Shown here: positions 1 through 64,000 of the stretch, piece by piece
How the letters are laid out: each line of letters opens with the position of its first letter
How positions within the stretch are numbered: position 1 is the stretch's first letter
Origin: a plasmid
Length of the DNA stretch: 64,000 nt
Direction: 5' to 3' (one strand)
Sequence record: OW967251.1
Translations under genes and position numbers: made by a program
Notes under the pieces: model-generated
The model's database searches: none
What the model was told of the DNA's origin: nothing
Seen by the model: only the letters and a program-made list of their open reading frames with translations

Positions 1-1378
1 TACTGGGTTAGCCACCACAGCGACACTTAACGTCGCCAGAGCCTCGCTGATGAAAGCTCCCAGGCTGGCCGCAGCATCAGCCGACAGAGTAAAACCTCCA
101 CGTGACGCAGTTGACCAGGTCAGAGGAATAGCAAAAGGTGCCGCTGTAGCCGGGATACCCCTGACAGCCTGAATCTCTGAAGATTTCAGTTTATCTGCGG
201 CTGTACAACGGGCCTGCAGCGCTTTTGCTTTTTCAGCAATGGCTCTGGCCTCCTCAGCGGCTTTCGCTGCTGCATCAGCCTGTCGTTTTTTTTCTGCCGC
301 AGCGGCGGCTGCTGCTTCCGCCTCCTGGCGTTTACGTTCAGCAGCGGCGGCTTGTTCTGCGGACGCTAATGCAGCCTGGGCAGCCTGACGGCGCGTTTCT
401 GCAGCATTATAGGCAGCTGATGCCTGCAGACTGGCCTGCTCAGCGGCCGTTGCCTGACTGGCAAGACTGGTAGCAGCATTTCGTTTGTTCACCGCATCAT
501 TCTGCGCTGCATCAACCTGAGCTTTTGTGATCCCAGATGGATAGAACCGGTATCCCCAGTGGTCATGCTCTTTATTCGAACTGATAACCTCCCATTTTTG
601 GGTACCGTATTGGCCGTTATTATTTAGAGTGAGGCCTTTAATGCTTTGCTGCAGATCCTGATATTTTTTCTCAGCCTGAGTTGCTACTGGTACGGCATCG
701 ATAGCTTCCTTTCGCTTATTCTTCGCTGTATTAAGGGCATTATCTGCCACTGTTTTCAGGCGTGATGCTTCAGCAGTCGCCTGATTCAGATTATTACGCG
801 CATCAGGAACAGTTTGATGTTGACCTGCAGCAGCCGCAGCAGAAATCGCATTCTGACGTTCTTTTTCAGCAGCGGCGGATGCCGCTGCTGTTTTCGCTGC
901 GAATGCTTTTGCAGCCTCTTCTGCTTGCTGTTTTTCCTTAGCTACCTTCTCCGCTCGTGCAGCTTTTTCTGCTTCTGATGGACCTACAGCCACAAAAGCG
1001 CGGGTAGTATGTTCGTTATTACCAGCCCCGGATGATCGGTTTTCCCAGTATCCCATCTGCCCGTTATGCATAACAAGAGACTGTCCCTGTGGCCCCTGCC
1101 CACCCTGACTTCCGCCATTACCGGTAGAAGAACTGCGGACACCATCGAAGCCACTGACAGTTGTTGAGCCTTCCTCAGAGGACACAGTGTGAATCTGCCC
1201 CCGAATATCCGCCATATACCCACCATTACCATCACTGCGAATATTCGAGACATCTGATGCCCGGATTTGCGTCCCACCAAAACTATTAAACTGATTAGCC
1301 ACATCACTGGCAGAAGGAGAGCTAAGGCCTGAGCTCGTAGCACCCTCACCGTTATAGTTAAATCCACCAATCACACAT
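1..1378 (-). CDS. Colicin/klebicin-like bacteriocin, partial. The N-terminal ~460 aa lie in the window and the 3' end runs off the left edge.
   Basis: Manual translation of the minus frame from a GTG near 1376-1378, preceded by an AAGGAA ribosome-binding site. The N-terminus is glycine/serine-rich (IGGFNYNGEGATSSGLSSPSASDV...GNGGSQGGQGPQG), like a colicin translocation domain. It is followed by a long alanine-rich coiled-coil (AEKKRQADAAAKAAEEARAIAEKAKALQA...), like a receptor-binding domain. No stop codon occurs before position 1. The frame is missing from the ORF track because it has a GTG start and runs off the edge. Confidence 0.55.
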
Positions 1379-1485
1379 TTCCTTCTTTTGTTTTTTTTGT
1401 TTTCCAATTTTCTGAAATACGGCGTGCGGTTTATTGCTTCAGGACAGCTATCCGGAGGCTGTTATTAGTTCTCTGCCACGCCAGT

Positions 1486-1519
1486 TACTGCATATAAAAG
1501 CATGTATTTATATACAGTA
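1486..1519 (-). promoter_or_regulatory. Two overlapping LexA (SOS) boxes upstream of the bacteriocin gene.
   Basis: The sequence TACTGCATATAAAAGCATGTATTTATATACAGTA contains two CTG-N10-CAG-type half-palindromes. It is nearly identical in architecture to the colE1 double operator CTGTATATAAAACCAGTGGTTATATGTACAG. It lies ~110-140 nt upstream of the putative start. Confidence 0.6.
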
Positions 1520-1730
1520 TTTTGATGCTGCTCTTGATATACCAGCTCTGTCAATATGTCGTGGTTAACAATATTTTTATTTATTTTCATTCACTTAAAA
1601 ATAACAGCAGAGGTGGACCCGAGGCAGAATGCGGATCATCAGAAAGAAAAAAAACGATTTGAGCTCTGATTCATAGCCCGATAGATTACTTAGTTCCCCC
1701 GAGTGCACGATAAAAAAGAGAGTATTTCTG

Positions 1731-2276
1731 ATGCCATTACCTGAGCGAATGAAACCCGCACGGGTCACCCGTAAACAGATGAAAGAACTGGTCAGTCAGC
1801 TGAATGGCATTCTCGATCACATCGATAACGGGATGGACGAAAACAATGAAGAACTAAAACAGATGATGGCAGACTGGAATGCACAGGTCGTCATACCCTG
1901 CGGGTTCTCTGATTTTCGTGATTTTTCATCCTGGACAAGTGCACTAGATTTCACCAGGATGGCGCTTAATCAGGAAAAATACCTTGATGACTTTACATGG
2001 ACAGAACTGAACGACGTTATCAACTTCATACGCAAAGCAGAAGGTAGTGCATCTGACCACAGCTATGTACTCCAGTTACTGGAGATTAATTTCAGGGCAA
2101 ACCCACTGGATCTCATCTATCACCCTGACTGCTGGTTCAATGATGAAGCATTGTTTCATGCTCGGCTGACTACCGAAGAAATTGGTGGCTACCTGATGAA
2201 AAAATCAGGTCGATGGCTCAACGATGCACCGGATATCCAGCTGGTGTATGCCATCCCCCAGGATATTTATGATTAA
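1731..2276 (+). CDS. Hypothetical 181 aa soluble protein, transcribed divergently from the bacteriocin promoter. An orphan immunity protein is one speculative possibility.
   Basis: Clean ORF with an ATG start. It has no transmembrane segments and is acidic. No recognisable family can be assigned by eye. Confidence 0.45.
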   Translation: MPLPERMKPARVTRKQMKELVSQLNGILDHIDNGMDENNEELKQMMADWNAQVVIPCGFSDFRDFSSWTSALDFTRMALNQEKYLDDFTWTELNDVINFIRKAEGSASDHSYVLQLLEINFRANPLDLIYHPDCWFNDEALFHARLTTEEIGGYLMKKSGRWLNDAPDIQLVYAIPQDIYD

Positions 2277-2490
2277 CCAAGTCACCCTTTACCATAATCC
2301 CTTAATTGTAAGCACCGCCAGAACGGCCTCAGGGCGTTTCTGACGGGAAACTGGCAAAACACCGAAAACCCGCCAGAAACGCGCAGGGGCTGTTTTTACG
2401 GCATGCATGAGTATGCACGCAAGTGCATAGCGCGGAAATTCATGCCATTCAGCCAGGGTAAGTCCTGTTTCCGGCGTTCTTCTGATTCCG

Positions 2491-2838
2491 TTATAAATCT
2501 TTCCAGTCAGGTAATTTATTCACCTTTCGGCGCCACAGATGAAACAGTGCCATCGTCAGGCCAAATAACACGCCCGCAATAAGACTGATTTTGCAAGCGA
2601 ACAGGGGTGGCATCCCCTGGGCCCGCCACACCATCCAGTACATCCACAGTCCGTATCCGACGGAGAAAGAGCCTGCCATCACGCCAAAAACCTGCCAGAA
2701 CGGAGCAAACGGCAGCGGGGGAATGTTTATCCCCAGCCGCCACAACAGTCGTATCAGAAGCGGTGCATAATTGCTTTTCCACATCTTACAGCTGGCCATT
2801 ATCGCCAGCGCCTTTTGTTTCCGCGCTTCAAAATCCAT
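2491..2838 (-). CDS. Hypothetical small inner-membrane protein downstream of finO.
   Basis: 115 aa ORF with 3 predicted hydrophobic helices (LAIMASCKMW..., GVMAGSFSVGYGLWMYWMVW, ISLIAGVLFGLTMALF). Confidence 0.45.
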   Translation of the reverse strand: MDFEARKQKALAIMASCKMWKSNYAPLLIRLLWRLGINIPPLPFAPFWQVFGVMAGSFSVGYGLWMYWMVWRAQGMPPLFACKISLIAGVLFGLTMALFHLWRRKVNKLPDWKDL

Positions 2839-2857
2839 TTCCTCTCCTCGATTGTAT

Positions 2858-3454
2858 TCAGCCAGCTGACTGGCTCCGCATACGCTCAGTTCGCAGGAGT
2901 TCTTTCATCATGCGCTCGCTGGCGTACTGCGCTTCCCCTGCAGTGACGGTCGCGACGGCGTTCCCCTGCAGATCATAGCGGGCGGCTCCCTCCTTCATCC
3001 GGGACAGATAGCCCGCAGACCGGGTCAGACTCTTCAGGCACTTAATCACCTGTTTATGCGACAGCGGCAGGTCACGGTTCACAATGTCGGCAAACAGCTG
3101 TTCGCGCATGCCCGTTGCCAGCAGACGGGGTGAGTTTCCGTCGAACAGCTGTGGCCAGAATGCCTTCAGCGTCATAATGGCCTGTTCCGGCGGCAGCAGG
3201 CGAAGATAACGCACCGGAGGTGGCGTCTTTACCGCTTTAACCGGCACCGGCGCAGCGTTGCGCGCGGCGGCTTCGGCCGCTTGTTTAACCTTCTCAAGTT
3301 TCTCTTTTTTTGCCTTCCAGGCCGGCGGGGACGAGACCACCACGACCTTCTTTCGGCGCACCACACCAGGAGCAGGGGTTGCCTCTGCGGGGGCCGTACT
3401 GTTCTCCGCCGGTTTTCGTTTCAGGCTCAGTACAGGGCGTTTTTCTTCACTCAT
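2858..3454 (-). CDS. finO: FinO, the fertility-inhibition RNA chaperone.
   Basis: Similar to F FinO (EKRPVLTLKRK..., PPxWKxKKxKL, [21 protein letters not shown] versus AIMTLKAFWPQLFDGNSPRLLA). It is the last gene after traX, as in F. The likely start is MSEEKRPV. Confidence 0.85.
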   Translation of the reverse strand: MSEEKRPVLSLKRKPAENSTAPAEATPAPGVVRRKKVVVVSSPPAWKAKKEKLEKVKQAAEAAARNAAPVPVKAVKTPPPVRYLRLLPPEQAIMTLKAFWPQLFDGNSPRLLATGMREQLFADIVNRDLPLSHKQVIKCLKSLTRSAGYLSRMKEGAARYDLQGNAVATVTAGEAQYASERMMKELLRTERMRSQSAG

Positions 3455-3611
3455 AAGGGGCCATATCAATAAAAGCTACAGGTCTGTGCTATACGATACG
3501 CTAACGGTATCATCGTTTCACCTCGCAATGCAGTGGACACAACGATGATGTCCCCTTTGTCACGTTTACGGGCAATGTGCCCGCCCCCCGGACCTGTGTC
3601 CGGTTTTTTTT

Positions 3612-4337
3612 TTACATCGAGACGACAATACCGAGTACCGCCAGGTGCACCGCATAGAACATCACGAAGAACTGCCGCGGCCAGAAGCGTTTCACACGTT
3701 CTCCGGCAGATGAGCACACCATCAGCGTCAGCAGCGCAATCGCCAGCCCGGCCACTGATTCACTCACGTCATGCATATTCATCAGCAACACCATGAGGGC
3801 CCACAGCACCCCGTATCCCAGCCGTTCCTGTGCATGCTGTGCGCGACAAAGCAGCCAGCTGGCGGTGAGCATGCCCACTCCGGCCATGCCGTAGCTGGCG
3901 GTTGACAGGGGTATCCAGGCGACCAGCAGTCCAGCCGCCGGGAGGGTGTAATACCAGGACGGCTGGCTGACCCACCGCAGGACCTGGCCCGTGACGGCAA
4001 AGGCAAACAGAATATTCCCGGAATACCACGGGTACCCGATGAGCATAAACGACACCTGGGCGACCAGCGCCCAGCCCCACAGGCTGTTCAGCTGCGACTG
4101 GCGTATTTCCGCGTGCCGGGCCAGATTCATTCCCCATGCCAGACCGAACAGCGGAAAACAGCCCCGTCCCAGCAGGCGCATCACTTCATTGTTTCCGGCC
4201 AGCAGTAAGCCGGTGTGGTCAGTCACCATCAGTACCAGTGCGACCGTTTTAATCATATCCGTTTGTCCCGGTGCCCAGGTCAGCAGGCGATGAAGCCAGC
4301 GGTCTGTCGCACCTGGAAATGTGTGTTGTGCTCTCAT
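3612..4337 (-). CDS. traX: TraX, the F-pilin N-acetyltransferase.
   Basis: The DRWLHRLLTWAPGQTDMIKTVALVLMV motif matches F TraX (TDTWLQSLLVWSPGQRDIIKTVALVLMV). It is a polytopic membrane protein and is positioned after traI. Confidence 0.85.
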   Translation of the reverse strand: MRAQHTFPGATDRWLHRLLTWAPGQTDMIKTVALVLMVTDHTGLLLAGNNEVMRLLGRGCFPLFGLAWGMNLARHAEIRQSQLNSLWGWALVAQVSFMLIGYPWYSGNILFAFAVTGQVLRWVSQPSWYYTLPAAGLLVAWIPLSTASYGMAGVGMLTASWLLCRAQHAQERLGYGVLWALMVLLMNMHDVSESVAGLAIALLTLMVCSSAGERVKRFWPRQFFVMFYAVHLAVLGIVVSM

Positions 4338-4416
4338 GTTTTTTTCCTTTTAGCGCTCCGGCAGACTGCCCGATTTTAATCGGGGAGGCTGCCGGAGCAG
4401 ACAAGCCGCAGGCGCG

Positions 4417-7400
4417 TCAGTCGCCCCCGAGGGTTTTCTCGCGGTTAAGGTCACGAACCATGTCCCGCTCCACAGCCTGCAGACGCTCACGCTGCAGACG
4501 TTCTGAGGCCACCTGTTGAATCGCCTCCTCCTGGCGCCGGAACTGAGGATCATCCGGTAGCGTCGTTTTCTCCGTACCCGGCCGGTCACGCTCCAGTCCG
4601 CGAATGACGTCCCCGATAACCTCTTTCACCCGGTCCGCCGGCTCGCCGGCTTTACGCGCCTCCCCGGCCATTTCCCGGGCAGTCTGTTCCGCCTTTTTTT
4701 CCATTTCCCGGCGCTGCTGTTCTTCTGCCGCCCGCTGTGCCAGTACCTCTGGCGGGAGGATAATGTCAGCCCCGGCCTGCGGTACCGGAGCCACCGGCGC
4801 CGGTTCAGCCCATACCCGCCCACCGGTCATGGCCCCGGGGTTCCAGGGGCGGTCATCACCGGCCAGCCGCACCACCACCCCCGTATCGGGATTGTCGCGG
4901 GCCATTCTGACGCCTTCCCCCATATTCCCGGCCAGCAGGCTTTCTCCGTTGCGGCTGTTCTGCAGCGCCACGAACCGGGCGTCTTCATTGCCCATAATTC
5001 GTCCCTCTCCGCCGATAGCCTCCAGCCGTCCGTCCCGATCGGTCAGCGGGCTGAGCCAGATACCGGCGGCTTTCCCGTTTTTATCAAATGCCGGCAGCGC
5101 CACATGCGGCTGAGGGTACTTTTTCCCCGGAGAAATGAATTTTCCTGGTGAACTTCCCTGTGCCAGACCGGACTGCTGCAGGGCTGCCCGGCCCGCGGCG
5201 GTTTCATCCAGTGGCCTTGCCCGCCCGAACAGCAGATCGGCTGTTTTCACCGCCCGGTCGTTACGGGGTTCAAGAATATCGTGCGCCGTCGCTTTCTCAG
5301 GTGAATTCTTGATGGCCTTTATCCAGCCCTCACGGTTGTCGGTGTAGACCTGAACATGCTGTTTCATGCGGGATAAAGCCACATAGGCAGACTCAAAGCT
5401 GGCCATCTGTTCCCGACCACCGGCCACCCCTTCCAGCGCGATGGCATACGGTTCGCTGGCCCCCTGGGCACCGTGGGCGGTGATGGCGTAGGCGAGGTCG
5501 ATATGCTGCTGTGCCTGCTCCGCCTTCGGGGTCAGCGTACGGGTGATTTTGCCATCAGACAGCGTGACACTGTCACCCGAAACAGACTGCACTTCCCAGA
5601 TACTGTTGGCCACATAGCCGCGCTCCGGGTCACTTTTGCTGAAGCGCATTCGGTCCCCCTGAGACACGGTGATCTTTTCCTGACGATAGAGCGTGACGCC
5701 TTCTGCCGATGCCTCCCGGGGTGAGATAAATCGCTCCTTTCCTTCACTGTCTGTCAGGGTGATCAGCTGATTATCCTTATCCACCTTGCTGATACGGTGG
5801 TATACGTTATCAACCAGCGCCACCGCCTCCTTGTGAGCCGTCCAGGTCGACAGTTTGCGCAGTTCACCGTCACGGATGTTACTCGTGACCAGCACCGGCA
5901 GGGTGATTTCCTCTTTGCCGGTTTCCCCGTTCTCCCGCCGTGCGTCATGGATCAGACTGTTCAGCGCCCGCCGGTCCTTATTCAGATGGGTGATCACCAG
6001 CGTCTGCGACTGTGCCTCCGGGGTCCGTCCGGTATAGTCCTTCACCAGCGCCTCGTAGAGCGTCGCGGGCTGACCTTCCGGCAGGGTTTTCCCCTCGCTC
6101 AGCGCCTTTTCTATCGCCTTTTCCTGCTTTGGCGTGAATTCCACCACAGAACTGCCCGGCGCCCATGCGCCTTCTTTTCTCGGCACCTGCTCCGGCGTGA
6201 CCTGCTCGATGGTGGTCAGGGCGCGGTGCACATCCCGCTCAATCAGGCTGTAGACCGCCGGTCGCAGCTCAGGCATCTGGCGTACAATCTCTTTCATGAT
6301 GGCAACGTCGGCGGCGCTGCGCTGCTGCATCAACCTGAACGGCTGGCCCGGCGCGATGGGCTGCAGCTGGTCGTTATCCCCACTGGACACCGCCCGTCCA
6401 CCGCCGGCGACGATGAGGGAGTGGGCTTTTGCCATATCGGCCAGCCCCACCATTGAGCTCTCGTCGAGCAGGAACAGGGTGTTGCTGAAATCGGGTGTCT
6501 GGCCATTGCGCTGCAGCAGCTGCGTGTCGTGGAGGAACGATGCCGTCGTGCGCGCATCCACGCCAGCACTCTGCATTTCCCCGACCGCGCGATGCGTCGG
6601 CGCCAGACCGATGACGCGCGGACGGGTCTCTTCCGGCAGCAGACTGATGGCACTCATGACTGCCCGGAACTGGGTGGTTTTCCCCACCCCGGCATACCCC
6701 TGAACCACCGTGAAGCGGTCCGTGCTTTCCAGAATCATCCGGGTCGCCGCCCGCTGTCCGGCGGTCAGGTCCGTCATCAGACTGGCCGGCACGCGGTCCA
6801 TCAGGGGGGCCACCGCGTCTTTACCTTCCAGCACGTGGGTCAGGATGCTTTTTTCGGCGTCCCAGGTCTGACGGGAAATCAGCAGGTCATTGCCGTAGCC
6901 GTGCGCCACCGGTACATTCAGCAACTGCCCCGACCTGATTTGTGCCTGGATGGTCGTGTCGATGTCCGCCATCGAAACCTTCCCGCCCCCGGTTTCCATT
7001 GCCGTCGCCAGCAGCTGGGGCCGGGAGAAGGTCAGGTCCTGGCTCTCAAGCAGCGGGATGGCCAGGTGAATGGCCTGTTCTGCCGGGGTATGCAGCCCGG
7101 CCTTCTGCTGCGCAATGGCCGCATCCAGGTCCGTCTCGCCGGATCGGGACTTCAGCTGCTCTGAGACCACGCTGAACGCGGTATGCCGCGACAGCTTCTC
7201 CGTCGTACGCGCCGCATCCTGCGCCGAGTACAGCCGGAGATGACTTCCGCTCTGCGCCAGCTGGTTGAGGGTGGCGTTATCCAGCTCACGCTGCGTCACC
7301 GACGCAAAGACCGTTGCCGTCTCGCTAACCGACCTGCCGGGACTTTCCACCCAGCCGTGGCCGATTTTAATACCGTCAAACACGCCCGCGCCCACGGCCA

Positions 7401-9678
7401 GGGTCTGCGTGGTTTTCTGCCCCGGCCGCTGTACCGTCAGCTGCCCTTCCTCCACTTTCATCACCGTGATGCTTTCCCCGCCCTTCAGGCGTGTGTCCGG
7501 TATCTTCCCGAGCACCGCCAGACGTTCCCCCTCTGCCACCGGCAGTGTCTCTGCCCGGAACAGCGTCCACTGGCTGTCGACCGCGGAAACCTTCAGATCC
7601 AGACGGACCCCATCCCGGTCTTTCAGGGTCAGCATATTGCTGCTCGCGGTCACCCGGTCAATGACAAAGCGATCGTGCGTCCGGTTCTCCGGATCCCAGC
7701 GTTCCATCACCATCCCCTCCCGGTAATAATCCCGCACGCCCCGGCTTTTACTGTCCAGCCACACCGGCGTCAGGGCTGTAATGGTCGTGTCTTTCTCACC
7801 CAGCACCCCCTCCTGTCTGAGGGAGTCACGGATAAGGCCGTTGAGTACGCTCTGTTCACGCGTCCCGCTGATTTGGGCCACGCTTTCCTGCCCTTCACGT
7901 ACGCTGACGGCAAACTCCTGTGCCAGCCGGCTGTAGCGTGCTCCTTTATCCGGTTCACTGATGATGTCGGCTGTGGTCTGTTGGCCGCCCTGCCAGCGAT
8001 ACGTATTCACGCCGCTGTCCTTCAGCACCGTCAGCGCACTGCCGGTCCCGCTGCGCTTCCCGCTGTCTGAGAGCAGGACCTGCACGTTATGGCGCATCGC
8101 GCCATCGAGCAGGGAAATCGTTTCCTTCAGGCTCAGCTTCTCCGCCTGATCCACGATGAGTGTTCCGCCCGGAATAAACGCCGTCCCGTCCTGCAGGGCG
8201 GATTTACCGGTCACCGTTTCCCCGGCCAGACGCACATCACCGGCGAGAAAATCACGTGAGCGGTTATCGGCCGCCAGGATATGGACGTCACGCCCCTGCT
8301 CCCGGGCCATCAGGGTTAACTCGGCCACCCGCTCCCGCTGGCCGCTTGCACCGCCCTGACCGGAAACGATACCCATTACCGGGCGATCCTGCGCCAGCAC
8401 GCTGACGGCATCGCTGAAAGGGACCTGGCGCACCACAGACGCATCAGGCGTGACTGAGACATGATTATGGCGCTGCACCTCCTGACTCAGGGCTTTGACG
8501 GCGAGTTCATCGAGAACGTGGATGTTTGAGGTGAACAGGCCTTTCTCGCGATCGAGAGGGATAAGCTGCTCCCGTTCAATGGCGGCATCGATGCCCTTTC
8601 TCGCCAGCTCAAACATACCGTCCTTCGCCTCCAGCTGGCCGACCGTGCGTGCCAGCAGGTCGGCATACGTGAACTGCACCTTGCGGTCGCTGAGACCGGC
8701 AATCGCTTTCGTCACCACATCCGTGATATCCGGACCGTCAGTGTTCACCGGCGCGGCAGGTGCACGGGCCAGCTCTGCGGCTCGCGCATCGGCGGCCTCA
8801 CGGTACCCCCGGATGTCAAACCCGGTCTCCTTCAGCGTGTTCATCCACTCCACCATCTTCTCTGCCGGATCGATGGCTTCTTTCGACTTGCGGGTATCGA
8901 GCGCGGCCACATCCCGTGACTTCAGGGAGGCATCGGGCCCTGCGGCCTCCCTGACCTCCTGAGACCGGGTGGAGAACGGTTCCACAGGGACCCCTTTCAT
9001 CTCCCACATCCCGTGTTTGCCCACAACTTCCGTCTCATAGCCAAGCTTCTCAACCAGGGGTTTGAACGCCTCCCGGTAAAGCTTCCCGAACGCTATCTGG
9101 TTCGCGTACACGTTCTCGATAAAACCTGTTTTACCGATCTTATCTGTGCCGAGAGACTGCCATTTGTCCCCGTTCTGCGTGGCGTTAATGACGACGGCAT
9201 GGGTGTGTATCTGAGGTTCCTGGTTACGGTTCGTGTCGTGGTTGAATTTCGCCACAATCAGATTTCCGGTCAGCACCGTTTCGCTTTTACCGTCCGTCAT
9301 GACACGGGTCGCGGCCAGCGTCTCCAGTTGCCGCACCGCTTCGGTTACCGCCTGGTTGTGGGCATCGATAAGGCGTTTATCGCCGCCCAGCATCGCCATG
9401 ACCGACACGCTTTTGGGGGCCGAGAAGGTCAGGTCATAACCGGGCCGGTGCCTGTTGGCGCCGTCCTGTATCCGGGTCAGGTCGCTGCCATCCGGCAGCT
9501 TCCCTTTCAGCAGTTCCGTAAACAGCGCCTTATCCACGGCTTTCCCGTCGATCCCCAGCGCCTCAGCCCCCTTACCCTGCCAGCGTTCGTCCATACTCCC
9601 GATAACGTAGTAATTATCCTTATCCGTATAGTAATTACCGGCACTGCCCGCTGATTTAACGGAGCCAATCGACATCAT
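4417..9678 (-). CDS. traI: TraI, the relaxase/helicase (1753 aa).
   Basis: The N-terminus [25 protein letters not shown] is near-identical to F TraI. It contains the relaxase histidine triad region and helicase Walker motifs (GYAGVGKTT). Its size matches F TraI (1756 aa). Confidence 0.97.
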   Translation of the reverse strand: MMSIGSVKSAGSAGNYYTDKDNYYVIGSMDERWQGKGAEALGIDGKAVDKALFTELLKGKLPDGSDLTRIQDGANRHRPGYDLTFSAPKSVSVMAMLGGDKRLIDAHNQAVTEAVRQLETLAATRVMTDGKSETVLTGNLIVAKFNHDTNRNQEPQIHTHAVVINATQNGDKWQSLGTDKIGKTGFIENVYANQIAFGKLYREAFKPLVEKLGYETEVVGKHGMWEMKGVPVEPFSTRSQEVREAAGPDASLKSRDVAALDTRKSKEAIDPAEKMVEWMNTLKETGFDIRGYREAADARAAELARAPAAPVNTDGPDITDVVTKAIAGLSDRKVQFTYADLLARTVGQLEAKDGMFELARKGIDAAIEREQLIPLDREKGLFTSNIHVLDELAVKALSQEVQRHNHVSVTPDASVVRQVPFSDAVSVLAQDRPVMGIVSGQGGASGQRERVAELTLMAREQGRDVHILAADNRSRDFLAGDVRLAGETVTGKSALQDGTAFIPGGTLIVDQAEKLSLKETISLLDGAMRHNVQVLLSDSGKRSGTGSALTVLKDSGVNTYRWQGGQQTTADIISEPDKGARYSRLAQEFAVSVREGQESVAQISGTREQSVLNGLIRDSLRQEGVLGEKDTTITALTPVWLDSKSRGVRDYYREGMVMERWDPENRTHDRFVIDRVTASSNMLTLKDRDGVRLDLKVSAVDSQWTLFRAETLPVAEGERLAVLGKIPDTRLKGGESITVMKVEEGQLTVQRPGQKTTQTLAVGAGVFDGIKIGHGWVESPGRSVSETATVFASVTQRELDNATLNQLAQSGSHLRLYSAQDAARTTEKLSRHTAFSVVSEQLKSRSGETDLDAAIAQQKAGLHTPAEQAIHLAIPLLESQDLTFSRPQLLATAMETGGGKVSMADIDTTIQAQIRSGQLLNVPVAHGYGNDLLISRQTWDAEKSILTHVLEGKDAVAPLMDRVPASLMTDLTAGQRAATRMILESTDRFTVVQGYAGVGKTTQFRAVMSAISLLPEETRPRVIGLAPTHRAVGEMQSAGVDARTTASFLHDTQLLQRNGQTPDFSNTLFLLDESSMVGLADMAKAHSLIVAGGGRAVSSGDNDQLQPIAPGQPFRLMQQRSAADVAIMKEIVRQMPELRPAVYSLIERDVHRALTTIEQVTPEQVPRKEGAWAPGSSVVEFTPKQEKAIEKALSEGKTLPEGQPATLYEALVKDYTGRTPEAQSQTLVITHLNKDRRALNSLIHDARRENGETGKEEITLPVLVTSNIRDGELRKLSTWTAHKEAVALVDNVYHRISKVDKDNQLITLTDSEGKERFISPREASAEGVTLYRQEKITVSQGDRMRFSKSDPERGYVANSIWEVQSVSGDSVTLSDGKITRTLTPKAEQAQQHIDLAYAITAHGAQGASEPYAIALEGVAGGREQMASFESAYVALSRMKQHVQVYTDNREGWIKAIKNSPEKATAHDILEPRNDRAVKTADLLFGRARPLDETAAGRAALQQSGLAQGSSPGKFISPGKKYPQPHVALPAFDKNGKAAGIWLSPLTDRDGRLEAIGGEGRIMGNEDARFVALQNSRNGESLLAGNMGEGVRMARDNPDTGVVVRLAGDDRPWNPGAMTGGRVWAEPAPVAPVPQAGADIILPPEVLAQRAAEEQQRREMEKKAEQTAREMAGEARKAGEPADRVKEVIGDVIRGLERDRPGTEKTTLPDDPQFRRQEEAIQQVASERLQRERLQAVERDMVRDLNREKTLGGD

Positions 9679-11987
9679 CAGAAGTTCCCCCCAATCTCGA
9701 CATCATCCTGCTCATCGTGGCGGTGGCTGTGGTTGATATTGACCTCTTCACGCCGCTGCATATCCCGCTGCGTCTGCTCATCAGCCCAAGCGTCATACGC
9801 CTGCATGTCTTCAATCACACCGTCCTCGTTCATGCCGGCCGGCAGCATGTCCTGCCCCTGCTCTGCGGACTGCTGCGCCAGCTCCTGTTCTGTCCCGCCT
9901 GCAGCTGCTGCAGGGATACCGGCAGAGGACGCTGTTGAGGCAGCAGCGGCCGCTGCGGCTGCTTTTGGTTTGATCAACGGTACGGTCGTGACCCGCAGGA
10001 CGGGCGGCTCCGTTGCTCTGACGGAAGGTTCCGCTGCCGGCATCTTCGTTGTCGGCGGCGCTTTTACCGGTGCCGGAGATACTGTCATGTCTGCTGGGGC
10101 AGGCTGACTGACCGGCTCAGGCTGTTCTCCGGCGTGACTGTCTGTATCAGCCGGCCCCGATGCCGGCGCATCCGGCGTGAAAAGTGCCCTGGCAAGACTC
10201 CCTTCAGCTTCCCGCTCTTCAAGCAGCGCACTGAGCCGGGCGTCTACACGCGTATCGAGTCGGCGCGGAATAAATCCCTCGGTAATTTTCGGACGCGGCT
10301 TGTATTTGAGGGCCAGCTTCACGGCCGGATACGGTCCGGGCAGCGTGACGTAACAGGACAGGTCCGGCAGCGTCTGAATATCGGAGTAACTGACCAGGGT
10401 TTCCCGCTCTTTTTCTTTCCCGGTCGATACACCATCACGCACCGGGTCAGCACCGTAGGAGTACTGCTCGCTGGCCTTGAGGATTTCCTTTTCGCCAATT
10501 TCACCGGCAGCAAACTCCGCGATCTCCCTGCTGGGTGAACGGAAGAAGGCCCGGGTGTTCATTACGTCAAAGAGCGTGGCGGCAGGCTTAACGCCATAGA
10601 TGTCTTCCAGCTGGGCATAGGACTGAATACCGAACACATAACAACCACCAAATTTACGCGCCTCCGGGAGGATTTCGACCAGGTCCGGCAGCTTGTGCAG
10701 CGTGGGGAGCTCGTCAGCGAAAATCCAAACACGCCGGTTACGGTTCTCCCCCATCGCCAGCAGGCCGCGGATAGCAATCGACAGCCACATTGAGATAACC
10801 GGCTTCAGGGAGGCATGGGTGTCAGCGTTGGAGGAGATAAACAACCAGCCATTGGGTCGGTCCTCACGGACACCCCGCATCCAGTCCCGGATAGTGAATG
10901 GCTCGCCGTTCTTCTCAATGCCCTGCAGGTAGCGAATAGCCTTGACGTAGTTGGTCAGCACGGCACGAATGGAGATGGCCGTTTTCTCAATTTTCTCTTC
11001 AACCAGGTTCGCTGCCGGCGTGTTCTGCAGATAGGCGCGCAGCTTGTCGATTTTAATGGACAGCATGGTATCGACCAGTTTCTCGTAGCTGCGATCCTTG
11101 TCTTCACGCATCAGGTACGCGCCTTCGGCAAAGATAGTGCGACCGGAACCCTGCCAGAACGGGTCTTCTTTGGTACCCATCGGGATAAGGGTGTTGGAGA
11201 TGTTGTCGAAGTCCGGCAGCGTCAGGCACTCTTTCCACAAATCCCAGGCCGCGCAGCGCGAGTCCAGCGGGTTGAGGATTTTATCCAGTGACGGGTCGTA
11301 ATAGCTTTTGACGAACTCACAGGAGCGATCGTAAATGATGGCCATATCGCCCCGGGCACGCACGTAGTTCAGTAGCCGGCGGATCACTTCTGATTTACCG
11401 GAACCCACGGTACCGTGGAGGCAGAAGTTCTGGATTTCGGAGTTTTTAAGAATAGGCAGGTCGCCAATTTTAATATCGGAGGCCATACCATCACGCTTCA
11501 TCTGACGGGCCACTTCCTTGGGCTTATCGGAAAGCTGGCGCCCGCCGGTATTCTCATCCTCACTCTGCTGTTTCCCCTGGCGGCCCAGCACCCAGCTGGC
11601 GATGAAGAACGTCACGATACAGATGACAAGAGAAACCACGGCAGCAAAGACGAAACCGGTCCACAGCTGCTCTCCGCACCAGATAGTATATTTATCGGCC
11701 AGGATTTGTTCTGAGGTATATTCCAGAGACTGGCCGTAATACTGAATGGTGTATACCGGCTGGGAACGAATAATATCGCGCATCGGACCCAGCGTCGTAC
11801 ACCACCAGTATACGCAGCCGTTCACAAAGGTTTGCCAGCTAAGCCTATACATCAGCATCAGCCCGCACAGCACCCAGAATAAAATAAACAGCACGTAGAA
11901 AATAATATTGGCAATCTGACCAAACATGCGAAAGCGCATATTGGCGATCTGACCGCCCTGCGTCATATCTTTGGCATTGAAACTCAT
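9678..11987 (-). CDS. traD: TraD, the type IV coupling protein.
   Basis: The N-terminus [28 protein letters not shown] matches F TraD. It has a Walker A motif (GTVGSGKSE). The C-terminal tail is proline/alanine-rich. Confidence 0.95.
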
Positions 11988-12346
11988 GGCACTAATCCGT
12001 CAGTAAATTATTAGGGTCGAAAGGACAAATCAATCAGCGAAAACAAACCTCACGGCGTTGCAGGGAATAAGCCTCCCCCATAGCAGGGTGTGGATAAATA
12101 TCGCCAGGCATCAGTTTATGTGTTTCAAGAGACATGACAGGTTCAGATATTGCCATAAATAACCTCTATTCAAATAAAGACGAAAAGATTCCGCCGAAGG
12201 CGGCAACGCCTCACAGATGCACAAATAAATTGCGCAACTGTTCACCGTTCAGATCTGGAATTCATAGATTATTTGACGAATTAATTCTGACACACCAGAA
12301 AGGGGATGCCAGTATGGCCCGGGGACCGGGCCGTGGAATAGAAAGC

Positions 12347-13117
12347 TTACAGAATATTAGCGATCGATTTTGCCAGCTGGTCTTCAAGAACAGGCTGGGC
12401 TTCAGGGAACTTGAGGTTAACTTTATTAGCGTTAGAGACGACGCGAGTCTGGTATTTGTGCTGATTACCCGTTTCAGTACTTGTCTGCACTTTTGCGCCG
12501 GATGTTCCCTGACGTAATACGGCCACGTTATCAGTCTGAACCTGAGTTTTGGTTCTTTCCGCGATCTGAACATCGGTGATCATGGTGTAGTTCACATCTT
12601 CCACCATCGCGTCAGCAGCCATACCAACCAGACCGGCTGCAAGTCCTACACCCAGAGTCGCCCCTGCAGAACTGGAGTTGTAAGCGGTAATCCCTGCCCC
12701 TAAAGCGGCGCCAGTCACAGCGCCCTCATAACCCCGGCTTAACCAGCCCTGAGACTCACGAAGGTCCATTTTATCGGCCTTAAGCACGTTCGCCTGGATC
12801 CAGTAGCCCGCCGTATCCGGGTTACTGACGACCTGATATCCCTTTGAAGTGACGGCGCTGGCAATTTTTGCCTGCAGGCCACTCATATCCTTATCGGAGG
12901 TATTTTTGATTTGCAGATAAACCGTCTTATTATTTGAAGGTTCCAGCCAGATTGTTTCGCTCATCTGGGTTTTTACTTCCAGATTTCTCTTTTTAATGGC
13001 GGTTCCCATTGCACTACATCCAGATAACACCAGCGCAGAGCTGACGACCATCACAGCCATGACTTTATTAAGCTTCATCCTGAATCCTTGTGACATAATC
13101 AATACGAGTAAATACAC
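12347..13117 (-). CDS. traT: TraT, the surface-exclusion outer-membrane lipoprotein.
   Basis: Lipobox LSGC plus [21 protein letters not shown], which matches F TraT. 256 aa. Confidence 0.95.
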
Positions 13118-13267
13118 ATTCTCTTATGATTTCGGAATGCGCATTCACTATATGCGAATTTTAAGCGAGATGTAAAAACCAATAACAACCTAGACAGATA
13201 ATAATAACCAAAAGAAATTTTTAGTCTGTTAATAAACCACCATAATTGATAGGTCGCTTCTGGATGA

Positions 13268-13798
13268 TTACCCCCCCAACTTTTCCGCTCGGAAAGAGTT
13301 TATTGCAGAGGTGAGCAATGATAGCTGATAGCGTCCAAAATCCAGATTCATGACAAAACCAAAAAAAACAGACGTTAAAATAACCATAAATGCAAAAGAA
13401 AATGGCGTGTCATAAACCACTCTATTACAAATAGCTAATAACATAATCACTGCCATGTACACAACAGCATAAATCAAAACCTTCTTAGAAAAAAAGCGAT
13501 ATATATTCGATTTTTCTCTAAAGTTTTTAGGAACTGACAAAAAGAGAGAGCGTGAACTGGCAATACCTAGGAGCATAATGATACTGACCCCGACAGGAAA
13601 AACCAAAACATGAAATATATACTTTCCGGTCAAATAAACAGCATCCACACTAATTACAGCGCAAAGCATATTCCATGCAACTAACACTACGCCAGGCCAA
13701 AGGCACTTCCAAAAAGATGGAATTTCAGTCTTCCCTTGTGAAAGTAGATTTTTCAGCTCCTCCACTTCCTCAATAAGTAGTTTGTTCGTAATCATCAT
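13268..13798 (-). CDS. traS: TraS, the entry-exclusion inner-membrane protein.
   Basis: 176 aa and very hydrophobic. It sits between traG and traT as in F. TraS is poorly conserved in sequence, so this call is by position. Confidence 0.6.
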   Translation of the reverse strand: MMITNKLLIEEVEELKNLLSQGKTEIPSFWKCLWPGVVLVAWNMLCAVISVDAVYLTGKYIFHVLVFPVGVSIIMLLGIASSRSLFLSVPKNFREKSNIYRFFSKKVLIYAVVYMAVIMLLAICNRVVYDTPFSFAFMVILTSVFFGFVMNLDFGRYQLSLLTSAINSFRAEKLGG

Positions 13799-13800
13799 TT

Positions 13801-16650
13801 TTACCTTTTACCATCAAGATAATCCTTTTGAATTTTCGCCGCTTTTGCCTCTAACTCAGTAGGCGAGTCAGCTCCTGGTAAAGATTTCACCTTACTCTTT
13901 CTTTCATTATAATCACCTTTAAACTCATTTGCTTTTGTTTTATGGTCCTTTTCCATTTCAGTATTCTCATTTTTCACCTCTGCGCCTTGCCGTTGTATGT
14001 TTTCGCGGGTTTCCTGCTGCTGTTGTTTATTCTCTGTAATCATCCCACCAACTTTCTGATCCACATTATCCTTAATACCCGCATCTTGCGTCATAGCATC
14101 GATACGACCAGAATTTTGTCGGTAGTCGGCCATTACCGATCCATTGTCACCACCACCTGACACCCCAGCCATATTCTGTCCAATGCTTTCACGACCCTGT
14201 TGATACGCAGCATCAACCCTGGGTTCTACCTGCTCTTTGACGAATTCACGCGCCAGGGCTTCACGCTGCGCCGCAATTTCAGGAGAACTGGTATTGGTCA
14301 GAATGGCCTCTGCATCCTGTGGAGCACGATGCTGAACAAAGTTCGCAAACTGCTGAGTCAGGTTTTCGTTCATCTGGCCAGTCATGCTCTCTGTGCGTGA
14401 CGCCATCTCACTGTACTCATGGCTGCGTGTCCGGCTGCTTGTATACTGGTCATAGCTGTTTTTGGCACTGGAGAGTGACGCGGCAAACTGGTCAACACGC
14501 GAGCTGGCATTATTATCGGTAATGTTGCCCGATGTGGTGGTTTTGCGGCTGGTAAAGTAATCGGATGCTTCCTTAAAGTCTTTGGCCGCCTGACTACTGG
14601 TATCATGTCGGCTGTCATTCGATTCACGACCGGAAGTGCCAACATTATCTGTGTTACCCGAGCTGTGGGTCCAACCCGCACTGCCTTTAACTCCGGCCTC
14701 AGCAGATAACCCAGTTCCCCATTTACCTAGCTTACCAAACAGCTGATCCCCTGAACTCCACTTACCAGATCCGTATAAATCAACGCCCTGCGTACTTTTA
14801 GCTGAATCATCCATCAACTGCTGGAAAGACTCCTCATTACTGATGTTGTTGGCTTTCGCATTAGCAACAACCGCATTCCACATCTTGCTTCTGGCCATCG
14901 AGTCCTGCGAAGACTCGGTAGTATCAGCTCCGGTCGTTGTTGAGGCGCTGTTCCCTTTATTGGTACCAAATTGCTGCAGACTATTCCAGGCACTTGTCAC
15001 GCTGCTGTTATAGCCATGCAGCGCGCTTTCGGCCTGGACATCAGCCTCACGGGCCATCTGTTGCTGCGCACTGGCTATCTGACGACCGACGTTGATATCC
15101 ACCGGCAGTTTTGACATTGCACCACCACTGTCCCAGACCATCGATCCATCCCTCGTCTGCGTGCTAATGCCCCCATTCGCCAGCTGCCGTGACATCTGTC
15201 CGAAACTGGTTGTACTGTTGGTACCCCAGCTGTAGCCGCTGACGTTCTCCATCTGCATGTTGGCGAAAGAGTAATTGCCGTCCACCACGCCGGAGGCAGC
15301 CTGCGATGTTGCACTGAGCCCCGATGAAGAAAAATGGCTGTAGGCACTGGAGAAGGCTGCTCCCATGCTCTTCACGATCCCCCACGACAAAGGCGGTATC
15401 ATCACGGCAATATAGCCCGCGGTGGTCGCAATATCCGAGTTTTTGAGCTGAACCTGCGACAACTCAGAGAGAACGACTGGGACGCCATTTTGCTTCGCAT
15501 AGTAGGCCATTGCGCTGTTCAGGATGGCGAACAGTAATGGCCACGTCTGCAGCCAGATAAGCGCAAACACATACCCCTTTAGCACCTGCAGAGTCATCAT
15601 ATTAAACATGGCGGCCATCACCATGATCGGGAACATCCCAATCATTATCCCCATGATAACGGTCTGCATCAGCGGAAGTGTGCGAAGCGCCTGGTGCCCC
15701 ATTGTGGCCTGTGCCAGCCGCTGCTTTTCAAGGGATGATGTGTTAGCCATATTGACCAGACTGGCGGTGTCCCCGCTGCGGGCCGCATAACTCTGGATCC
15801 CACTGCGCAGGGCGTTCATCGTGACGTTCTGGCGGATAATCTGCCCGGCGCTCTGTCCCGAGCTGTAGAAGTAATTGTAGCTGTCGCCAATCATCTGGCT
15901 GAAAAGCAGATCGGGATTAGGTTTGCCGCCAAACAGCTGACGAACATAGTAGTTCCAGGTTTTACCGCCTGTCTGAGTATCCAGCACGAGAGCCGATTTC
16001 AGATCCCGTGAGGCCTCCTCGCATGTCTGGAACTGGTTGTTTTTGTCAAACACGCCACGCAGTGGACTCGGGTTTGCAAAAATCAGGGTATACGGATCAG
16101 GTGAATTCAGTAATTCCTCAAAAGAGTACTTATGATTGAGGAAAATATCGCCCATCACACAGTTTTGTACGTAATCGGAAAACAGCGTCGTAATCTGAGG
16201 ATTTTGTGACAAAAAATCCGTACTTTTCGCGACCAGATTACTGCCAAATAACATCCCCGTTTTACTGTACGTGACACTGTCCGGCAGAGCGAAGACCATC
16301 TCATAACTCTGGATAAGCGCGTTTCCTGCCCGTGTTGTCAGCGACGCCGGAATCGCCAGACCAATAGGCACATTATCGACTTCATAGACCTGCGCAACGT
16401 TACTGTAATCGATGATCTGCACAGGGGTACGAATGACAACCAGCATAGAGACCAGGGTGAGGGAAAAGACCCAGCCAATAAGGTCCATTACGTTGTGTTT
16501 TTTTACCCAGTTCCCCGCCACAATGAGTACCGAGATGGCGATACACATCTTTTCTATAGTCGACCATGTGCTGGTCCCCATAAACGCCGCAATCGCGTTC
16601 AGGTTGCCCCGTAACCAGTCGCCGCCAGCAATGGCATATATCTCAAGCAT
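13801..16650 (-). CDS. traG: TraG (F-type), involved in mating-pair stabilisation and entry exclusion.
   Basis: 949 aa. The N-terminus MLEIYAIAGGDWLRGNLNAIAAFMG is F-TraG-like. It has an N-terminal polytopic domain and a large C-terminal periplasmic domain. Confidence 0.95.
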   Translation of the reverse strand: MLEIYAIAGGDWLRGNLNAIAAFMGTSTWSTIEKMCIAISVLIVAGNWVKKHNVMDLIGWVFSLTLVSMLVVIRTPVQIIDYSNVAQVYEVDNVPIGLAIPASLTTRAGNALIQSYEMVFALPDSVTYSKTGMLFGSNLVAKSTDFLSQNPQITTLFSDYVQNCVMGDIFLNHKYSFEELLNSPDPYTLIFANPSPLRGVFDKNNQFQTCEEASRDLKSALVLDTQTGGKTWNYYVRQLFGGKPNPDLLFSQMIGDSYNYFYSSGQSAGQIIRQNVTMNALRSGIQSYAARSGDTASLVNMANTSSLEKQRLAQATMGHQALRTLPLMQTVIMGIMIGMFPIMVMAAMFNMMTLQVLKGYVFALIWLQTWPLLFAILNSAMAYYAKQNGVPVVLSELSQVQLKNSDIATTAGYIAVMIPPLSWGIVKSMGAAFSSAYSHFSSSGLSATSQAASGVVDGNYSFANMQMENVSGYSWGTNSTTSFGQMSRQLANGGISTQTRDGSMVWDSGGAMSKLPVDINVGRQIASAQQQMAREADVQAESALHGYNSSVTSAWNSLQQFGTNKGNSASTTTGADTTESSQDSMARSKMWNAVVANAKANNISNEESFQQLMDDSAKSTQGVDLYGSGKWSSGDQLFGKLGKWGTGLSAEAGVKGSAGWTHSSGNTDNVGTSGRESNDSRHDTSSQAAKDFKEASDYFTSRKTTTSGNITDNNASSRVDQFAASLSSAKNSYDQYTSSRTRSHEYSEMASRTESMTGQMNENLTQQFANFVQHRAPQDAEAILTNTSSPEIAAQREALAREFVKEQVEPRVDAAYQQGRESIGQNMAGVSGGGDNGSVMADYRQNSGRIDAMTQDAGIKDNVDQKVGGMITENKQQQQETRENIQRQGAEVKNENTEMEKDHKTKANEFKGDYNERKSKVKSLPGADSPTELEAKAAKIQKDYLDGKR

Positions 16651-18020
16651 TACAGATTCCCCCCAAAATGATAGTTATTCTGGTAGCGGGTCATCATGCG
16701 GGCAGAGACCTGCTGGCGCATGTAACTCATTTGCCTGTCAACCACAAGCAAGGCGTCCTGCTGAACCTGAACACGGGACTGAAAAGCGGCAATCTGGACA
16801 CTCGCCTGATTGAGGTTTTCCATGATCATATCCATTGTCGACTGGGGATAATTACCGGTTGAAATCATCGCCCGGGCCTGCTGGATAAGTTCCTGAATGT
16901 ACTGCAGCAGGATGTCGTAGCCGATATAGTCCGTCAGCTGGTAAATAAGTGAGTTAGACACCCCGAGCATCTGCGGATCGACCAGGTATTTGAATACCGG
17001 AATGGTGGTGCTGGAGATAAACCCTTTCTCCTGATCCGTCAGTTTTTCATCAGCCACTGCTTTATTCTGGATACTGCTTAACAAAGCGGAAATCTGGCTT
17101 TTTAGCGCTTTACTGGAAGTGATGGTCACGGTCGCATCAGCAACGACCTTAAGACACTTATCCGAATCATTGCAGTGGTAGATTTTAGCCGTGCCGCCCT
17201 CCATCATGGCTCTAATCAGATCCTGGTCAGTGGTGCGTGCCGGCAGCGGCGTGATTTCACTGTTCTCCCCGAAAATCAGCGTACCGGTGAGCGTCATGAT
17301 GAATTCCTTCAGCTCCTTATTGCCGTCGAAGAGCCGGTTCTTCGATAAGGCATTCCACATGATGTTGATGTTTTTCATCACACGTTCTTTGTCTTTATCG
17401 CTGGCCTTATCCTGGACGCTGTCCATCTTGCCGCCCACCGTACAACCCTGGCGCGACGCGGCCCAGTCCGAAAAGATATTGCTTTCACCGGCAATGTCCT
17501 GGCAGACCTTTTGTTGAGCGACCTGGGTACGAGGAAACAGGCCACCCACAATTCCCTGAGCAGCCTGGCAGGAACTGAGGTTCATGCTGTTCATGTCAGT
17601 GGCCATCTTTTGAAGGAAGTCCTTTGCGGTTTTAATCTCCGGTACCGTGGTTTGCAAAGCGAGATCAAAAAAGTACCCCGCGGCGTTGCTCATGATTTGT
17701 TTTGCGAACCTCTGCAGCTGCTCGCTGTTGATATAGCTGAATGACCCTAGATAGGCATCAATCCCTCCGCAGCCGGCATTAATATCAGGGAGCGTCATGC
17801 TGACCAGCTGGATCGTTTTCACCTGCGTTCTGGCATACAGCGAACCGCCGGAGGCGTAACCCGCAGCCTGTCCCTGCCAGACCTGCGGCTGGCTGGTATT
17901 GGACGCAAAGCCCAGCTTATTGAAGAAGTTATTCATGTCACCGTTAACATCTGCAGCCGCCGTCAATGACACCCCTAGCAACATCCCACAAAGCACCGAT
18001 AATGGTTTACGGATGAACAT
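16650..18020 (-). CDS. traH: TraH, the pilus-assembly protein.
   Basis: 456 aa with a signal peptide and F-TraH-like sequence. Its position matches F synteny. Confidence 0.93.
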   Translation of the reverse strand: MFIRKPLSVLCGMLLGVSLTAAADVNGDMNNFFNKLGFASNTSQPQVWQGQAAGYASGGSLYARTQVKTIQLVSMTLPDINAGCGGIDAYLGSFSYINSEQLQRFAKQIMSNAAGYFFDLALQTTVPEIKTAKDFLQKMATDMNSMNLSSCQAAQGIVGGLFPRTQVAQQKVCQDIAGESNIFSDWAASRQGCTVGGKMDSVQDKASDKDKERVMKNINIMWNALSKNRLFDGNKELKEFIMTLTGTLIFGENSEITPLPARTTDQDLIRAMMEGGTAKIYHCNDSDKCLKVVADATVTITSSKALKSQISALLSSIQNKAVADEKLTDQEKGFISSTTIPVFKYLVDPQMLGVSNSLIYQLTDYIGYDILLQYIQELIQQARAMISTGNYPQSTMDMIMENLNQASVQIAAFQSRVQVQQDALLVVDRQMSYMRQQVSARMMTRYQNNYHFGGNL

Positions 18021-18435
18021 CAGGCTCTCCTTCTTTCATTTTATTTTTCCGTCGAAGGTTGCGGTTTAAATATCTCTGGAAGCTTTTTTCAAAGGCATAT
18101 TCAAACCAAAAAGCTAGTTCGGCAATGAGTACCCCCAGCAAAGCCGTTGCCAGACAACCAATGGAAAGCGAGAAAAGAATAAAGGGAACGAAATACATCA
18201 GGACATTCCACTGATTGATGATGTTATTTGCCGACTCCAGTTTTTCCGGCGGGGTTAACAGGTCAGTGAACACATTGAAAAAAGCATGGCTTCCCCACCA
18301 CAGAAATAATCCGGCAAAACCAAACATAAAAGCGAGACAATAATAAACATCGAATCTCTTTTGCCGGGATAACTTCAGGCGTTTATTTCTTTCCAGTACG
18401 GGTATCGAAGAATATATTTTGTTGAGATTATCCAT
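18007..18435 (-). CDS. trbF: TrbF-like small membrane protein.
   Basis: 142 aa with 2 transmembrane segments, immediately upstream of traH as in F. Confidence 0.55.
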   Translation of the reverse strand: MDNLNKIYSSIPVLERNKRLKLSRQKRFDVYYCLAFMFGFAGLFLWWGSHAFFNVFTDLLTPPEKLESANNIINQWNVLMYFVPFILFSLSIGCLATALLGVLIAELAFWFEYAFEKSFQRYLNRNLRRKNKMKEGEPDVHP

Positions 18436-18985
18436 TATTCGGGTTCTCCATCATCTGAAATACCGTATCCACTCTGGCCATAAAGCCCTGCGCATCCGTG
18501 GCGCCCTGCAGGATCGGGTACGCTGCCAGCGTGTTTACGTTCACCAGAAACGTGGTCGGGGTGGCCACCGGGATATTCGGGAAAAAGGTCTGCATCACGT
18601 CAGGAGGCGCCGGCAGCGCTTCAGGAAACGCATCATCACCCTGTCCGTCAATGGTGTAAGAAAACACGGAGAAGCCATACTGTCCGGCCAGCTGTTTCAG
18701 CACCGGGTCAAATTTATGACAGTAGGGACAGTGCCCCTGCATGAACAGCACCACTTTCCAGTCGCGCAGGTCCACCTGCTTTCCGTTGCTGAGTCGTAAC
18801 CAGCGAGGCTGAGATGCCCCGCTCACCGCCTGGGGAGTGCTGCTCTGCGGGGAAGCAGTTTCAGTACCGGAGATTCCCTGCGGATCCCAGAGCGACTTCA
18901 CCTCATCGAGCGTTCCCGCATGTGCCATCCCGGCCAGAGCAAGGGAAAGAGCCAGTGCCGCCAGCGGCGTCTTAGCGAGGTTCAT
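18428..18985 (-). CDS. trbB: TrbB, a periplasmic thioredoxin-fold disulfide isomerase.
   Basis: CPYC active site. The block WKVVLFMQGHCPYCHKFDPVLKQLAGQYGFSVFSYTIDGQGD is near-identical to F TrbB. The start is chosen at MNLAKT, where the signal peptide begins. Confidence 0.85.
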   Translation of the reverse strand: MNLAKTPLAALALSLALAGMAHAGTLDEVKSLWDPQGISGTETASPQSSTPQAVSGASQPRWLRLSNGKQVDLRDWKVVLFMQGHCPYCHKFDPVLKQLAGQYGFSVFSYTIDGQGDDAFPEALPAPPDVMQTFFPNIPVATPTTFLVNVNTLAAYPILQGATDAQGFMARVDTVFQMMENPNNG

Positions 18986-19253
18986 CAGGCTGTTTTTCAC
19001 AGGCTTTCTCCTCTTTTTCGGCTTCAGCAATCAGGGCGTTTAGAATGCGGTATCCCCCGAACACCACCATACCCAGCCCGAAGATTTCCCCGGCCTGGAC
19101 GGCCAGCTCAGGCTGTTTTCTGACAAGCCGGGCTATCAGGTGGAAAAACACGCCCACGGCCAGCACCCACATCCCGGTGATATCTAAATCCGGAAAACGA
19201 ATATTTCGCATGACACACTCCTTAGAAATTCGGTTTAAAGTCGCTGGAGACAT
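18972..19253 (-). CDS. traQ: TraQ, the pilin chaperone.
   Basis: About 93 aa. It carries the LDITGMW motif shared with F TraQ (PRLDITGMWVFSLGVWFHIVARL). No trbA or artA genes are present here, and there is no trbJ between trbB and trbF. Confidence 0.75.
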   Translation of the reverse strand: MSPATLNRISKECVMRNIRFPDLDITGMWVLAVGVFFHLIARLVRKQPELAVQAGEIFGLGMVVFGGYRILNALIAEAEKEEKACEKQPDEPR

Positions 19254-19974
19254 AGAGGAACTGTTTCGCCAGGTCGTCCTGACTGATAAAGCCGTAACTG
19301 AGAGGCTTCACCTGGCCACTTTTCGGGTTAACCAGCATCATCGCGGGGAAGAACTTCACGCCAAGCTGCTCTGCCTGGCCCTGGTCCGTCCGGCTGTCGG
19401 GCAGCATGGGGTTAATCACTCCGTCAACCGACACCGGTATCACGCTCAGGCCATAGGTTTCGCGAAAATTTTTAATCACCTGGACCAGCTGGCCATCGAT
19501 CGCTTCCCGGCCCCGGTAGAAGAACATCACGCCGTAGTGCTGTGCGAGGGTGGAGATAGCCTGTCGCTGTTCGGCATAGTCGGCAGCGAGCTGGTTTTTT
19601 ACCGTGCCGTTGTAGTGGCTGTACTGCAGGTTGTAATCGAGTTCGGGGTTTTCCAGCATGGCTTTCTTCGCACTCATCGAGAACAAACCTGCCTGCTGCG
19701 TCCAGTAGTTCTGCAGCCGGAAATACTTCACGAAGTTTTCAGACGATGGATACAGAATGGCTTCGTACAACGACCGTTTGGTGGCCGCCTGGAGTGTGGC
19801 GAGTTTCTCCAGAATATCCATTTGCGGCGGTGGTGCCGCTGGTACGGCTTTCCTGTCCTCATCACGGGGCTTCAGTTTCTCGTTGTACCACTGCCAGCCC
19901 GCGTCTTTGGCGAAAGCCGGCATCAGGGCGCAGCAAAGGCACCCCGCCAGCATGGCGGCATGTATTGTTCGCAT
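19222..19974 (-). CDS. traF: TraF, a thioredoxin-like pilus-assembly protein lacking CXXC.
   Basis: 250 aa with a signal peptide and F-TraF-like sequence (WQWYNEK...). Confidence 0.9.
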   Translation of the reverse strand: MRTIHAAMLAGCLCCALMPAFAKDAGWQWYNEKLKPRDEDRKAVPAAPPPQMDILEKLATLQAATKRSLYEAILYPSSENFVKYFRLQNYWTQQAGLFSMSAKKAMLENPELDYNLQYSHYNGTVKNQLAADYAEQRQAISTLAQHYGVMFFYRGREAIDGQLVQVIKNFRETYGLSVIPVSVDGVINPMLPDSRTDQGQAEQLGVKFFPAMMLVNPKSGQVKPLSYGFISQDDLAKQFLYVSSDFKPNF

Positions 19975-19994
19975 GGCAAATACCCTTTTATGAA

Positions 19995-20327
19995 TTAATG
20001 CGACTGGCGTGACAGATGCTGATAGACACTGTATTTATCGAGCTGGCGCTGTACCTTTCCTGCATCATCACGGGCTTCAAAGCGATAACCGCTGCAGTAC
20101 AGAGGCAGATAATTTATCTGAAGGTCCACCCGCTCCCCGTCCCTGATCACCCACGCGGCCTGAGAAACAGTGTCGCACTGGATCCCCCAGGCCCGGTTGG
20201 TTGTCATAAATGCGTTAACCTGCCTGTCCCGCCACAGGCTGTACGACATAATGCTGACCAGGAGAAAGACAAACACCCCGACAAACACCATGACCAGCCC
20301 GTATGCTTTTTTCTCTTCCATGAACAC
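19995..20327 (-). CDS. Hypothetical membrane-anchored protein in the trbE region, between traN and traF.
   Basis: 110 aa with an N-terminal transmembrane segment and a periplasmic domain carrying 2 Cys. Confidence 0.45.
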   Translation of the reverse strand: MFMEEKKAYGLVMVFVGVFVFLLVSIMSYSLWRDRQVNAFMTTNRAWGIQCDTVSQAAWVIRDGERVDLQINYLPLYCSGYRFEARDDAGKVQRQLDKYSVYQHLSRQSH

Positions 20328-20366
20328 TCCTGTCTGTTTTGCTGATTAAAGCGGTGACGTCCGTCT

Positions 20367-20552
20367 TTATGGCATTAATCGTCTGGCTATAATCGTGAGA
20401 ACAAAAATAAACAATAAAGATCTAACAACCACGAACCCATCATCGCTCGTTAATAACGTTGCCATGTTAATTATCAACAGAACAGGAATAAGGATTACCC
20501 CTGCTAACCTGAACCAATCTTTAAACTTATTAAACCTGCGCACCGTCTTCAT
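20367..20552 (-). CDS. Hypothetical small membrane protein (61 aa).
   Basis: ORF with one transmembrane segment. Its end overlaps the upstream ORF by 4 nt, which suggests translational coupling. Confidence 0.35.
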   Translation of the reverse strand: MKTVRRFNKFKDWFRLAGVILIPVLLIINMATLLTSDDGFVVVRSLLFIFVLTIIARRLMP

Positions 20553-20785
20553 TCTTCCTCCGTCTTTTTCCGTAACAACGCGGCAAGCGAACTAAAAAAG
20601 AGATAGCTCACGAACCAGAAAAAACCAACCGCAACAATAAAAACCACACTCTCGACATAATCACTCCCCGACGTCGCTTTGACGGCATCCCAGGAGAAAT
20701 AAATCACCGGTGAAATAATGATTATTGTCAGCGTTAATCTCAGAACAAAATCAATGGCATGCTGTTTGTGAAAATTAATTTTCAT
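20549..20785 (-). CDS. TrbE-like small membrane protein (78 aa).
   Basis: Two transmembrane helices. It is immediately downstream of traN, where trbE lies in F. Confidence 0.4.
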   Translation of the reverse strand: MKINFHKQHAIDFVLRLTLTIIIISPVIYFSWDAVKATSGSDYVESVVFIVAVGFFWFVSYLFFSSLAALLRKKTEEE

Positions 20786-20816
20786 GATTATCGGTCTCTT
20801 TATTAGTCAGCATGGT

Positions 20817-22772
20817 TTATTGCGCGGATTGCTGACTCATGATTTCCTTAATTCGTTCCTTGGTCTTATTGGTGAGAACATCGTTTTCCGGTATTTTTTG
20901 ATTTTTCATCAGGTCGTCCATAAAATTGGTGAAATCAAGCATGTTAAAGTCGATCCTCTGGAGCTCTTCAACCGTAATCCCCCGACAGTCAGGACTGCTG
21001 GCGCCGCCAAAACCGATATGCAACTGACCATTTCTTCCCTGCTGCTGAACGATCTGCGCCAGTTTTGAGTCGAACTGGCAATAGCTCCTTTTTTTCTCCA
21101 GGCAAATCCCCAGAACCTTTTTAGAGCAGAATTCCCCGATACTGACCGTCAGCTTGTCTTTTTTCGCTTTGGCCAGCGCCTTTTCCTCGCTGCTGCAGCG
21201 TGCCAGCCCCACATCCTGGCCCCAGCCGCTGTCTTTGCAGCAGTTACTGAAGCCGGCAGCAAACTTCTTACAGAACTTCGCTTTTCCGGTGAAGGCCCGG
21301 ACATCCACCCCGTTCAGTGCCGCGACGTCCTTCCCCGCGGTAGCCAGTGCCGCCAACTCAGACACCGCCTGCCCAAAGTCGTTGCTCTTCCCGGACGTGG
21401 CTTTGTCACATTCACCATCAAGGCAGAAGACATCACCGCCGCAGATCATTTGCTTGCCACTCGTCCTGGTTTCGCAGGAATACGTTGCATATTCATGCAG
21501 GCACGTGCCTTCCTCGCTGGAGAAGGCGCACTGGCGGGATGACAGAGTACAGGCCGTATTTTTCATCAGGCTTTCACAGGAGCCGTTGTCCGCCGGTTGC
21601 GTGAGCCAGGTATCCTTATATTTCCAGCATGCTTCCGTGAACGAGTAATCCCTGCCTCCGAGGGTGATGGTTCGCGTTCCTCCCGGGCTGATACATTCCT
21701 CGCCCGTTTTTTTTCCTTCATCCTTACTGAACGGACAGCTTTCAACCCAGACGACTTCAGGTGCGTAGACGGTTTCGGTTTCTTCCATCACCAGGGTGAC
21801 CGTGACCTGTACGGGTTTCTGGCTGGCCGATGATACGGTCCGTGATGTTTTGCTTACTGAAAAGTTCTGGCCTGCATTAACCGCTTTGTCCACACCAAAC
21901 GACTGATGAATCTTCCCCTTCCCGTCATAGGTATATTTCGTACAATGCGTGTTCTGACCGCCTGAACACATCGATTCTGAACGTGGCCAGCTGATCACAT
22001 CAATGGGGAACGTTCGTTCAAAGAGGGTCAGGCTTTCACTGACTGCACTCTTGCAGCTATCCCGCACCTTCCCTTCGGAATCGCATTCTTCAATCCAGGG
22101 GATCACCAGAGGCTCACCATCCACCGAGGCATTCAGCAGACGACCATTGGTCGGGATCGTCAGGTTGCCACTCCATTGCCGGGTACTCCGGGCATAATTC
22201 AGCGTCACCACCTGCTGATAGGTTCGGTTAACTTTCTGCGTGGTGGCGTTATCCTTCAGGGTCGCTTCCCGTGTACAAAAATTTTCCACCTGCAGATCAC
22301 GTTCGCAGGTATGATTTGTGAATTCGCTGCGGTTAACAACCTGGGCGGTACAGGACTGTCCGGTATCGCCGACAATGCTGTCGGCGCGGGATTCTGTATC
22401 CTTTGCGGCCTGAATAAACGGCGCATCCTGAGATATCTGATCCGGTGGCCGGTTCGTGAACGACTCAGTAATCGCTTTGCCGGTATCTCCCTGGCTGAAC
22501 TCCAGGGCTGAATCGCTTTTCAGAGAGCTGTCTCCGCTGGCAGTGACGCCGCCATAGTATTTTGTCTGATCAGGGCTGTCGGTATACCCCGGCAGGTTTT
22601 GCTCACCACTGAAATTTTTCAGTGAGTTCAGACCATTGCTCTGCACCTGTTTCGCAAAATCCGAACCAGCTTTATAGTCGCTTCCACTGTCAGCACAGGC
22701 GGGGGATGCCAGCCAGATAAAGGCGCTCAGGACAAAAAAATGCGCAGTCAGTACGGAAATAACCGTCTTCAT
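20817..22772 (-). CDS. traN: TraN, the cysteine-rich outer-membrane mating-pair-stabilisation protein.
   Basis: About 650 aa with many conserved Cys in the C-terminal half. The start is set at the internal MKTVISVL, which is preceded by a GAGGG ribosome-binding site. Confidence 0.9.
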   Translation of the reverse strand: MKTVISVLTAHFFVLSAFIWLASPACADSGSDYKAGSDFAKQVQSNGLNSLKNFSGEQNLPGYTDSPDQTKYYGGVTASGDSSLKSDSALEFSQGDTGKAITESFTNRPPDQISQDAPFIQAAKDTESRADSIVGDTGQSCTAQVVNRSEFTNHTCERDLQVENFCTREATLKDNATTQKVNRTYQQVVTLNYARSTRQWSGNLTIPTNGRLLNASVDGEPLVIPWIEECDSEGKVRDSCKSAVSESLTLFERTFPIDVISWPRSESMCSGGQNTHCTKYTYDGKGKIHQSFGVDKAVNAGQNFSVSKTSRTVSSASQKPVQVTVTLVMEETETVYAPEVVWVESCPFSKDEGKKTGEECISPGGTRTITLGGRDYSFTEACWKYKDTWLTQPADNGSCESLMKNTACTLSSRQCAFSSEEGTCLHEYATYSCETRTSGKQMICGGDVFCLDGECDKATSGKSNDFGQAVSELAALATAGKDVAALNGVDVRAFTGKAKFCKKFAAGFSNCCKDSGWGQDVGLARCSSEEKALAKAKKDKLTVSIGEFCSKKVLGICLEKKRSYCQFDSKLAQIVQQQGRNGQLHIGFGGASSPDCRGITVEELQRIDFNMLDFTNFMDDLMKNQKIPENDVLTNKTKERIKEIMSQQSAQ

Positions 22773-22819
22773 TTCCACCCTCACCATTTCCGGTAACGCC
22801 ATGAAGTACGGTTTATCTT

Positions 22820-23458
22820 TCATGGCTGGCTCCCGGCGGCATTCGAGGGCGCATCAAGCATCTGCCGGGCCACCTGTGCGCAGTCACCGGTTTGTGCGAC
22901 TTTCTCCAGCGCCTGTTTGACGTGAATGTTACCGCGTACCACGTCATACCCGGCCTGACACCGTACCACCAGAGACGGCACACTCCGGATGCTGTACTGC
23001 GTATATAGTGTCGGGTCGATCTGCACTCCGTCGGTCACGCCATCCTTCACCAGCTGCAGCACCGCGTCAGTGGTGGTCTTCATGTCGTTATTGACGAGCC
23101 CACGCAGTGTCGCCGGAATGCCGTACTGCCGGGTTTCGTGCAGCATCCGCTTCAGCCCCTCTTCAGGTATCGAGAAGGAGACAAAGTACAGCGCCCCTTC
23201 TGCCGGCTTTTCCTGATTCGCCGCTTTCTGCTGGCTGACCAGATTATCGATAAACTGGCGGTCTGATTTGGGCAGAGGATTACGGTTGATTTGCGCCTCA
23301 AGCTCCTGCTGCAGCTGTTTATCCGGATGCTGGCGCAGCTGTTCGCTGAGGGTCTCCTGCTGCTTCAGCCATTCTCTGTCTGTAACAGAGGAGGTTTCAG
23401 CCAACACCGCTCGTCCGGTCAGCAAAAGCATGACCATAAACAGATTCATTAATTTCAT
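22820..23458 (-). CDS. trbC: TrbC, a pilus-assembly protein.
   Basis: 212 aa, the same length as F TrbC. It has a signal peptide and matches F synteny. Confidence 0.88.
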   Translation of the reverse strand: MKLMNLFMVMLLLTGRAVLAETSSVTDREWLKQQETLSEQLRQHPDKQLQQELEAQINRNPLPKSDRQFIDNLVSQQKAANQEKPAEGALYFVSFSIPEEGLKRMLHETRQYGIPATLRGLVNNDMKTTTDAVLQLVKDGVTDGVQIDPTLYTQYSIRSVPSLVVRCQAGYDVVRGNIHVKQALEKVAQTGDCAQVARQMLDAPSNAAGSQP

Positions 23459-23470
23459 GAGAGACTCCTG

Positions 23471-24463
23471 TCAGAGAAAGACACAATTGCGTTTACGCCA
23501 CATCAGATAGCCATAGTTCTTACGGGTGTTGGGTGGATTTTTACCGGCCTCCCAGCGCATCACGCTGCGCCCCACGGGATGGCACTGGCCGCTGTCCGGG
23601 TACATGTTCACCATCTGATAGCGCCAGCGCTCTTTGGGGATGATCGGGGACGGATACTCATAGCAGACCGCCTTGTCCTTCCCGATGCTCTCCATAATTT
23701 GTCCCTGCCGGTGAAGCTTGTACGCCATGCGCTCGCTGACAAGTAACGAGGACTGCAGCGGACTGGACTCGTTGCTTACCCAGCCGCTAAACGGGTACAT
23801 CGAACCCTGAGAGCCGGCACACCAGAACAGAATATCGAGTGGCATATGAAACGCGCTGGCCATAGCGTCAGCCGCGCACGCCCCCTGTGCGATGGGGTTG
23901 GCAAACAGGATGGCTTCCGGATTCAGAATGGTGGTGAGGCTGCTGTCCACCCAGGTCGGGTCAATCTCGGACAGATAGGCTATATCCATGTCTCCGCCTT
24001 CCAGACAGCCTGCGGAGGTGATGATGTTCAGCCAGTAGGTCAGCGGGTACTTGTACCAGTGAACGTGATAAAAAGCGCCGTTCACCTGCTTGTCGTCCTT
24101 TCTCGCGGTCCCCATACCGGTCTTGCCGAGATTGATACTGAAGCCCCCCAGATTGACCATACAGCCAGGCGAACGGCTGACGTCCGTCATGGCCATCGGC
24201 TCCCAGTACCCGATGGCCAGGCCGGGTCGAACAAAAATCGGTGGCGGCGCCGGACACAGCTGCAGGGGACTACCCGGATTGCTGGTATCAGGCAGATCGC
24301 CTTTACCAACCTGCACGCTGCCGAGCGACAGGGGGAAGATGCAGCGCCAGCACACATCGGTGATCGGGTTAACAAACCGGCCCTCACAGGAGGGATCAGC
24401 AGCCGCACTGAGGCTGTACCCCCACAACATCAGGGCACTCAGGAAAAGCGTCAGGGTTTTCAC
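23471..24463 (-). CDS. traU: TraU.
   Basis: 330 aa, the same length as F TraU. F-TraU-like N-terminus and Cys pattern. Confidence 0.93.
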   Translation of the reverse strand: MKTLTLFLSALMLWGYSLSAAADPSCEGRFVNPITDVCWRCIFPLSLGSVQVGKGDLPDTSNPGSPLQLCPAPPPIFVRPGLAIGYWEPMAMTDVSRSPGCMVNLGGFSINLGKTGMGTARKDDKQVNGAFYHVHWYKYPLTYWLNIITSAGCLEGGDMDIAYLSEIDPTWVDSSLTTILNPEAILFANPIAQGACAADAMASAFHMPLDILFWCAGSQGSMYPFSGWVSNESSPLQSSLLVSERMAYKLHRQGQIMESIGKDKAVCYEYPSPIIPKERWRYQMVNMYPDSGQCHPVGRSVMRWEAGKNPPNTRKNYGYLMWRKRNCVFL

Positions 24464-24473
24464 AGAAACATCC

Positions 24474-25100
24474 TTATTTTACAGGGAAGGTCTCAATATT
24501 CAGGCGTTCACCGGATGGCGCCGGCGTGATCCGCGCCGGGACCGCCGTCAGGCCAAATCGCTTGCTCAGTACGCCGTTCTGGTCGAAATAGATCCGGCTG
24601 TCCAGCGCTGCGGAGGTGTCCGGGATACTGCCACGCACCAGGATAATTTTGCTCATCAGGGTTTCCGGCACCTGACGCTTCATCCAGGCCAGCTGGTCGG
24701 CATCGTCTCCATTGATGAAGTACAGGGTCTGGACAAACGGTACGGTTTTAAGCGGGTTCACCACATCGCCCTTGCGGGCAAACACCCGCCCCTCATTGTC
24801 CTTCAGGTCTTCGGTCAGGCGGATGCTGGGATCAAACCAGCGCTGCTCGTATTTCTCCGCACGCTTAATGCCCTCCACCGGTGCCGGACGCTGACTGTTC
24901 TCGATAACCCGCTGCTTAAACGCATCCATCGTCTGGTCCCACTGGCCAGAAGATTGCAGCGACTGCAGACGCTGCGTGATGAGCTGCAGCATGTCCTGCT
25001 CCCGGACGGGCCATAAATCCCCCCAGGTACCGAGATCAGCCGCCTGAGTCAGCGGCGATAGCAGACAGGCGGCGAGCAGACAGCCTTTCAGTCGTAACAT
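24474..25100 (-). CDS. traW: TraW.
   Basis: 208 aa with a signal peptide. Its position matches F synteny. Confidence 0.88.
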   Translation of the reverse strand: MLRLKGCLLAACLLSPLTQAADLGTWGDLWPVREQDMLQLITQRLQSLQSSGQWDQTMDAFKQRVIENSQRPAPVEGIKRAEKYEQRWFDPSIRLTEDLKDNEGRVFARKGDVVNPLKTVPFVQTLYFINGDDADQLAWMKRQVPETLMSKIILVRGSIPDTSAALDSRIYFDQNGVLSKRFGLTAVPARITPAPSGERLNIETFPVK

Positions 25101-25492
25101 TACTGTTCTCCTTTCATGCGGCGGGCAATGTCGTGCTGGATGTTGCGGGTCACATCGGGCGCGCCCTGAACCACGGCAGGTGAAACCAGAATGACCACAT
25201 GATGCTGCTGCTGATACTCCGCCAGACTCTTCTCCAGCGCGTCGTTAAACCGGTCAGAGAGCGCTTTTGACTGCGCTTCTGTCAGCTGCTTCTGACTGAC
25301 ACTGTCCATAAAGCTGTCGAGCGTCTTCTTCATATCAAAAGCCACCACTCGCGGCGTGGAGTACTCCAGAACCACGCGTGAGAGAAACGCGCTGGTTGCC
25401 AGGGCGAAAAGCACGAGAGCAACGATGACAGATATCCGGCGAAAGGTATGAGAGGTCGTACTGACCGGTTGTTCGGTGTTGTTTTTCATCAC
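25100..25492 (-). CDS. trbI: TrbI.
   Basis: 130 aa with an N-terminal transmembrane segment. It lies between traC and traW as in F. Confidence 0.82.
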   Translation of the reverse strand: MMKNNTEQPVSTTSHTFRRISVIVALVLFALATSAFLSRVVLEYSTPRVVAFDMKKTLDSFMDSVSQKQLTEAQSKALSDRFNDALEKSLAEYQQQHHVVILVSPAVVQGAPDVTRNIQHDIARRMKGEQ

Positions 25493-28128
25493 TGTTTATC
25501 CTCCATGTCATTCACCGGTATTCGGGATTCAAGCTCAGCCATTTCGTCTTTAAAGTTGCGGCACGCCAGTCCGTATACCGCATCGTGGATATCGACCCCC
25601 TCCTGCCGGCGTGCTTGCATGTACTCAAAATCCGGGCCTTTGGAGGAGTACATCGCCCGGCTGAGCGGGTCGACGAACAGGCGGTGCCAGGAGCAGTTCG
25701 CTTCCACCTGCAGCATAAAAGAGGAGAACCACTGCTCTTTGGCCGAACCGAAGCCGTTAATCATGTCTTTCTCCAGCTTGCTGAACTGATCCGGGTACAG
25801 CTGGTTATACTTGGCAAATTCCTTCGCTGACTGCTTCAGAATGGCCTTGTACGACGAGTTCCCCCACGCTGCACGTGCGGCGCTGGAGGCGGTCGGGGAG
25901 TCGAAGTCGACGATGTTCTGCGTGATGGTGATGTATGCGCCGGTATGTCGACGCGCGGTACGGTAGCCTTTCTCGATAAACTGCCCCACTTTTTCATTCT
26001 TGAAATCAAGGAGCTTCCAGCCCTCATCGATGACGTTCAGTTTTTTCAGGCCACGCGGTGACTGATACATCCTGTTCTCGATGTAAATAATCAATGAAAA
26101 CATCACAGCGATAAGCAGAGAGGGCCTCGACTCCAGGCCACCGAGTTCCAGTACCACCATCCGGGCATCATCGTGGAGTGTTGGTTTATCTGAGTTGAAA
26201 TAGTCCCCGTAGATCCCATTCACCGTGTACTGATCGAGCAGGATTATCATCTCGTCCAGACGGCCCCGGATTGTCGGGGAATCAGCATATTCATCGCTGT
26301 CCTTCGCGTCCTGTAAAAACTGCACTACGTCATCAACGCGTGCCTGATTACGTTTGCTTAACCAGGCCGCCTGAACTGCCTGCAGAAGCAGGCCTTCATG
26401 GACTTCATCGAGGTTGCCGTTCGGACTGGCCATCACCGACATCTGATCGCGTATACGTTCTGCTGACATGTCGAAGTGAGCATCATCCAGCACGTTGGCG
26501 AATGGGTTAAACTTGAGGGTATCGCCATCGAGATATACGCCCCCCATGTTTTCACACAGGGACTTATAGCCATCGCCCATATCGAACACCCAGGCAAACC
26601 CGCCGGAGTCGAGCACACTGCGAATGAGGGGCTGAATCAGACCGGTTTTACCCGCCCCGGACGTCCCGCAGACCGCCATGTTGAAATTGGTATTGTTCAT
26701 TCCCTCGTAGAACAGGTCGATGAACGCCAGCTGGTTTCGGTAGGTGGGCGCCAGGAGTCCCGCCGGCGCCAGCGGGCTGTCAGCGACGATCGGCAGGAGG
26801 TTAGCCACCTGGAACGTCTCCGCCCGCTTAACCACGCCTGCCGCCTGCAGCTCTTTAAACAGACCCTCACCACACTTGAACGGCATCATGGCCAGAAAGT
26901 TACGCAGGTGATGGTAGCGGGCCGGGATAAGCTGGAAACCGCCTTTACGGTAGCTGTTGAGCACCTGCTGTTCAGCGGCGAGAGAGGCCTCTGTGCTGTC
27001 TGCGGTGTACGTGGTGATATTAAAGAAATAGGACACCAGGGAGGTCTGGTTGGTCGACAGTCGCTGGCGGATATCGCCCCACTCCTGCATTTCCTTTATC
27101 ACGTTCGGAAAGTACTTCGCGTAGGAGGTTTTGCTTTTCTTCTCCACGTCCATGAACTTCAGGTTGGCTTCGTTCTGGGTCTTCACCTGGTCCTCCACCA
27201 TCAGCGTCAGCGTGATGACAAAGGGGCAGGAAATGGAGAGCTCCGGGTTAAGCAGGTTGGCGTAGTTGTCCGCAGCGGTCCAGAGGAAGGCCATTTCCGG
27301 ATCACTCTCCAGATGGTAGCTCGTCACCCGGGTCACGCACTCTTTCCCGTCGCGCCCCAGGCGGCCAATTTTCAGATGACCAGCGGTGACCTGCATATCA
27401 AAGCTGTCATCGACACACTGATAGTTCAGATCCTGATAGGGGTCCAGCTTATACGGTACGCGGTACATTTCGTGCGGGTCCGGGTTTATCAGCTCACGCA
27501 TCAGTTCGACCAGCCCGGACGCATCAAGGATACGCGTCGGAATATAGGCACCGCCCAGTGACGCCCGCAGGATTTTTATCTGGTTCTCCATCTCGACAAT
27601 TTGCGTGGTGGAGTTCTTCTTCCTGGGTACGCAGCAGGAGATGTACACGCGGTAGTTACGCAGCGTGAGGGGCAAATCCAGATCAGGAGGCAGGGGGAAC
27701 TTCGTCTCCGCTGCCCGGAGGTAGTAGGCCTGGGTAATGGCGTTAAACTTCTTAGCCTGTTTACCACTCCAGCGGAATTCACGCAGACCATAGTCGATAT
27801 CATTGCCGACCAGTTTGCTGGAGACCAGATGAAAACTGACCGGGACGCCCCGGGGAAGTTTGCTGCGCAGTAAATGCTCCAGTGTGGCGACGATACTTTT
27901 ATCCGCACCGGGTAAAGGACGCGCCTCAAACATAAAACCGACGGTTTTGTTATTAATAAACAGACCGGTCGCGGAATCATAATCCTTATAGGGCAGAATA
28001 CGGCTGAACTGGGGGAAATTCATGCTGCCCAGCGTGTCATTGGCTTTAGCGGATTCGTCGGGCAGCTTCAGTGCTGATACGAGTGAATTCACAGCCTGGG
28101 TGACGGTATCAATGATGTTATTACTCAT
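25489..28128 (-). CDS. traC: TraC, the VirB4-like conjugative ATPase.
   Basis: 879 aa. Walker A motif (GTSGAGKTG). Size and sequence are F-TraC-like. Confidence 0.97.
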   Translation of the reverse strand: MSNNIIDTVTQAVNSLVSALKLPDESAKANDTLGSMNFPQFSRILPYKDYDSATGLFINNKTVGFMFEARPLPGADKSIVATLEHLLRSKLPRGVPVSFHLVSSKLVGNDIDYGLREFRWSGKQAKKFNAITQAYYLRAAETKFPLPPDLDLPLTLRNYRVYISCCVPRKKNSTTQIVEMENQIKILRASLGGAYIPTRILDASGLVELMRELINPDPHEMYRVPYKLDPYQDLNYQCVDDSFDMQVTAGHLKIGRLGRDGKECVTRVTSYHLESDPEMAFLWTAADNYANLLNPELSISCPFVITLTLMVEDQVKTQNEANLKFMDVEKKSKTSYAKYFPNVIKEMQEWGDIRQRLSTNQTSLVSYFFNITTYTADSTEASLAAEQQVLNSYRKGGFQLIPARYHHLRNFLAMMPFKCGEGLFKELQAAGVVKRAETFQVANLLPIVADSPLAPAGLLAPTYRNQLAFIDLFYEGMNNTNFNMAVCGTSGAGKTGLIQPLIRSVLDSGGFAWVFDMGDGYKSLCENMGGVYLDGDTLKFNPFANVLDDAHFDMSAERIRDQMSVMASPNGNLDEVHEGLLLQAVQAAWLSKRNQARVDDVVQFLQDAKDSDEYADSPTIRGRLDEMIILLDQYTVNGIYGDYFNSDKPTLHDDARMVVLELGGLESRPSLLIAVMFSLIIYIENRMYQSPRGLKKLNVIDEGWKLLDFKNEKVGQFIEKGYRTARRHTGAYITITQNIVDFDSPTASSAARAAWGNSSYKAILKQSAKEFAKYNQLYPDQFSKLEKDMINGFGSAKEQWFSSFMLQVEANCSWHRLFVDPLSRAMYSSKGPDFEYMQARRQEGVDIHDAVYGLACRNFKDEMAELESRIPVNDMEDKQ

Positions 28129-28199
28129 GCGGTCGTTCCTTTAAAAGCATTTCAAAACAACAAGGGTAATAAATGGCAAGAAGAATATTCATAGCCGCA

Positions 28200-28598
28200 C
28201 TAGAAACTCCTTCTTATAATGGAAAGCACAGGAATGAAAAACAATAAACACATGGAGGCAATAATCTGACCCATAAAGATCGCATCCAACAACATCGCCC
28301 CTTGCCACAAACAAATAAGCAGAGTGATAAATAATAAAACCACATGAAAGAAAACAATCAGGAACAGAATGTTCGCTGAGAACTCCCCATCACTAACTTC
28401 CACCTCTAAGCAGAAAAAATAAAAGATACACAAACTACAGATAATATAGATGCCTTCATGTCGAATACCCTGAAAGAAATCAGGAGAATACTCTCCTGCC
28501 AGTCCATTGTAAGTCAGCCTAGCTCCCAGATAGATGAGCCAGTAGACTGGAGGGATAAACAAAAATCCATACTTTCTAAAAAACAGCATCATATCCAT
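28200..28598 (-). CDS. Island ORF7: hypothetical polytopic membrane protein (132 aa, ~4 transmembrane segments).
   Basis: AT-rich ORF in the traV-traC interval. It is strongly hydrophobic. Confidence 0.5.
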   Translation of the reverse strand: MDMMLFFRKYGFLFIPPVYWLIYLGARLTYNGLAGEYSPDFFQGIRHEGIYIICSLCIFYFFCLEVEVSDGEFSANILFLIVFFHVVLLFITLLICLWQGAMLLDAIFMGQIIASMCLLFFIPVLSIIRRSF

Positions 28599-28605
28599 CC
28601 TCTGA

Positions 28606-28863
28606 TTATTTGCTTATAGCGTTCAGTGAGTTAAGTTGTTTATATTTCTCGTTACATTTAGCGGCAATTTTCTTCGCATCGCGAAGGGTTAATGGTCCCT
28701 GGCTATTACGGAGTGCCGTTCGAAAATCCTCACCGGCACAGGGTATTGCATGAGAAATCATTAATAACTGTTCTTCAGTCGCTGTACCGTTATCTCTGTA
28801 ATCATCGTAAACAAGATACAGCAGACCACCCCAAAAAAAAGAGTGGAAAGGCCCAGTTAACAA
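28606..28863 (-). CDS. Island ORF6: hypothetical 85 aa protein with an N-terminal hydrophobic segment and 2 Cys.
   Basis: ORF lying 7 nt upstream of ORF7 on the same strand. Confidence 0.45.
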   Translation of the reverse strand: MLTGPFHSFFWGGLLYLVYDDYRDNGTATEEQLLMISHAIPCAGEDFRTALRNSQGPLTLRDAKKIAAKCNEKYKQLNSLNAISK

Positions 28864-28893
28864 TGTTTTTAACCGCGCTCGCGACGTTTACTT

Positions 28894-29328
28894 TCATTTT
28901 TTATTCGCCTGGTATAATTCCCACTGATGGATATACGCATAATACCGCTCACCTGGCACATTAATGATGATGCCATCACAGTCCAGTTTATTAACAGGGC
29001 TGGTAAAAGCGCCTGTCGGTATGTTTACTTCAAGTGTCTTGCAGTCGTTTTTCCAGTGTCTACCTGCTTCAAGTTCATCCATCGAAAATGAGTGAATGGA
29101 GATAACGAACATCCCGCAAAACCCAACCACCGCTATAAGTGCACAGTATATGAATGTATCACCTCTGTTAACTCCAAGATTGAATTTTTCAGGGATGGCA
29201 ACCATTGCCAGCGCACCGACCACACCAATAACAAAAAGAATCAGGCATATACCGTTAAGCCATGCAACGTTATGTCCAAGTATATAGTACGTTTTCACTT
29301 TCTTATTCCTTATGCTGCATACTTTCAA
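28894..29328 (-). CDS. Island ORF5: two-transmembrane protein with a C-terminal Cys-pair domain that is paralogous to ORF2.
   Basis: The C-terminus GRHWKNDCKTLEVNIPTGAFTSPVNKLDCDGIIINV aligns with ORF2's HHWTHDCRLLETNIDKGFFSPAQNRLQCGDVIENV. Confidence 0.55.
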   Translation of the reverse strand: MKVCSIRNKKVKTYYILGHNVAWLNGICLILFVIGVVGALAMVAIPEKFNLGVNRGDTFIYCALIAVVGFCGMFVISIHSFSMDELEAGRHWKNDCKTLEVNIPTGAFTSPVNKLDCDGIIINVPGERYYAYIHQWELYQANKK

Positions 29329-29364
29329 ATAACGTGAGATTGTTAATACTGACCATCGGTCTTA

Positions 29365-29682
29365 CTATTCACCTGCCCCCATCTGATCAAAGGAATAAAT
29401 CAAGACATAAAACATATAAAAGATCACTGTGGCTGTAAAAAATCCCGTTATTACTGACAGCGTCAAATCAGGAGAACCGGCCCACATGTTTTTATCCATG
29501 AACACCATGAAAGAAAATAAAGCACTGAGACCTGTAAGCCCAAACAACATTAAAATATAGGCAAGCGCATCTCTTATAAAAACACCCATAATTACATAGC
29601 CGTAACCACAGATAATGATTGCCATTGCAAAAAACAGTCGTACATAACCATCACTATCAAAACTTAACAGAGATTCAGCCAT
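29365..29682 (-). CDS. Island ORF4: hypothetical 3-transmembrane protein (105 aa).
   Basis: Hydrophobic ORF. It abuts ORF3 with 0 nt gap. Confidence 0.5.
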   Translation of the reverse strand: MAESLLSFDSDGYVRLFFAMAIIICGYGYVIMGVFIRDALAYILMLFGLTGLSALFSFMVFMDKNMWAGSPDLTLSVITGFFTATVIFYMFYVLIYSFDQMGAGE

Positions 29683-29901
29683 TTACCCACCCTCACTCAA
29701 TGTTTCCATCACGCTGTTCAAAGGCTCGCGTGTTTTAATTTCAATGCACTCTCCTGTATTACTTCCGTAACCTCTGCCTCCACGTGCTTCGAGTACCCGT
29801 AGCATTTTTATGCAGACATCTGTATTAGGCATGGGAGTAATATCCCAAATCCCACCGCCACTACTCGGCGTCATCAGCACCAGAAAAATAAAGGCATGCA
29901 T
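29683..29901 (-). CDS. Island ORF3: small secreted protein (72 aa) with a signal peptide and 2 Cys.
   Basis: N-terminus MHAFIFLVLMTPSSGGG, followed by a hydrophilic domain with C-x20-C. Confidence 0.45.
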   Translation of the reverse strand: MHAFIFLVLMTPSSGGGIWDITPMPNTDVCIKMLRVLEARGGRGYGSNTGECIEIKTREPLNSVMETLSEGG

Positions 29902-29924
29902 ACTTTATTGCCTCTGTTTATATA

Positions 29925-30215
29925 TTAACGAATGAATATTTCTTTCATTGTCTCTGCGAGAGTTGTTTGCTTATCGCCACTTATCGCTCTGTCATAATCA
30001 GCCTTGCTGACATTTTCAATAACATCACCACACTGAAGTCGATTTTGCGCAGGAGAGAAAAACCCTTTATCAATATTAGTCTCAAGCAACCGGCAGTCAT
30101 GAGTCCAGTGGTGCGCGAGCGCCTCTGGTACAGGGTCATTACTGGAAGTAAAGAGAAAGAGATATACTAAAAATAAAGAAGCCAGAGCAAGCAGCCATTT
30201 GAATAATTCATCCAT
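29925..30215 (-). CDS. Island ORF2: membrane-anchored protein (96 aa) with the same Cys-pair domain as ORF5.
   Basis: Signal-anchor LLALASLFLVYLFLF, then the HHWTHDC...CGDVIENV domain. Confidence 0.55.
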   Translation of the reverse strand: MDELFKWLLALASLFLVYLFLFTSSNDPVPEALAHHWTHDCRLLETNIDKGFFSPAQNRLQCGDVIENVSKADYDRAISGDKQTTLAETMKEIFIR

Positions 30216-30219
30216 AACG

Positions 30220-30630
30220 TTACTTACCCTCCGTACTGAGTTTATTAATCTCTGCCTTATCTCTGTATCTCACATCCATATACCGTGTTACGCCATCCGG
30301 GCAAGACCAGGCATCTTTTGCTTTAGCCAGAAACCCTGCCTGCTGCGCTTCAAATGCGGAGATTCTGCAGTTTTTCAGCGTATAGATGACATCCTGTTTT
30401 CTGGTTTGAATCTGTTTGTATGTTGACTCAGGCTCAAGAAAGCCAAAAACTTCTGTAATCGCGACGACAATACACATTATCAGAATGATTGACTTACCCC
30501 ACCAGGACACAAACAACCTCTGCAAAAAGAAAGACATTACTACGGTAGTGACAATAACCAGCATCAACATAAAAATATATGACGAATCCTCGCGCAAAAG
30601 CAGCCATAGATATTTCATTGAGTCAGTCAT
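30220..30630 (-). CDS. Island ORF1: two-transmembrane protein (136 aa) with a C-terminal soluble domain carrying 2 Cys.
   Basis: ORF with an ATG start. It is AT-rich and sits 4 nt upstream of ORF2. Confidence 0.5.
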   Translation of the reverse strand: MTDSMKYLWLLLREDSSYIFMLMLVIVTTVVMSFFLQRLFVSWWGKSIILIMCIVVAITEVFGFLEPESTYKQIQTRKQDVIYTLKNCRISAFEAQQAGFLAKAKDAWSCPDGVTRYMDVRYRDKAEINKLSTEGK

Positions 30631-30724
30631 TTTTCAAATCCTTTCATTTTTCGTTACCGACGTTCATTTCACACGCTACCGCCCATCCCTTTCAACGCAG
30701 AGGGCACTCGTTTTAATTCAGAAA

Positions 30725-30760
30725 TGAAAACTTACTGCAGCGCCAGTAATGGCGCTGTAA
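30725..30760 (-). terminator. Terminator-like hairpin immediately after the traV stop codon.
   Basis: On the minus strand, a perfect 7-bp stem (CAGCGCC/GGCGCUG) with a 6-nt loop is followed by AGUAAGUUUUC. Confidence 0.3.
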
Positions 30761-30761
30761 A

Positions 30762-31331
30762 TCAATTAAGGCGAGGTTGTCCCCACGCCGATGGTTTTAC
30801 GACAAAAAGAACCGTTGCCGGCTGGTGATATACATCATCTGCATCCACATACGGCGCTATCCACAATGACGTTGTCTCCTCCCCGTTTCTTAATGGTCGG
30901 GGATAATTACCCGGAATTGTCGCCGGAGAAGTATAAGTACTAAGACTAACTGGCCTGATATATACCGGAGCAGTCCGTGTTCTCAGGACGTCATCATAAT
31001 TGACCGGTACCGTATTCAGGAACCCGGGTTTATTACTCACCGTCACAGATGGCGCTGTATTACGCCCTGGATTAATTACTGGCTGTGGCGGCAGCGGATA
31101 TGAGTTTGGCGACGTCGTTCTGAAATTTCCGTCAGCCAGTCGTGGCAATCCGGCCGCAGCCGGCTTTGCGTCACTGCGTTCCTCTTTCAGCTTAGCTTTT
31201 TCATTTGCCTGTTCCATCGTCATACAGGTATCCGACGTCGTGGCATTACATTGAAATTCGGTCTCTGTGCCCGCACACCCGGTTAAGAGCAAAGCGCTGC
31301 CCAGAGGAATTAACAGCATTAATTCCTTCAT
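30762..31331 (-). CDS. traV: TraV, the outer-membrane lipoprotein of the pilus assembly core.
   Basis: Lipobox LLLTGCAG. It is proline-rich and matches F synteny. Confidence 0.85.
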   Translation of the reverse strand: MKELMLLIPLGSALLLTGCAGTETEFQCNATTSDTCMTMEQANEKAKLKEERSDAKPAAAGLPRLADGNFRTTSPNSYPLPPQPVINPGRNTAPSVTVSNKPGFLNTVPVNYDDVLRTRTAPVYIRPVSLSTYTSPATIPGNYPRPLRNGEETTSLWIAPYVDADDVYHQPATVLFVVKPSAWGQPRLN

Positions 31332-31353
31332 GATATTTCTCGCTATTTATCGG

Positions 31354-31950
31354 TTATTTCTTCAGGTTCATCCTGATTTGGGTATTTTCCTTAATCGTCC
31401 GAACAAATTTATCCCCTTCACCCGGACTCATTTCATCGTAAACACGCTTAATCTGGCTGACATCAGATCGGGCTAGAATCAGCCCTGAAGAACCCAAAAC
31501 AGACTCTCCGACGACAACACCGTTTTTCCGTATGATCCCCCTGCGGACAGGAGTCCGACGGAAAACCACAGCGATCCCGGTAAACACCACCGCCATCAGC
31601 AGCCAGAGCCAGAGAATATTATGCGTATAGCTCTGGTCGATATAGGCTGCATACCCTGCTGCATCTGTAATGACGGTGGTGCAGTCTTCCTGTAAAAGCG
31701 GAGGCAGTGGTGCGTTCACCGCATCACTATTGAGTTCTTTCGGCCCCGTGCAGTCCTGAATGACATATCCCTCCTGCTGCACGGACTCTACGGTTTTCAC
31801 CAGCGTCTGGCCGAACGTGTACGGTCCCGTCCGGAACACCAGAACAACCAGTAACATCATCATGGCCAGCGGATACACCACCGCACACTTAACCAGCCAG
31901 TGAGCCCAGCGCAGTACTGACAGAACAGCAGTAATGAGAGACTTAGCCAT
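31354..31950 (-). CDS. traP: TraP-like inner-membrane protein.
   Basis: About 198 aa from MAKSLITAVL. It lies between traB and traV. No trbD or trbG are resolvable. Confidence 0.55.
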   Translation of the reverse strand: MAKSLITAVLSVLRWAHWLVKCAVVYPLAMMMLLVVLVFRTGPYTFGQTLVKTVESVQQEGYVIQDCTGPKELNSDAVNAPLPPLLQEDCTTVITDAAGYAAYIDQSYTHNILWLWLLMAVVFTGIAVVFRRTPVRRGIIRKNGVVVGESVLGSSGLILARSDVSQIKRVYDEMSPGEGDKFVRTIKENTQIRMNLKK

Positions 31951-33367
31951 TATTTTCCCCCTGCGGCGCTGCGCCCGGAGAGAACTCACGCGGATCAAGT
32001 TTGCCCAGCTTCTTCAGCATCTCGTCAGTATTGAATCCGTTCATACCGCCGCCTGACTGATGATGTGCATCAGCCTGCGGTGCCGGCTCCGCCTCCTGAT
32101 TCTGAGCCTGCTGTTGCCCGTTCTTTTCCGCTTCCAGCTCTTCGATGGTTTTCAGCTGAAATCCATCCTGGAACACGACAGTCACTTCGTTACCGGCACC
32201 AATCGGAATGACCGGGTGATACTGCTCAGCCCTTTTGATGTAGTACTCGCTCAGCGTCTGCGCAGCTTTAGATGCACCACCGCCGACACCCATTTTCAGA
32301 ACATCACCGGCGCCAACAGATGCGGTTGCCCCCAGGCCAACTGCCGGCTGTGAAGCGCGTTCCATGCCCTGGCCAATCCCGTCAACAAAACCGGCCCCCC
32401 ATGCCCAGCCGAGGATTTTTCCGTTACGCATCACCACCTCTCCCTTAACCCCGTTTTTCCCCATAAAGGAAACGTGGCCGTTAATGGGCTGATCGATGGT
32501 TTTATCACCTTTGATACAGCTGATATTACGGGTACGGACAATGGCGCGCTCACTCGATACATCACCCCAGGCTTCAAGCCCCACAAAGCAGCCGGTCAGG
32601 TCATAGGTTTTGCTGTTTGGCATTTCCACGCGACCGGTGATACGCAGCTGCATCGGTACAGTGGATTCATTCCCGGTAACAGACGCGTTGGCATCTGCCC
32701 CCTCGATAAGCATGCTTTTTGCAAAGCTCCCCGACGGAATGTACGGCAATGACTTCGCTTTCTTTCCTTTGTCATAACTGAACGTTTTACGCTGTATCTG
32801 GTTTGGTACCGGTACAGACTGGTAGCTGACCTGCGGCGGCGGTGTCATACCATTCCCCGGATAGAATGCCGTCGGAGGCGGTACCGCGGCGCCGGTTTGC
32901 GGCGGATAACTGGCTGGCTGCGGCTCCCCTTCCGGACCGGGTGGCGGTGACGGAGGAGTCGGCGCGGGCTCGCCACCAGAGACAGCCGGTTTCACGCCCA
33001 GCGCCTTCAGCTGATTCTGCATGGCTTCATTGTCACTGCTGAGTTTGTCGATACGTATCTGGTCAGCGCTTCGCGCCTTACTCAGTAGGTCCACTTCCCC
33101 CTGCAGGGAGTCAAAACGCTTGTTGAGATCAGCGGCAGTCGCCTGCATTTCTGTTGTCGCGTGCTGCTCCACCTTACTGTTGAAGCTGCTGTCGACCACC
33201 CCGGTCATATCCGGTGCGGGTTCGCCCTGAGCCGGGGCTTCCTCATCAGAGCTCATGTTCAGATCTGACAGATACAGCCCGCCTCCGACGGCTGCCGCGC
33301 CGCCCGCCAGAATGAGTCCCAGCCAGATATATTGCTTACGTTTGATCAGCGTGTTGAAGTTGGCCAT
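31943..33367 (-). CDS. traB: TraB, a VirB10-like protein.
   Basis: 474 aa. N-terminal transmembrane segment, proline-rich linker and a conserved C-terminal domain, as in F TraB. Confidence 0.93.
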   Translation of the reverse strand: MANFNTLIKRKQYIWLGLILAGGAAAVGGGLYLSDLNMSSDEEAPAQGEPAPDMTGVVDSSFNSKVEQHATTEMQATAADLNKRFDSLQGEVDLLSKARSADQIRIDKLSSDNEAMQNQLKALGVKPAVSGGEPAPTPPSPPPGPEGEPQPASYPPQTGAAVPPPTAFYPGNGMTPPPQVSYQSVPVPNQIQRKTFSYDKGKKAKSLPYIPSGSFAKSMLIEGADANASVTGNESTVPMQLRITGRVEMPNSKTYDLTGCFVGLEAWGDVSSERAIVRTRNISCIKGDKTIDQPINGHVSFMGKNGVKGEVVMRNGKILGWAWGAGFVDGIGQGMERASQPAVGLGATASVGAGDVLKMGVGGGASKAAQTLSEYYIKRAEQYHPVIPIGAGNEVTVVFQDGFQLKTIEELEAEKNGQQQAQNQEAEPAPQADAHHQSGGGMNGFNTDEMLKKLGKLDPREFSPGAAPQGENNG

Positions 33368-34107
33368 CAGCGCTCCACTCCTTCATCTGACGTCGTGACC
33401 CAGATCTGCATGCGACCACCGGCAGTCAGCAGGCCTGCCGGGGTACTGAACATGACGGCACGTGTTCCGGGCTGCCAGAAATCGCTTTCACGAACCATAC
33501 GGGCCGACAGGGAGACATTGTCCAGACTGTAACGGACAACTTTCAGGTGATGACCGACCCAGACCCGATCGGCAGTGGCGCGCAGACCAGCCGGCACCTG
33601 CAGCACTTCAGAAGTGACGGGGACAGACTGATACTCATCGGGTACGCTGCCCTGGCGCACGGCGCGATTCAGCGAAACCAGTAACGATTCATAGGGGTTC
33701 GACTCCTCCCAGGCTTTTGCCGGACCGGGTGTCCCTGCCAGCTCGCTGACCAGCTGAATTGTCCGGCCTGAGCCCGCACGGGGCACGGCACGAATGGAGA
33801 AGTTCAGTCCGCGTTCGGTTTCCACAATGAAGGTGAATGGTTTTTTACTGACGGTCGCCAGAATGGCGCCGCCGCTGTCGGTCTGCTCCTGGTTTGTCAG
33901 ACCGCCGTCCAGGCTGTTTATCGCCGTGATGCGATCTCCAGGTACTGTGAACAGATTCGGATCGGTGTTACTCACGGCAATATTTGCCTGACCGCCATTG
34001 GTCAGGGGAACCACTGTCGGCGCCAGCGTTCCGCTAAGGGTCGCTGACATCGCGGGGGCGACCAACAGCAGACAGCCTGAAATAAATAACGGGTTAATTT
34101 TTTTCAT
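33367..34107 (-). CDS. traK: TraK, a secretin-like/VirB9-like protein.
   Basis: 246 aa with a signal peptide and F-TraK-like sequence. Confidence 0.9.
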
Positions 34108-34660
34108 TATTTATTTCTCCAAAACGCGCCAGCCAGCTGACACCATCGACACGACTGAACTGAATGACATAACTTTTAATTTCACTGTAGGGTTTGGAAT
34201 CCCCAATCCACGTTTTCAGCTCACCCCGGATATCCACGCGGTTCTCTGCCGGCCACGCACGGATCGAGGTCATATAAAAGGTGGCATTAACGTTATTGTC
34301 TTTAATGCGTTTCGCATCTTCAGCCAGCTGGACCTTGAGGCTGTTCTGCGAGGCGGGTAATACATACCGGAGTAGCTGCTGATGCTGGGCATCAACCGTT
34401 TCCGGCGTGACATTCAGACGCAGGGCAACGAAGGACAGGCCCAGCTGCTCAATATAAGAGGCGTCAGCCTGGTTCTGAGACACCGCAAAGGGTGCACGGA
34501 ATAACATCGGTGTCACCGCCACTTTCTGTTCCGTCTGCAGACGGTAATTATTTATGCCCTGGATAATATTGGTCGCAAGACTGAGGGTCAGGAGTGTCCC
34601 CAGACTGATAAATCCCACAGCGATAACGCGGGTGGTATTTTGTCTGGCACCATGTTCCAT
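34094..34660 (-). CDS. traE: TraE.
   Basis: 188 aa, identical in length to F TraE. N-terminal transmembrane segment. Confidence 0.9.
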
Positions 34661-34679
34661 ATGTTATTTCCCCGTTGAT

Positions 34680-34985
34680 TTATTTAATCCACTGCCGGAA
34701 ACAGGAGTCCGGAACATCATGAAAGAAACCTTTAAGAAGGGAGGTTGGCAGATACCAGTAAATCAGGTCGCGTAGCCAGGAACTGCCCCGCCCTTTTTTC
34801 AGTTTCTTGATACCCCAGAAAACCAGTACCGCTGAAGCTATGCCAAAAATGAACTTGCTGGTCCAGAAACCCCAGCCGAGACAAATCACGGCCGGGATAA
34901 GTTCATCGAGATATAAGCCAAACCAGCGGGACTGGTTAGTCAGTGTTTCCGGGAAACGGTATCGCTTTAATTCGTCTCCCGTCAT
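34680..34985 (-). CDS. traL: TraL.
   Basis: The stretch [20 protein letters not shown]...[19 protein letters not shown]...DSCFRQWIK is near-identical to F TraL. The start is at the internal MTGDELK. Confidence 0.9.
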
Positions 34986-34998
34986 CACGTGCTTCCTG

Positions 34999-35367
34999 TC
35001 AGTAACCGGCGACCGACATACCGATGGTGATAAAGGTGGAAATAATCGCGAAGCCAAACAGGAACTTCACGTTTTTGGTCATCATGTACATGATGCCGCC
35101 GGCGACAACTTCTGCCAGAACCACCCATTTGACGACACTGGACTGCTTACCAAACGTGCCTTTAACGGTCGCATCCCCGGACTTCATCAGGTCGGTTGCC
35201 GTGGTGGTGGCCATCGCAGCATCCGGGAAGAACGCCGCCACAGCAGCAACCGGCAGCGCAACTTTAGCGACTTTCAGGGCTTTCTTTTTATTGAAAACGC
35301 GAGACAGAAAAGACGGTTTGGTTTTTTCAGGGACAGCAGAGCCCTGAACACTTAATACAGCATTCAT
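34999..35367 (-). CDS. traA: TraA propilin.
   Basis: Starts MNAVLSVQG and ends ...[35 protein letters not shown], which matches F pilin. Confidence 0.95.
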
Positions 35368-35420
35368 ATTTATTTCCTTTTAAATAGATAATGTTTAAAT
35401 GGTAATACCTTCGGGACTAC

Positions 35421-35807
35421 TTATGTTTCAGATTCAGACCTCCTTATCACTTCGACTTCAGAGCTATAAAAATCAGGAAATTCCAACAGATGCGCTTTAA
35501 GGCGAAGGTAAACTTCGAGCGATTTCGAGCGTCCACTTCTGTTTTTTGCCTTAATTAACATTTTGTTAGTTTGTTCATCAAACCGAAGAAATAACCGTTT
35601 TTCTCGTTTTTCTTCAGCACAGTAAATTTTCTGAACATCGTAAAAATCAGGAAACTTCCTTAGATGATCATCAACACGCAGTTGAACTTCCGTGCCTTTA
35701 ACTCGACCACTCCTGCGTATTGCTAATGTCAGATGCTGATAAGTTTCATCGTCACAGGTAAAAACAACTGCACTACCTGCAGCAGGACGATTAACAAGTC
35801 GTTTCAC
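35421..35807 (-). CDS. traY: TraY, the ribbon-helix-helix oriT accessory protein.
   Basis: The motif IKAKNRSGRSKSLEVYLRLKAHLLEFPDFY matches F TraY (IAAKNRSGWCKTDEA...HLIKFPDFY). Confidence 0.85.
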   Translation of the reverse strand: MKRLVNRPAAGSAVVFTCDDETYQHLTLAIRRSGRVKGTEVQLRVDDHLRKFPDFYDVQKIYCAEEKREKRLFLRFDEQTNKMLIKAKNRSGRSKSLEVYLRLKAHLLEFPDFYSSEVEVIRRSESET

Positions 35808-35885
35808 CTTAACCCCTCCTGGAAAAAGCTAAAAGAATTGTTCTCCATTTTCCAATAAAAGGCAATGGTGAAAATGTCATCGATT

Positions 35886-36572
35886 TTATAACAATCTGTT
35901 AACATGCCGAGTGATAATATCCCTGACATTTTTCATTACCGGTTCCAACAGCTCACTTAGATGAAGAACGATGAAGGCATCATCACGACTACTAATATTA
36001 AGCTTGGTTAGTATTTGACTGCTTTTATTTCTGGAAGATCCGTTTTCCAGTCCAAGAAACTGCCCCATAATCTTGTGACTTGCACCGCCTGCATAAAACC
36101 CAAAAAAATCATACTCACTTTTATCAAGCCTTTTGACAGCCCTCATAAAATTAACGACATCCGCATGCAGGGGAAGAGATCTTGTTATTCTTTTAATGGA
36201 GTTTGATGCCCTTCCAAACTTCCATAAAAAGTGGACAGCACCATCACTGACAAATTCCTCGATCATAAAATCAAATTGCTTTCCATTGATATAAATACAT
36301 CTTTCAATATGGAAGTTAGATTGTTCAATTTGAATCAGTAGTTCTAACTCTCGAAGTCCAAGAAAGGTGTCAGTACCAATCAGTTCCTCCCAACTTCGTT
36401 CGGACTGCAAAGCGCCCCCGAACTCATACAAAAATGCTGAATTGAATGCCGGAAATTCTCCTGACTGATTATGAATACAAACCGGGAAAGAATAGTGCAT
36501 GATGAGCGCCTCAAGAGAAGAAGCGAGGGATTGACGGCAGGTGTCTTTTTCATTACGATCCATCGGATACAT
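35886..36572 (-). CDS. traJ: TraJ, the transfer activator.
   Basis: An internal MYPMDR start matches the F TraJ N-terminus. The locus is AT-rich and divergent, as is typical for traJ. Confidence 0.8.
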   Translation of the reverse strand: MYPMDRNEKDTCRQSLASSLEALIMHYSFPVCIHNQSGEFPAFNSAFLYEFGGALQSERSWEELIGTDTFLGLRELELLIQIEQSNFHIERCIYINGKQFDFMIEEFVSDGAVHFLWKFGRASNSIKRITRSLPLHADVVNFMRAVKRLDKSEYDFFGFYAGGASHKIMGQFLGLENGSSRNKSSQILTKLNISSRDDAFIVLHLSELLEPVMKNVRDIITRHVNRLL

Positions 36573-36579
36573 AGAGGCC

Positions 36580-36670
36580 TCCTTGTTAGGTCTACTATGG
36601 GCAGTAGGTATGAGAAGGTGAATGCTTCTCATACCTGCGAAACTCAAATTTTCACTTACTATTTGAAAAA
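36580..36670 (+). ncRNA. finP: Putative finP antisense RNA region in the traJ leader. This is positional only.
   Basis: FinO is present. F-like plasmids encode finP antisense to the traJ 5' UTR. No structure was verified here. Confidence 0.2.
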
Positions 36671-36745
36671 ATAATAATGCATTTATAATTACATGTCATC
36701 TATAAAAGACCGAGTTTTATTCTTTTTATACCCTGTGCATCAGCA

Positions 36746-37144
36746 TTAATCATTAGTATTATTTACCTCATCCTCTTCAGGGAAATACATACGCATAACT
36801 TCCTGCACGTCTTCCTGAATATTCTGAATGATCCCTTTCCATTGCCATCGAGGGTCATCCTTTACATGGGGACTGAGGCATTCAATACCCAAAACTTTAT
36901 TCATAGAAAACTGTGTTTTAACTACATATTCGAATAAAGCCTTATTGAATGCCATCTGATTGAAACCAGACTCCTTACGTTCCATTTGAGCTTCATACAC
37001 ACGAAGCCCAAGCTCAATGAGCATCGAACTGATACTTGAAAAATTCACATCCTTGTCCTTAGCACCGCCAGCACGACGCTGCTCAATGATTGCATTGATT
37101 TTCTCAACAACCTGATCACTTATATAAACCTGCACTCTTGGCAT
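36746..37144 (-). CDS. traM: TraM, the relaxosome accessory protein.
   Basis: The stretch VQVYISDQVVEKINAIIEQRRAGGAKDKDVNFSSISSMLIELGLRVYEAQMERKES is near-identical to F TraM. The start is at the internal MPRVQ. Confidence 0.9.
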   Translation of the reverse strand: MPRVQVYISDQVVEKINAIIEQRRAGGAKDKDVNFSSISSMLIELGLRVYEAQMERKESGFNQMAFNKALFEYVVKTQFSMNKVLGIECLSPHVKDDPRWQWKGIIQNIQEDVQEVMRMYFPEEDEVNNTND

Positions 37145-37213
37145 AGCAAATCCTTTCTTATTAAGAGTGAATACTAACAACACACATATAGAATTTTCGT
37201 CCAACAAACTCAA

Positions 37214-37560
37214 GATTAGAGTCCAGACTACACTCTAGAGTCTAGAGCATAAAGTATCTCATCAAAAGGGACTACACTCTAGAGTGCAATCCCAATTATC
37301 CATCTGATTTTATAGACGATAGTCGTTATCGACTCTAAAAAGACTCTATCCAGACTCTATTTAGAGTCTGGATAGAGTCTGTTTATACTTTCTAAATGAA
37401 AGAAACAGAAAGTTCACTCACATAAGCTCATAATTTAAAGGATAAATCTGCAAAATTTTAATTTTGCGTGGGGTGTGGTGATTTTGTGGTGAGGAGTGCA
37501 TATATGTTGAGTCTCGGTCTTGGATGGGTTAAGGTTATTCCGGGATTTGGCACGGAGGGG
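37214..37560 (+). other. oriT: oriT, the origin of transfer. It carries an F-type nic motif and putative TraM/TraY/IHF binding palindromes.
   Basis: TTGCGTGGGGTGT|GGTG at about 37461-37477 matches the F nic site. A perfect 19-2-19 inverted repeat AGACTCTATCCAGACTCTA..TAGAGTCTGGATAGAGTCT lies at about 37353-37392. Direct repeats GACTACACTCTAGAGT occur twice at about 37232-37285. The region lies between traM and gene X. Confidence 0.8.
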
Positions 37561-37565
37561 AATTC

Positions 37566-38051
37566 ATGAAGGGAGTAGCGTTTGGTATCATCCTGTCTTT
37601 AATACCATTGTCATCAATGGCAGCAGACTGCTTTGATATGGCTGGCAGGGATTACAAAATTGATCCGGATCTCCTGCGTGCTATATCATGGCAAGAATCA
37701 CGATTTAAAATTGATGCGATTGGGCGTAATCCTGTTACGGGTTATGGATCAGGCTTGATGCAAATTGACTCGCAGCATTTCAACGAACTGTCGCGATATG
37801 GAATAAAACCGGATCATCTTCTTAGCGATGCTTGTCTTAACATCTACACCGGAGCCTATTATCTGGCTCAGGCGTTTAAAAAGTGGGGCGTTTCGTGGGA
37901 TGCAGTCGGGGCATACAATGCAGGCTTCAAAAAGACCCCGCGCCAGGCAGCAAGACGTTACGAGTATGCGAAGAAGATCCATTACTACTACACGGCTATC
38001 AAAGCAAGCAAACGAACTTCTTCTAAAGATCAGAAAATCGCCATGAACTAA
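37566..38051 (+). CDS. Lytic transglycosylase (gene X / orf169 / P19 family).
   Basis: Signal peptide plus the motifs AISWQESRF and GLMQI, and SLT-domain catalytic glutamate context. This is its classic position next to oriT. Confidence 0.88.
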
Positions 38052-38083
38052 AAAGCCTTCTGATATAAGAAGGCTTGAATTTC

Positions 38084-38416
38084 TTAAAAATCTACGGCAT
38101 CTATACCTGGATAATAATCGGCATCACTATCAAAATGAAAAAGCAGATACCCGCCCTCCCGGTGCATTAGTATGAGATTTTTGCGTAAAAATTTTGACAC
38201 CCCACCTCTTTTTAGCGCCAGAAGATGGCGTTTGAAATCATACATCCTTATAACACAACCATAAGGTGTATCATGTATCCACTCTAAGTAACTATCGCAA
38301 GTTAGATAATTGGTTGTTGATGAAAGCACCTGAAGAACTCTGATATCACCTTCTTCCATATGTGAAATACTGATACAGACAGCTTTAAATTCAAACATAA
38401 GTATTCCCACCATCAA
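38084..38416 (-). CDS. Hypothetical leading-region protein (110 aa).
   Basis: ORF downstream of the DUF932 gene. Confidence 0.4.
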   Translation of the reverse strand: MMVGILMFEFKAVCISISHMEEGDIRVLQVLSSTTNYLTCDSYLEWIHDTPYGCVIRMYDFKRHLLALKRGGVSKFLRKNLILMHREGGYLLFHFDSDADYYPGIDAVDF

Positions 38417-38445
38417 AACGCCGGACAGCTGCCCGGCGCTTATAA

Positions 38446-39267
38446 TTAGCCTTTAAGAGTGCGGAATTTCTCCGCAATTAACCACAATGCCTTATTGAGT
38501 TTAACATCACCATCGATTGCTTTTACTGGCCGGGTTGTTGTTCTTTTCCCTTTTTCAGTTCGGCCAGGCAAACCGCCTTTAATCAGATTTTCCTGGACCC
38601 TTTGATATGTAGTCCAGATGTCATCTTTTTTATCTTCATAACGGCGCGGATGAATTATCTGTTCAATACTGACCGGAGATTTATTTTCATCTTCATATCG
38701 GTAGGTTAATGCAGCTTGTCCAAACAGACGCTGTTCTTCCTTGGTTAAGGCAATAGACTTCATGACATCAACGCCTTCAGTTATTTTATCGAAAATTCCC
38801 AGAACTTCGTAAGCACCTTCGATAACCCTTCCCACAATATCACCTTTATGAGGTACACGAATCTCACCAAACGACGTACCGCACACAAGGCCATTTGTGC
38901 ATACAAAACGGAACATACCCGGGATCATTTGATAACTGGACGATCCATCATGCGAGTTAAGAAGAATGATTTCGGGTACTTCTGTTCCTTTATTGGCCCC
39001 TTCACGGCGAAGTCTTACCATATGCTTAGTATGCCCCCGTTTATCCTCATCCCTTACTCGTGACTGACAGGCAAAAAATGGCTGGAAACCTTCTTCACGT
39101 AATTTATCCAGCAGTGTAATGGTTGGAATATAGGTATAGCGATCACTACGTGAATTATGCTTTTCTTCTGAAAACACAGAAGGTACAACCTTGACTAATT
39201 CATCGTTAGTCAGTGGGCGTTCCTGACGAATGGAATGAGTAAGTCCAAATCGGGATGCTAAACGCAT
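38446..39267 (-). CDS. DUF932-family leading-region protein.
   Basis: Start at MRLASRFG, preceded by an AGGAG ribosome-binding site. The longer track ORF reads through into repeat copy A. It has the conserved DUF932-like core (HDGSSSYQ, FRFVCTNGLV). Confidence 0.7.
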   Translation of the reverse strand: MRLASRFGLTHSIRQERPLTNDELVKVVPSVFSEEKHNSRSDRYTYIPTITLLDKLREEGFQPFFACQSRVRDEDKRGHTKHMVRLRREGANKGTEVPEIILLNSHDGSSSYQMIPGMFRFVCTNGLVCGTSFGEIRVPHKGDIVGRVIEGAYEVLGIFDKITEGVDVMKSIALTKEEQRLFGQAALTYRYEDENKSPVSIEQIIHPRRYEDKKDDIWTTYQRVQENLIKGGLPGRTEKGKRTTTRPVKAIDGDVKLNKALWLIAEKFRTLKG

Positions 39268-39299
39268 TTTTTTCTCCTTAATTAGACCTGAATTTTTTA

Positions 39300-39960
39300 A
39301 ACCATCACCCGTTGAGTTGCCGGGGCCGCGGTTTTGACTTTGTGCGGGGACCTGCTGAACCTGCCCCTGGATATAACCTTCACCCGTTTGAGAGCCGTTC
39401 GCCGCAAGGGCGTAAACGAGCACAGCCCGGTGCAGATGTCCGGGGGTGAGCGGGAAATTTTTTTCGGCCTAATGAAGCGGCAGCGGAATGGCCGGGAAAA
39501 ATTTATTGCGAAAGGCCCTGCCGTCCCCTGGACAGCAAGACGGGTTGTGCTTGTCTCAGCCCCGGCGAATGGACTCAAACGGGTGATACGGGTACCAGGG
39601 GAAAGGAGCAGGCACCCGCCGCAACGACGGAACGCGCGGGCGCGAAACGGCGTTGCCCCGCAGAGTGCCGGCAGTCCTTCGCCGGCACGGTGAAAGCGGC
39701 GCGACCGGGACGGTCGCAGCAAGCGCTGCCGTTGACCTTGACGTCAGACATCAGACACTAGCCGTCAGGCCCGAAACCGCTTTGCGGGTTCGGCGGAGCT
39801 TACCGCGTCTTTTCGCGGTTAGCGGAGTGTGGCTCGACGACCGGACAGCGCAGCTGGCCGGGAGCCGAAGGTGTCCAGTATGGGTGTGCTTTTAAAGCCT
39901 TTAAGGGTTAAAAAGAGACATCACAGCAGAAAGAAGAAGAGAAAGCAGGAAGACAGGGGG
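39300..39960 (-). repeat. Structured GC-rich repeat, copy A. Putative Frpo/ssi-like single-strand DNA promoter.
   Basis: Copy A starts ACCATCACCCGTTGAGTTGCCGGGGCCGCGG and is near-identical to copies B, C and D. It lies directly 5' of a leading-region gene block. It has internal long-range complementarity (TCACCCGTTTGAG ... CTCAAACGGGTGA). Confidence 0.5.
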
Positions 39961-40086
39961 CAGCAAACAGGGAAAACGCGGAAAGGAAATACGGGCGGCG
40001 CGTGAGCGCGGCCCGGTTTTCCCGGCGACGCAGGCGCGCGGCCTTTTAGCGCAGTCGGGCAGGTGATCCCCTGCCCTTTCGGTTAT

Positions 40087-40920
40087 TTACGCGGCCTCCT
40101 GTATTCCGCGCAAAAAGTCCCGCATGGCCCTGAACCGGCGAAGATCTGCCAGTCGCTTTTCAAAGGCATTCAGGTAGTAAACCGGGGTATACCTCACCCG
40201 CCGGTACTGCATCGTGAGCGTGTTACCCGTCACCACTTCCGCCGCTATCCCCAGCAGTGACAGCTGGATGAAGGCCATATCTGCCGCTACCGGATCGATG
40301 TCAATGCAGCTGCCGAACATGTGCATTGAGGGGTTGATATCGGCTTCAAGCAGGCACTCTGCATAGGCGATCAGCATCCCGGCAGCCCCACACGCCGGAT
40401 CGCTGACTGTGGCAATCCCTTCCCGGCGGATAGTGTCTCTGACACCTGGCATTAGCATCCGCGCCATCAGACACTGCACTGAATACGGGGTAAAATACTG
40501 CCCGCGAAAATTATCGCCCAGCTCCAGCTCCATAAAAATAGCGCCGAGGAAATCATGAAATTTCGCCTCCAGCGCACACACCATCAGGCAGAACATTTCC
40601 TGCATGTTCGCGATGTCGGTGGCCCCGTACCGGGCGCAGATTTTCCGGCAGTTCTCCATGCTCTCCGGCGTTCGTATCCGGGCCATATCCAGCTCGCTGG
40701 CGGCAAGCGACAGAAAATCACTGAACACTTCCCAGCGCCCCAGATGGCGGCCCGTATCCTTAAATACGCGGATAAAACGGCTCCGGCTGTACTGCTCGCT
40801 CATCATACGCTGAACCGTGGGCACCATTTCCGCGATCTGCTGCCCTGCCTGAATGACAGGGCTGTTATCAGCGGCTTCTCTGGCCATATTGAACACATCG
40901 GCAAAACTCAGTTGTGACAT
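40087..40920 (-). CDS. Truncated N6-adenine methyltransferase-like protein (HsdM-like N-terminal half, with no catalytic NPPF/Y motif).
   Basis: Motifs YFTPYSVQCLMARML and DPACGAAGML (SAM motif I) are present, together with the ...DPVAADMAFIQLSLLGI region. The protein ends about 50 aa later with no NPPY/DPPY. Confidence 0.7.
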   Translation of the reverse strand: MSQLSFADVFNMAREAADNSPVIQAGQQIAEMVPTVQRMMSEQYSRSRFIRVFKDTGRHLGRWEVFSDFLSLAASELDMARIRTPESMENCRKICARYGATDIANMQEMFCLMVCALEAKFHDFLGAIFMELELGDNFRGQYFTPYSVQCLMARMLMPGVRDTIRREGIATVSDPACGAAGMLIAYAECLLEADINPSMHMFGSCIDIDPVAADMAFIQLSLLGIAAEVVTGNTLTMQYRRVRYTPVYYLNAFEKRLADLRRFRAMRDFLRGIQEAA

Positions 40921-41211
40921 GAAACATTCTCCGGTAATGCCGCCCCCTTCAGGGGGCGGCGTTTTTCACATCACGCGAGGCCGAGGCCAGCGTAAACCGC
41001 GGTCATGAACTGCTGCCAGTACTCCAGCTTTAAAGCGGGAACGCGGGCTCGCTGACCACTGCGAAGGGCATTTACAAACGCGTTCGCCTGTGCGACGATT
41101 TGCGGGTCGAAATTCATGGTTTAATCTCCATGTTTATTTTGTGTATGCCGGATGCAAACTTTTGCGGGTGTCACATCCGGCGTGGAATGAGCAGGCGAAA
41201 GCCTGCTTTTT

Positions 41212-41559
41212 TCATTTTTCGGTCAGGTTAAATCCCTCCTTAATGCGCGTTGTGATCTGCGCATGGCTCAGGTTACACACATCCCGCAGCCGGAAATATC
41301 TGGCTCCGTAGCGGGCATAGATCTCTGTCACGTCACCGCAAACCATCTCCTGCAGCATGAACGTTTCCCACTCGCCGTTCTCACTCGTTGACCAGTTGAG
41401 CGGATACATCAGGCCCAGCGCGTCATGGAATGTGTGAACGTCGATTTCTGAGGGGGCTTTTACCGCTGCTTTCTGCAGGCTCAACCAGTATTCGCGCTCT
41501 GCTTCTGCTGTAGCCAGCATTCCCGGATGGGCTGAGGATTCGGTGAGGAGTAAGTGCAT
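41212..41559 (-). CDS. Hypothetical leading-region protein (~115 aa).
   Basis: ORF. The start is chosen at MHLLLTES. Confidence 0.45.
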   Translation of the reverse strand: MHLLLTESSAHPGMLATAEAEREYWLSLQKAAVKAPSEIDVHTFHDALGLMYPLNWSTSENGEWETFMLQEMVCGDVTEIYARYGARYFRLRDVCNLSHAQITTRIKEGFNLTEK

Positions 41560-41615
41560 GGGGTTCTCCTTCAGGTTAAGGGTTGGCAGTACCAAACCGC
41601 CACCCGATTAGGTCA

Positions 41616-41969
41616 TCAGTAATCAGCTGCCAGCTCGCTCATAAGGTCGGCACATTCATCATGAGCACGTTCTTCTTCCGCCAGCGTCAGCATGTAACCC
41701 CGTTGAGCCGCCGCGCCAATGAATACCGGACGATCTTTCAGCGGCAGCTTTTCCAGGTAAATCATAGCCATACTCAACAGACGGGACGCATAAATCTCGT
41801 AGTACAAACCACACCCACGACTTGCCTGTTTTTCCATACGAGCCAGCACCACATCAGCGCGGATCACATCGAAAGGGTTACGGGAATGAATGTTGCGCAC
41901 AAAACAGTCAGTCCGGAGGGTTGTGCTTTCTTTGGTGGAGGGTTTTACGTTGACGTTTTGTATGCTCAT
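41616..41969 (-). CDS. Hypothetical leading-region protein (117 aa), the first gene after repeat copy B.
   Basis: Start at MSIQNVNV with a GGAG ribosome-binding site. The upstream extension of the track ORF lies within the repeat. Confidence 0.5.
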   Translation of the reverse strand: MSIQNVNVKPSTKESTTLRTDCFVRNIHSRNPFDVIRADVVLARMEKQASRGCGLYYEIYASRLLSMAMIYLEKLPLKDRPVFIGAAAQRGYMLTLAEEERAHDECADLMSELAADY

Positions 41970-42007
41970 CCTACTTTCTCCTCTGTCTGTTTTTCTGTCT
42001 TTTAAAA

Positions 42008-42560
42008 CCATCACCCGTTGAGTTGCCGGGGCCGCGGTTTTGACTTTGTGCGGGGACCTGCTGAACCTGCCCCCTGGATATAACCTTCACCCGTTTGAGA
42101 GCCGTTCGCCGCAAGGGCGTAAACGAGCACGGCCCGGTGCAGATGTCCGGGGGTGAGCGGGAAATTTTTTTCGGCCTAATGAAGCGGCAGCGGAATGGCC
42201 GGGGAAAATTTATTGCGAAAGGCCCTGCCGTCCCCTGGACAGCAAGACGGGTTGTGCTTGTCTCAGCCCCGGCGAATGGACTCAAACGGGTGATACGGGT
42301 ACCAGGGGAAAGGAGCAGGCACCCGCCGCAACGACGGAACGCGCGGGCGCGAAACGGCGTTGCCCCGCAGAGTGCCGGCAGCTTTATCGCCGGCACGGTG
42401 AAAGCGGCGCGACCGGGACGGTCGCAGCAAGCGCTGCCGTTGACCTTTCAGACATCAGACACTAGCCGTCAGGCCCGAAACCGCTTTGCGGGTTCGGCGG
42501 AGCTTACCGCGTCTTTTCGCGGTTAGCGGAGTGTGGCTCGACGACTGGCCAGCTTTGCTG
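42008..42560 (-). repeat. Structured GC-rich repeat, copy B (shorter tail). Putative Frpo/ssi-like element.
   Basis: Near-identical to copies A, C and D over about 550 bp. Confidence 0.5.
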
Positions 42561-42598
42561 GTCAGGAGCCGAAGGGGTCCAGTGTTGTTATGCCTTTC

Positions 42599-42949
42599 TT
42601 AACGTTCCAGGCGTTCGACGGTGGCCAGCAATTGCGGATAGGTCGCTGAGTAACACTTTTCGTACAGTGATTTAGCTGCGGGTATCCCTTCCAGATAATC
42701 ATCCGAGTCCCGAATTTCCTGAGCCAGATATTCAATAAAGGCGGGTTCCACAACGGAGCCACTCAGCACATTAAGCAGAACCTGTGTTTCGTCGTCATCG
42801 AGAGGAAGGGCACAGGCCCGAACCAGATGCGCATAGCGATCAAAGATATTATTCAGCCTTTCAGTCACCCCTTCCCTGTGGGAGTTCAGATGTGCTCGCA
42901 GCTTAGGCGAAGGCGTGAAAGAGGGGTTGCGGGAGATCTCTTTTTTCAC
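42599..42949 (-). CDS. Hypothetical leading-region protein (116 aa).
   Basis: ORF. Its end overlaps the upstream ORF by 4 nt. Confidence 0.5.
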   Translation of the reverse strand: MKKEISRNPSFTPSPKLRAHLNSHREGVTERLNNIFDRYAHLVRACALPLDDDETQVLLNVLSGSVVEPAFIEYLAQEIRDSDDYLEGIPAAKSLYEKCYSATYPQLLATVERLER

Positions 42950-43239
42950 TGGTTATCCTCAGAATACTGGCCCGACATCATTAAGAATTTGCGCCGCTCC
43001 CTCACGAACTGTCGATACCATTTACGGGCAACACTGGCCAGATCGTCCTCAGAAGCGTCACAGTACAGCGTACTGCCCATAAACCCTCCCCCACGGCAAA
43101 TCTGAGCACCTGTGTTACCAGAGTGTCCCGGGGACTCCAGGTGGACATAACCGCCACTCTCGGGTGCGTAAAAACTGAAAATTTCGCCGGTTTTACGGGA
43201 TTTTATCGTGAAGTTCATGCTGGCTCTCCTTTGGCTCAC
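42946..43239 (-). CDS. Hypothetical leading-region protein (97 aa).
   Basis: ORF. Confidence 0.45.
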   Translation of the reverse strand: MSQRRASMNFTIKSRKTGEIFSFYAPESGGYVHLESPGHSGNTGAQICRGGGFMGSTLYCDASEDDLASVARKWYRQFVRERRKFLMMSGQYSEDNQ

Positions 43240-43265
43240 CCGCGACTGCGCTTCGCCTCACTGAG

Positions 43266-43625
43266 TTAAGTGGAAAAATTGCTGTTCATTACACAATCAA
43301 CTGTATGACAGATGTCATACATAATCAACAAAAAAAAGCCGGCTAACAATTGCGTTGATTCAGTCACTCCGGCAACATCAATAATTAACATCCACATAGC
43401 TATGGCAAATAACTGGCATGCAATTATCCTTGCGTTCATCATAGAACCACCTAATAAAGACACTGTTGCGGCCATAGTTATAATCCACATTCCAGCAAAA
43501 GCAGCAAAAATAGCTGAAATGCTGAACCCCAAAAATGTAAACACTATCGATTCACGCACGGTAAGCCCGTAAAATCCATAAAGCACTAAAATCACACAAA
43601 TAAATACCACCATAAACTTCATCAT
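43266..43625 (-). CDS. Hypothetical polytopic membrane protein (119 aa).
   Basis: ORF that is hydrophobic throughout. Confidence 0.45.
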   Translation of the reverse strand: MMKFMVVFICVILVLYGFYGLTVRESIVFTFLGFSISAIFAAFAGMWIITMAATVSLLGGSMMNARIIACQLFAIAMWMLIIDVAGVTESTQLLAGFFLLIMYDICHTVDCVMNSNFST

Positions 43626-43735
43626 AATCCCTCGCTTTCCTTTAAAATCTGCACACCCAACTTATTTCAATCTAAATTCATTAATCCATTGCCGTTTGAT
43701 ACATAACCCTTAAATCTCGCTGAGTTTAATATCAT

Positions 43736-44062
43736 TTAACGGACTGTTTTACCGCTAAAATAATCAGGCCGAGCCTCCAGTTCTCTTTCGATGAGTTCAT
43801 CAGCAAACAGTGGGGCGGTACGATATACTCTTTTCGCCAGATTGCGTCGGCGAGCTGCAGCTTTTTGTTCTTCACTCCAGCGACGGATCGGCTTGTCCCC
43901 ACAAAAATCCAGGCACACAGCATACCCTGCCCCTGCCACCCACAAATCCATAACTGATGCTGGCGCTGGTTGTCCTTCCTCAACTTGTTCCGAAGCGAGC
44001 ACCTCCACTCCTGGACACGGAGAAGGTAACTTCCAGCGCAGCGAATAGCGCCATGTCATCAA
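43736..44062 (-). CDS. Hypothetical protein downstream of psiA (108 aa).
   Basis: ORF. It abuts psiA with 0 nt gap. Confidence 0.35.
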   Translation of the reverse strand: MMTWRYSLRWKLPSPCPGVEVLASEQVEEGQPAPASVMDLWVAGAGYAVCLDFCGDKPIRRWSEEQKAAARRRNLAKRVYRTAPLFADELIERELEARPDYFSGKTVR

Positions 44063-44785
44063 TTATCCTCTGCAGATAAGTTTGTTTGGTACCAGCCAGC
44101 GCTCCCTCTCAAGGATGGCCTCTTCCGATTCCTGAACGATGAAACGGATTTCATGCATAACCTCATACAAGGGGGCATGAGCACAAAGGAGCCAGCGAAG
44201 ATCCCTGAGAGATGTAAATCGCGTCTGCCAACGCCAGAAGGCCGGTTCAAGCTCACTCGCGTCAAACTCGTCGCTCCACCGGCGGTACCAGCTGTTAACC
44301 GTTTCCGGCGACTGGAAATTTAGCTCAGTGACAGCCTGCCCGAGCAAATTCTGGCGCAGTAGCCATGACTGTTCAACCTTCCGCGCTTCCCGCCGCATTT
44401 TGCGGGTGAATGCGATGTTCTGACGCTGAGTTCTCCGCTCTCCACGGGCGTGCCTCACCTCCGGGAACAGTTCAGACTGCACATCCTGCGACAATGGCAA
44501 AGGACAATACTCGCCATTGCTGGCAATCAATACATCCAGCGCTTCTTCCACCTGCTTCAGGTTTGAGAGTCGGTCCTTTGGATCACGATATAAGCCGGGA
44601 ATGCGTCGCGGCACTTCGTTGTTAATGCGGCCGCTGCCCGTCAGCAGGCGCAAAAAAGTTCGCACATGTGGCATCGATGGCAGACGAGCGCCGCGCTGGC
44701 GAGCATCTTCCACAGTCATGATGGCCTGCAGTGCAGCCTGTCGAGCAGGTTGCAGGGTAACAAGGGAACGGGATGAATGGATCAT
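44063..44785 (-). CDS. psiA: PsiA, plasmid SOS inhibition protein A.
   Basis: 240 aa, immediately downstream of psiB with a 4-nt overlap. Size and synteny match F psiA (239 aa). Confidence 0.8.
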   Translation of the reverse strand: MIHSSRSLVTLQPARQAALQAIMTVEDARQRGARLPSMPHVRTFLRLLTGSGRINNEVPRRIPGLYRDPKDRLSNLKQVEEALDVLIASNGEYCPLPLSQDVQSELFPEVRHARGERRTQRQNIAFTRKMRREARKVEQSWLLRQNLLGQAVTELNFQSPETVNSWYRRWSDEFDASELEPAFWRWQTRFTSLRDLRWLLCAHAPLYEVMHEIRFIVQESEEAILERERWLVPNKLICRG

Positions 44786-45213
44786 TGTTCGCCCTCCTGT
44801 TTCAGGGTGTTGATGATGCTGGCAAATGAATATCCGTCCTCATCGAGGCGCGCGATAAGGGACAGCGCATGGTTAATCCGTTCCGGGTTATATCTGGCCA
44901 TCGAGCAAACGACAGAGAAAGGCTGGCCTCCACGGGTAATAAAGACGATTATCCACACAGGACTGAGATCACCCGGACTGCATACTGCTACATCGAAATG
45001 GTCATGAGACGGGCTAAACCGGAGCTGGACAGGAAAGAACCCCCCAAATTCGGCCCGGTATTCCGCATTTACTGCCCAGCCATCCGGTACCGTTAAATCG
45101 CGCATGACTGCATGGCTCAGTTCACGACGAAAATCCTCACCGGCGTTACGATAGTCTTCCAGTTCTTCGGTAGACATGGTTTTCAGAACATCAAGATTCA
45201 GCACAGTTTTCAT
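44782..45213 (-). CDS. psiB: PsiB, plasmid SOS inhibition protein B (a RecA inhibitor).
   Basis: Starts MKTVLNLDVL and contains GGFFPVQLRFSPSHDHFDVAVCSPGD, which closely matches F PsiB. Confidence 0.9.
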   Translation of the reverse strand: MKTVLNLDVLKTMSTEELEDYRNAGEDFRRELSHAVMRDLTVPDGWAVNAEYRAEFGGFFPVQLRFSPSHDHFDVAVCSPGDLSPVWIIVFITRGGQPFSVVCSMARYNPERINHALSLIARLDEDGYSFASIINTLKQEGEQ

Positions 45214-45258
45214 AGTATTGTCTCCCTGCTGCCGCCCCTGACGGGGCGGCTCTGGTTA

Positions 45259-47268
45259 TCAGGCGGCGCAAGCCGTGTTGTCTTCGTTATCAGCATCGGT
45301 ATCGGGCGTCGTTGTCGAACCCGATTTTTTCGTATCCCGTGGCTGCATCCAGCCTGGTACCCAGCGGGTGTCTGACAGAGAACGCTCTGCAAGGATCGCC
45401 GCATCTCCCTTTTTCAGCTTCGCCGCTTCGACGGCGACTGAATCCAGCCCAGCTTCCTGTAACGCCTCCACTATCTGGTTTTTACTGAGCAGGCCGAGGA
45501 AGTTTTCAGCAGTGGGCTGCCACCAGTCACGCAAATTGAATCCGATCGCCGTCTCCACCTCATCAAGGTTGCTACGGCTGGTATGCCCATGCTCACGGGT
45601 CTGAACCCCATCAACGGAACAGGCCGTGCAGAACGCCATCAGAGCCATCAAGGTCTGACCGTCCAGTGTGAAAAATGTGGAAAAGTCCTTCTTCCAGCCT
45701 TGCGGTAACAGGCCTTCAAGACGGTTTTTCTCCTGCATAAGAGTTTGCCACGCCAGACCGTCTTTTCCGGTCGGGGCTTCGCTGACCAACCCACTGTGAT
45801 GAACATCCATCCGCATTACAAAGGGGTGACGGGTGGTAAGGCAGTATTCAAATACGCAGGAGCACAGCCGCCAGACCATCAGGGCCACTGCTTTCTGTGG
45901 CTGTTGTACCAGGGCAGCCTGAACAGCCAGTGTGCGTTCGGAAGACATTTTTTTGAGTAAGGGCAGACTGATCCCTTCTGCGGCATCCGGCTCTTTACGG
46001 TCGATCACATGCAGATCACGGCTGGTCGCCTGCGTAGCGGCATCCGCCTCCCCGGGCGTTTTAACCTTCTTCTGAATCCCGCGCAAAATGCAAAGCTCAC
46101 CATTATGAAGACAGGCTACTACGCCACAGCTTGCCTTCTGTTCGTCAGTCCATTGACGGTGTGCCGCCTGACTTTCTATTTCGTCGATCAGAACCTGAAT
46201 AGCGGCTTCATCCTCGTAGGTTTCCGTTGCCGCCTGTGTAGCGTACAACTCGTCGAGTCGTTGCTGTTCGTCCGGTGTGTACTGCGGTTCTGGCACAGGA
46301 AGCAGAAGGTAATTTTCACGATCTTCACCATAGTTCTGCAGTGGGTTTTCCCGCCCTATTGACCATGACCAGTCTTCGTTCAGTTCAATTGCCAGTGCAG
46401 CAGTCTCCAGTTTTTCCATAACCAGACGGTCTACGAGCACGCGATCTGCAGTACCGTCATTCTCCTCCTGGCTAAATAAATCTTCACGAACCACACCACC
46501 TGCTGCTTCGTAGGTTTCTCGACCAATGAAGACAAAGCGAGGATGTGTAACGGAAATTTCCGTTTCTGTAATTACCCGCTTGATGAGATGTGCCGAAACC
46601 GTGCTGTAAGCAGCTTTCACCTGTTCATATACCTGCACCTGACGCGCCTGATCACTTTCCAGACTCAGTGCCTGGCACTGCTCCACATCAAGGGTATTGT
46701 TTGCCAGCAGTTCGAGGATTTCCGGGGCGAGATGAGCCAATTTCAGCATGCGCTGAACGTGGCGACTTCCATACCCCAACTGGTCACCAATCTGCGCCGG
46801 GCTTTTCCCTTGTTCGGAGAGTTTGCGGAATCCGGCAATTTGTTCTGCCGGATGCATGGCCACACGCTGGTTGTTTTCCACCATTGAGGCCACAACCGCG
46901 AGTTCGTCACTAACCCGCTTAACGATCACCTGATACCCGGCATCGATGCGGTTTTCAGTGAGTAATAACTGCAGGGCTGCAAGACGCCGACCACCTGCAG
47001 CCACCCCTGACATACCTTCCGGGAGAGTATGCACAACCAGATTCTGAATCAGACCAATGGTCTCAATGGATTCAGCCAGTTCCCGGACACTCTCAACCGG
47101 GTACGGGATAGTGCGAACGTTCAGTGGCGATTTAATCAGCGCAGACAGCGGCACCAGTTCAATCTGTGCTGCTTCAAGCGCCTCTTTCAGAGCCGCTGCT
47201 TCGGCAGGTTTGACGTTTTTTTTGCTGGTTTTGACAGATGTTTTTGCTTTAGACTCGGTCACGGACAT
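45259..47268 (-). CDS. ParB-like nuclease domain protein (669 aa; the large leading-region ParB homologue, orf652-like).
   Basis: The N-terminal ParB/Srx fold motifs (IPYPVESVRELAESIETIGLIQNLVV, GGRRLAAL) are present. It lies in an operon with ssb and psiB. Confidence 0.8.
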   Translation of the reverse strand: MSVTESKAKTSVKTSKKNVKPAEAAALKEALEAAQIELVPLSALIKSPLNVRTIPYPVESVRELAESIETIGLIQNLVVHTLPEGMSGVAAGGRRLAALQLLLTENRIDAGYQVIVKRVSDELAVVASMVENNQRVAMHPAEQIAGFRKLSEQGKSPAQIGDQLGYGSRHVQRMLKLAHLAPEILELLANNTLDVEQCQALSLESDQARQVQVYEQVKAAYSTVSAHLIKRVITETEISVTHPRFVFIGRETYEAAGGVVREDLFSQEENDGTADRVLVDRLVMEKLETAALAIELNEDWSWSIGRENPLQNYGEDRENYLLLPVPEPQYTPDEQQRLDELYATQAATETYEDEAAIQVLIDEIESQAAHRQWTDEQKASCGVVACLHNGELCILRGIQKKVKTPGEADAATQATSRDLHVIDRKEPDAAEGISLPLLKKMSSERTLAVQAALVQQPQKAVALMVWRLCSCVFEYCLTTRHPFVMRMDVHHSGLVSEAPTGKDGLAWQTLMQEKNRLEGLLPQGWKKDFSTFFTLDGQTLMALMAFCTACSVDGVQTREHGHTSRSNLDEVETAIGFNLRDWWQPTAENFLGLLSKNQIVEALQEAGLDSVAVEAAKLKKGDAAILAERSLSDTRWVPGWMQPRDTKKSGSTTTPDTDADNEDNTACAA

Positions 47269-47336
47269 AATTGATACCTCACTGGATTAATGATTGTCTG
47301 CCGGGTAGTCCCCCTACCCGGCGCCTTCTTACTTCA

Positions 47337-47579
47337 TTACTTCGTTTTACGGATGCCATAGAATTCGATGTAGCGGTTGAGCCAGTAGGCGGCCCCTTTT
47401 TCAAAATTCCACCCCCGCCAAATCATTTCACCGTCTCGACGAACAACCAGCCGGAAATGTGTACCCTGATCGTCTTCAATGGTGACATTCTGAAACTGTT
47501 CTGCCACCGCTGTGGCTTGTTCGCGTGTGAACGAGCCATCGGCGAGGCACTTAAGTAATGTGTTCGTGTTGTCTGTCAT
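47337..47579 (-). CDS. Hypothetical protein (80 aa) between ssb and the parB-like gene.
   Basis: ORF. Confidence 0.45.
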
Positions 47580-47626
47580 GGTTTTTCTCCTGTAAAAGCC
47601 CCTGCATCAGAGGCTTTTCTGCGTCA

Positions 47627-48139
47627 TCAAAAGGGGATCTCATCGTCAAAATCGTGACCCGGATCAGGCTGCGAAGGTGGTTGCTGCGGAGCAGTGTTAG
47701 ATTTTTTACCTGCAGCCTTACCTTTCCCTTTCGCTGCACCGGAGGTGGCAGGAGGTGGCGTTTGCGGATCAGATTGAGGCTGACTTTCACGGCGGCCGCC
47801 CAGCATCTGCATGGTGCCCCCAACGTTAACCACAACTTCTGTAACGTACTTCTCCAGACCAGATTGATCAGTCCACTTGCGGCTACGTAACTGACCTTCG
47901 ATATAGACCTGAGCACCTTTACGCAGATATTCCCCGGCCACTTCGGCCAGTTTTCCAAACACAACAACACGGTGCCATTCAGTGTTTTCGCGCATTTGTC
48001 CATCCTGTTTGTCACGCCATGTTTCTGACGTGGCCAGGGTGAAATTAGCCACTGCGCCACCGGAAGGCAGATAACGAACTTCGGGATCTTGTCCGAGATA
48101 ACCGACAAGAATGACTTTATTGACGCCACGTGTTGCCAT
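47627..48139 (-). CDS. ssb: Plasmid single-stranded DNA-binding protein.
   Basis: Starts [43 protein letters not shown] and has the acidic tail DFDDEIPF. The start is at MATRGV, and the boundary may be off by 1-2 nt. The longer track ORF is a read-through into repeat copy C. Confidence 0.92.
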
Positions 48140-48175
48140 AATGAATCTCCTTAATCTGTTGTTTTGCCTTTTAAA

Positions 48176-48840
48176 ACCATCACCCGTTGAGTTGCCGGGG
48201 CCGCGGTTTTGACTTTGTGCGGGGACCTGCTGAACCTGCCCCCTGGATATAACCTTCACCCGTTTGAGAGCCGTTCGCCGCAAGGGCGTAAACGAGCACG
48301 GCCCGGTGCAGATGTCCGGGGGTGAGCGGGAAATTTTTTTCGGCCTAATGAAGCGGCAGCGGAATGGCCGGGAAAAATTTATTGCGAAAGGCCCTGCCGT
48401 CCCCTGGACAGCAAGACGGGTTGTGCTTGTCTCAGCCCCGGCGAATGGACTCAAACGGGTGATACGGGTACCAGGGGAAAGGAGCAGGCACCCGCCGCAA
48501 CGACGAAGAGCGCGGGCGCGAAACGGCGTTGCCCCGCAGAGTGCCGGCAGTCCTTCGCCGGCACGGTGAAAGCGGCGCGACCGGGACGGTCGCAGCAAGC
48601 GCTGCCGTTGACCTTGACTTCAGACATCAGACACTAGCCGTCAGGCCCGAAACCGCTTGCGGGTTCGGCGGAGCTTACCGCGTCTTTTCGCGGTTAGCGG
48701 AGTGTGGCTCGACGACCGGACAGCGCAGCTGGCCGGGAGCCGAAGGTGTCCAGTATGGGTGTGCTTTTAAAGCCTTTAAGGGTTAAAAAGAGACATCACA
48801 GCAGAAAGAAGAAGAGAAAGCAGACAGACAGCAGGCAGCA
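48176..48840 (-). repeat. Structured GC-rich repeat, copy C, directly upstream of ssb. Putative Frpo-like single-strand promoter.
   Basis: Near-identical to copies A, B and D. In F, Frpo lies upstream of ssb. Confidence 0.55.
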
Positions 48841-48969
48841 AACAGGGAAGACGCGGAAAGGAAATGCGGGCGGCGCGTCAGCGCGGCCCGGTTTTCCCGG
48901 CGCCGCAGGCGCGCGGTCTTTCGAGGCGCGGCCAGACGGGGACAGGTGCCCCGCCGGCTTAACGTGTCA

Positions 48970-49533
48970 TCAGACGGTTATTCTGAGAATGGCGGTCGCT
49001 ACCTGGGTATACGTGAATGTTCCCCGCGGCAACGGCTCCCAGACGTCCGCCAGGGACTCCAGCGCCTTTTGCTGACGCGGCCCGTCCAGACATATGCCCG
49101 TCAGAATCCCGCCAGGCTCAAGCAGAGTTAATGCCCGCCGGATATGCCGGATATCATCACCGCGATTAAACGGCGGATTCATGATAATTCGGGTATACCG
49201 GCGCTCCGGATGATATTCGAGAAAATCTCCGCACCAGATCCGGACCTCCGGGAAATGCGCCTGCAGGTGACGGGCTAACCCGGCGTGCAGCTCCACGGCG
49301 TCACACTTCGCCCGGGGGACTGCATCCCTGATCGCCTGCAGTATGGCGCCCGTTCCGGCACTGGGTTCCAGAATGCGATCGGTTTCCCGGACATCAGCCA
49401 GCTCAACCAGCCGGCGACATTCCGGGGAGGGGGTGACAAAAAGTTGCGAGCTACCCTGAATTTCAGCGACAGGGGCGCGCCCTTCCAGTTTGTCCCGCAT
49501 CGCCTGAATACGGTGTTTAAGGTCATGATGCAT
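48970..49533 (-). CDS. Small SAM-dependent methyltransferase (N6-adenine/N4-cytosine type).
   Basis: Motif I (EPSAGTGAIL) and the catalytic NPPF motif are present. About 187 aa from MHHDLKH. Confidence 0.75.
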   Translation of the reverse strand: MHHDLKHRIQAMRDKLEGRAPVAEIQGSSQLFVTPSPECRRLVELADVRETDRILEPSAGTGAILQAIRDAVPRAKCDAVELHAGLARHLQAHFPEVRIWCGDFLEYHPERRYTRIIMNPPFNRGDDIRHIRRALTLLEPGGILTGICLDGPRQQKALESLADVWEPLPRGTFTYTQVATAILRITV

Positions 49534-49580
49534 GAATGTACTCCCTGACCTCCCCGGCAAGATGCCGGGGAGCCTTCCTG

Positions 49581-50936
49581 TTATTTTTTCGGAATTTCAA
49601 CGGTTTTCATGTCTGTGATATACACATTCACGAGCGTACAACCGTGCGTCATGCACCGGCGGAAGCGATAGGCGCCGTGTGTTTCGGTTTCTGCAGCACC
49701 CCGCACGCCTTTATAATCAGCGGGTAATTTCGCCCACTCGGCTTTTGTCATTTCCCGGAACCCTTCCCCCGGATAATTGACGATCGGTGGGCGCTTCGCC
49801 GCTTTCTTCGCGTTGCTGGCTTCCTCCGCTGTCGGGGCTTTGTAGTCCGTGATACGGTCGGGCGTGAGTTTCATCGTGCCGCTGTAGCCCAGAAAGCGAT
49901 AACCGGGCGTTTCGACTGAACTCACCTCCCCCTTACTCCGGTTAACCCGGAGAATGGTTAACCATTCTCCCCGACTCAGTACCTGCCCGCCTGGTTCAAA
50001 TTCCTGTGTTCGGGTGACAACGCCACCGTTTTCATTGAGCATCGCGCGTTCGTAGGCCAGGCGGTTCTGGTAATGATTCACCCAGCGCTGTTGGTGGTTA
50101 ATCGTGCGCTCATGACAGCGGATCGCAATATCACGCGCCTGTTCAAAAGTAATGATCTCCTCAGACAGGGCAGAATGGAGAGACATCGAGCCCTCATACT
50201 GGCTTTTCTCTGCCGGGCGGGGGTATTTGTCGAGCGTGAAGCAGGCATGAATATGATCATAATTACTGACCAGTAACGCCATTTTCAGATCGAGCGTCTG
50301 CGCACGCCACATCGTCATATACTTTTCAGACCGGGCAATGTGCTTTTGGGACTTGCGTAATTCCGCCTCGATTTTTTTGATACGGCGGTAACGCACATCC
50401 GGACGCTCCTTGTATTTCGCGTGCCGCAGAGAGGCCTGCGCGCGCTGTTCCCAGTATTCGGCGCGCTCGAACAGCATCACCGCACGTTTCATGCCGTTCT
50501 CAATTTTCTGCGCATGCCGGCGCGCGCGGCGCTCGCTGTGGTGGCCTACCAGGATCGGCTGTCCCAGCGGGACAGCCGATGCCAGCGAATCAACATGCGC
50601 AAGCGCCTGCTCCGATTCAACCGCCCGCCGGTCACTGTAGTCACTGAACCGCCCGGCGCGCTGCTCCTGGCGATCAAACAGGGTGCTGTCCTCGTCCTCG
50701 ATATCACCGGCGAGGGAAAGCAGGACATCCTCCCGCCCCGGCGTCCAGGCTGGCGCCACAAAAAGTTCCTGTTTGGGCGCCCAGCGAAAGCCTGCTTTGT
50801 TGATCAGGGAATACGTTTCTTCATCGAGCCGTAATGATGCGTAAAGTCGCAATTTATTATCATCGGGTGAATAGGTTGCCCGGTAAGTCTGGCCTGCGGT
50901 GTTTTCCGTCATGATCTGTGCGGTAGTCGGTGCCAT
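49581..50936 (-). CDS. Conserved hypothetical leading-region protein (451 aa).
   Basis: Long clean ORF with a basic, coiled-coil-rich middle section. No family is assignable by eye. Confidence 0.55.
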   Translation of the reverse strand: MAPTTAQIMTENTAGQTYRATYSPDDNKLRLYASLRLDEETYSLINKAGFRWAPKQELFVAPAWTPGREDVLLSLAGDIEDEDSTLFDRQEQRAGRFSDYSDRRAVESEQALAHVDSLASAVPLGQPILVGHHSERRARRHAQKIENGMKRAVMLFERAEYWEQRAQASLRHAKYKERPDVRYRRIKKIEAELRKSQKHIARSEKYMTMWRAQTLDLKMALLVSNYDHIHACFTLDKYPRPAEKSQYEGSMSLHSALSEEIITFEQARDIAIRCHERTINHQQRWVNHYQNRLAYERAMLNENGGVVTRTQEFEPGGQVLSRGEWLTILRVNRSKGEVSSVETPGYRFLGYSGTMKLTPDRITDYKAPTAEEASNAKKAAKRPPIVNYPGEGFREMTKAEWAKLPADYKGVRGAAETETHGAYRFRRCMTHGCTLVNVYITDMKTVEIPKK

Positions 50937-50987
50937 TGTGTTTTCTCCTTCCTGCAGTTGCCGCCCCTCGCGGGGCGGCTCACCTCA

Positions 50988-51218
50988 TCAGTTAAATGCG
51001 CGTTTCAGTTCCAGCGTGCGGAGTACCTGCCCGAGGGCGGTATTTTTCATCGCGGGGATGTGGACACCGCGCCCTTTGCGGTGACTTCTGGCGATATGAC
51101 GCCCGAAAGCTCTGAGAGCGGGATCAATCTCCGGTGCGGTGATATCTGCGCGCAGAATGCGCGAATGACGACGGGGCTTTACAGCGCCTGCGGAAGGTGA
51201 AAAAATAGAAACGATCAT
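50988..51218 (-). CDS. Hypothetical (76 aa).
   Basis: ORF. Confidence 0.35.
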   Translation of the reverse strand: MIVSIFSPSAGAVKPRRHSRILRADITAPEIDPALRAFGRHIARSHRKGRGVHIPAMKNTALGQVLRTLELKRAFN

Positions 51219-51309
51219 AGAGTTGACTCCTTATGGTAGTTAACGAAGCCGGAAAAACCGTTCGTGCGATTTTTACGGCGTGGGAGAAGCAGGGTTTACC
51301 CTGCTTTTT

Positions 51310-51537
51310 TCATATCTGCGGTTTGCTTCCCGCTTCTTCTTCCTCCTTCTTAAGCTGATCGGTAATGTCTTCCGGTTCGCCCAGAAGCCAGCCTTTGACG
51401 GGTTCACAGCGTTCAATAAACGCTTTTATCGCCCGTTTTCCGGTCGTGGCCTGCACCCGGGTAAACATCGGCAGATTGCCGCTGGCATTGCTTCCCAGAA
51501 ATGCGATCCGATACGTTCGCAATGAAGGATCCTGCAT
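51310..51537 (-). CDS. Hypothetical (75 aa), the first gene after repeat copy D.
   Basis: ORF. Confidence 0.4.
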   Translation of the reverse strand: MQDPSLRTYRIAFLGSNASGNLPMFTRVQATTGKRAIKAFIERCEPVKGWLLGEPEDITDQLKKEEEEAGSKPQI

Positions 51538-51564
51538 TTTTCTTTTTCCTGATTTTTAAAGAAC

Positions 51565-52200
51565 ATCACCCGTTGAGTTGCCGGGGCCGCGGTTTTGACT
51601 TTGTGCGGGGACCTGCTGAACCTGCCCCCTGGATATAACCTTCACCCGTTTGAGAGCCGTTCGCCGCAAGGGCGTAAACGAGCACGGCCCGGTGCAGATG
51701 TCCGGGGGTGAGCGGGAAATTTTTTTCGGCCTAATGAAGCGGCAGCGGAATGGCCGGGAAAAATTTATTGCGAAAGGCCCTGCCGTCCCCTGGACAGCAA
51801 GACGGGTTGTGCTTGTCTCAGCCCCGGCGAATGGACTCAAACGGGTGATACGGGTACCAGGGGAAAGGAGCAGGCACCCGCCGCAACGACGGAACGCGCG
51901 GGCGCGAAACGGCGTTGCCCCGCAGAGTGCCGGCAGTCCTTCGCCGGCACGGTGAAAGCGGCGCGACCGGGACGGTCGCAGCAAGCGCTGCCGTTGACCC
52001 TGACGTCAGACATCAGACACTAGCCGCCAGGCCCGAAACCGCGTAGCGGGTTCGGCGGAGCTTACCGCGTCTTTTCGCGGTTAGCGGAGTGTGGCTCGAC
52101 GACCGGACAGCGCAGCTGGCCGGGAGCCGAAGGTGTCCAGTATGGGTGTGCTTTTAAAGCCTTTAAGGGTTAAAAAGAGACATCACAGCAGGAAGAAGAA
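51565..52200 (-). repeat. Structured GC-rich repeat, copy D. Putative Frpo/ssi-like element.
   Basis: Near-identical to copies A, B and C. Confidence 0.5.
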
Positions 52201-52320
52201 GAGAAAGCAGACAGACAGCAGGGAGCAAGCCGGAAACGTAAAGATGCAGGCTGGAGAGAATATGTTTTTCATGCCGCCGGAAAGAAGCCATGATAAACCG
52301 GCGGCATACCAGACGGGGCG

Positions 52321-52638
52321 TCAGGAACGGAGCTTATTTTCCTTCCTGAACTGCGCAACGCTATACCAGATTGAAGCCAGGAAAGCGAAAACGGTGATCA
52401 GGACACGAAATTCGTCACCCGGCTCTTTCCCCTTCAGCATCAGCGTTATGATGATGCCGGCAACGATAATCCACGCAATACCACTCCAGAGGCGCAGCTT
52501 ATCCGCCACGACATTAATCAGAACAAAAGCAACGGCCAGGATAGCCCCCCACAGAGCCGGAACAGGCTGAAACGGAATAAAAAACAGGTTAATACCTGTT
52601 AAAAGCGTCACGGCAGCAAACATCAGAGACATACGCAC
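52321..52638 (-). CDS. Hypothetical membrane protein (105 aa, 3 transmembrane segments).
   Basis: ORF. Confidence 0.45.
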   Translation of the reverse strand: MRMSLMFAAVTLLTGINLFFIPFQPVPALWGAILAVAFVLINVVADKLRLWSGIAWIIVAGIIITLMLKGKEPGDEFRVLITVFAFLASIWYSVAQFRKENKLRS

Positions 52639-52672
52639 AGATTACCCTCCCTGGACACACTGAGTAAGAAAA

Positions 52673-52942
52673 TCAATTCTGCTGATCATCGCCCGGTTTA
52701 TTATATTCGGGTGCATTTGCGCGCGGCAGCTGCTGACTGTTCAGTCGATGTACGCGGAACCGTTCATGGAAATATTCGCGCAGGTGTTCAGGCTGTTCCC
52801 GTTCAACAAGTTCCGGCATGACGGGCTTGTTCATGCGCTCCTGCCAGGCAACATCAGCAGCCACCTTATCGACGGCAACTTTGTCCTGCTCCTCCTTTGA
52901 AAAAGAGGCAATATTCCACTGCGACATACGCAAATTCAGCAA
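52673..52942 (-). CDS. Hypothetical (89 aa).
   Basis: ORF. Confidence 0.4.
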   Translation of the reverse strand: MLNLRMSQWNIASFSKEEQDKVAVDKVAADVAWQERMNKPVMPELVEREQPEHLREYFHERFRVHRLNSQQLPRANAPEYNKPGDDQQN

Positions 52943-53163
52943 AAGAAGAAAAGGTACGCAGATATTACGCTCTTAATCCTTAACTGGCGACCTGTTGAGG
53001 TGAGGCCAGTACGCAGCGCCGCAGGTGTGGCGAACCGCCTCACCGGCAGGCGAAGCCTGCCAGGATTTTCGCGCGGCCGCACCGATCTGCAAAGCCGGGT
53101 AAGCTCCTCACAGATCGTGCCGTCTCAGACCTTAAACGGGGCGTCGGGCGCCCCGATATAGTA

Positions 53164-53589
53164 TCAGTCCAGAGCCGCGTAAATAGCAGCGCATTCGTCA
53201 TGAGAGTCAATGAAATTCCACAGCTGCGATTCCCGCAGCATCAGGTGGCGTGTCAGGGCAGCATCACCGCGTTCATGGTGCAGCCAGATACGGCGGTTGA
53301 TCGCCAGCGCCGTAATGATAACTCCGGCCGCATCCGCGCTGACGGACCGATCAAACCAGTTATCCGGGTTAGTCAGATGGAAACGGTCACCGTCAGGCAT
53401 CATGTAGCCGCCGCCCTCCGGAATACGGATGAAATGCCAGAAGCCTCCGCAGTAATCGGTGATGTGTTTCTCAGCGAGCGCATAGACCTGCATCTCTCCG
53501 GCCAGAAAATCGTTACCAAACAGATCCGGCAGGAACGAGAGACGGTCGGACTCCTCTACATTCAGCATGGTTTGACGGGCATGATACAT
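53164..53589 (-). CDS. klcA: KlcA/ArdB-family anti-restriction protein.
   Basis: The motifs SADAAGVIITALAIN and AAIYAALD match RK2 KlcA (SADAAGIVATLFALG, AAIYRAID). The start is at MYHARQ, preceded by a GGAGG ribosome-binding site. Confidence 0.82.
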   Translation of the reverse strand: MYHARQTMLNVEESDRLSFLPDLFGNDFLAGEMQVYALAEKHITDYCGGFWHFIRIPEGGGYMMPDGDRFHLTNPDNWFDRSVSADAAGVIITALAINRRIWLHHERGDAALTRHLMLRESQLWNFIDSHDECAAIYAALD

Positions 53590-53627
53590 AGCAACCTCCA
53601 CAGGTTCATAAGATTGCGGCACCGGGT

Positions 53628-53850
53628 TGTGCCGTGCCGACACGACAGCCCGGCGGAAAGCGGAAGATGCAAGGGCGACACCGGAGGCCGCAGCGCAGAT
53701 AAAGCACGAAGCTGGTCTGGACGGTTTTAGAGCGAAACCTGAGCGAGAAAACGACGGGAAGAACGGCGAGCTTCATAAAAAAACTGCGACCGGGCGAGGA
53801 TGGCGGCGCCAGCGAACCCTTGCATCTGCAGCGGCCGGGCTAAAGTGAAG
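53628..53850 (-). promoter_or_regulatory. Long imperfect hairpin upstream of klcA. Candidate single-strand promoter of a different sequence family.
   Basis: GTGCCGTGCC at about 53630 is complementary to GGCACGGCAC at about 53845. AGATGCAAGGG is complementary to CCCTTGCATCT. AGCCCGGCGG is complementary to GCGGCCGGGCT. Together these form an imperfect stem about 220 nt long. Confidence 0.3.
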
Positions 53851-54109
53851 GCACGGCACTACCCGAAGCGATGCAGGAGATACAACATGAGGTCCCCTGT
53901 CGCGGTTTACGAGCGCAGGGAGAAAAGCAGAAGCTGGCATCGCGACGCGATGGCTGCGTATAAAGGCCGCAGACCGGAGGGAGGGGGCCGGACAAAGCGG
54001 AGCCAGCGGCAAAGACAAGCCGGCGACGTCCTTATCCGGTGTTGATGGCATGGCGCCAGTTTATCAGCTGCCCGTCACCAGGCGGCCCGGGAGACCTCTC
54101 GTTCTGAGC

Positions 54110-54340
54110 TTATCGGCGATCTGGTTTATCACTGGCCACGGAGATACCAATGTACATACCGCTTCCCCAGATAATCTGAGAGAGCACAAATAGCCACAGA
54201 GGGACGTCAACAATCAACAGCGGAAGAAGAGCAACCGTCACGATTAAAATCAGGCGGCTACCGAATTGCCGGCGCACCGGTTCAGCGGCGTCAACCGGGA
54301 CGCCTGCATATCGCAGAACCTGCCTTAAACCCGTATTCAT
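54110..54340 (-). CDS. Hypothetical small membrane protein (77 aa).
   Basis: This is the C-terminal part of a 182 aa track ORF. The upstream part overlaps the intron RNA. Confidence 0.3.
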   Translation of the reverse strand: MNTGLRQVLRYAGVPVDAAEPVRRQFGSRLILIVTVALLPLLIVDVPLWLFVLSQIIWGSGMYIGISVASDKPDRR

Positions 54341-54454
54341 AATCACTCCACTCAGAATAAATGCACTGTACTTCAGTATATTACATTTTATTAGATAACG
54401 ATTCTCCGGACTGGCAGCGATCCTTCTGAAATTTCCCTGTTTTTGCAGGAACAG

Positions 54455-56425
54455 CAAATGGTTACAGACAACGGCAACAAGATGACTTGAATAAAAACGG
54501 CCTCCGCAAAATAATGTCGCGGTAGGGATACCCGTTACCGGATACCCCCCGCACAGATCCCGGCGTGCGCGATTTACGCACCGGGCTCCTGCCTCGGGTG
54601 TCTGGCGGTGAACCGCTCCACAGGCCATGGATGAAGAACCCGAACCCTTGGTAGCCATGCGGCTGCCAGTTTGTTTGCTTTCGTCCAGGTCGTATCATCC
54701 TTCTGGCTCCTGCGCCTGAGCGCCCGGCGCCAGAGGTTTGTTACGTGTGTCCTGAACTTCTGCATGGTGGGGAAGTTGCCCGGTACCGAGTGATAGTTCA
54801 GGTATCCCTGAACCACTCTCCTGAGCCATTTTCCCTGTTCGGGGATTGAGTAATGCCAGCGCCTTCGCAGACCGTCTTTGATGGCTTTCAGAGTTGCCGT
54901 CATCCGATCCCGGCGGGTCTTTCGTATCAGCATGAACCTGCCGTTGCGATCTTTCCCGCTGATGTGCGTGAACCCGAGGAAGTTGAACGTTTCTGGTTTG
55001 CCTTTTCCCCTGATGGCACGGTTTTCGGCAGCGAAGCGGCCGAACTCCATCAGACGGGTTTTCTCCGGGTGAACCGTGAGTCCGAACTCCCTCAGTCTGC
55101 GCTGCATGGCTATACGGAAGCGCCGGGCATCGTATCGTTTGTCGAACCCGATGACGATGTCATCGGCGTATCTGACCATTACCACATTGCCTGTGGCATA
55201 GCGACGTCGCCACTGATGCGCCCACAGATCGAAGACGTAGTGGAGGTATATGTTTGCCAGCAGCGGTGAGATGACCGCACCCTGTGGGGTGCCTTCCTCC
55301 GTTGCTCGCCATTGACCCTCCTCCGACGTCCCGGCTGTGAGCCACTTACGTATGAGCCTGATTACCCTCCGGTCGCCGATCCGATGCTCTGTGAACCTGA
55401 TCAGCCATTCGTGGCTCACCCTGTCGAAGAACTGACTGATGTCGGCATCCAGTACCCAGTTTACGTTAGTGCGTACCAGCCCTGTGGCCAGTGCGTCCAG
55501 TGCATCGTGCTGGCTTCGCCCGGGTCTGAACCCGTATGAGAACCCCATAAAGTCGTTTTCATAGACTGCGTTCAGGATTTTCACCAGCGCATACTGGACG
55601 ATCTTGTCCTCCAGCGAGGCGATGCCGAGCGGGCGTTGTTTTCCATCCGCTTTTGGGATGTAGTGACGCCTGCCGGGCTGCGCCCTGTAGCTGCCCTGAT
55701 GTAGCCTCCGGTGCAGATCTGTTATGTTGTTCTTCATGTTTCCGGCGTAGTCCATCCACCTGATGCCATCCACTCCGGCGGCCGCTTTCCTGCTCAGGGA
55801 GAGGAATGCGGCTTCCAGTGCTTCGACTGTCAGCAGGTGGAACAATGCTGTAAACCGTTCTTTCTTCCGCTGCTTCGCAGCTTCCCGCACGCGTGACAGC
55901 CTCTGTGACATGCTTTCCCGGCTCTGTGTCCGGCGCATGTGTGGCTGTTCCGCGTTCCCCTTGGCCCCGCTCCTTCGCTCCACTGACTCCGCTCCTTTCG
56001 GGTTGTTCGCCTGCTTCGCCGCTACTATGAGCGAGTCCGACTTCTCCTCTCCGTACATCACCGGCTATGACTCCTCGTCTTCCCGGTGCGGGCCATCTCC
56101 GACACTGGCAGATGGTCAGAGGGGAGATCTCCCGGTTCCCGCGTAGAGATCGTATTGACATGCCAGGGTCTCAGACCCCGCCGGGTCCATGTGGCACTCG
56201 CAGTATCGCACCCTATGATGTTGCCTTCCGTTAACAGTACAACGTCGGCACCCGGTAATTTAATATACATTTCGTGGCTCAATGGCTGGCCTGTCAACAC
56301 CCCTGTCAACGCTTCGCCCCATACCTCGCGGTATGCAACGCATGACTCGGGGACCTTGTGGATTGCTGGTCCTTCAATGGTCGGGGACTTTCACCCCTTG
56401 ATCTCTAACCGGTCTCCCGGCGCAC
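54455..56425 (-). mobile_element. Bacterial group II intron (ribozyme plus intron-encoded protein).
   Basis: The minus strand begins GTGCGCCGGGAGACCGGTTAGAGATCAAGGGGTGAAAGTCCCC, a typical domain I 5' end. A domain V-like hairpin lies near 54520-54556. The 3' boundary is approximate. Confidence 0.7.
54574..56061 (-). CDS. Group II intron reverse transcriptase/maturase.
   Basis: Reverse-transcriptase motifs are present: AAGVDG, RRHYIPKADGKQRPLGIASLEDKIVQ, FSYGFRPGRSQHDA, YADDIVI and a C-terminal maturase X domain. No HNH domain is seen. The true start is probably internal. Confidence 0.9.
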   Translation of the reverse strand: MMYGEEKSDSLIVAAKQANNPKGAESVERRSGAKGNAEQPHMRRTQSRESMSQRLSRVREAAKQRKKERFTALFHLLTVEALEAAFLSLSRKAAAGVDGIRWMDYAGNMKNNITDLHRRLHQGSYRAQPGRRHYIPKADGKQRPLGIASLEDKIVQYALVKILNAVYENDFMGFSYGFRPGRSQHDALDALATGLVRTNVNWVLDADISQFFDRVSHEWLIRFTEHRIGDRRVIRLIRKWLTAGTSEEGQWRATEEGTPQGAVISPLLANIYLHYVFDLWAHQWRRRYATGNVVMVRYADDIVIGFDKRYDARRFRIAMQRRLREFGLTVHPEKTRLMEFGRFAAENRAIRGKGKPETFNFLGFTHISGKDRNGRFMLIRKTRRDRMTATLKAIKDGLRRRWHYSIPEQGKWLRRVVQGYLNYHSVPGNFPTMQKFRTHVTNLWRRALRRRSQKDDTTWTKANKLAAAWLPRVRVLHPWPVERFTARHPRQEPGA

Positions 56426-56426
56426 A

Positions 56427-56442
56427 CTGTATATATATACAG
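56427..56442 (+). promoter_or_regulatory. Perfect LexA box (SOS operator) of the umuDC-like operon.
   Basis: CTGTATATATATACAG lies 21 nt upstream of the umuD-like ATG. The intron 5' end lies 1-2 nt away. Confidence 0.8.
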
Positions 56443-56463
56443 CTTTAAGCGAGGAAAAAAACG

Positions 56464-56889
56464 ATGAAGTTCATTCCTGCAGTATCAGAAGCCAGCATAG
56501 TAAAAATTCCTTTGTTCACAGAGCGATGCCCTGCGGGTTTTCCGTCACCGGCATCAGACTACACTGAGTCTGAACTGGATCTGAATGAGTACTGCATTCA
56601 CCGGCGCCACTCCACCTATTTTGTCAGGGCGATTGGCAACTCAATGACTGATATTGGCCTCTATTCCGGCGATCTGTTGGTCGTGGATAAAGCAGAACAG
56701 CCGCGGCACGGGGATATTGTTATCGCGGAAATTGAGGGTGAATTTACGGTAAAACGCCTGCTTCTGACGCCGCGGCCAGCCCTGCAGGCGATGAACCCGG
56801 ACTTCCCTTCCCTGTACCCGGATCCGGAAACGCTGCAAATTTTCGGCGTGGTGACAGCCTTCATTCATAAAACCCGGAGGGCAGACTGA
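56464..56889 (+). CDS. umuD: UmuD/MucA/ImpA-like SOS mutagenesis protein (S24 LexA-like peptidase).
   Basis: A C-G cleavage-site context and an IGNSM...VVDK catalytic Ser/Lys dyad ([21 protein letters not shown]) are present. Confidence 0.88.
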
Positions 56890-58160
56890 TGTTCGCCCTG
56901 GCTGACGTCAACTCCTTCTACGCCAGTTGCGAGAAGGTTTTCAGGCCGGATTTGCGCGGCAAACCTGTCGTCGTTCTCAGTAACAACGATGGCTGCGTTA
57001 TTGCCCGGAGTGCTGAAGCCAAACTGCTGGGTATAAAGATGGGAACCCCCTGGTTCCAGCTCAAAGAGGCGCAGTTTCCTGAAAAATTGTACGTTTTTTC
57101 CAGCAACTACGAGCTCTACGCGAGCCTGAGTAACCGTGTGGTCGCCCTGCTGGAAGAGCTGTCGCCCCGCGTCGAACAATACTCAATTGACGAATGTTTC
57201 CTGGATGCCCGGGGAATTGGCCACTGTATGGATCTGGAGGATTTTGGCAGGCAGCTGCGTGGGCATGTTCTCAGTGGAACCGGACTGACGATCGGTGTCG
57301 GCTTCGGCGCCACAAAAACACTGGCCAAATCGGCGCAGTGGGCGTCAAAGGAATGGCCACAATTCAGGGGGGTACTGGCGCTGTCGCCCGAAAATCCACG
57401 CAGAACGGCAAAATTACTCAGCCTGCAGCCGGTGGAAGAAATCTGGGGCGTGGGGAACCGGATAGCGAAAAAGCTGCACGTTATGGGGATCACCACCGCC
57501 CTGCAGCTGTCGCTGACGAACCCCACATTTATCCGGAAAAACTTCAACGTAGTGCTGGAGCGCACGGTACGTGAGCTGAACGGCGAGAGTTGCATTTCAC
57601 TGGAGGAAGCGCCGCCGCCGAAACAGCAGATTGTCTGCAGTCGTAGCTTCGGGCAGCGGATCACCACCTACGAAGAAATGCGCCAGGCCGTCTGCCAGTA
57701 TGCCGAGCGCGCGTCGGAAAAGTTGCGCGGTGAGCGACAGTACTGCCGGCATATCAGCACCTTCATCAAGACATCCCCTTTTGCGGTTAATGAGCCGTAT
57801 TACGGTAACGTGGCCACGGAAAAACTGAACACCCCTACCCGTGACACCCGGGACATTATCGCGGCAGCGGTCAGGTCTCTGGACAGGATCTGGCTCGATG
57901 GCCACCGCTACGCAAAAGCGGGGATAATGCTCAATGATTTCAGTCCGAACGGCGTCGCGCAGCTGAATCTGTTCGATGACGTGCAGCCACGGCCGCACAG
58001 CGATGCGCTGATGAAGGTACTCGACGGCATTAATCATTCCGGACTCGGGAAAGTCTGGTTTGCCGGACGGGGTATTGCGCCGGACTGGCAGATGAAACGG
58101 GAGATGCTGTCACCGGCATATACCACCCGCTGGAAGGAGCTGCCGGTTGCCCGTTTCTGA
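56889..58160 (+). CDS. umuC: UmuC/MucB/ImpB-like Y-family DNA polymerase (Pol V catalytic subunit).
   Basis: Starts [41 protein letters not shown], the canonical UmuC N-terminus. 423 aa. Confidence 0.95.
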
Positions 58161-58238
58161 CCGTCGAAATGACAGACGGGACTTGCCGCCAGAGCTTACT
58201 TTACCGATCATACAGATGACTTGTCTCAGGAGGGAACC

Positions 58239-58452
58239 ATGACAAACATCATTCTGTGTGATGTGACTGCCAGCGTCTGAGAACTTAAAAACGATCCGGT
58301 GGCCACCGCCAGTGCCGGCGGCGGCTACCCGGTCGCGATTATTGACCGCAACCGCCCTGTTTTTTATTGTGTGCCCGCGGCTCTGTATGAACAAATGCTC
58401 GATGCGCTGGACGAAAAAGACCTGGTGCAATTGTTGACATCCTCCCCGCCCT
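58239..58452 (+). pseudogene. Phd/YefM-family antitoxin gene with an in-frame TGA at codon 14. Its 3' end runs into the insertion sequence.
   Basis: A strong AGGAGG ribosome-binding site precedes MTNIILCDVTASV-TGA-ELKNDPVATASAGGGYPVAIIDRNRPVFYCVPAALYEQMLDALDEKDLVQLL, which is an antitoxin-like fold signature. No partner toxin gene follows. Confidence 0.5.
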
Positions 58453-59765
58453 GAAGGGCGAGGATTCCTACAGCGTTCAGACCGGAGCCTGACTCGCCTC
58501 GGTGGGTTCCTGCTTCAGCGGGCGGCCCGACTGTATCATCCCTCCACAGGCAAGCACGGCATGTCCTGCCGCTAAAATGTTACGTGCTCCGTTGATATCG
58601 GCGTTCTCGGTATAGCCGCATACCTGACACACGAATTTACTTTGCGTTTGACGGTTTTCTTTCGCCGTATGACCACAGCAGGCACAACGCTGGCTTGTGT
58701 ATGCCGGAGGTATCGCCAGTACCTGACCACCACGCCAGAGCTGCTTGTACTCAAGCTGTCTGCGCATTTCGTACCAGCCCTGATCCAGTATCGAACGGTT
58801 TAAGCCTGATTTGGCTCTGATGTTTCGTCCGGGCCGCTCTGCCGTACCTTTTGCCGATTTCGACATGTTACTGACCTTCAAGTCCTCAATGACGATCATC
58901 GCGTGGTTTTTGCTGATTTCACTGGTGACTTTGTGAAGGTAGTCGCGCCGGATATTGGCAATGTGTGAGTGCAGACGCTGGATTTTTTTCTTCTGTTTCT
59001 GCCAACTGGCACTGAATTTAACTTTGCGGCTTAACTGCCGTTGAAGCATAGCCAGCTTACGCTGGCTTGCTTTGAAGCTGTTGACTGGCTGGTATACGGT
59101 GCCATCAGAAAGCGTGGCAAGTTTCGTGACTCCGGCGTCCAAACCGACCATTGACGCTGCCTTATGAACCTGTTCAGGCACTTCGTATTCCGTCTGGATG
59201 CTAACGTACCATTTGCCGCATGACTGGATGACCGTGACGTTTTTAACTTCGCCGATGACTTCACGGCTATTGCGATAGCGTATCCAGCCCAACTTAGGAA
59301 GCGATATACGATTGTTGGTCTGATCGAGCTTCACGCCTTGCGGGCATCGTTTTGGCCGCGTTTCTTGAAACGAGGGAATGCTGCACGCTTCTGGAAGAAA
59401 TTCTTGTAGCCGCGCTCCAGATCTTTGAGCGACTGCTGCAACGGCAGTGATGGCGTGTCTTTTAGCCACTGGGTATCAGGGTGTGATTTCCACTCAATGA
59501 GCCATGAAGCCATTTTGGTGTAGGAAACATATTTGTTCCCCGCTTCATGGTTTTCGTTTTGAAGCGCCAGCGCACGGTTAAAGACGAAGCGACAAGCCCC
59601 AGCGAAGCGCCGCATATCGCGCTCCTGCTGACCATTCGGTCTTAACTGGAATTTGAAGGCTTGAAGTCGTTTCATGAGGCTATTTTAACCGAAGTTAGTC
59701 GGAAAACCGCGCCTTATATCCCCGCCCTGAAGGTCGGGGTTTTACGGCGCACTGGATAACAGGGG
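58440..59765 (-). mobile_element. IS200/IS605-family element carrying only tnpB (no tnpA).
   Basis: Sub-terminal imperfect hairpins with the shared motif CCCCGCCCTGAAGG(G/T)CG(A/G)GG lie at both ends (about 58445-58466 and 59716-59736). A tnpB gene lies between them. Confidence 0.65.
58477..59675 (-). pseudogene. tnpB: tnpB (an OrfB RNA-guided-nuclease homologue), frameshifted.
   Basis: The N-terminal segment (59331..59675, MKRLQAFKFQLRPNGQQ) and the C-terminal segment (58477..59469, with RuvC-like motifs and the zinc finger CACCGH...CQVCG) are in different frames and overlap. Confidence 0.75.
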
Positions 59766-60350
59766 CCTCTTGCCGTCCCCCAAAAACAAACGGTATGTTT
59801 ATGCGCTGTGATGATTCCCCCGGATTCTTTTTATGGTCCAGTGGTGTCTACAAAGTCAATTAATACGATAACGTGACGGACTTTCAATATGTTACCCACA
59901 CGGTTATCCCCCGTTACTGTGGATAATCAATATATTGTGTCTCTGGCAGTTGCTTTTCCTACCATATGTTGTCCCTCCCCGTTCTATTTTGTGATCGCAC
60001 AGTGTGAAAAACGACATCACAGTGGAGACGCTGCTGACGGGATGATGTTCATCCAGGGTCGTAAGATCGGCCGGTACTGGTTACCCGCCGGACGAAGGGC
60101 CGGCCAACGCGCAGCGTCGGTAGCTGGCTTTAAAAATGCCGGCGGAAACTTAAAGATTAAGCTGCATACTCTGCGAAATTTTGCAAATTTCACTCAACAT
60201 GCTTCGTTCAGATCCCAATAGAGCTTTCACCATCGCCTGTAATAGCCGCCCTGCTGCGTGATTACTCCGCTCATCGGGTTGCTGGCGACAAGCCAATACC
60301 TGTTCGTGACAGGCATTGATTGAACCGTTATCCCTAACTAATAATGTGCC

Positions 60351-61032
60351 GACGATGCAGGTGGGACCGTGGTCCCAGGCAGATAAGCTGACAGATGACG
60401 CAGGTGGGACCGTGGTCCCAGGCAGATAAGCTGACCGACGACGCAGGTGGGACCATGGTCCCAGGCAGATAACCTGACCGATGACGCAGGTGGGACCGTG
60501 GTCCCAGGGAGATAACCTGACCGGCGATACAGGTGGGACCGTGGTCCCAGGCAGATTACCTGACCGATGACGCAGGTGGGACCGTGGTCCCAGACAGATA
60601 ACCTGACCGACGACGCAGGTGGGACCGTGGTCCCAGACAGATAAGCTGACCGATGACGCAGGTGAGACCGTGGTCCCAGACAGATAAGCTGACCGATGAC
60701 GCAGGTGGGACCGTGGTCCCAGGCAGATAACCTGACCGACGACGCAGGTGGGCCCGTGGTCCCAGTCAGATAACCTGACCGATGACGCAGGTGGGACCGT
60801 GGTCCCAGACAGATTACCTGACAGATGACGCAGGTGGGACCGTGGTCCCAGACAGATTACCTGACAGATGACGCAGGTGGGACCGTGGTCCCAGACAGAT
60901 AACCTGACCGACGACGCAGGTGGGACCGTGGTCCCAGGCAGATAACCTGACCGATGACGCAGGTGAGACCGTGGTCCCAGGCAGATAACCTGACCGACGA
61001 TGCAGGTGGGACCGTGGTCCCAGAGAGAATAT
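60351..61032 (-). repeat. sopC: sopC-type partition centromere: 16 tandem 43-bp repeats.
   Basis: The unit GACGCAGGTGGGACCGTGGTCCCAGGCAGATAAGCTGACCGAT contains the inverted repeat TGGGACC-G-TGGTCCCA. The array lies immediately downstream of sopB, as in F. Confidence 0.9.
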
Positions 61033-61111
61033 TCAGGCCAGTTATGTTTTCTGGCCTGTGAGAAAGGAAATGAAGTAAAGGGAGATAACCGTAGACTAAA
61101 GCGTGTCCGCA

Positions 61112-62083
61112 TTAGACTCCTGGTTTCTCAAGCTCCTTAAGAATGGCTTCTATTTTCTCTATACACTCCGCAGGAATGCGGGACTTATCCAGGTTAAGCA
61201 CCATTTTATCGCCCTTATACAATGCTGTTGCCCCTGGAGCAAACTGATGACGTGAGCTCAGATTAACTCTTGATGCGGGAGATTGTTTCAGTACGGATGT
61301 TAAAAGACTAATGACCTCTTCAGCTTCAAAGATTAGTCCCGCTTTCTTCTGATCGTGGAGAGTCTCAGCCTGCTGCTTCAGTAATTCTTCTTTATCTGCA
61401 AAAGCCTTCTGAAGGGCTTCACCTGACCGGGCAGACAGTTCTCCAGGATGTGCAAACAGGGCAACAACGGATTTAGGCAGTTTGGCCGTATTAATACAGC
61501 GGGTAATGATCTTACGAGAAATGTTTTCCGCATCGGCAAGCGCAGAAATATTTCCTGCAAACTCATTCTGCAGCCGGCTTGTATAACGCAGGCCACGTTC
61601 ATAAGCACTCGTCGGCCGATAATCGTTACCCAGCCGGGACAATGCAGCCATCTGCTCATCGTCCAGTTCACCAACCAGAACGCGATAATCACTTTCCGTC
61701 AGGATTGCGGCTTTACGGCGACGGCTGCCGTCTGCAATTTCTATGACATCAGAAACCCGGCGGCCGAAAGCTGGAGTCTGCTGACCGGTCAGTAAAAATG
61801 AAGGTATGAGATCATCCAGAGCATCTTCGGTAAGTAGTTCCTGATCACGCTCATTTCCTGACCATACGCGTGAGGCGCTCTCAACAGAGTCTCCCCGGAG
61901 CACCTCAAGGGTAAATTTTACTTCCCGTCCACATACCGGAAGAGAGATAGCATTACCGCGGGCCATAGCACCCACGCGCGCAATTAATGAATCCACCATC
62001 GGCGCGGCCGGCGCCGGTGATGAAGTATCTTCAGTCGATTGAGTATGTGTGGTATGCCTTGGAATGACAGGGGCACGCTTCAT
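61112..62083 (-). CDS. sopB: SopB (ParB), the centromere-binding protein.
   Basis: The N-terminus [11 protein letters not shown]...[42 protein letters not shown] is near-identical to F SopB. Confidence 0.95.
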
Positions 62084-63258
62084 TATCTAATCTCCCAGCG
62101 TGGTTTAATCAGACGATCAAAAATCTCATTACAAACAGGTTCCCAGATTGAAAGTGCGTTTCGCCATGCGCCGGTCGAAGAACGTTGATCAATCGCCTGT
62201 TCGAAAACGGTTCTCATGCGGATCTGGCCTTTACCAACTTCATCGGTTTCACGTACCACATTTTTAAGAACCATGCTTCCCCATGCATCGCGAATTTGTT
62301 CTTCCATCCACGGTGACTGCGAACCATTGTTATTACTGTATTTGGTAAGGAGAATACGGACATCCGGCTCAAAGCCTTTAAGATCCACATTCCTGAGCAG
62401 ATCACGAAGCATATCGAAAAACTGCAGTGCAGAAGTGTAATCGAACAGCTCTGCCGGGGTGGGAACAATCAGCACATCAGCAGCGCATACGACATTGATC
62501 GTGCCAATACCGAGGTTCGGTGCGCTGTCGATAACAATCACATCATAGTCATGAGCGACCGTTTCAATAGCAAGGCGGAGCATCAGATGCGGGTCGGTGG
62601 GCAGTTTTCCTTCATCAAATTTGCCCATCAGTTCAGTTTCAATGCGATGCAGTGCCAGGCAGGACGGAATGATATCAAGGCCAGGCCAGCAGGTTGGTTT
62701 TATCGCATAACTGGCATCATCCTTTTCACCAAGATAAAAGGGCAGGAGAGTATCTTCCGCGTGTATATGAAGATCGGGCACCCATCCGTGATACATCGAG
62801 GCTGTGCCCTGAGGATCATTACCCTCGACAAGCAGAACGCGTAATCCTTTCAGGGCCAGGTCCTGAGCCAGGTGAACAGAAACGGAGGTTTTGTAAACAC
62901 CACCTTTGTGAGCAGCAACACCAATCACCGGCGGAAACGCATCTTCAGCACGGCGCAGTCGTGTACCAAATACATCCCGCATGTGATTGATTTGCTCGAT
63001 GGTATAACCAACGCGTTGCTCAACTCTTCCACGGGTTTCCATATCAGGGTGAGGCAGCCGGCCAGCTTTCTCGGCATCCCTGATAGCCTGAGATGACACG
63101 CCAACTAAATCAGCTGCTTCACCAATCCTCCAGCGCCGGGTTATTTTCCGGGCTTCCGGACTGTCATCATTAAACTGCGCAATGGCGATTGCTTTCGTCA
63201 TTTCATGACCAGCACTTATGCACTGGTTGAGTGTATCCATGAGTCCCATACTGAACAT
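62083..63258 (-). CDS. sopA: SopA (ParA), the Walker-type partition ATPase.
   Basis: Near-identical to F SopA ([37 protein letters not shown]). 391 aa. Confidence 0.95.
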
Positions 63259-63539
63259 CCTTTAATCATCACTTTGCATTATTTTATTAAATCTTGGAAT
63301 TTATTGCAAAGCAACAATAAAAACGCAAAGTGCACGAAAAAGTGCAAAGTGAACCGCATTGGGTGATGCAAAGACCGCAGGGGAGTACAAAAGAGTACAT
63401 ACCGCAGCCAATATTAATCACTGCCGCTCGCCGCAGTAAGCGATCTCACGGAGTGAGAAAGCGGCGAGGAAGCGGAAAATCACAGAATTCACAGATTGCA
63501 CGTACGTCGGGTTGCTTAAGATGGCTCGGGATCAGCCAG

Positions 63540-64000
63540 TTATAATGAAATTGACTGCGATATGTAATATATTGACTGTGGCATGATACTTACTGTATCT
63601 GTGTCGAGAAAGAGGAAAGACGACTCAGCATACCGCAGTCAATGTTTCATTGTTGTACCTGTAGATCTCAATCTTCCAGAGCGTATTCAGGAAAATCAGG
63701 CCAGGGTTCTGGATACCTGGTGTGGCGCTTCCGGCCTTGTATCTGAGTTATTCAAGGTCTCGATCCAATAATTGATCCCAAGGAGATCATAGTGAGATCC
63801 AAAAGAGATCCCCGGATCGCTCCAGCATGCGCTGTAACTGGCTTTAACGTCTGTCTGGATCGACTGCGGAATGTAAAATGTTGACTGTTATATGCATAAT
63901 CTAATACTGTGATATGCAACGGTATTTACTGAGGTATGTATATCCGTTGACTGCGATACGTATTACTACATCCTTTTGTGGATAACCGTTGAGGATCAAG
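63540..64000 (+). repeat. Iteron-like direct repeats plus a DnaA box. This is the edge of a replication-origin/incC-like region upstream of sopA.
   Basis: The TTGACTG(C/T)G motif occurs at least 4 times (about 63551, 63572, 63885, 63947). A perfect DnaA box, TTATCCACA, lies on the reverse strand at about 63975-63985. Confidence 0.4.

Follow-up and report, generated by a model that had tools for sequence, protein, structure and literature searches.

Seven small AT-rich ORFs between traV and traC of an IncFII(K) transfer operon: a possible accessory slot for envelope modulators

The 64,000-nucleotide plasmid stretch analyzed here (OW967251.1; hereafter, the window) carries seven packed small ORFs on the minus strand (O1–O7; positions 28200–30630), flanked by traV and traC. 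The reading that we prefer, tentatively and with slightly less than even confidence, is that this block represents the form taken by a variable traV–traC accessory slot on IncFII(K) plasmids of the pKpQIL/pBIC-1a type and that its products are non-essential, donor-expressed modulators of the envelope or the T4SS. When related F-like loci with both anchor genes were compared, all 15 had a traV–traC interval of 0.65–3.5 kb with a GC content of 0.39–0.46, and the sets of cassettes within it differed.

The upstream conserved anchor, traV (30762–31331, minus strand), encodes a 189-aa lipoprotein that matched the Pfam TraV model (E = 3e−13) and bears the name traV in the annotation of the identical plasmid region. 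The downstream conserved anchor, traC (25489–28128, minus strand), encodes an 879-aa ATPase according to the annotation of the identical region. The ORF list bore out the preliminary description of seven co-oriented, tightly packed ORFs with gaps of 0–36 nt: from O1 to O7, the successive gaps were 4, 23, 0, 36, 30, and 7 nt. A Shine-Dalgarno-like motif lay upstream of every ORF except O6, and start/stop coupling was present among the ORFs. Neither promoters nor terminators were in excess inside the island, and this included sense-strand terminators. In RNA-seq of the near-identical pBIC1a, the five annotated hypothetical ORFs between traV and traC had values of 7–14 and traC had 11, whereas traV, traP, and traB reached 21–22, approximately two-fold above the island and traC (PMC6286996). 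The proposed co-expression of the island with the mating genes thus agrees both with these data and with the lack of internal promoter or terminator excess.

As had been noted from the sequence alone, the island was more AT-rich than its surroundings: its GC content was 0.41 (0.408), clearly lower than the 0.50–0.57 of the flanks (traC, 0.545; traV, 0.50; traP, 0.52; traB, 0.57). The GC3 values were 0.37–0.49 for the island ORFs and 0.57–0.73 for the core tra genes, indicating that the AT-richness is not merely an effect of hydrophobic amino acids. The pBIC-1a gene coordinates transfer to the window only from traG onward, and the GC values from the traS/traT side, which differs by indels, were discarded. 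Other small tra-operon ORFs in the window (18007–18435 and 20367–20785) were equally AT-rich, and this composition is common to trbE and the unnamed small ORFs of the window. The suggestion of horizontal acquisition was upheld with respect to the deviating composition, but no mobility signature accompanied it: a search for direct and inverted repeats at the flanks found only short chance repeats, and the ORF list contained no recombinase within the traV–traC interval.

Searches of O1–O7 against Pfam, NCBIfam, PADLOC, and PHROGs returned nothing significant. In the Pfam and NCBIfam scans, no ORF matched a Tra or Trb model at E ≤ 1, in agreement with the earlier statement that no named Tra/Trb protein is encoded here, whereas the neighboring TraV and TraP were matched strongly in the same run. 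No sequence or structure match linked any cassette to a known function, and a scan of 27.5–31.5 kb against Rfam gave no match. TraR was defined as a protein of approximately 73 aa with a CxxC-x17-CxxC motif, encoded between traV and traC. Its reported absence from the window was confirmed by tblastn with E. coli TraR (best E = 0.28) and by a C4-motif scan, which found only two unrelated sites, at 55.9 and 58.7 kb. A literature search that covered the traV–traC and traR–traC intervals, yfhA, and transposon screens found no functional study of these ORFs, and a comparative-genomics paper on F-like plasmids did not treat the traV–traC ORFs.

Two views, that the island is an unusual insertion and that, judging from F, this interval should hold only traR, did not survive comparison with other plasmids. 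A minimum of 2,338 plasmids in PLSDB contained the island DNA; nearly all were Klebsiella IncFII(K) plasmids, and nearly all were predicted to be conjugative. The region had 100% identical counterparts on many IncFII/FIB plasmids of K. pneumoniae, and an AT-rich cassette array was present in every F-like locus examined. R100 has an extra ORF, yfhA, after traR, without a counterpart in F. On the E. coli plasmid pMS20658, the gene order was traV, traR, genes for 137-aa and 157-aa proteins, an O3 homologue, an O6 homologue, and traC, and a second E. coli plasmid carried homologues of O4 and O6 together with a remnant of O5. The occurrence of O3, O4, and O6 homologues beside traR in E. coli IncF plasmids indicates that the “traR only” arrangement of F is one state of a variable slot. 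That the island stands “in place of traR” consequently holds only in the sense that traR is absent here, because these homologues coexist with traR elsewhere. In the smallest interval, O5 stood alone, and in a divergent F-like operon, traC directly followed traV. Plasmids of the Klebsiella group accounted for almost all occurrences of O1 and O7 and for most of those of O2 and O5. Across the 15 loci, cassettes have been gained, lost, duplicated, and often pseudogenized, with pseudogenes observed for O6 (in the window and in locus L011), O2 (L007), O1 (L012), and O7 (L009). Such losses, like the intervals with one cassette or none, point to genes that are dispensable.

The edges of the slot differed in their conservation. 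Directly 3' of the traV stop codon lies a GC-rich hairpin (30738–30757, minus strand; CAGCGCC-ATTAC-TGGCGCTG), whose stem was predicted by RNAalifold from the 15 loci. In the E. coli loci, another self-complementary sequence (GCCGGC-AAT-GCCGGC) takes its place. At the 5' edge of the cassettes is a near-invariant, non-coding 40-nt box (30673–30712, minus strand; AACGAGTGCCCT[C/G][T/C]GCGT[T/G][G/A]AAAGGGATGGGCGGTAGCGT), which was present in 15 of the 15 traV–traC loci regardless of whether the next gene was traR, O1, O2, F8, F12, or O5. Thousands of plasmids from E. coli, Salmonella, and Klebsiella matched this box at 93% without having it annotated, and Rfam gave no match to it. At the right junction, aligned in 12 loci, only the ribosome-binding-site region upstream of the traC start was conserved. 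The box may anchor recombination or regulation and thereby render the slot exchangeable.

Hydropathy was in line with the membrane topology classes originally assigned to O1, O2, O4, O5, and O7, whereas the assignments for O3 and O6 required revision. O1 (30220–30630, minus strand; 136 aa), from its ORF and hydropathy, has two transmembrane (TM) segments and a cysteine pair (C88/C110) within a C-terminal domain bearing the conserved motif TLKNC-x21-C-PDG-TRY. Homologues of O1 were found in 1,922 plasmids, 816 of them with <80% identity, and the comparison with locus L005 gave 77% amino acid identity and a dN/dS of 0.45. The PGAP label “lipase chaperone” attached to O1 is spurious, the NCBIfam match being limited to 43 residues at E = 0.083 and scoring 12.1 bits where the cutoff is 728. 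O4 (29365–29682, minus strand; 105 aa), whose ATG immediately follows the O3 stop codon, is polytopic with approximately three TM segments according to its ORF and hydropathy; it occurred in 2,289 plasmids, had a dN/dS of 0.13, and has a 107-aa E. coli homologue in locus L003. O7 (28200–28598, minus strand; 132 aa), the last cassette before traC, is likewise polytopic, with approximately four TM segments. Its 69 homologous clusters, all “hypothetical,” came from Klebsiella and relatives, with full-length members of 126–132 aa; O7 was found in 2,354 plasmids (142 with <80% identity), had a dN/dS of 0.15, and was split by a frameshift in a Gibbsiella locus.

O3 (29683–29901, minus strand; 72 aa) had been described as a secreted protein. 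In the AF2 model (pLDDT 79.6), it is a small alpha/beta protein (beta-beta-alpha-beta-alpha) whose hydrophobic N-terminal stretch forms a beta-hairpin of a soluble fold rather than a signal peptide. This model makes secretion unlikely, and O3 is probably not secreted. O3 was the most widely conserved cassette, with 3,566 plasmids carrying it, of which 1,135 came from E. coli, Salmonella, or Shigella, and it was 69% identical to a 72-aa E. coli ORF adjoining traR (dN/dS 0.09). O6 (28606–28897, minus strand) is a pseudogene. In a DNA alignment, it has a T8 run at 28833–28840 where the intact K. quasipneumoniae allele has T7, and this frameshift breaks up a 96-aa gene, encoding a TM anchor and a two-Cys domain, into pieces of 31 and 85 aa, the latter being the open frame at 28606–28863. 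The island therefore consists of six intact genes and one pseudogene. The exact T8 allele was found, unannotated, in 437 plasmids of the same allele group as pBIC-1a. Approximately 224 records matched at 95–99%; the three listed cover 70 nt, as a T7 allele would, and are annotated as CDSs. The dN/dS of O6 was 0.99, and full-length homologues of 96–136 aa occurred at other loci, including those of E. coli.

O2 and O5 are paralogues (blastp E = 1e−9). O2 (29925–30215, minus strand; 96 aa) has one TM anchor followed by a two-Cys domain of approximately 50 aa (C41/C62), was found in 1,882 plasmids, and had a dN/dS of 0.34. O5 (28894–29298, minus strand) encodes 134 aa from a GTG at 29298, which is a likelier start than the TTG at 29328 to which the frame remains open, and has two TM segments before a two-Cys domain with the cysteines 21 residues apart. 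O5 was present in 2,547 plasmids, and its 87 homologous clusters, mostly of 134 aa and with 46–100% identity, are all “hypothetical.” The features taken to define the family were an N-terminus with one or two TM segments and, after it, G-x-[HY]-[WY]-x3-C-x-L-x-E-x-N-I-x2-G-x-F-x4-N-[KR]-L-x-C-x3-I-x-N-V-x4-Y, a pattern that both O2 and O5 have. In the family alignment, W, C, E, N, and C were invariant, with both cysteines unchanged in all of the diverse members that were aligned. In two-TM members, Lys and Arg are abundant in the loop that joins the TM segments, and the two-Cys domain is, judging from sequence, probably periplasmic. In the AF2 model of O5, the TM helices were confident, whereas the Cys loop had low confidence (pLDDT approximately 50). 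An exhaustive HMM search of 1.84 billion representatives recovered only 99 family clusters at E ≤ 1e−3. Pfam has no model for the family, and neither a Pfam scan of eight relatives nor a PHROG scan of 20 gave a consistent result; sequence-profile searches of the PDB found no solved relative. O1 and O6 were considered as further paralogues because of their similar architecture, but this was rejected on the basis of hhalign probabilities of approximately 1% each.

All distant O2/O5 relatives with informative context were on conjugative plasmids: in a divergent F-like operon with traB and traV on either side, on another plasmid after genes for a coupling protein, topB, and hns, and adjoining VirB1- and VirB2-like genes. 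Tandem pairs of family paralogues occurred in three distant contexts (L021, L023, and L027), and the distant subfamily was not found among GTDB representative genomes. An O2–O5 pair was also present on MOBH/MPF_F megaplasmids of approximately 380 kb, far from the T4SS genes and among PIN, HNH, RES, and restriction-modification genes, a location that speaks against a role confined to the structure of the machine. We consider it a rather doubtful but conceivable proposal that O2/O5 constitute an undescribed, conjugative-plasmid-specific family of membrane-anchored, disulfide-bonded periplasmic mini-domains, occurring as tandem pairs in F-like, IncX-like, and VirB-like plasmids and having a portable, conjugation-related role. 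This role may be a second exclusion or inter-plasmid interference function, or that of a general envelope adaptor for T4SS assembly, and the hypervariable O1 may act as a partner that confers specificity.

If the block is a version of the accessory slot, homologous recombination through the conserved flanks would exchange the cassettes, and their products would be donor-cell envelope proteins. O1, the O2/O5 pair, and O6 would be inner-membrane anchors with small periplasmic domains containing one putative disulfide each, O4 and O7 small polytopic membrane proteins, and O3 a small cytoplasmic alpha/beta protein. Rather than being core parts, they would most likely modulate the envelope or the F-type secretion/pilus machine during its assembly, in a role that can be likened to that of the small dispensable F proteins TraP, TrbI, TrbD, TrbE, and TraR. 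O2 and O5 would probably form a putative heterodimer contacting a conserved envelope component.

Entry-exclusion proteins are typically small and located in the inner membrane or periplasm, as the island products are predicted to be, and an unlikely but serious alternative is that the island, especially O1 and O2/O5, is a module for exclusion, immunity, or plasmid competition that, in cells already harboring the plasmid, blocks incoming related T4SSs or hinders co-resident plasmids, beside TraS/TraT. In one plasmid pair, O1 and O2 formed a hyper-divergent patch, with approximately 15% nucleotide divergence compared with 1–4% for O3, O4, O5, and O7, and the <80% identity homologues noted above made up 816 of 1,922 for O1 but 142 of 2,354 for O7. 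Specificity or exclusion determinants would also be expected to show polymorphism so far beyond that of adjoining cassettes. Moreover, the occurrence of the O2–O5 pair outside tra operons on MPF_F megaplasmids and together with other T4SS types suggests that it is portable and self-contained. However, the dN/dS values of O1 and O2 (0.34–0.45) did not exceed 1, the Pfam scan showed no similarity of the island ORFs to known exclusion proteins, and the core residues of the two-Cys domain were conserved across different T4SS types, whereas exclusion determinants normally co-vary with the T4SS. In addition, canonical traS and traT are already annotated between traG and traD of the same tra operon in pBIC-1a, the corresponding part of the window differing by indels. 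A defense against pilus-specific phages, expressed with the pilus, is highly improbable. Small membrane proteins can serve as superinfection-exclusion factors, and co-expression with the phage receptor supplies the only logic for this role. The idea, raised at the outset, found no support, since all seven ORFs were without a PADLOC match at E ≤ 1, neither the island ORFs nor the O2/O5 members had a consistent PHROG match, and no O5/O2 relative was found in IMG/VR viral contigs.

Two further explanations would give the proteins little or no role. The genes have a small chance of being decaying hitch-hikers, orphans in a permissive slot that bring no benefit; pseudogenes are frequent, 437 of the sampled plasmids have O6 in its frameshifted form, and F and the divergent F-like operon cope without any of these cassettes. 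Set against this are the low dN/dS values of several cassettes, the retention of O3 in 3,566 plasmids across genera, and the O2/O5 domain, whose conservation, with its invariant residues and repeated occurrence in pairs, extends to distant plasmids. There is also a slim chance that the AT-rich DNA itself is functional, acting in cis through sensitivity to H-NS or Rho to reduce the expression of traC and distal genes, with the ORFs largely incidental. The GC content of 0.39–0.46 in every locus, whatever its cassettes, and the approximately two-fold fall in pBIC1a RNA-seq from traV/traP/traB (21–22) to the island (7–14) and traC (11) would fit such an element, but there was no sense-strand terminator excess, and O3, O4, and O7 are under purifying selection. 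Their dN/dS values of 0.09–0.15, together with the conserved protein lengths and motifs, indicate that the proteins matter.

The accessory slot resembles the traV–traR–traC region of F and the traR–yfhA region of R100 in its operon position and in having the same 40-nt box after traV. The island, however, lacks traR and a yfhA-like gene, and F lacks all seven ORFs. With E. coli IncF plasmids, it shares the O3, O4, and O6 homologues, and the genes are small and unnamed or non-essential. TraP, TrbI, TrbD, TrbG, and TrbE, which are dispensable for transfer in F, are similar in kind, being short proteins of the inner membrane whose genes lie within the tra operon, although the island ORFs did not match the Pfam models of TraP, TrbI_Ftype, or TrbE at E ≤ 1. 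TraS of F and Eex of SXT/R391 are also small inner-membrane proteins encoded by AT-rich genes on conjugative elements, and they share allelic hypervariability with the island (O1 and O2); there is, however, no homology, a canonical traS lies elsewhere in the pBIC-1a operon, and the core of the O2/O5 domain is conserved on plasmids with different T4SS types instead of being tied to one system.

In Klebsiella, KPC carbapenemase genes travel mainly on IncFII(K) plasmids of the pKpQIL type, and approximately 2.5 kb of the IncFII(K) transfer operon, co-expressed with the mating machinery, is without an assigned function. The genes of such a standard, mosaic, and partly decaying slot are unlikely to be essential for transfer. 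The analysis corrects the F-based expectation of a traR-only interval, flags the misleading “lipase chaperone” label, and brings out three objects: the paired two-Cys O2/O5 family, the hypervariable O1/O2 patch, and the 40-nt box after traV.

Between traV (30762–31331, minus strand; Pfam TraV, E = 3e-13) and traC (25489–28128, minus strand), which is the downstream anchor of the interval, lie seven small ORFs: O1 (30220–30630, 136 aa), O2 (29925–30215, 96 aa), O3 (29683–29901, 72 aa), O4 (29365–29682, 105 aa), O5 (28894–29328, for which PGAP and the homologue families favour a GTG start at 29298, giving 134 aa), O6 (28606–28863, 85 aa, TTG start), and O7 (28200–28598, 132 aa). All seven are on the minus strand, the coding strand for every gene in this part of the window; successive ORFs from O1 to O7 are spaced by 4, 23, 0, 36, 30, and 7 nt, and a Shine–Dalgarno-like motif precedes each of them except O6. 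The GC content of the island is 0.408, versus 0.50–0.57 in the flanking tra genes (traV, 0.50; traP, 0.52; traC, 0.545; traB, 0.57). Because GC3 is also low in the island ORFs (0.37–0.49, against 0.57–0.73 in core tra genes), hydrophobic residues alone do not account for the AT bias. No TraR was detected in the entire 64 kb, either by tblastn with E. coli TraR or by a C4-motif scan. These results confirm two claims of the preliminary description, namely, that an AT-rich block of seven ORFs separates traV from traC and that the window has no TraR-like ORF. The motif scan did return a CxxC-x16-CxxC motif (CACCGHTAKENRQTQSKFVCQVC) at ~58686 on the minus strand, in an ORF unrelated to TraR; the motif may resemble a TnpB/IS605-type zinc finger. 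Three other small ORFs of the tra operon, at 18007–18435 (142 aa), 20367–20552 (61 aa), and 20549–20785 (trbE), are equally AT-rich (GC, 0.37–0.41; GC3, 0.44–0.47), and because they match the island in composition, low GC appears to characterize the small accessory genes of this operon in general. A second long AT-rich stretch (35250–39250; GC, 0.38–0.43) lies upstream of the tra operon, spanning the surroundings of traL, traA, traY, traJ, and traM and beyond.

The 2.7-kb region was 100% identical to sequences on pBIC-1a and many other K. pneumoniae IncFII/IncFIB plasmids and matched 2,338 PLSDB plasmids by megablast, 2,214 of them from Klebsiella and 2,271 predicted to be conjugative. With tblastn, homologues were found on 1,922 plasmids for O1, 1,882 for O2, 2,289 for O4, 2,547 for O5, 2,354 for O7, and 3,566 for O3 (948 from Escherichia, 94 from Salmonella, and 93 from Shigella). 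Judging from these matches, the island belongs to the backbone of a very common plasmid group and is no rare insertion. In RNA-seq data for pBIC1a in E. coli, the traV–traC interval has five annotated hypothetical ORFs, which are at 7–14; traC is at 11, and traV, traP, and traB are at 21–22 (PMC6286996). Within 27.9–31.5 kb, neither promoter-like nor terminator-like sites were in excess and no Rfam match was found. Given these expression levels and the lack of such an excess, co-transcription of the island with the tra operon is well supported, in agreement with the co-expression with the mating apparatus that had been expected. The window equals pBIC-1a base for base only over 26024 to 28187 of the transferred stretch, and pBIC-1a gene coordinates are valid in the window starting at traG (13801). 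Toward traS/traT/traD (~1–13800), the two differ by indels, and the window therefore has a different variant in the exclusion-gene region.

The traV–traC interval was compared between the window and 14 other loci with traV and traC anchors, from E. coli, K. electrica, K. quasipneumoniae, K. aerogenes, K. michiganensis, K. grimontii, Raoultella, Gibbsiella, Entomohabitans, and others. In all 15 loci, the slot was 0.65–3.5 kb long with a GC content of 0.39–0.46, and its gene content varied. The full order O1-O2-O3-O4-O5-O6-O7 was shared by the window and the K. quasipneumoniae locus (L005), whereas K. electrica carried an O2-like gene preceded by an 81-aa two-TM ORF and followed by a 62-aa cytoplasmic ORF, O5, O6, and O7; Gibbsiella carried O2, O5, O6, and a frameshifted O7; Raoultella carried three O2/O5 paralogues; and one Klebsiella sp. 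plasmid carried O5 alone in 653 bp. E. coli pMS20658 had traR and two yfhA-like ORFs together with homologues of O3 (69% identity) and O6 (35%). In E. coli pCombat2C1-1 (L003), the interval is interrupted by an IS2 copy and contains homologues of O4 and O6, the latter fused to a C-terminal remnant of O5. The position of yfhA after traR on R100 was already known, and F has no counterpart. Because content differs in this way among loci, including the yfhA of R100 and the E. coli cassettes, the traR-only arrangement of F is, by this comparison, one state of the slot. Nor are the cassettes simple replacements located “in place of traR,” as had been proposed, since O3 and O6 homologues coexist with traR in pMS20658.

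On its left, the slot is bounded by a 40-nt non-coding box (30673–30712, minus strand), ~50 nt past the traV stop codon, which was nearly invariant in 15 of 15 loci from five genera, whichever gene came next; the adjacent 3′ end of traV was less conserved. The box contains a hairpin, CCCTCTGCGTTGAAAGGG, that reads on the antisense strand as a terminator-like hairpin with a T run. A second hairpin (30738–30757), directly after the traV stop codon and upstream of the box, consists of self-complementary sequences that differ between lineages, and neither element matched Rfam. The right edge is merely the traC ribosome-binding site, and no direct or inverted repeats were found flanking the O1–O7 block. 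Most simply, the cassettes would be exchanged by homologous recombination between the conserved flanks.

When the window was compared with L005, dN/dS was 0.09 for O3, 0.13 for O4, 0.15 for O7, 0.34 for O2, 0.42 for O5 (on five changes only), and 0.45 for O1, and the cassettes are, on sequence grounds, real genes. Between these loci, the O1/O2 patch showed ~15% nucleotide divergence, in contrast to 1–4% in the four other intact cassettes, and in PLSDB, 816 of 1,922 O1 homologues fell below 80% identity versus 142 of 2,354 for O7; among the plasmids compared, O1 and O2 are unusually polymorphic. Pseudogenes are frequent among the cassettes: O6 (window and L011), O2 (L007), O1 (L012), and O7 (L009, Gibbsiella). 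Intact O6 in L005 encodes 96 aa, and its start codon overlaps the stop codon of O5 (ATGA), whereas in the window a T8 run at 28833–28840 (T7 in L005) breaks the gene into fragments of 31 and 85 aa; O6 in the window is a pseudogene, with a dN/dS of 0.99 against the intact allele. The exact T8 allele was found on 437 PLSDB plasmids, including pBIC-1a, where it is unannotated. Approximately 224 records matched at 95–99%, and among the matches listed in this range (n = 3), 70 nt were covered, as would be for a T7 allele, and a CDS was annotated. The T8/T7 run could represent simple decay or slip-strand on/off switching. Because the O6 homologue of L003 (2649–3410) is preceded in frame by the O5 C-terminus remnant (…VNKLDCAGVIVDVP…QWELYKAK), the arrangement suggests that O5 and O6 may be an ancestral coupled pair.

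None of O1–O7 had a significant match in Pfam, NCBIfam, PADLOC, or PHROGs. The RefSeq/PGAP label of O1, “lipase chaperone,” is spurious (a partial 12-bit match versus a 728-bit cutoff) and is propagating through hundreds of records. By blastp (E = 1e-9), O2 and O5 are paralogues; they have in common a C-terminal domain of ~50 aa, G-x-[HY]-[WY]-x3-C-x-L-x-E-x-N-I-x2-G-x-F-x4-N-[KR]-L-x-C-x3-I-x-N-V-x4-Y, in which Cys, Glu, Asn, and Cys were invariant among the diverse members of alignment A5. When 1.84 billion representatives were searched exhaustively with an HMM, only 99 clusters reached E ≤ 1e-3, all of small proteins (42–291 aa), and neither a Pfam model nor a solved relative was found. Because the inter-TM loop of the two-TM members is rich in Lys/Arg, the positive-inside rule places the two-Cys domain probably in the periplasm, where a disulfide would be expected. 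In the AF2 model of O5, the TM hairpin was confident and the Cys loop had a pLDDT of about 50. O1 and O6 have a similar kind of architecture, a TM anchor and two Cys residues with a spacing of 22 or 28 residues, and showed no detectable relation to O2/O5 or to one another. Both O4 and O7 encode small polytopic membrane proteins. O3 was modelled by AF2 from a 21-sequence alignment as a beta-beta-alpha-beta-alpha fold (pLDDT 79.6, pTM 0.63), a generic alpha/beta sandwich for which no informative structural neighbour was found. Its N-terminal “hydrophobic segment” is the first strand of a hairpin in this model, and O3 is probably not secreted.

In a divergent F-like operon in which traC directly follows traV, two distant O2/O5 relatives lie in tandem between traB and traV (L027, 7534–8354). 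Other distant relatives occurred as two copies (8001–8372 and 10033–10386) downstream of a coupling protein, topoisomerase III (topB), and an H-NS-like gene (hns) on a 57-kb plasmid; as a tandem pair on a short contig (L021, 71–823); and as a 291-aa member whose neighbours on a metagenomic plasmid-like contig are a VirB1-like gene, a gene with a faint VirB2-like match, and PemK/MazE. Furthermore, ~280–400-kb MOBH/MPF_F plasmids of Klebsiella/Raoultella (pNUITM-VR1_1 and 13 similar) carry an O2-like and O5-like pair outside any transfer operon (L015, 4441–5405; L020, 15160–16106), beside PIN, HNH, RES-toxin, and restriction-modification genes; on the ~380-kb megaplasmids, its distance to the nearest annotated transfer gene is 14 kb or more. 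No relatives were found in IMG/VR. In the informative contexts, the family appears with conjugative plasmids, often paired, and by its distribution is tied neither to the traV–traC position nor to a single T4SS type.

The island genes have been deposited thousands of times as “hypothetical protein,” and no functional study of them was found in the literature. We tentatively regard the products of the slot as envelope proteins that would modulate the donor envelope or the F-type machine without being essential, a role much like that of TraP, TrbI, TrbD, and TrbE; the O2/O5 pair may bind a conserved envelope component as a heterodimer. An extra exclusion or plasmid-competition module would accommodate the polymorphism of O1/O2 and the O2–O5 pairs outside tra operons; however, canonical traS/traT are annotated in this operon, dN/dS is below 1, and O2/O5 are conserved across systems, and we consider such a module unlikely. 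That the cassettes are decaying hitch-hikers is improbable, a cis-acting role of the AT-rich DNA in silencing or polarity slightly more so, and a defence against pilus-specific phages hardly credible.

Non-essential small ORFs are a known kind of gene in F-like tra operons, and the island is a lineage-specific variant, the version of a recombining accessory slot that IncFII(K) plasmids carry. New here are the invariant box after traV, the undescribed O2/O5 paired-domain family, the hypervariable O1/O2 patch, and the homopolymer frameshift inactivating O6 in the window and in the 437 plasmids with the identical allele. Several of the cassettes are under purifying selection yet individually expendable.

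Follow-up and report, generated by a model that had tools for sequence, protein, structure and literature searches.

The window, the whole 64-kb stretch of plasmid DNA that was analysed, belongs to an IncFII(K) Klebsiella plasmid of the pKpQIL type, and the repeat described here matches pKpQIL-IT at 100%. A repeat search of the window recovered four direct repeats of 605–761 bp each within the leading region (Table 1). Four near-identical structured repeats had been proposed in the initial annotation, and direct-repeat families were found at the places it named; its positions held, whereas its lengths (about 560–650 bp) fell short of the true copies, which are somewhat longer. A 300-nt core (39364–39663, 42071–42370, 48240–48539 and 51626–51925) is 99–100% identical among the copies, which also have flanking blocks in common, and pairwise comparisons of the hairpin-forming module A (340/341 nt) gave 336–340 of 341 positions equal (98.5–99.7% identity). 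Start-to-start spacing of the copies is 2707, 6169 and 3386 bp, and with such unequal intervals the four copies are therefore not periodic, contrary to what had been suggested.

As had been claimed, each copy lies directly 5' of the first gene of a minus-strand block, with first start codons at 39267 (DUF932), 41969 (117-aa ORF), 48139 (ssb) and 51537 (75-aa ORF). The distance from hairpin base to start codon is 44–57 nt in all four copies, with Shine-Dalgarno sequences in between, and the four copies mark operon boundaries. The gene strand of the four intergenic regions contained no canonical duplex sigma-70 promoter. The expected spurious N-terminal ORF extensions into the repeats were also seen, with a six-frame ORF at 38446–39423 against the annotated gene at 38446–39267, and a second at 47627–48598 against the annotated ssb at 47627–48139.

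Table 1 Coordinates of the leading-region repeats, their modules and the adjoining gene blocks in the window
Feature	Position	Strand	Remarks
oriT nic-site motif, TTTGCGTGGGGTGT/GGTG	37463–37480	+	predicted nick 37476/37477
Gene block behind copy 1	38084–39267	-	DUF932, DUF5983
Repeat copy 1	39287–40046	+	760 bp; 5' of DUF932 and DUF5983
Module A hairpin, copy 1	39321–39660	+	F ssiD/Frpo homologue; apex ~39478–39483
Apical A/T-rich stem and 12-nt bulge	39483–39528	+	AAATTTTTTTCGGCC pairs with GGCCGGGAAAAATTT
Promoter-like boxes, copy 1, 3' arm	39529–39559	+	-35/-10 roles putative, from sequence
-35-like TGGACA	39529–39534	+	5/6 match to TTGACA
Extended -10-like TGTG	39546–39549	+	
Putative weak -10, TTGTCT	39551–39556	+	2/6 match to TATAAT; last two bases unpaired
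Module B, two small GC-rich hairpins	39665–39717	+	
Module C	39745–40046	+	copies 1, 3 and 4 only; three more hairpins, then a ~95-nt tract
Gene block behind copy 2	40087–41969	-	117-aa ORF, two small ORFs (115-aa ORF, 48-aa ORF), N6 DNA methylase
Repeat copy 2	41993–42597	+	605 bp; distal module truncated
Module A hairpin, copy 2	42027–42367	+	
Gene block behind copy 3	42599–48139	-	ssb, DUF905, ParB-like gene, psiB, psiA, four small ORFs
Repeat copy 3	48162–48921	+	760 bp; 5' of the ssb block
Module A hairpin, copy 3	48196–48536	+	
Gene block behind copy 4	48970–51537	-	75-aa ORF, 76-aa ORF, DUF3560, methyltransferase
Repeat copy 4	51548–52308	+	761 bp; distal end diverged; 5' of the 75-aa ORF block
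Module A hairpin, copy 4	51582–51922	+	

The oriT of this plasmid carries an F-type nic motif on the plus strand, and it is therefore this strand that is transferred and that templates the minus-strand genes. The nick was placed within the motif according to the established F TraI site, and the position of nic puts the leading region at higher coordinates. The same 18-mer occurs in F on the strand opposite the F leading genes, so the geometry is the same as in F, in mirror image. This agrees with the earlier proposal that the plus strand is the T-strand, enters leading region first and serves as template for the minus-sense genes. The association with leading genes extended to other genomes, where the first downstream ORF in the same orientation was homologous to a leading-region protein of the window at 32 of the 52 pattern matches (ssb 14, DUF905 9, DUF932 3, 117-aa ORF 3, others 3).

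Folded as single-stranded DNA, the plus strand at 39287–39760 reached -132 kcal/mol (z -8.4), which none of 100 shuffled sequences equalled, and its 340-nt core formed a long imperfect hairpin (minimum free energy -104 kcal/mol) with the architecture of F Frpo1, F Frpo2 and ColIb-P9 ssi. The inverted repeats quoted in the initial annotation were recovered in this analysis, with TCACCCGTTTGAGAGCCGTTCGCCG paired to CGGCGAATGGACTCAAACGGGTGA in the minimum-energy fold and the small hairpins GTGCCGGCAG...CGCCGGCAC and GCGACCG-GGA-CGGTCGC present at 39665–39688 and 39701–39717, respectively. Across 29 non-redundant homologs from other Enterobacterales, the 61 consensus pairs were 96.7% paired, compared to 35–50% in slid controls, and compensatory changes occurred at 12 pairs; none of 500 shuffles did as well. 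In every one of these homologs the T-strand orientation was the more stable, with a mean advantage of 14.6 kcal/mol over its complement. The paired positions held 125 G.T wobble cells and 8 A.C cells, a count with some built-in bias, since the consensus structure was itself a prediction for this strand. Folding the plus strand had been suggested as a check, and it returned a long imperfect hairpin like that of F Frpo, supported by both covariation and strand asymmetry.

All four copies matched F ssiD (D90178), Frpo1 and Frpo2 by blastn (67–68% identity over 360–376 nt, E 1e-18 to 1e-30), and when aligned they stayed colinear with F Frpo1 and Frpo2 over ~550 nt. Homology to Frpo1, which is ssiD, and to Frpo2 covers the whole 340-nt hairpin plus ~200 nt beyond it, in line with the Frpo-type promoters proposed in the initial annotation. 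In the suggested comparison with ssiE, F ssiE (D90180) gave no blastn match to the repeats at E 1e-4 and is unrelated. Frpo1 and Frpo2 also go by the names ssp1a and ssp1b and are class 1 single-stranded DNA (ssDNA) promoters, and by their sequence all four repeats are assigned to class 1. The F elements likewise lie in the leading region, 5' of ssb and a DUF932 gene and in the same orientation to nic, but F has two copies where pKpQIL has four, and ygeA intervenes before DUF932 in F, whereas copy 1 directly precedes it in pKpQIL. Near-identical elements have been published from another host plasmid: Frpo' 1–3 of Serratia marcescens (CP047692.1) share 97–99% identity over 365–397 nt and are the same element, Frpo' 3 corresponding to copy 4 including its 5' flank (99.2%). 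These appear as candidates selected by hexamer and structure criteria in Supplementary file 4 of Samuel et al. (Nature 2024), and the present identification is therefore a correct rediscovery rather than a new system.

The search for hairpin-embedded -35 and -10 elements gave a mixed outcome, with conserved TGGACA, TGTG and TTGTCT boxes on the 3' arm that are only partly canonical. These are putative -35, extended -10 and -10 elements, and no canonical hexamer pair passed a consensus scan. An identical box-bearing 31-mer is present in the other copies (42236–42266, 48405–48435 and 51791–51821), and among the 29 homologs TGGACA was conserved in 22 and TGTG in all, the last T of the hexamer being invariant. 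The 3' arm of F Frpo has boxes in common with these, as TGGAC(A/T), TGTG and (C/T)TGTCT/TGTAT, although the distance from -35-like box to hexamer is 16 nt in pKpQIL and 20 nt in F. For copy 1, transcription is predicted to start opposite template bases ~39402–39404, and transcript 5' ends of copies 1 to 4 are predicted near 39400, 42107, 48276 and 51662, respectively. The apical A/T stem is placed where an UP element would be expected, upstream of the -35-like box. This apex, which we call K-type, is ~20 nt longer than that of F, and in place of the F bulge (CATTTA/CATTTC) it has a ATTGCGAAAGGC bulge.

Beyond module A, the two hairpins of module B also adjoin F Frpo1, F Frpo2 and the Salmonella Frpo* candidates, and they fall outside the 328-nt ssiD minimal element. 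The distal module C of pKpQIL differs from F; its tract at 39900–39995 is rich in purines on the transferred strand, and 80% of its bases are pyrimidines when read in mRNA sense. A terminator-like site was observed at 40057–40076 on the plus strand. Rfam 15 at the gathering threshold returned no family on the repeats; matches elsewhere in the window were FinP, AS-traG, AS-pc01 and a group II intron.

More distant relatives have parallel features. The ssi1–3 elements of ColIb-P9/pESBL, which are IncI1 class 1 ssDNA promoters, have the same apical architecture, an A/T stem with a 3'-arm bulge and a GTCCGGGG/CCCCTGGAC stem followed by TGTGG, with a weak hexamer set 17 nt beyond TGGAC, and they too occur as multiple dispersed copies before ssb/psiB and anti-restriction genes. 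ColIb-P9 ssi and the repeats have only this apical architecture in common, however: there was no BLAST match at E 1e-6, the lower stem is unrelated, and where ColIb-P9 (like F) has a CATTTA-type apex bulge, pKpQIL has a 12-nt bulge of another kind. Class 2 (ssp2/'Frpo3', 5' of ardB/klcA) and class 3 (5' of M.EcoGIX) elements follow the same principle in the same region, but show no sequence relationship to the four repeats. A probable class 2 ssDNA promoter element was observed in the window at 53616–53865. Folded ssDNA is also recognised by an RNA polymerase at the single-strand origins (sso) of rolling-circle plasmids and at phage N4 hairpin promoters, neither of which is known to be homologous to the repeats; sso are known only to prime DNA synthesis, and phage N4 relies on a virion polymerase of its own.

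The sequence-level tests that could be run (homology, fold, geometry and the absence of any IS or MITE sign) agree with the interpretation in the initial annotation, and the repeats are very probably class 1 (Frpo/ssi-type) ssDNA promoters of this pKpQIL-type IncFII(K) plasmid. During conjugation the plus strand would be nicked at oriT (~37476/37477) and pass into the recipient starting at the strand's 5' end, leading region foremost. As each repeat arrived as ssDNA, its 340-nt core would fold into the long imperfect hairpin, the upper part of which would restore a duplex promoter, with the A/T apical stem (UP-like), TGGACA, TGTG and TTGTCT running outward along the 3' arm and the weak -10 hexamer at the edge of an internal loop. 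Host sigma-70 RNA polymerase would bind the hairpin with the 5' arm as template, then leave the hairpin base into the adjacent genes using the transferred strand as template. Leading-region proteins, among them DUF932, methylases, Ssb and PsiB/PsiA, would in this way be produced in a burst ahead of any complementary strand, whose synthesis would then flatten the hairpins and silence the promoters. On the model of F, the transcripts may have a second role as primers for this synthesis. Polymerase recognition, ssDNA-specific transcription, its timing and the priming role are extrapolated here from F, ColIb-P9 and pESBL. In F, deletion of Frpo1 or Frpo2 abolished early expression (PMC9849209), in pESBL 5'RACE located starts for class 1–3 promoters (Wen et al. 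2025, PMC12672017), and a Frpo-driven anti-CRISPR was effective only on the leading T-strand (PMC11541004).

An unlikely but mechanistically close alternative is that the hairpins are mainly single-strand initiation signals, at which RNA polymerase makes a short primer RNA for extension by DNA polymerase, so that they would be complementary-strand origins and not gene promoters. It was through its single-strand initiation activity that F Frpo originally came to light, under the name ssiD; the copies are homologous to ssiD, recent F work supports priming in vivo, and four dispersed copies would supply four priming points. The two roles are nonetheless not exclusive and are one and the same molecular event. 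A pure priming signal would not need to stand, at every copy, 44–57 nt ahead of a start codon that has its ribosome-binding site, or to keep the same orientation 5' of leading genes elsewhere. The loss of early protein production upon Frpo deletion in F also argues against priming alone.

It is less probable still that the repeats act as RNA or as duplex DNA, whether as structured 5' leaders or, in the established plasmid, by terminating transcription or insulating one operon from the next. Their location between operons would suit such a role, as would the hairpins of the distal module and its ~95-nt tract, which is C/T-rich in mRNA sense and could load Rho, and the single terminator-like site, although that lies on the plus strand. 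The fold, however, favours the plus DNA strand over the mRNA-sense strand in 29/29 homologs, with G.T far above A.C, whereas an RNA leader would be the complementary sequence; no Rfam family matched, and the homologous F element works as ssDNA according to the literature. Least credible of all is an origin as non-autonomous, MITE-like mobile elements or recombination scars spread in the plasmid. The copies are 98.5–99.7% identical within the plasmid yet only 68% identical to F, which indicates recent duplication or gene conversion, and PLSDB matches carried 2 to 7 copies per record. On the other side, there was no transposase and no match to a mobile-element RNA or DNA family, the initial annotation having named an IS or MITE match as grounds for the mobile-repeat explanation, and all copies share one orientation before leading-region genes, in other genera too. 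On orientation and placement, a MITE- or IS-derived repeat is very improbable, given four direct repeats each before a leading-gene block and 32/52 matches elsewhere before leading-region homologues. The covarying structure and conserved boxes point to selection acting on the sequence itself, and 2994 of the 3860 PLSDB records carrying the repeats (~78%) were typed as conjugative.

Beyond the class 1 assignment, we tentatively raise a more speculative set of proposals, which we consider doubtful as a whole: that the K-type is a distinct class 1 subclass, that its flanking modules are functional, that there are five zygotic operons and that the copies are gene-converted. The marks of such a subclass would be a longer A/T apex and a bulge of another kind, always accompanied by the conserved module B hairpins and the purine-rich T-strand tract. 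The flanking modules might then boost the promoter by offering SSB a landing pad, insulate the operons by loading Rho or form a replication roadblock of the F ssp2 kind. The four copies, together with the class 2 element, would split the ~16-kb leading region into five operons, each induced zygotically, and the four class 1 copies would owe their continued near-identity to gene conversion. Overall, the four repeats are very likely the Klebsiella-plasmid versions of the known F "Frpo" hairpin promoters, which allow a conjugative plasmid to express the genes that enter first before its DNA has become double-stranded.

A repeat search of the window recovered the four direct copies that the initial annotation had described in the leading region, each ahead of the first gene of a minus-strand block, with 44-57 nt and a Shine-Dalgarno sequence between the end of the core, a 340/341-nt hairpin (39321-39660 in copy 1), and the start codon. 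The cores agree pairwise at 336-340/341 positions (98.5-99.7% identity, versus only ~68% to F), which suggests that gene conversion or recent duplication has acted in the plasmid lineage. The proposed periodicity was not borne out, since the copies are spaced at 2707, 6169 and 3386 bp and are located at operon boundaries. Six-frame ORFs reaching into the repeats exceed the annotated gene lengths, in keeping with the suspicion that their N-terminal extensions are spurious, and protein-coding ORFs within the repeats were rejected because indels among homologs at the apex have lengths not divisible by three and because ORFs on the two strands overlap.

Coordinates of the repeats, candidate promoter boxes and other features of the window
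Feature	Position (strand)	Remarks
Copy 1	39287-40046	DUF932 start codon 39267
Copy 2	41993-42597	117-aa ORF start codon 41969; without distal 160 bp
Copy 3	48162-48921	ssb start codon 48139
Copy 4	51548-52308	75-aa ORF start codon 51537; distal end diverged
-35-like box, copy 1	39529-39534	TGGACA; 3' arm, apex to base
Extended -10-like box, copy 1	39546-49	TGTG; 11 nt past TGGACA
-10-like hexamer, copy 1	39551-56	TTGTCT; single C between TGTG and hexamer
Module B	39665-39717	also in copies 2-4
Distal tract	39900-39995, 48775-48870, 52162-52230	in F (L002) 8960-9065, 14335-14470
Fifth structured element	53616-53865	intergenic region 53590-54109
Antirestriction KlcA/ArdB-like gene	53164-53589 (-)	
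TraI recognition/nick sequence	37463-37480 (+)	
Group II intron	54574-56391 (-)	Rfam D1-D4 match 56166-56391 (186.6 bits)
ltrA reverse transcriptase/maturase ORF	54574-56061	
AS-pc01 antisense RNA (Rfam)	51213-51309 (+)	between both small ORFs of copy-4 block
AS-traG (Rfam)	15846-15931 (+)	
FinP (Rfam)	36566-36644 (+)	
Tandem-repeat array	60262-61112	

Over the repeat region the window matches pKpQIL-IT and many other Klebsiella IncFII(K)/IncFIB plasmids at 100% identity, and 3,860 PLSDB records, the majority typed conjugative, match at 12,125 places (2 to 7 per record). Based on the annotation of pKpQIL-IT and pBIC-1a, the gene map runs from the tra genes, traM and oriT to an SLT transglycosylase gene (+), followed on the minus strand by DUF5983, DUF932, an N6 methylase, small ORFs, psiA, psiB, a ParB-like gene, DUF905 and ssb and, after ssb, by a methyltransferase, DUF3560, small ORFs, a HolE-like gene and an antirestriction gene. 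The group II intron sits beside umuDC at the outer limit of the leading region, a site where pKpQIL-IT has no intron. The tandem-repeat array, seen as multiple offset BLAST matches, resembles F sequence just downstream of sopB and appears similar to sopC centromere repeats. Another pKpQIL record, NZ_MT809699 (109.6 kb), begins at ssb and carries two copies only; this probably reflects collapse of the repeat during assembly, and the record was therefore left out as evidence for recombination.

The four copies were aligned with the reverse-complemented F sequences that precede ygeA (Frpo1) and ssb (Frpo2) in the leading region and proved colinear with these single-stranded DNA promoters over ~550 nt. 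In accordance with this, blastn against the sequences in Supplementary file 4 of Samuel et al. 2024 matched F ssiD, Frpo1 and Frpo2 at 67-68% identity over 360-376 nt (E 1e-18 to 1e-30), as the initial annotation had anticipated, whilst the comparison with F ssiE, which it had also proposed, gave no similarity. Far closer matches (97-99%) were obtained to Frpo' 1-3 of Serratia marcescens CP047692.1, with Frpo' 3 matching copy 4 including its flank, and the same element has thus been published before as a Frpo-like candidate, with 7,751 Frpo' matches reported across leading regions (Samuel et al. 2024). By sequence, the copies are members of the known Frpo family, and the comparison with F confirms the published candidate family as truly homologous to F Frpo. 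Our literature search found no paper treating these elements in pKpQIL itself.

Folded as DNA, the + strand at 39287-39760 reached -132 kcal/mol (z -8.4), and the 340-nt core alone formed one long imperfect hairpin of ~-104 kcal/mol in all four copies. F Frpo1, Frpo2 and three ColIb-P9 ssi elements fold like the copies and share their apical plan, in which an A/T-rich stem is followed by a 3'-arm bulge and then the stem GTCCGGGG/CCCCTGGAC; for the ColIb-P9 elements, which gave no BLAST match to the repeats, the likeness is one of apical architecture only. Scanning one genome per species with a conserved lower-stem 30-mer yielded 47 loci, mainly on Enterobacterales plasmid contigs. Exact matches were also recorded on short contigs assigned to Streptomyces, Catenulispora and Brachybacterium (L011, L014, L015, L019, L022 and L045) and on several Firmicutes/Bacteroidota MAG contigs, most likely through enterobacterial plasmid contamination or mis-binning. 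Across an alignment of 29 non-redundant homologs, the consensus hairpin comprised 61 pairs, was 96.7% paired and had changed on both sides at 12 pairs; none of 500 column shuffles equalled the observed values, and pairing fell to 35-50% in a partner-sliding control. Three apex variants were distinguished: the K-type of the window, an F-type and a short type lacking the A/T stem.

This fold is oriented. Consensus pairs included 125 G.T cells versus 8 A.C cells, a count carrying some bias since the + strand served for structure prediction, and in an energy comparison free of that bias the given orientation was more stable than its complement in 29/29 homologs, by a mean of 14.6 kcal/mol. Together, these asymmetries indicate a fold tuned for the + DNA strand rather than for the complementary strand or the mRNA, which carries sequence complementary to the transferred strand. 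The window has a single occurrence of the F TraI recognition/nick sequence TTTGCGTGGGGTGT|GGTG, on the + strand, and in F this sequence and the leading genes lie on opposite strands. During F transfer the nicked strand exits 5' first from the nick, so that the leading T-strand corresponds to the + strand at higher coordinates, which provides the minus-sense genes with their template, as originally deduced, and each putative promoter enters the recipient just after the genes it would serve.

A mobile repeat had been raised as the alternative to a promoter. The repeats have no Rfam match at gathering thresholds, and in other genomes 32 of 52 pattern matches were followed, in the same orientation, by a first downstream ORF homologous to a leading-region protein of the window (ssb 14, DUF905 9, DUF932 3, 117-aa ORF 3, 115-aa ORF 2 and ParB-like gene 1), a context that argues against mobility. 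The Frpo/ssi-type promoter reading, by comparison, is supported by every available sequence-level test, with homology, the conserved + strand fold, nick geometry and gene context in agreement.

A consensus sigma-70 scan of the repeat-bearing intergenic regions detected no canonical hexamer pair, with the regional count at chance (11 found versus 11.8 expected). Within the 3' arm, TGGACA, TGTG and TTGTCT may serve as -35, extended -10 and -10 elements, respectively. The 31-mer bearing these boxes is identical in the four copies; TGGACA is present in 22/29 homologs and TGGACG in four, and TGTG and the final T of the hexamer are invariant. The T of TGGACA is constant while its pairing partner varies (G, A or T), which suggests that it is read as sequence. 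Masai and Arai reportedly found in 1997 that the -10 region must contain mismatches, in agreement with the location of the last two bases of TTGTCT in an internal loop, and the A/T-rich apical stem occupies the expected position of an UP element. Transcription is predicted to start ~7 nt past the hexamer, opposite template bases ~39402-39404, giving a leader of ~136 nt; in copies 2-4 the minus-strand starts would fall near 42109-42111, 48278-48280 and 51664-51666, respectively. An assignment of TTGCGA as -35 and TGGACA as -10 was dropped because TTG is not conserved (TCGCGA in L017 and L039), because TGGACA matches TTGACA at 5/6 positions and lies at the correct distance from the A/T-rich apex for a -35, and because the Frpo2 fragment of Samuel et al. 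stops right after TGTATC.

Module B directly adjoins the 3' side of the main hairpin in the T-strand and forms two small GC-rich hairpins that fall outside the 328-nt ssiD minimal element. They are conserved beside F Frpo1 and Frpo2 and beside Salmonella Frpo* 5-7 (80-89% identity); the Salmonella main hairpins differ. Farther out, a distal tract of ~70-135 nt is ~75-80% pyrimidine when read as mRNA and rich in purines on the T-strand; in F, an upstream tract of like composition but without sequence similarity to it accompanies both Frpo elements. Module B and the distal part, module C (39745-40046; copies 1, 3 and 4), may have some role, and the distal tract might either load Rho for the preceding operon or offer SSB an unstructured stretch to bind. 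A fifth structured element, upstream of the KlcA/ArdB-like gene, forms a long hairpin on the + strand (-115.7 kcal/mol for the 521-nt region versus -103.4 for its complement), matches the F region upstream of ardB/yfgB (68% identity, E 1e-13) and resembles the insect 'Frpo* 1' of Samuel et al.; it is probably a class 2 (ssp2/'Frpo3') single-stranded DNA promoter.

Function has been examined in relatives of these elements. In F, the proteins encoded downstream are no longer made early once Frpo1 or Frpo2 is deleted (PMC9849209). pESBL shows induction of six leading operons, with 5'RACE starts falling in class 1, 2 and 3 hairpins (PMC12672017), and an anti-CRISPR gene driven by Frpo confers protection on F only if it lies on the leading T-strand (PMC11541004). 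Priming of complementary-strand synthesis appears to be a further role of Frpo/ssp1 transcripts (bioRxiv 10.64898/2026.01.09.698686).

The scientific addition made here is small, confirming Frpo' homology and supplying covariation, strand-asymmetry evidence and a concrete start prediction. Its practical value lies in annotation, as the element occurs in >3,800 PLSDB plasmids, usually unannotated or under spurious ORFs, and its length (600-760 bp) and near-identical copies can collapse short-read assemblies. Plasmids of the pKpQIL type spread KPC carbapenemases in Klebsiella. Ultimately, the hairpins would be expected to drive a burst of Ssb, PsiB, methylases and anti-restriction proteins, on which establishment of these plasmids in a new host probably depends.

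Follow-up and report, generated by a model that had tools for sequence, protein, structure and literature searches.

The mobile group II intron Kl.pn.I5 in all likelihood uses the LexA operators of enterobacteria as its retrohoming targets, by virtue of exon-binding sequences that, as read from sequence comparison, are complementary to the operator. An intact copy lies on the minus strand beside the umuDC genes of a plasmid, in the 64 000 nt stretch of DNA analysed here (record OW967251.1; the window), where both a ribozyme profile and an RT ORF were matched. New here are the operator identity of the target, a survey of 38 insertion sites, and the separation of the predicted plasmid umuDC promoter from its operator.

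Location and limits of the intron

The limits of the 1910 nt intron (Table 1) were set by empty-site plasmids. A query made of the joined flanks found both flanks united without the intron in 266 plasmids, the best match running base for base over 941 nt on 941 nt with 99.8 % identity, and the empty site reads ...AAAATAAT|ACTGTATATATATACAG.... CP128678 is an example of the empty allele. The boundaries fit those of a mobile bacterial group II intron (5′ GUGYG, 3′ AY), with GUGCG at 56425 and ...GAC at 54516. An earlier sequence-only reading had recognized a minus-strand group II intron but placed it at 54455-56445; the 61 nt from 54455 to 54515 are native flank and not intron, and its 3′ limit lay 61 nt too far. 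That reading had also put the intron 5′ end (GTGCG at about 56425) against a perfect 16 bp palindrome and 1-2 nt from a LexA box, and both points hold, the distance being 1 nt. In the 266 joined-flank plasmids the insertion point adjoins the LexA box and is not far off from it, which was the comparison proposed as a check. The locus is occupied in 1268 plasmids.

Table 1. Coordinates in the window of the intron, its predicted functional elements and the neighbouring features
Feature	Coordinates	Strand	Basis or remarks
Hypothetical membrane-like ORF, 76 aa	54110..54340	-	ORF list and annotation; divergent
Predicted native umuDC promoter, TTGAAT-17-AATAAT	54487..54515	+	Consensus scan, 9/12
Group II intron Kl.pn.I5 (= Se.ma.I1)	54516..56425	-	5′ GUGCG to 3′ ...CGAC; empty-site alleles
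Domain 6, bulged branch-point A at 54523	54519..54552	-	Read from sequence; conserved in alignment
Domain 5, GAGCCCGGUGCG-UAAAUC-GCGC[AC]GCCGGGAUCU	54555..54588	-	AGC triad, 2 nt AC bulge
Intron-encoded protein, RT and maturase, annotated ltrA	54574..56061	-	495 aa, WP_004178082.1
Ribozyme D1-D4 (5′ part)	56166..56391	-	Rfam RF02005 group-II-D1D4-6
Promoter-like GTGGCA-17-TATGAT	56191..56219	+	9/12; inside intron, antisense to it, toward umuD
EBS1, 5′-ACUGUU-3′	56233..56238	-	Loop of hairpin GCCGACGUUG-UACUGUUA-ACGGAAGGC
EBS2 (less certain), 5′-UGUAUAU-3′	56263..56269	-	D1 internal loop
IBS1, UACAGU	56426-56431	-	Complementary to EBS1
IBS2, AUAUAUA	56432-56438	-	Complementary to EBS2
LexA (SOS) box core (candidate), CTGTATATATATACAG	56427..56442		Empty-allele 20-mer = TACTGTATATATATACAGCT
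umuD-like gene	56464-56889	+	Pfam Peptidase_S24; annotated umuD
umuC-like gene	56889-58160	+	Pfam IMS, IMS_C, DUF4113; annotated Y-family polymerase

The umuD-like and umuC-like genes form a Pol V operon (56464..58160, plus strand). Only two matches to CTGT-N8-ACAG occur in the whole window, and one of them is the perfect palindrome CTGTATATATATACAG, 21 nt upstream of the umuD start codon. As a palindrome of this form in the promoter region of an SOS gene, it is a candidate gammaproteobacterial LexA operator. The 76 aa ORF lies on the intron's strand, downstream of the intron and outside it, and gave no match in Pfam or among the PHROGs.

Identity and spread of Kl.pn.I5

The Kl.pn.I5 entry belongs to the Zimmerly bacterial group II intron database. 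By its locus, length and sequence the window element is this catalogued mobile intron (also named Se.ma.I1), already listed at the pKPN3 locus. Kl.pn.I5 was described in pKPN3 and in the MGH 78578 chromosome (Leclercq & Cordaux, 2012; PMC3522654), and the supplement of that paper enters Kl.pn.I5-1 at NC_009649 119263-121172; our match to Kl.pn.I5-1 rests on locus and length (pKPN3 umuD, 1910 nt). The window intron is 100 % identical to the copy in CP006658, labelled Se.ma.I1/Kl.pn.I5 in PMC6764390, and it is this copy, together with locus and length, rather than the pK245 database reference sequence, that served for the identity comparison.

Kl.pn.I5 is intact and, judging from its copies, currently mobile: copies 99.9-100 % identical are found at >30 sites, and two fresh insertions were recorded in a hospital outbreak (PMC8269217). 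Its carriers include thousands of Klebsiella plasmids, among them pOXA-48 and IncFIB(K)/FII(K) plasmids of the pKPN3 type; of 5426 complete E. coli genomes, 219 have it. We note that in Klebsiella michiganensis the same plasmid site holds a variant intron 92 % identical to this one between flanks that are 95-97 % identical, a case in which independent homing and old vertical descent are not separable. Leclercq & Cordaux (PMC3522654) had three copies from which they inferred a homing consensus, and free sites were absent from their report; LexA and SOS have 0 occurrences in their text. No published case of LexA-box homing was found, and a literature search on group II introns in connection with LexA or SOS boxes gave nothing relevant.

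Ribozyme and intron-encoded protein

The Rfam D1-D4 model RF02005 is matched over the full length of the model (186.6 bits, E=1e-54), and the D5-D6 model RF00029 gave no match between 54300 and 56600 even at the permissive threshold of E<=1. Domains 5 and 6 were drawn by hand and then checked by covariation in 18 aligned relatives, among which D5 shows two compensatory changes, CCGG/CCGG to CCAG/CUGG and G12-C20 to C12-G20. The predicted branch-point A of D6 lies 7 nt from the 3′ splice site. The encoded protein has RVT_1 (E=4.6e-47) as the only Pfam domain found, contains a YADD motif and is without an endonuclease domain; its stop codon falls in the D5 loop. In a PDB sequence search its closest structures are group II intron RTs, with those of classes IIC and IIB scoring alike (E 1e-43 to 1e-41), and its next-nearest plasmid matches are rhizobial intron proteins with about 54 % identity over the C-terminal half. 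The ribozyme is small and IIB-like. Papers on classes E and F and on endonuclease-less ORFs neither name Kl.pn.I5 nor give a diagnostic applicable to it.

Survey of insertion sites

We collected the distinct 5′ flanks of Kl.pn.I5 copies in other genomes, plasmids and prophages, which amount to 38 distinct insertion sites. The motif CTG-N10-CAG precedes the intron in one fixed register at 36 of these, and at 31 of the 38 there is an exact CTGT-N8-ACAG at -17 to -2. CAG at -4 to -2 is invariant, position -1 is T at 35/38 sites, and the first base of the 3′ exon is A at 25/28. The genes downstream of occupied sites are umuD(C), dinI, sbmC, cloacin and prophage genes of SOS type. Since the same register recurs at 36/38 distinct LexA-type boxes elsewhere, the adjacency of the window intron to such a box is not a matter of chance. 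An independent check in E. coli found the canonical chromosomal umuDC box and the sbmC box occupied, as is the umuD-like box of pOXA-48. The suggestion of the sequence-only reading that the palindromic operator itself served as the homing motif is thus supported, although not by the mechanism that it proposed (see below).

Typical occupied promoters have the form TTGAnC-17-TACTGT, from which transcription is predicted to start about 6 nt before the intron. Every copy examined adjoins an SOS-type operator, and most sit between the operator and the SOS-regulated gene, polymerase V genes included. Two sites depart from the pattern on the left: one (L010) has only half a box, with no palindrome and no left half-site, and another (L026) has GTGT instead of CTGT. 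A relative whose protein is 69 % identical has its EBS1 displaced by 1 nt, and its insertion point in LexA-type boxes is 1 nt further in; one of these boxes lies upstream of an integron-integrase-like gene.

Recognition of the operator by base pairing

A 6-mer at a fixed loop offset complements the last 6 nt of the 5′ exon with 5-6 of 6 pairs in about 14 lineages that carry differing EBS1 sequences. At the same offset in the EBS2 loop and the same exon register, 7/7 Watson-Crick pairs can be drawn for the relatives L037 (AGAUGUC/GACAUCU) and L058 (GUUCAAA/UUUGAAC), and the EBS2 of L026 also pairs 7/7. Such covariation identifies EBS1 and supports EBS2, which together would read box positions -13 to -1; in the window the predicted IBS1 and IBS2 (56426..56438) span the right half and the centre of the LexA box in the minus-strand reading. 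The EBS2 of Kl.pn.I5 itself is ambiguous and less certain, its target being an AU repeat, and no convincing EBS2 pairing was found for the closest divergent relative (L035/L036), nor any for the alphaproteobacterial relative that targets TTACGGTGACA.

According to the mechanism that we favour, EBS2 (UGUAUAU) would pair with box positions -13 to -7 (ATATAYA) and EBS1 (ACUGUU) with positions -6 to -1 (AACAGT), the first base of the 3′ exon being nearly always A, so that the intron RNA would reverse-splice exactly 1 nt past the ACAG half-site. The homing rule is 13-14 nt long. The centre of the box, AT-rich and asymmetric, would at most sites give the intron the same orientation as the SOS gene, placing it between the operator and promoter on one side and the ribosome-binding site on the other. 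We infer that these sense copies are SOS-inducible, that is, transcribed only upon LexA cleavage, and that the intron must be spliced out for the gene to be expressed. The perfect palindrome of the window would offer ACAGT|A on the minus strand and ACAGC|T on the plus strand, and the intron there runs antisense to umuDC, with the predicted -10 (AATAAT) on one side and the operator on the other.

The sequence-only reading had proposed instead that a class C-like intron recognizes the operator as a stem-loop in single-stranded DNA, as IIC introns do with terminators and attC sites. The perfect palindrome is able to fold (-3.4 kcal/mol), the position just 3′ of the box is the geometry of IIC targets, and the protein is without an endonuclease domain, as in class C; nevertheless this mechanism is highly improbable. 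The operator hairpin is no better than that of shuffled sequences (z = -1.3, with 20 of 200 shuffles folding equally well), and the half box of L010, a naturally occurring loss of the left arm, does not fold (-0.1 kcal/mol) and yet is occupied. Because a half-box site is occupied and the operator hairpin is weak, we reject hairpin recognition. Relatives with the same ribozyme architecture, moreover, use non-palindromic targets. Class C introns have been described as being without EBS2 and without part of EBS1 (PMC3753933, PMC3522654), whereas here a 6 nt EBS1 and a 7 nt EBS2 covary with the 5′ exon across lineages; neither the shortened EBS1 and missing EBS2 of class C nor its dependence on a terminator- or attC-type stem-loop is found in this intron. 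Long EBS/IBS pairing with no stem-loop requirement had been named beforehand as the observation that would tell against the proposal, and it is what we observe.

It is more improbable still that insertion is promiscuous and that copies merely persist beside LexA boxes, where they are harmless or beneficial. An insertion in the 5′ UTR of an accessory SOS gene plausibly costs little, but the register is identical to the nucleotide at the 38 sites, the last six exon bases match EBS1, and the relative with EBS1 shifted by one base inserts one base further. Selection cannot yield such a correspondence between EBS1 and register, which argues against survivorship.

Base pairing might also be helped by the host or the intron protein, through LexA-bound or SOS-state DNA or through protein contacts with the left half-site. 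Pointing this way are the CTG at -17 to -15, which lies outside the paired region and is kept at 36/38 sites, the T-rich positions +2 (22/28 sites) and +3 (19/28), and the general statement that the proteins of other group II introns contact distal exon positions (PMC3522654). On the other side, the left half-site is wholly missing at L010 and altered at L026, and by our own estimate CTG should be enriched anyway if the genomic matches to the 14 nt paired motif are mostly real operators: roughly 1-2 chance matches to the paired motif are expected per genome, and real boxes should dominate. We consider such help unlikely, with recognition of the left half by the protein or by structure as its possible form, and retain pairing of EBS1 and EBS2 with the box as the basis of site choice.

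Consequences for umuDC expression

The empty-site intergenic region contains a single σ70-like site, TTGAAT (54487)-17-AATAAT, and this predicted promoter ends exactly at the insertion point, its last base being the last before the intron. The intron thus puts 1910 bp between the predicted promoter and the operator with umuD. The sequence-only reading had held that the native upstream promoter was replaced and that its -35 element now lies within the intron, but the predicted -35 and -10 are both intact in the native flank and have been displaced by 1.9 kb. Its further remark that the intron, being antisense, does not interrupt the mRNA is formally true, but the -10 is now on one side of the intron, and the operator and the predicted start site are on the other. 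The TTGATC that it pointed out inside the intron (given as 56397-56402, actually at 56398-56403) is badly spaced as a new -35: the closest hexamer resembling a -10, which is the first TATATA of the box, lies 26 nt away. A promoter scan and a manual check found no hybrid promoter formed by the intron end and the box, and for the intron copy in the window itself no upstream promoter is obvious. We infer that expression of the plasmid Pol V may be uncoupled from its native promoter; it would then be lowered, or driven by a promoter that is cryptic or lies within the intron.

It is possible, if rather doubtful, that umuDC is essentially unaffected, either through a promoter in or downstream of the box or through an outward promoter within the intron. 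GTGGCA-17-TATGAT points at umuD, and outward promoters are documented in IIC-attC introns (PMC3001079); moreover, about 83 % of the plasmids with the locus keep the intron (1268 versus 266), so that it is tolerated. The two promoter-like sites found inside the intron compare, however, with 1.2 expected by chance, and GTGGCA-17-TATGAT is a weak candidate for a replacement promoter. Against a promoter at the box itself, there is no σ70-like site between 56404 and 56463 and none of the hexamers in the box shows the A2/T6 signature of a -10; the sole good promoter of the empty allele ends at the insertion point, and terminator-like sites occur on the plus strand inside the intron. Uncoupling of umuDC from its native promoter remains the reading that we prefer.

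Implications and comparison with known systems

We put at about even the chances of a broader proposition, that the Kl.pn.I5 lineage and its relative of 69 % identity in other Proteobacteria have adopted the SOS operator, that their mobility is damage-inducible and that their insertions rewire SOS functions. If so, the sense copies, lying a few nucleotides downstream of a LexA-repressed start, would have their RNA, protein and retromobility induced by DNA damage or antibiotics, and the rewired functions would include Pol V on pKPN3-type and pOXA-48 plasmids, dinI, sbmC, colicins, prophage antirepressors and one integron integrase. Kl.pn.I5 would in that case be the first known retroelement whose targets, as a class, are the operators of a transcription factor. 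A targeting strategy in which the guide sequences spell a repressor operator would be new; it gives access to landing sites that are multi-copy, conserved and horizontally shared, and probably puts the intron under stress-inducible control. By its position beside SOS operators the intron may, in resistant pathogens, affect SOS mutagenesis, the release of colicins, the induction of prophages or the activity of integrons. The 13-14 nt rule predicts which LexA boxes are vulnerable.

Group II introns are known to home to single genes, IS elements, terminators or attC sites. Like the class C (IIC) and IIC-attC introns, Kl.pn.I5 has for its target not one gene but a regulatory or structural motif that recurs in DNA, encodes a protein without an endonuclease domain and inserts outside coding sequences; the IIC introns, however, read a stem-loop together with a short IBS1/IBS3 and have no EBS2, whereas Kl.pn.I5 appears to read 13-14 nt with no hairpin needed. 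With RmInt1 (class D) and the IIE/IIF lineages it shares a small ribozyme outside the ORF, EBS1 and EBS2 in D1, a C-terminal extension after the maturase domain and a 3′ splice site of the form AY, a likeness of features rather than a class placement. It differs from them in the stop codon within the D5 loop and in its target, since they home to IS elements or single genes and Kl.pn.I5 to a transcription-factor operator. Elements with a DNA transposase likewise use a short, repeated and functional motif as a safe landing site; Kl.pn.I5 would differ in reaching its motif by RNA-guided reverse splicing, and in that the motif is the operator of a repressor.

The Kl.pn.I5 insertion and its empty site

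The window belongs to a Klebsiella IncF-type conjugative plasmid, with 100 % identity matches to many K. pneumoniae IncFIB/IncFII plasmids. The 3′ end of its group II intron, Kl.pn.I5 (also called Se.ma.I1), was predicted from the D5/D6 anatomy, and the flanks joined across it (54050–54515 and 56426–56900) were searched against the plasmid collection. The joined sequence is uninterrupted in 266 plasmids, with best matches of 941/941 bases at up to 99.8 % identity and a junction, read at two loci, of ...CGCAAAATAAT↓ACTGTATATATATACAGCTTTAAG... (the arrow marks the insertion point), so the intron boundaries are unambiguous. The occupied allele is present in about 1268 plasmid records, against these 266 empty ones. 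The sequence-only reading had correctly placed the intron 5′ end next to a perfect palindrome upstream of umuDC, and the empty sites confirm that the insertion point adjoins the LexA box, but its other limit, 54455, took in 61 nt of native flank. This palindrome is one of just two CTGT-N8-ACAG matches in the 64 kb; a umuD-like start codon lies 21 nt downstream of it, and umuC follows.

The intron is small and IIB-like, lacks an endonuclease domain and does not belong to class C, although comparison with PDB structures did not discriminate between classes. Its protein reading frame enters D5 (54574–54588), such that the last codons (EPGA) form the D5 5′ strand and translation stops in the loop of D5, at a codon kept across relatives as UAA, UGA or UAG. 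Outside the enterobacteria, the closest plasmid-borne relatives are rhizobial intron proteins, which are ~54 % identical over the C-terminal half.

Features of the window, with those of the intron and the umuDC locus
Feature	Position	Strand	Remarks
AS-traG RNA	15846-15931		Rfam; IncF-typical
FinP RNA	36566-36644		Rfam; IncF-typical
AS-pc01 RNA	51213-51309		Rfam; IncF-typical
LexA-half-site-like ATACTGAAGTACAGT upstream of 76-aa divergent ORF	within 54341-54420	minus	CTG-N5-CAG, wrong spacing; probably not an operator
Predicted umuDC promoter TTGAAT-17-AATAAT	54487-54515		consensus scan
Kl.pn.I5, whole intron (1910 nt)	54516-56425	minus	GTGCG start at 56425; limits from empty-site plasmids
D6	54519-54552		bulged A 7 nt from 3′ splice site
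D5	54555-54588		AGC triad, AC bulge; compensatory changes in 18 relatives
Intron-encoded ORF (495 aa)	54574..56061	minus	reverse-transcriptase domain the sole domain found
group-II-D1D4-6 (Rfam)	56391..56166	minus	full-length model match, 186.6 bits
GTGGCA-17-TATGAT	56191-56219	plus	promoter-like, inside intron; weak evidence (consensus scan)
EBS1 ACUGUU	56233-56238		pairs with AACAGT
EBS2 UGUAUAU	56263-56269		pairs with positions −13 to −7; less secure
TTGATC	56398-56403		26 nt from first −10-like hexamer
LexA-type palindrome CTGTATATATATACAG	56427-56442		one base beyond intron 5′ end
Region downstream of umuC, with a short Phd/YefM-type antitoxin ORF and the two ORFs below	58299-59675		antitoxin so annotated in related plasmids
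Two ORFs	58477-59469; 59331-59675	minus	zinc-ribbon CxxC motif; resembles IS200/IS605-type TnpB

Insertion sites are LexA boxes

An exact-protein lookup found chromosomal copies neighbouring umuD/umuC, dinI and a GyrI-like (sbmC) gene. The sequence ...ACAGT precedes the intron in every extracted copy, and it closes a CTGT-N8-ACAG-type box except at two sites (L010 and L026; L-numbers denote extracted loci of Kl.pn.I5 or its relatives). Exact-protein copies, species-representative genomes, viral contigs and metagenomes together gave 38 distinct 5′ flanks, the sites of 100 % and 92–93 % variants. Counting back from the intron 5′ end, an exact CTGT-N8-ACAG occupies positions −17 to −2 in 31 of the 38 and CTG-N10-CAG the same register in 36, while CAG at −4 to −2 is universal (38/38); A is found at −5 in 36/38, T at −1 in 35/38 (C in 3) and A at +1, the first 3′-exon base, in 25/28. 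The sense-strand genes downstream are umuD(C), dinI, sbmC, cloacin, a phage UmuD-like gene and small prophage genes (PHROG families 3893 and 698).

Complete E. coli genomes provided an independent test, with the intron present in 219 of 5426 and at 45 chromosomal places. Three E. coli loci were inspected. The canonical box of chromosomal umuDC (TACTGTATATAAAAACAGT↓A) and the sbmC box are both occupied with the intron in sense; in the 65.5-kb form of the carbapenemase plasmid pOXA-48 (L123, NZ_CP033880, 65,499 bp), Kl.pn.I5 lies antisense at 1201–3110, directly upstream of a umuD-like/umuC operon at the box AACTGTTTATACATACAGT↓A, the same geometry as in the window.

Contigs of ~2 kb with 100 % Kl.pn.I5 and Klebsiella-type flanks (sbmC, cloacin, dinI) were also seen in assemblies of unrelated taxa, namely Streptomyces, Actinomadura, Microbacterium, Kitasatospora, Pedobacter, Arthrobacter, Flammeovirga, Eggerthellaceae and Haemophilus (L015, L016, L018, L020, L021, L022, L024, L030, L032 and L033), and look like Klebsiella contamination; the joining of a plasmid-umuDC 5′ flank to an sbmC 3′ flank in L021 further points to a collapsed-repeat chimera. 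Locus L012 shares its outer flanks with the umuDC locus L004, whereas its right half-box is TATATATATTCAGT, as in L007, rather than the TATATAAAAACAGT of L004. This combination could have arisen as the intron retrohomed, by co-conversion of the 5′ exon, or through recombination of one intron copy with another, and either origin, if true, would mean that the intron can rewrite operators. A 92 %-identity variant occupies the same plasmid umuDC site in L027, L028 and L044 (K. michiganensis DSM 25444, Pluralibacter gergoviae), where the intron is 92 % and the flanks are 95–97 % identical, values that fit independent homing and old vertical descent alike.

Proposed reading of the target by EBS1 and EBS2

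The operator palindrome had been proposed to act as a homing motif through hairpin recognition of the class C type; the operator has stood as the motif and the hairpin has not. By published descriptions, class C introns have no EBS2, have only part of EBS1 and require a terminator-type stem–loop (PMC3753933, PMC3522654), whereas both elements are present in Kl.pn.I5, which uses long pairing between EBS and IBS, its exon partner, with no need for a stem–loop. When D1 was aligned with relatives at 54–72 % protein identity, a conserved hairpin, GCCGACG..(loop)..CGGAAGGC, was found to carry at a fixed offset a loop 6-mer complementary to the last six 5′-exon bases (5–6 of 6 pairs) in ~14 lineages of differing sequence (EBS1/exon examples are CUGUUG/CAACAG, UGUCAC/GUGACA, CUGACC/GGUCAG, UAAGCG/CGCUUA and CCUACA/UGUAGG). 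The window exon, TACAGT, makes 5/6 pairs. In a relative at 69 % protein identity (L035, L036), EBS1 has moved by one base (UACUGU) and insertion is one base further (ACAGTA↓). EBS2 was located in an upstream internal loop from L037 (AGAUGUC/GACAUCU), L058 (GUUCAAA/UUUGAAC) and L026, each with 7/7 Watson–Crick pairs at a common loop offset and exon register. The corresponding element of Kl.pn.I5 would pair with AUAUAUA in the window through six Watson–Crick pairs and one G–U, an assignment made less secure by the repetitive AU sequence of the target. Between them, the two pairings span 13–14 of the 20 operator positions.

Nor does folding account for the sites: the Kl.pn.I5 copy L010 lies at GCAAATATAAACAGT↓A, which has no left arm and is unfolded (−0.1 kcal/mol), the window box folds at just −3.4 kcal/mol, equalled by 20/200 shuffled sequences, and relatives of the same architecture occupy non-palindromic sequences. 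The left half-site is unpaired and yet retained in 36/38 sites, and it is possible that the intron protein or LexA contributes to site choice; however, by a rough estimate the paired motif has only ~1–2 chance matches per genome, and real operators should dominate regardless.

The L035 and L036 copies are from metagenome-assembled genomes (MAGs) labelled beta-proteobacterium and Gemmatimonadales, and their targets are LexA-type CTGT/CTGG-N8-ACAG/CCAG boxes, with an integron-integrase-like gene (Phage_int_SAM_4) closely following one of them and a radical-SAM gene downstream of the other (L036 coordinates 2635–4564 and 4549–4863). Another relative (64 % protein identity), in alphaproteobacterial MAGs (L045–L051, L075, L085), has at least nine copies, all after TTACGGTGAC(A/G); its EBS1 matches GUGACA, and no intron sequence was found that pairs with the conserved TTACG.

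Predicted consequences for SOS genes

In the empty allele, TTGAAT-17-AATAAT is the only σ70-like site that a consensus scan finds in the intergenic region, and its last base is the last ahead of the insertion point. The intron is thus predicted, from such scans, to separate the −10 element from the operator and start site; the native promoter, previously thought to have been replaced, is apparently kept but displaced by 1910 bp from operator and gene. The TTGATC suggested as a new −35 element is unusable because of its distance from the first −10-like hexamer. No box hexamer shows the A2/T6 signature expected of a −10 element, no site was found by the promoter scan from the intron end to umuD, and the only other promoter-like site on the plus strand is GTGGCA-17-TATGAT. 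Since the intron is antisense to umuDC it cannot splice out of the umuDC transcript, and the predicted promoter points into 1.9 kb that contain terminator-like sites; the expectation is therefore that Pol V expression from the plasmid is lowered, or relies on a cryptic promoter.

Most occupied promoters are of the form TTGAnC-17-TACTGT, with the left half of the box as the −10 element. As the predicted transcription start is then ~6 nt upstream of the intron, sense copies would stay untranscribed until LexA repression ends, and expression of the SOS gene would have to await splicing. The AT-rich centre of the box is asymmetric (TATAT beside CTGT) and matches EBS2 on a single strand, a match that would account for the bias towards the sense orientation. 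The window box is perfectly symmetric and its flanks alone differ (minus ACAGT↓A, plus ACAGC↓T); the intron is antisense here because ACAGT↓A lies on the minus strand.

Relation to previous descriptions

Kl.pn.I5-1 was catalogued by Leclercq & Cordaux (2012; PMC3522654, supplement) at NC_009649 (pKPN3) 119263–121172, a span of 1910 nt in the same umuD–ltrA locus with the same protein accessions as the window, and the intron labelled ‘Se.ma.I1 (also called Kl.pn.I5)’ on the CP006658 plasmid by Ramirez et al. (2019; PMC6764390) has 100 % identity with the window copy, so that the element and its location are already on record. The intron is active, since two new insertions were reported in a hospital outbreak (PMC8269217). 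The 2012 paper derived a homing consensus for Kl.pn.I5 and nowhere mentions LexA or SOS; a full-text literature search, with most subscription journals outside its scope, turned up no paper that connects LexA boxes with the homing of group II introns. Both the element and its insertion here are thus known, and homing to LexA boxes seems to be unreported, although prior mention elsewhere is possible. Both SOS-linked regulation and an influence on the SOS genes of clinically important plasmids are probable. We note that the mechanism is otherwise that of ordinary EBS/IBS-guided retrohoming, yet the target is a transcription-factor operator.
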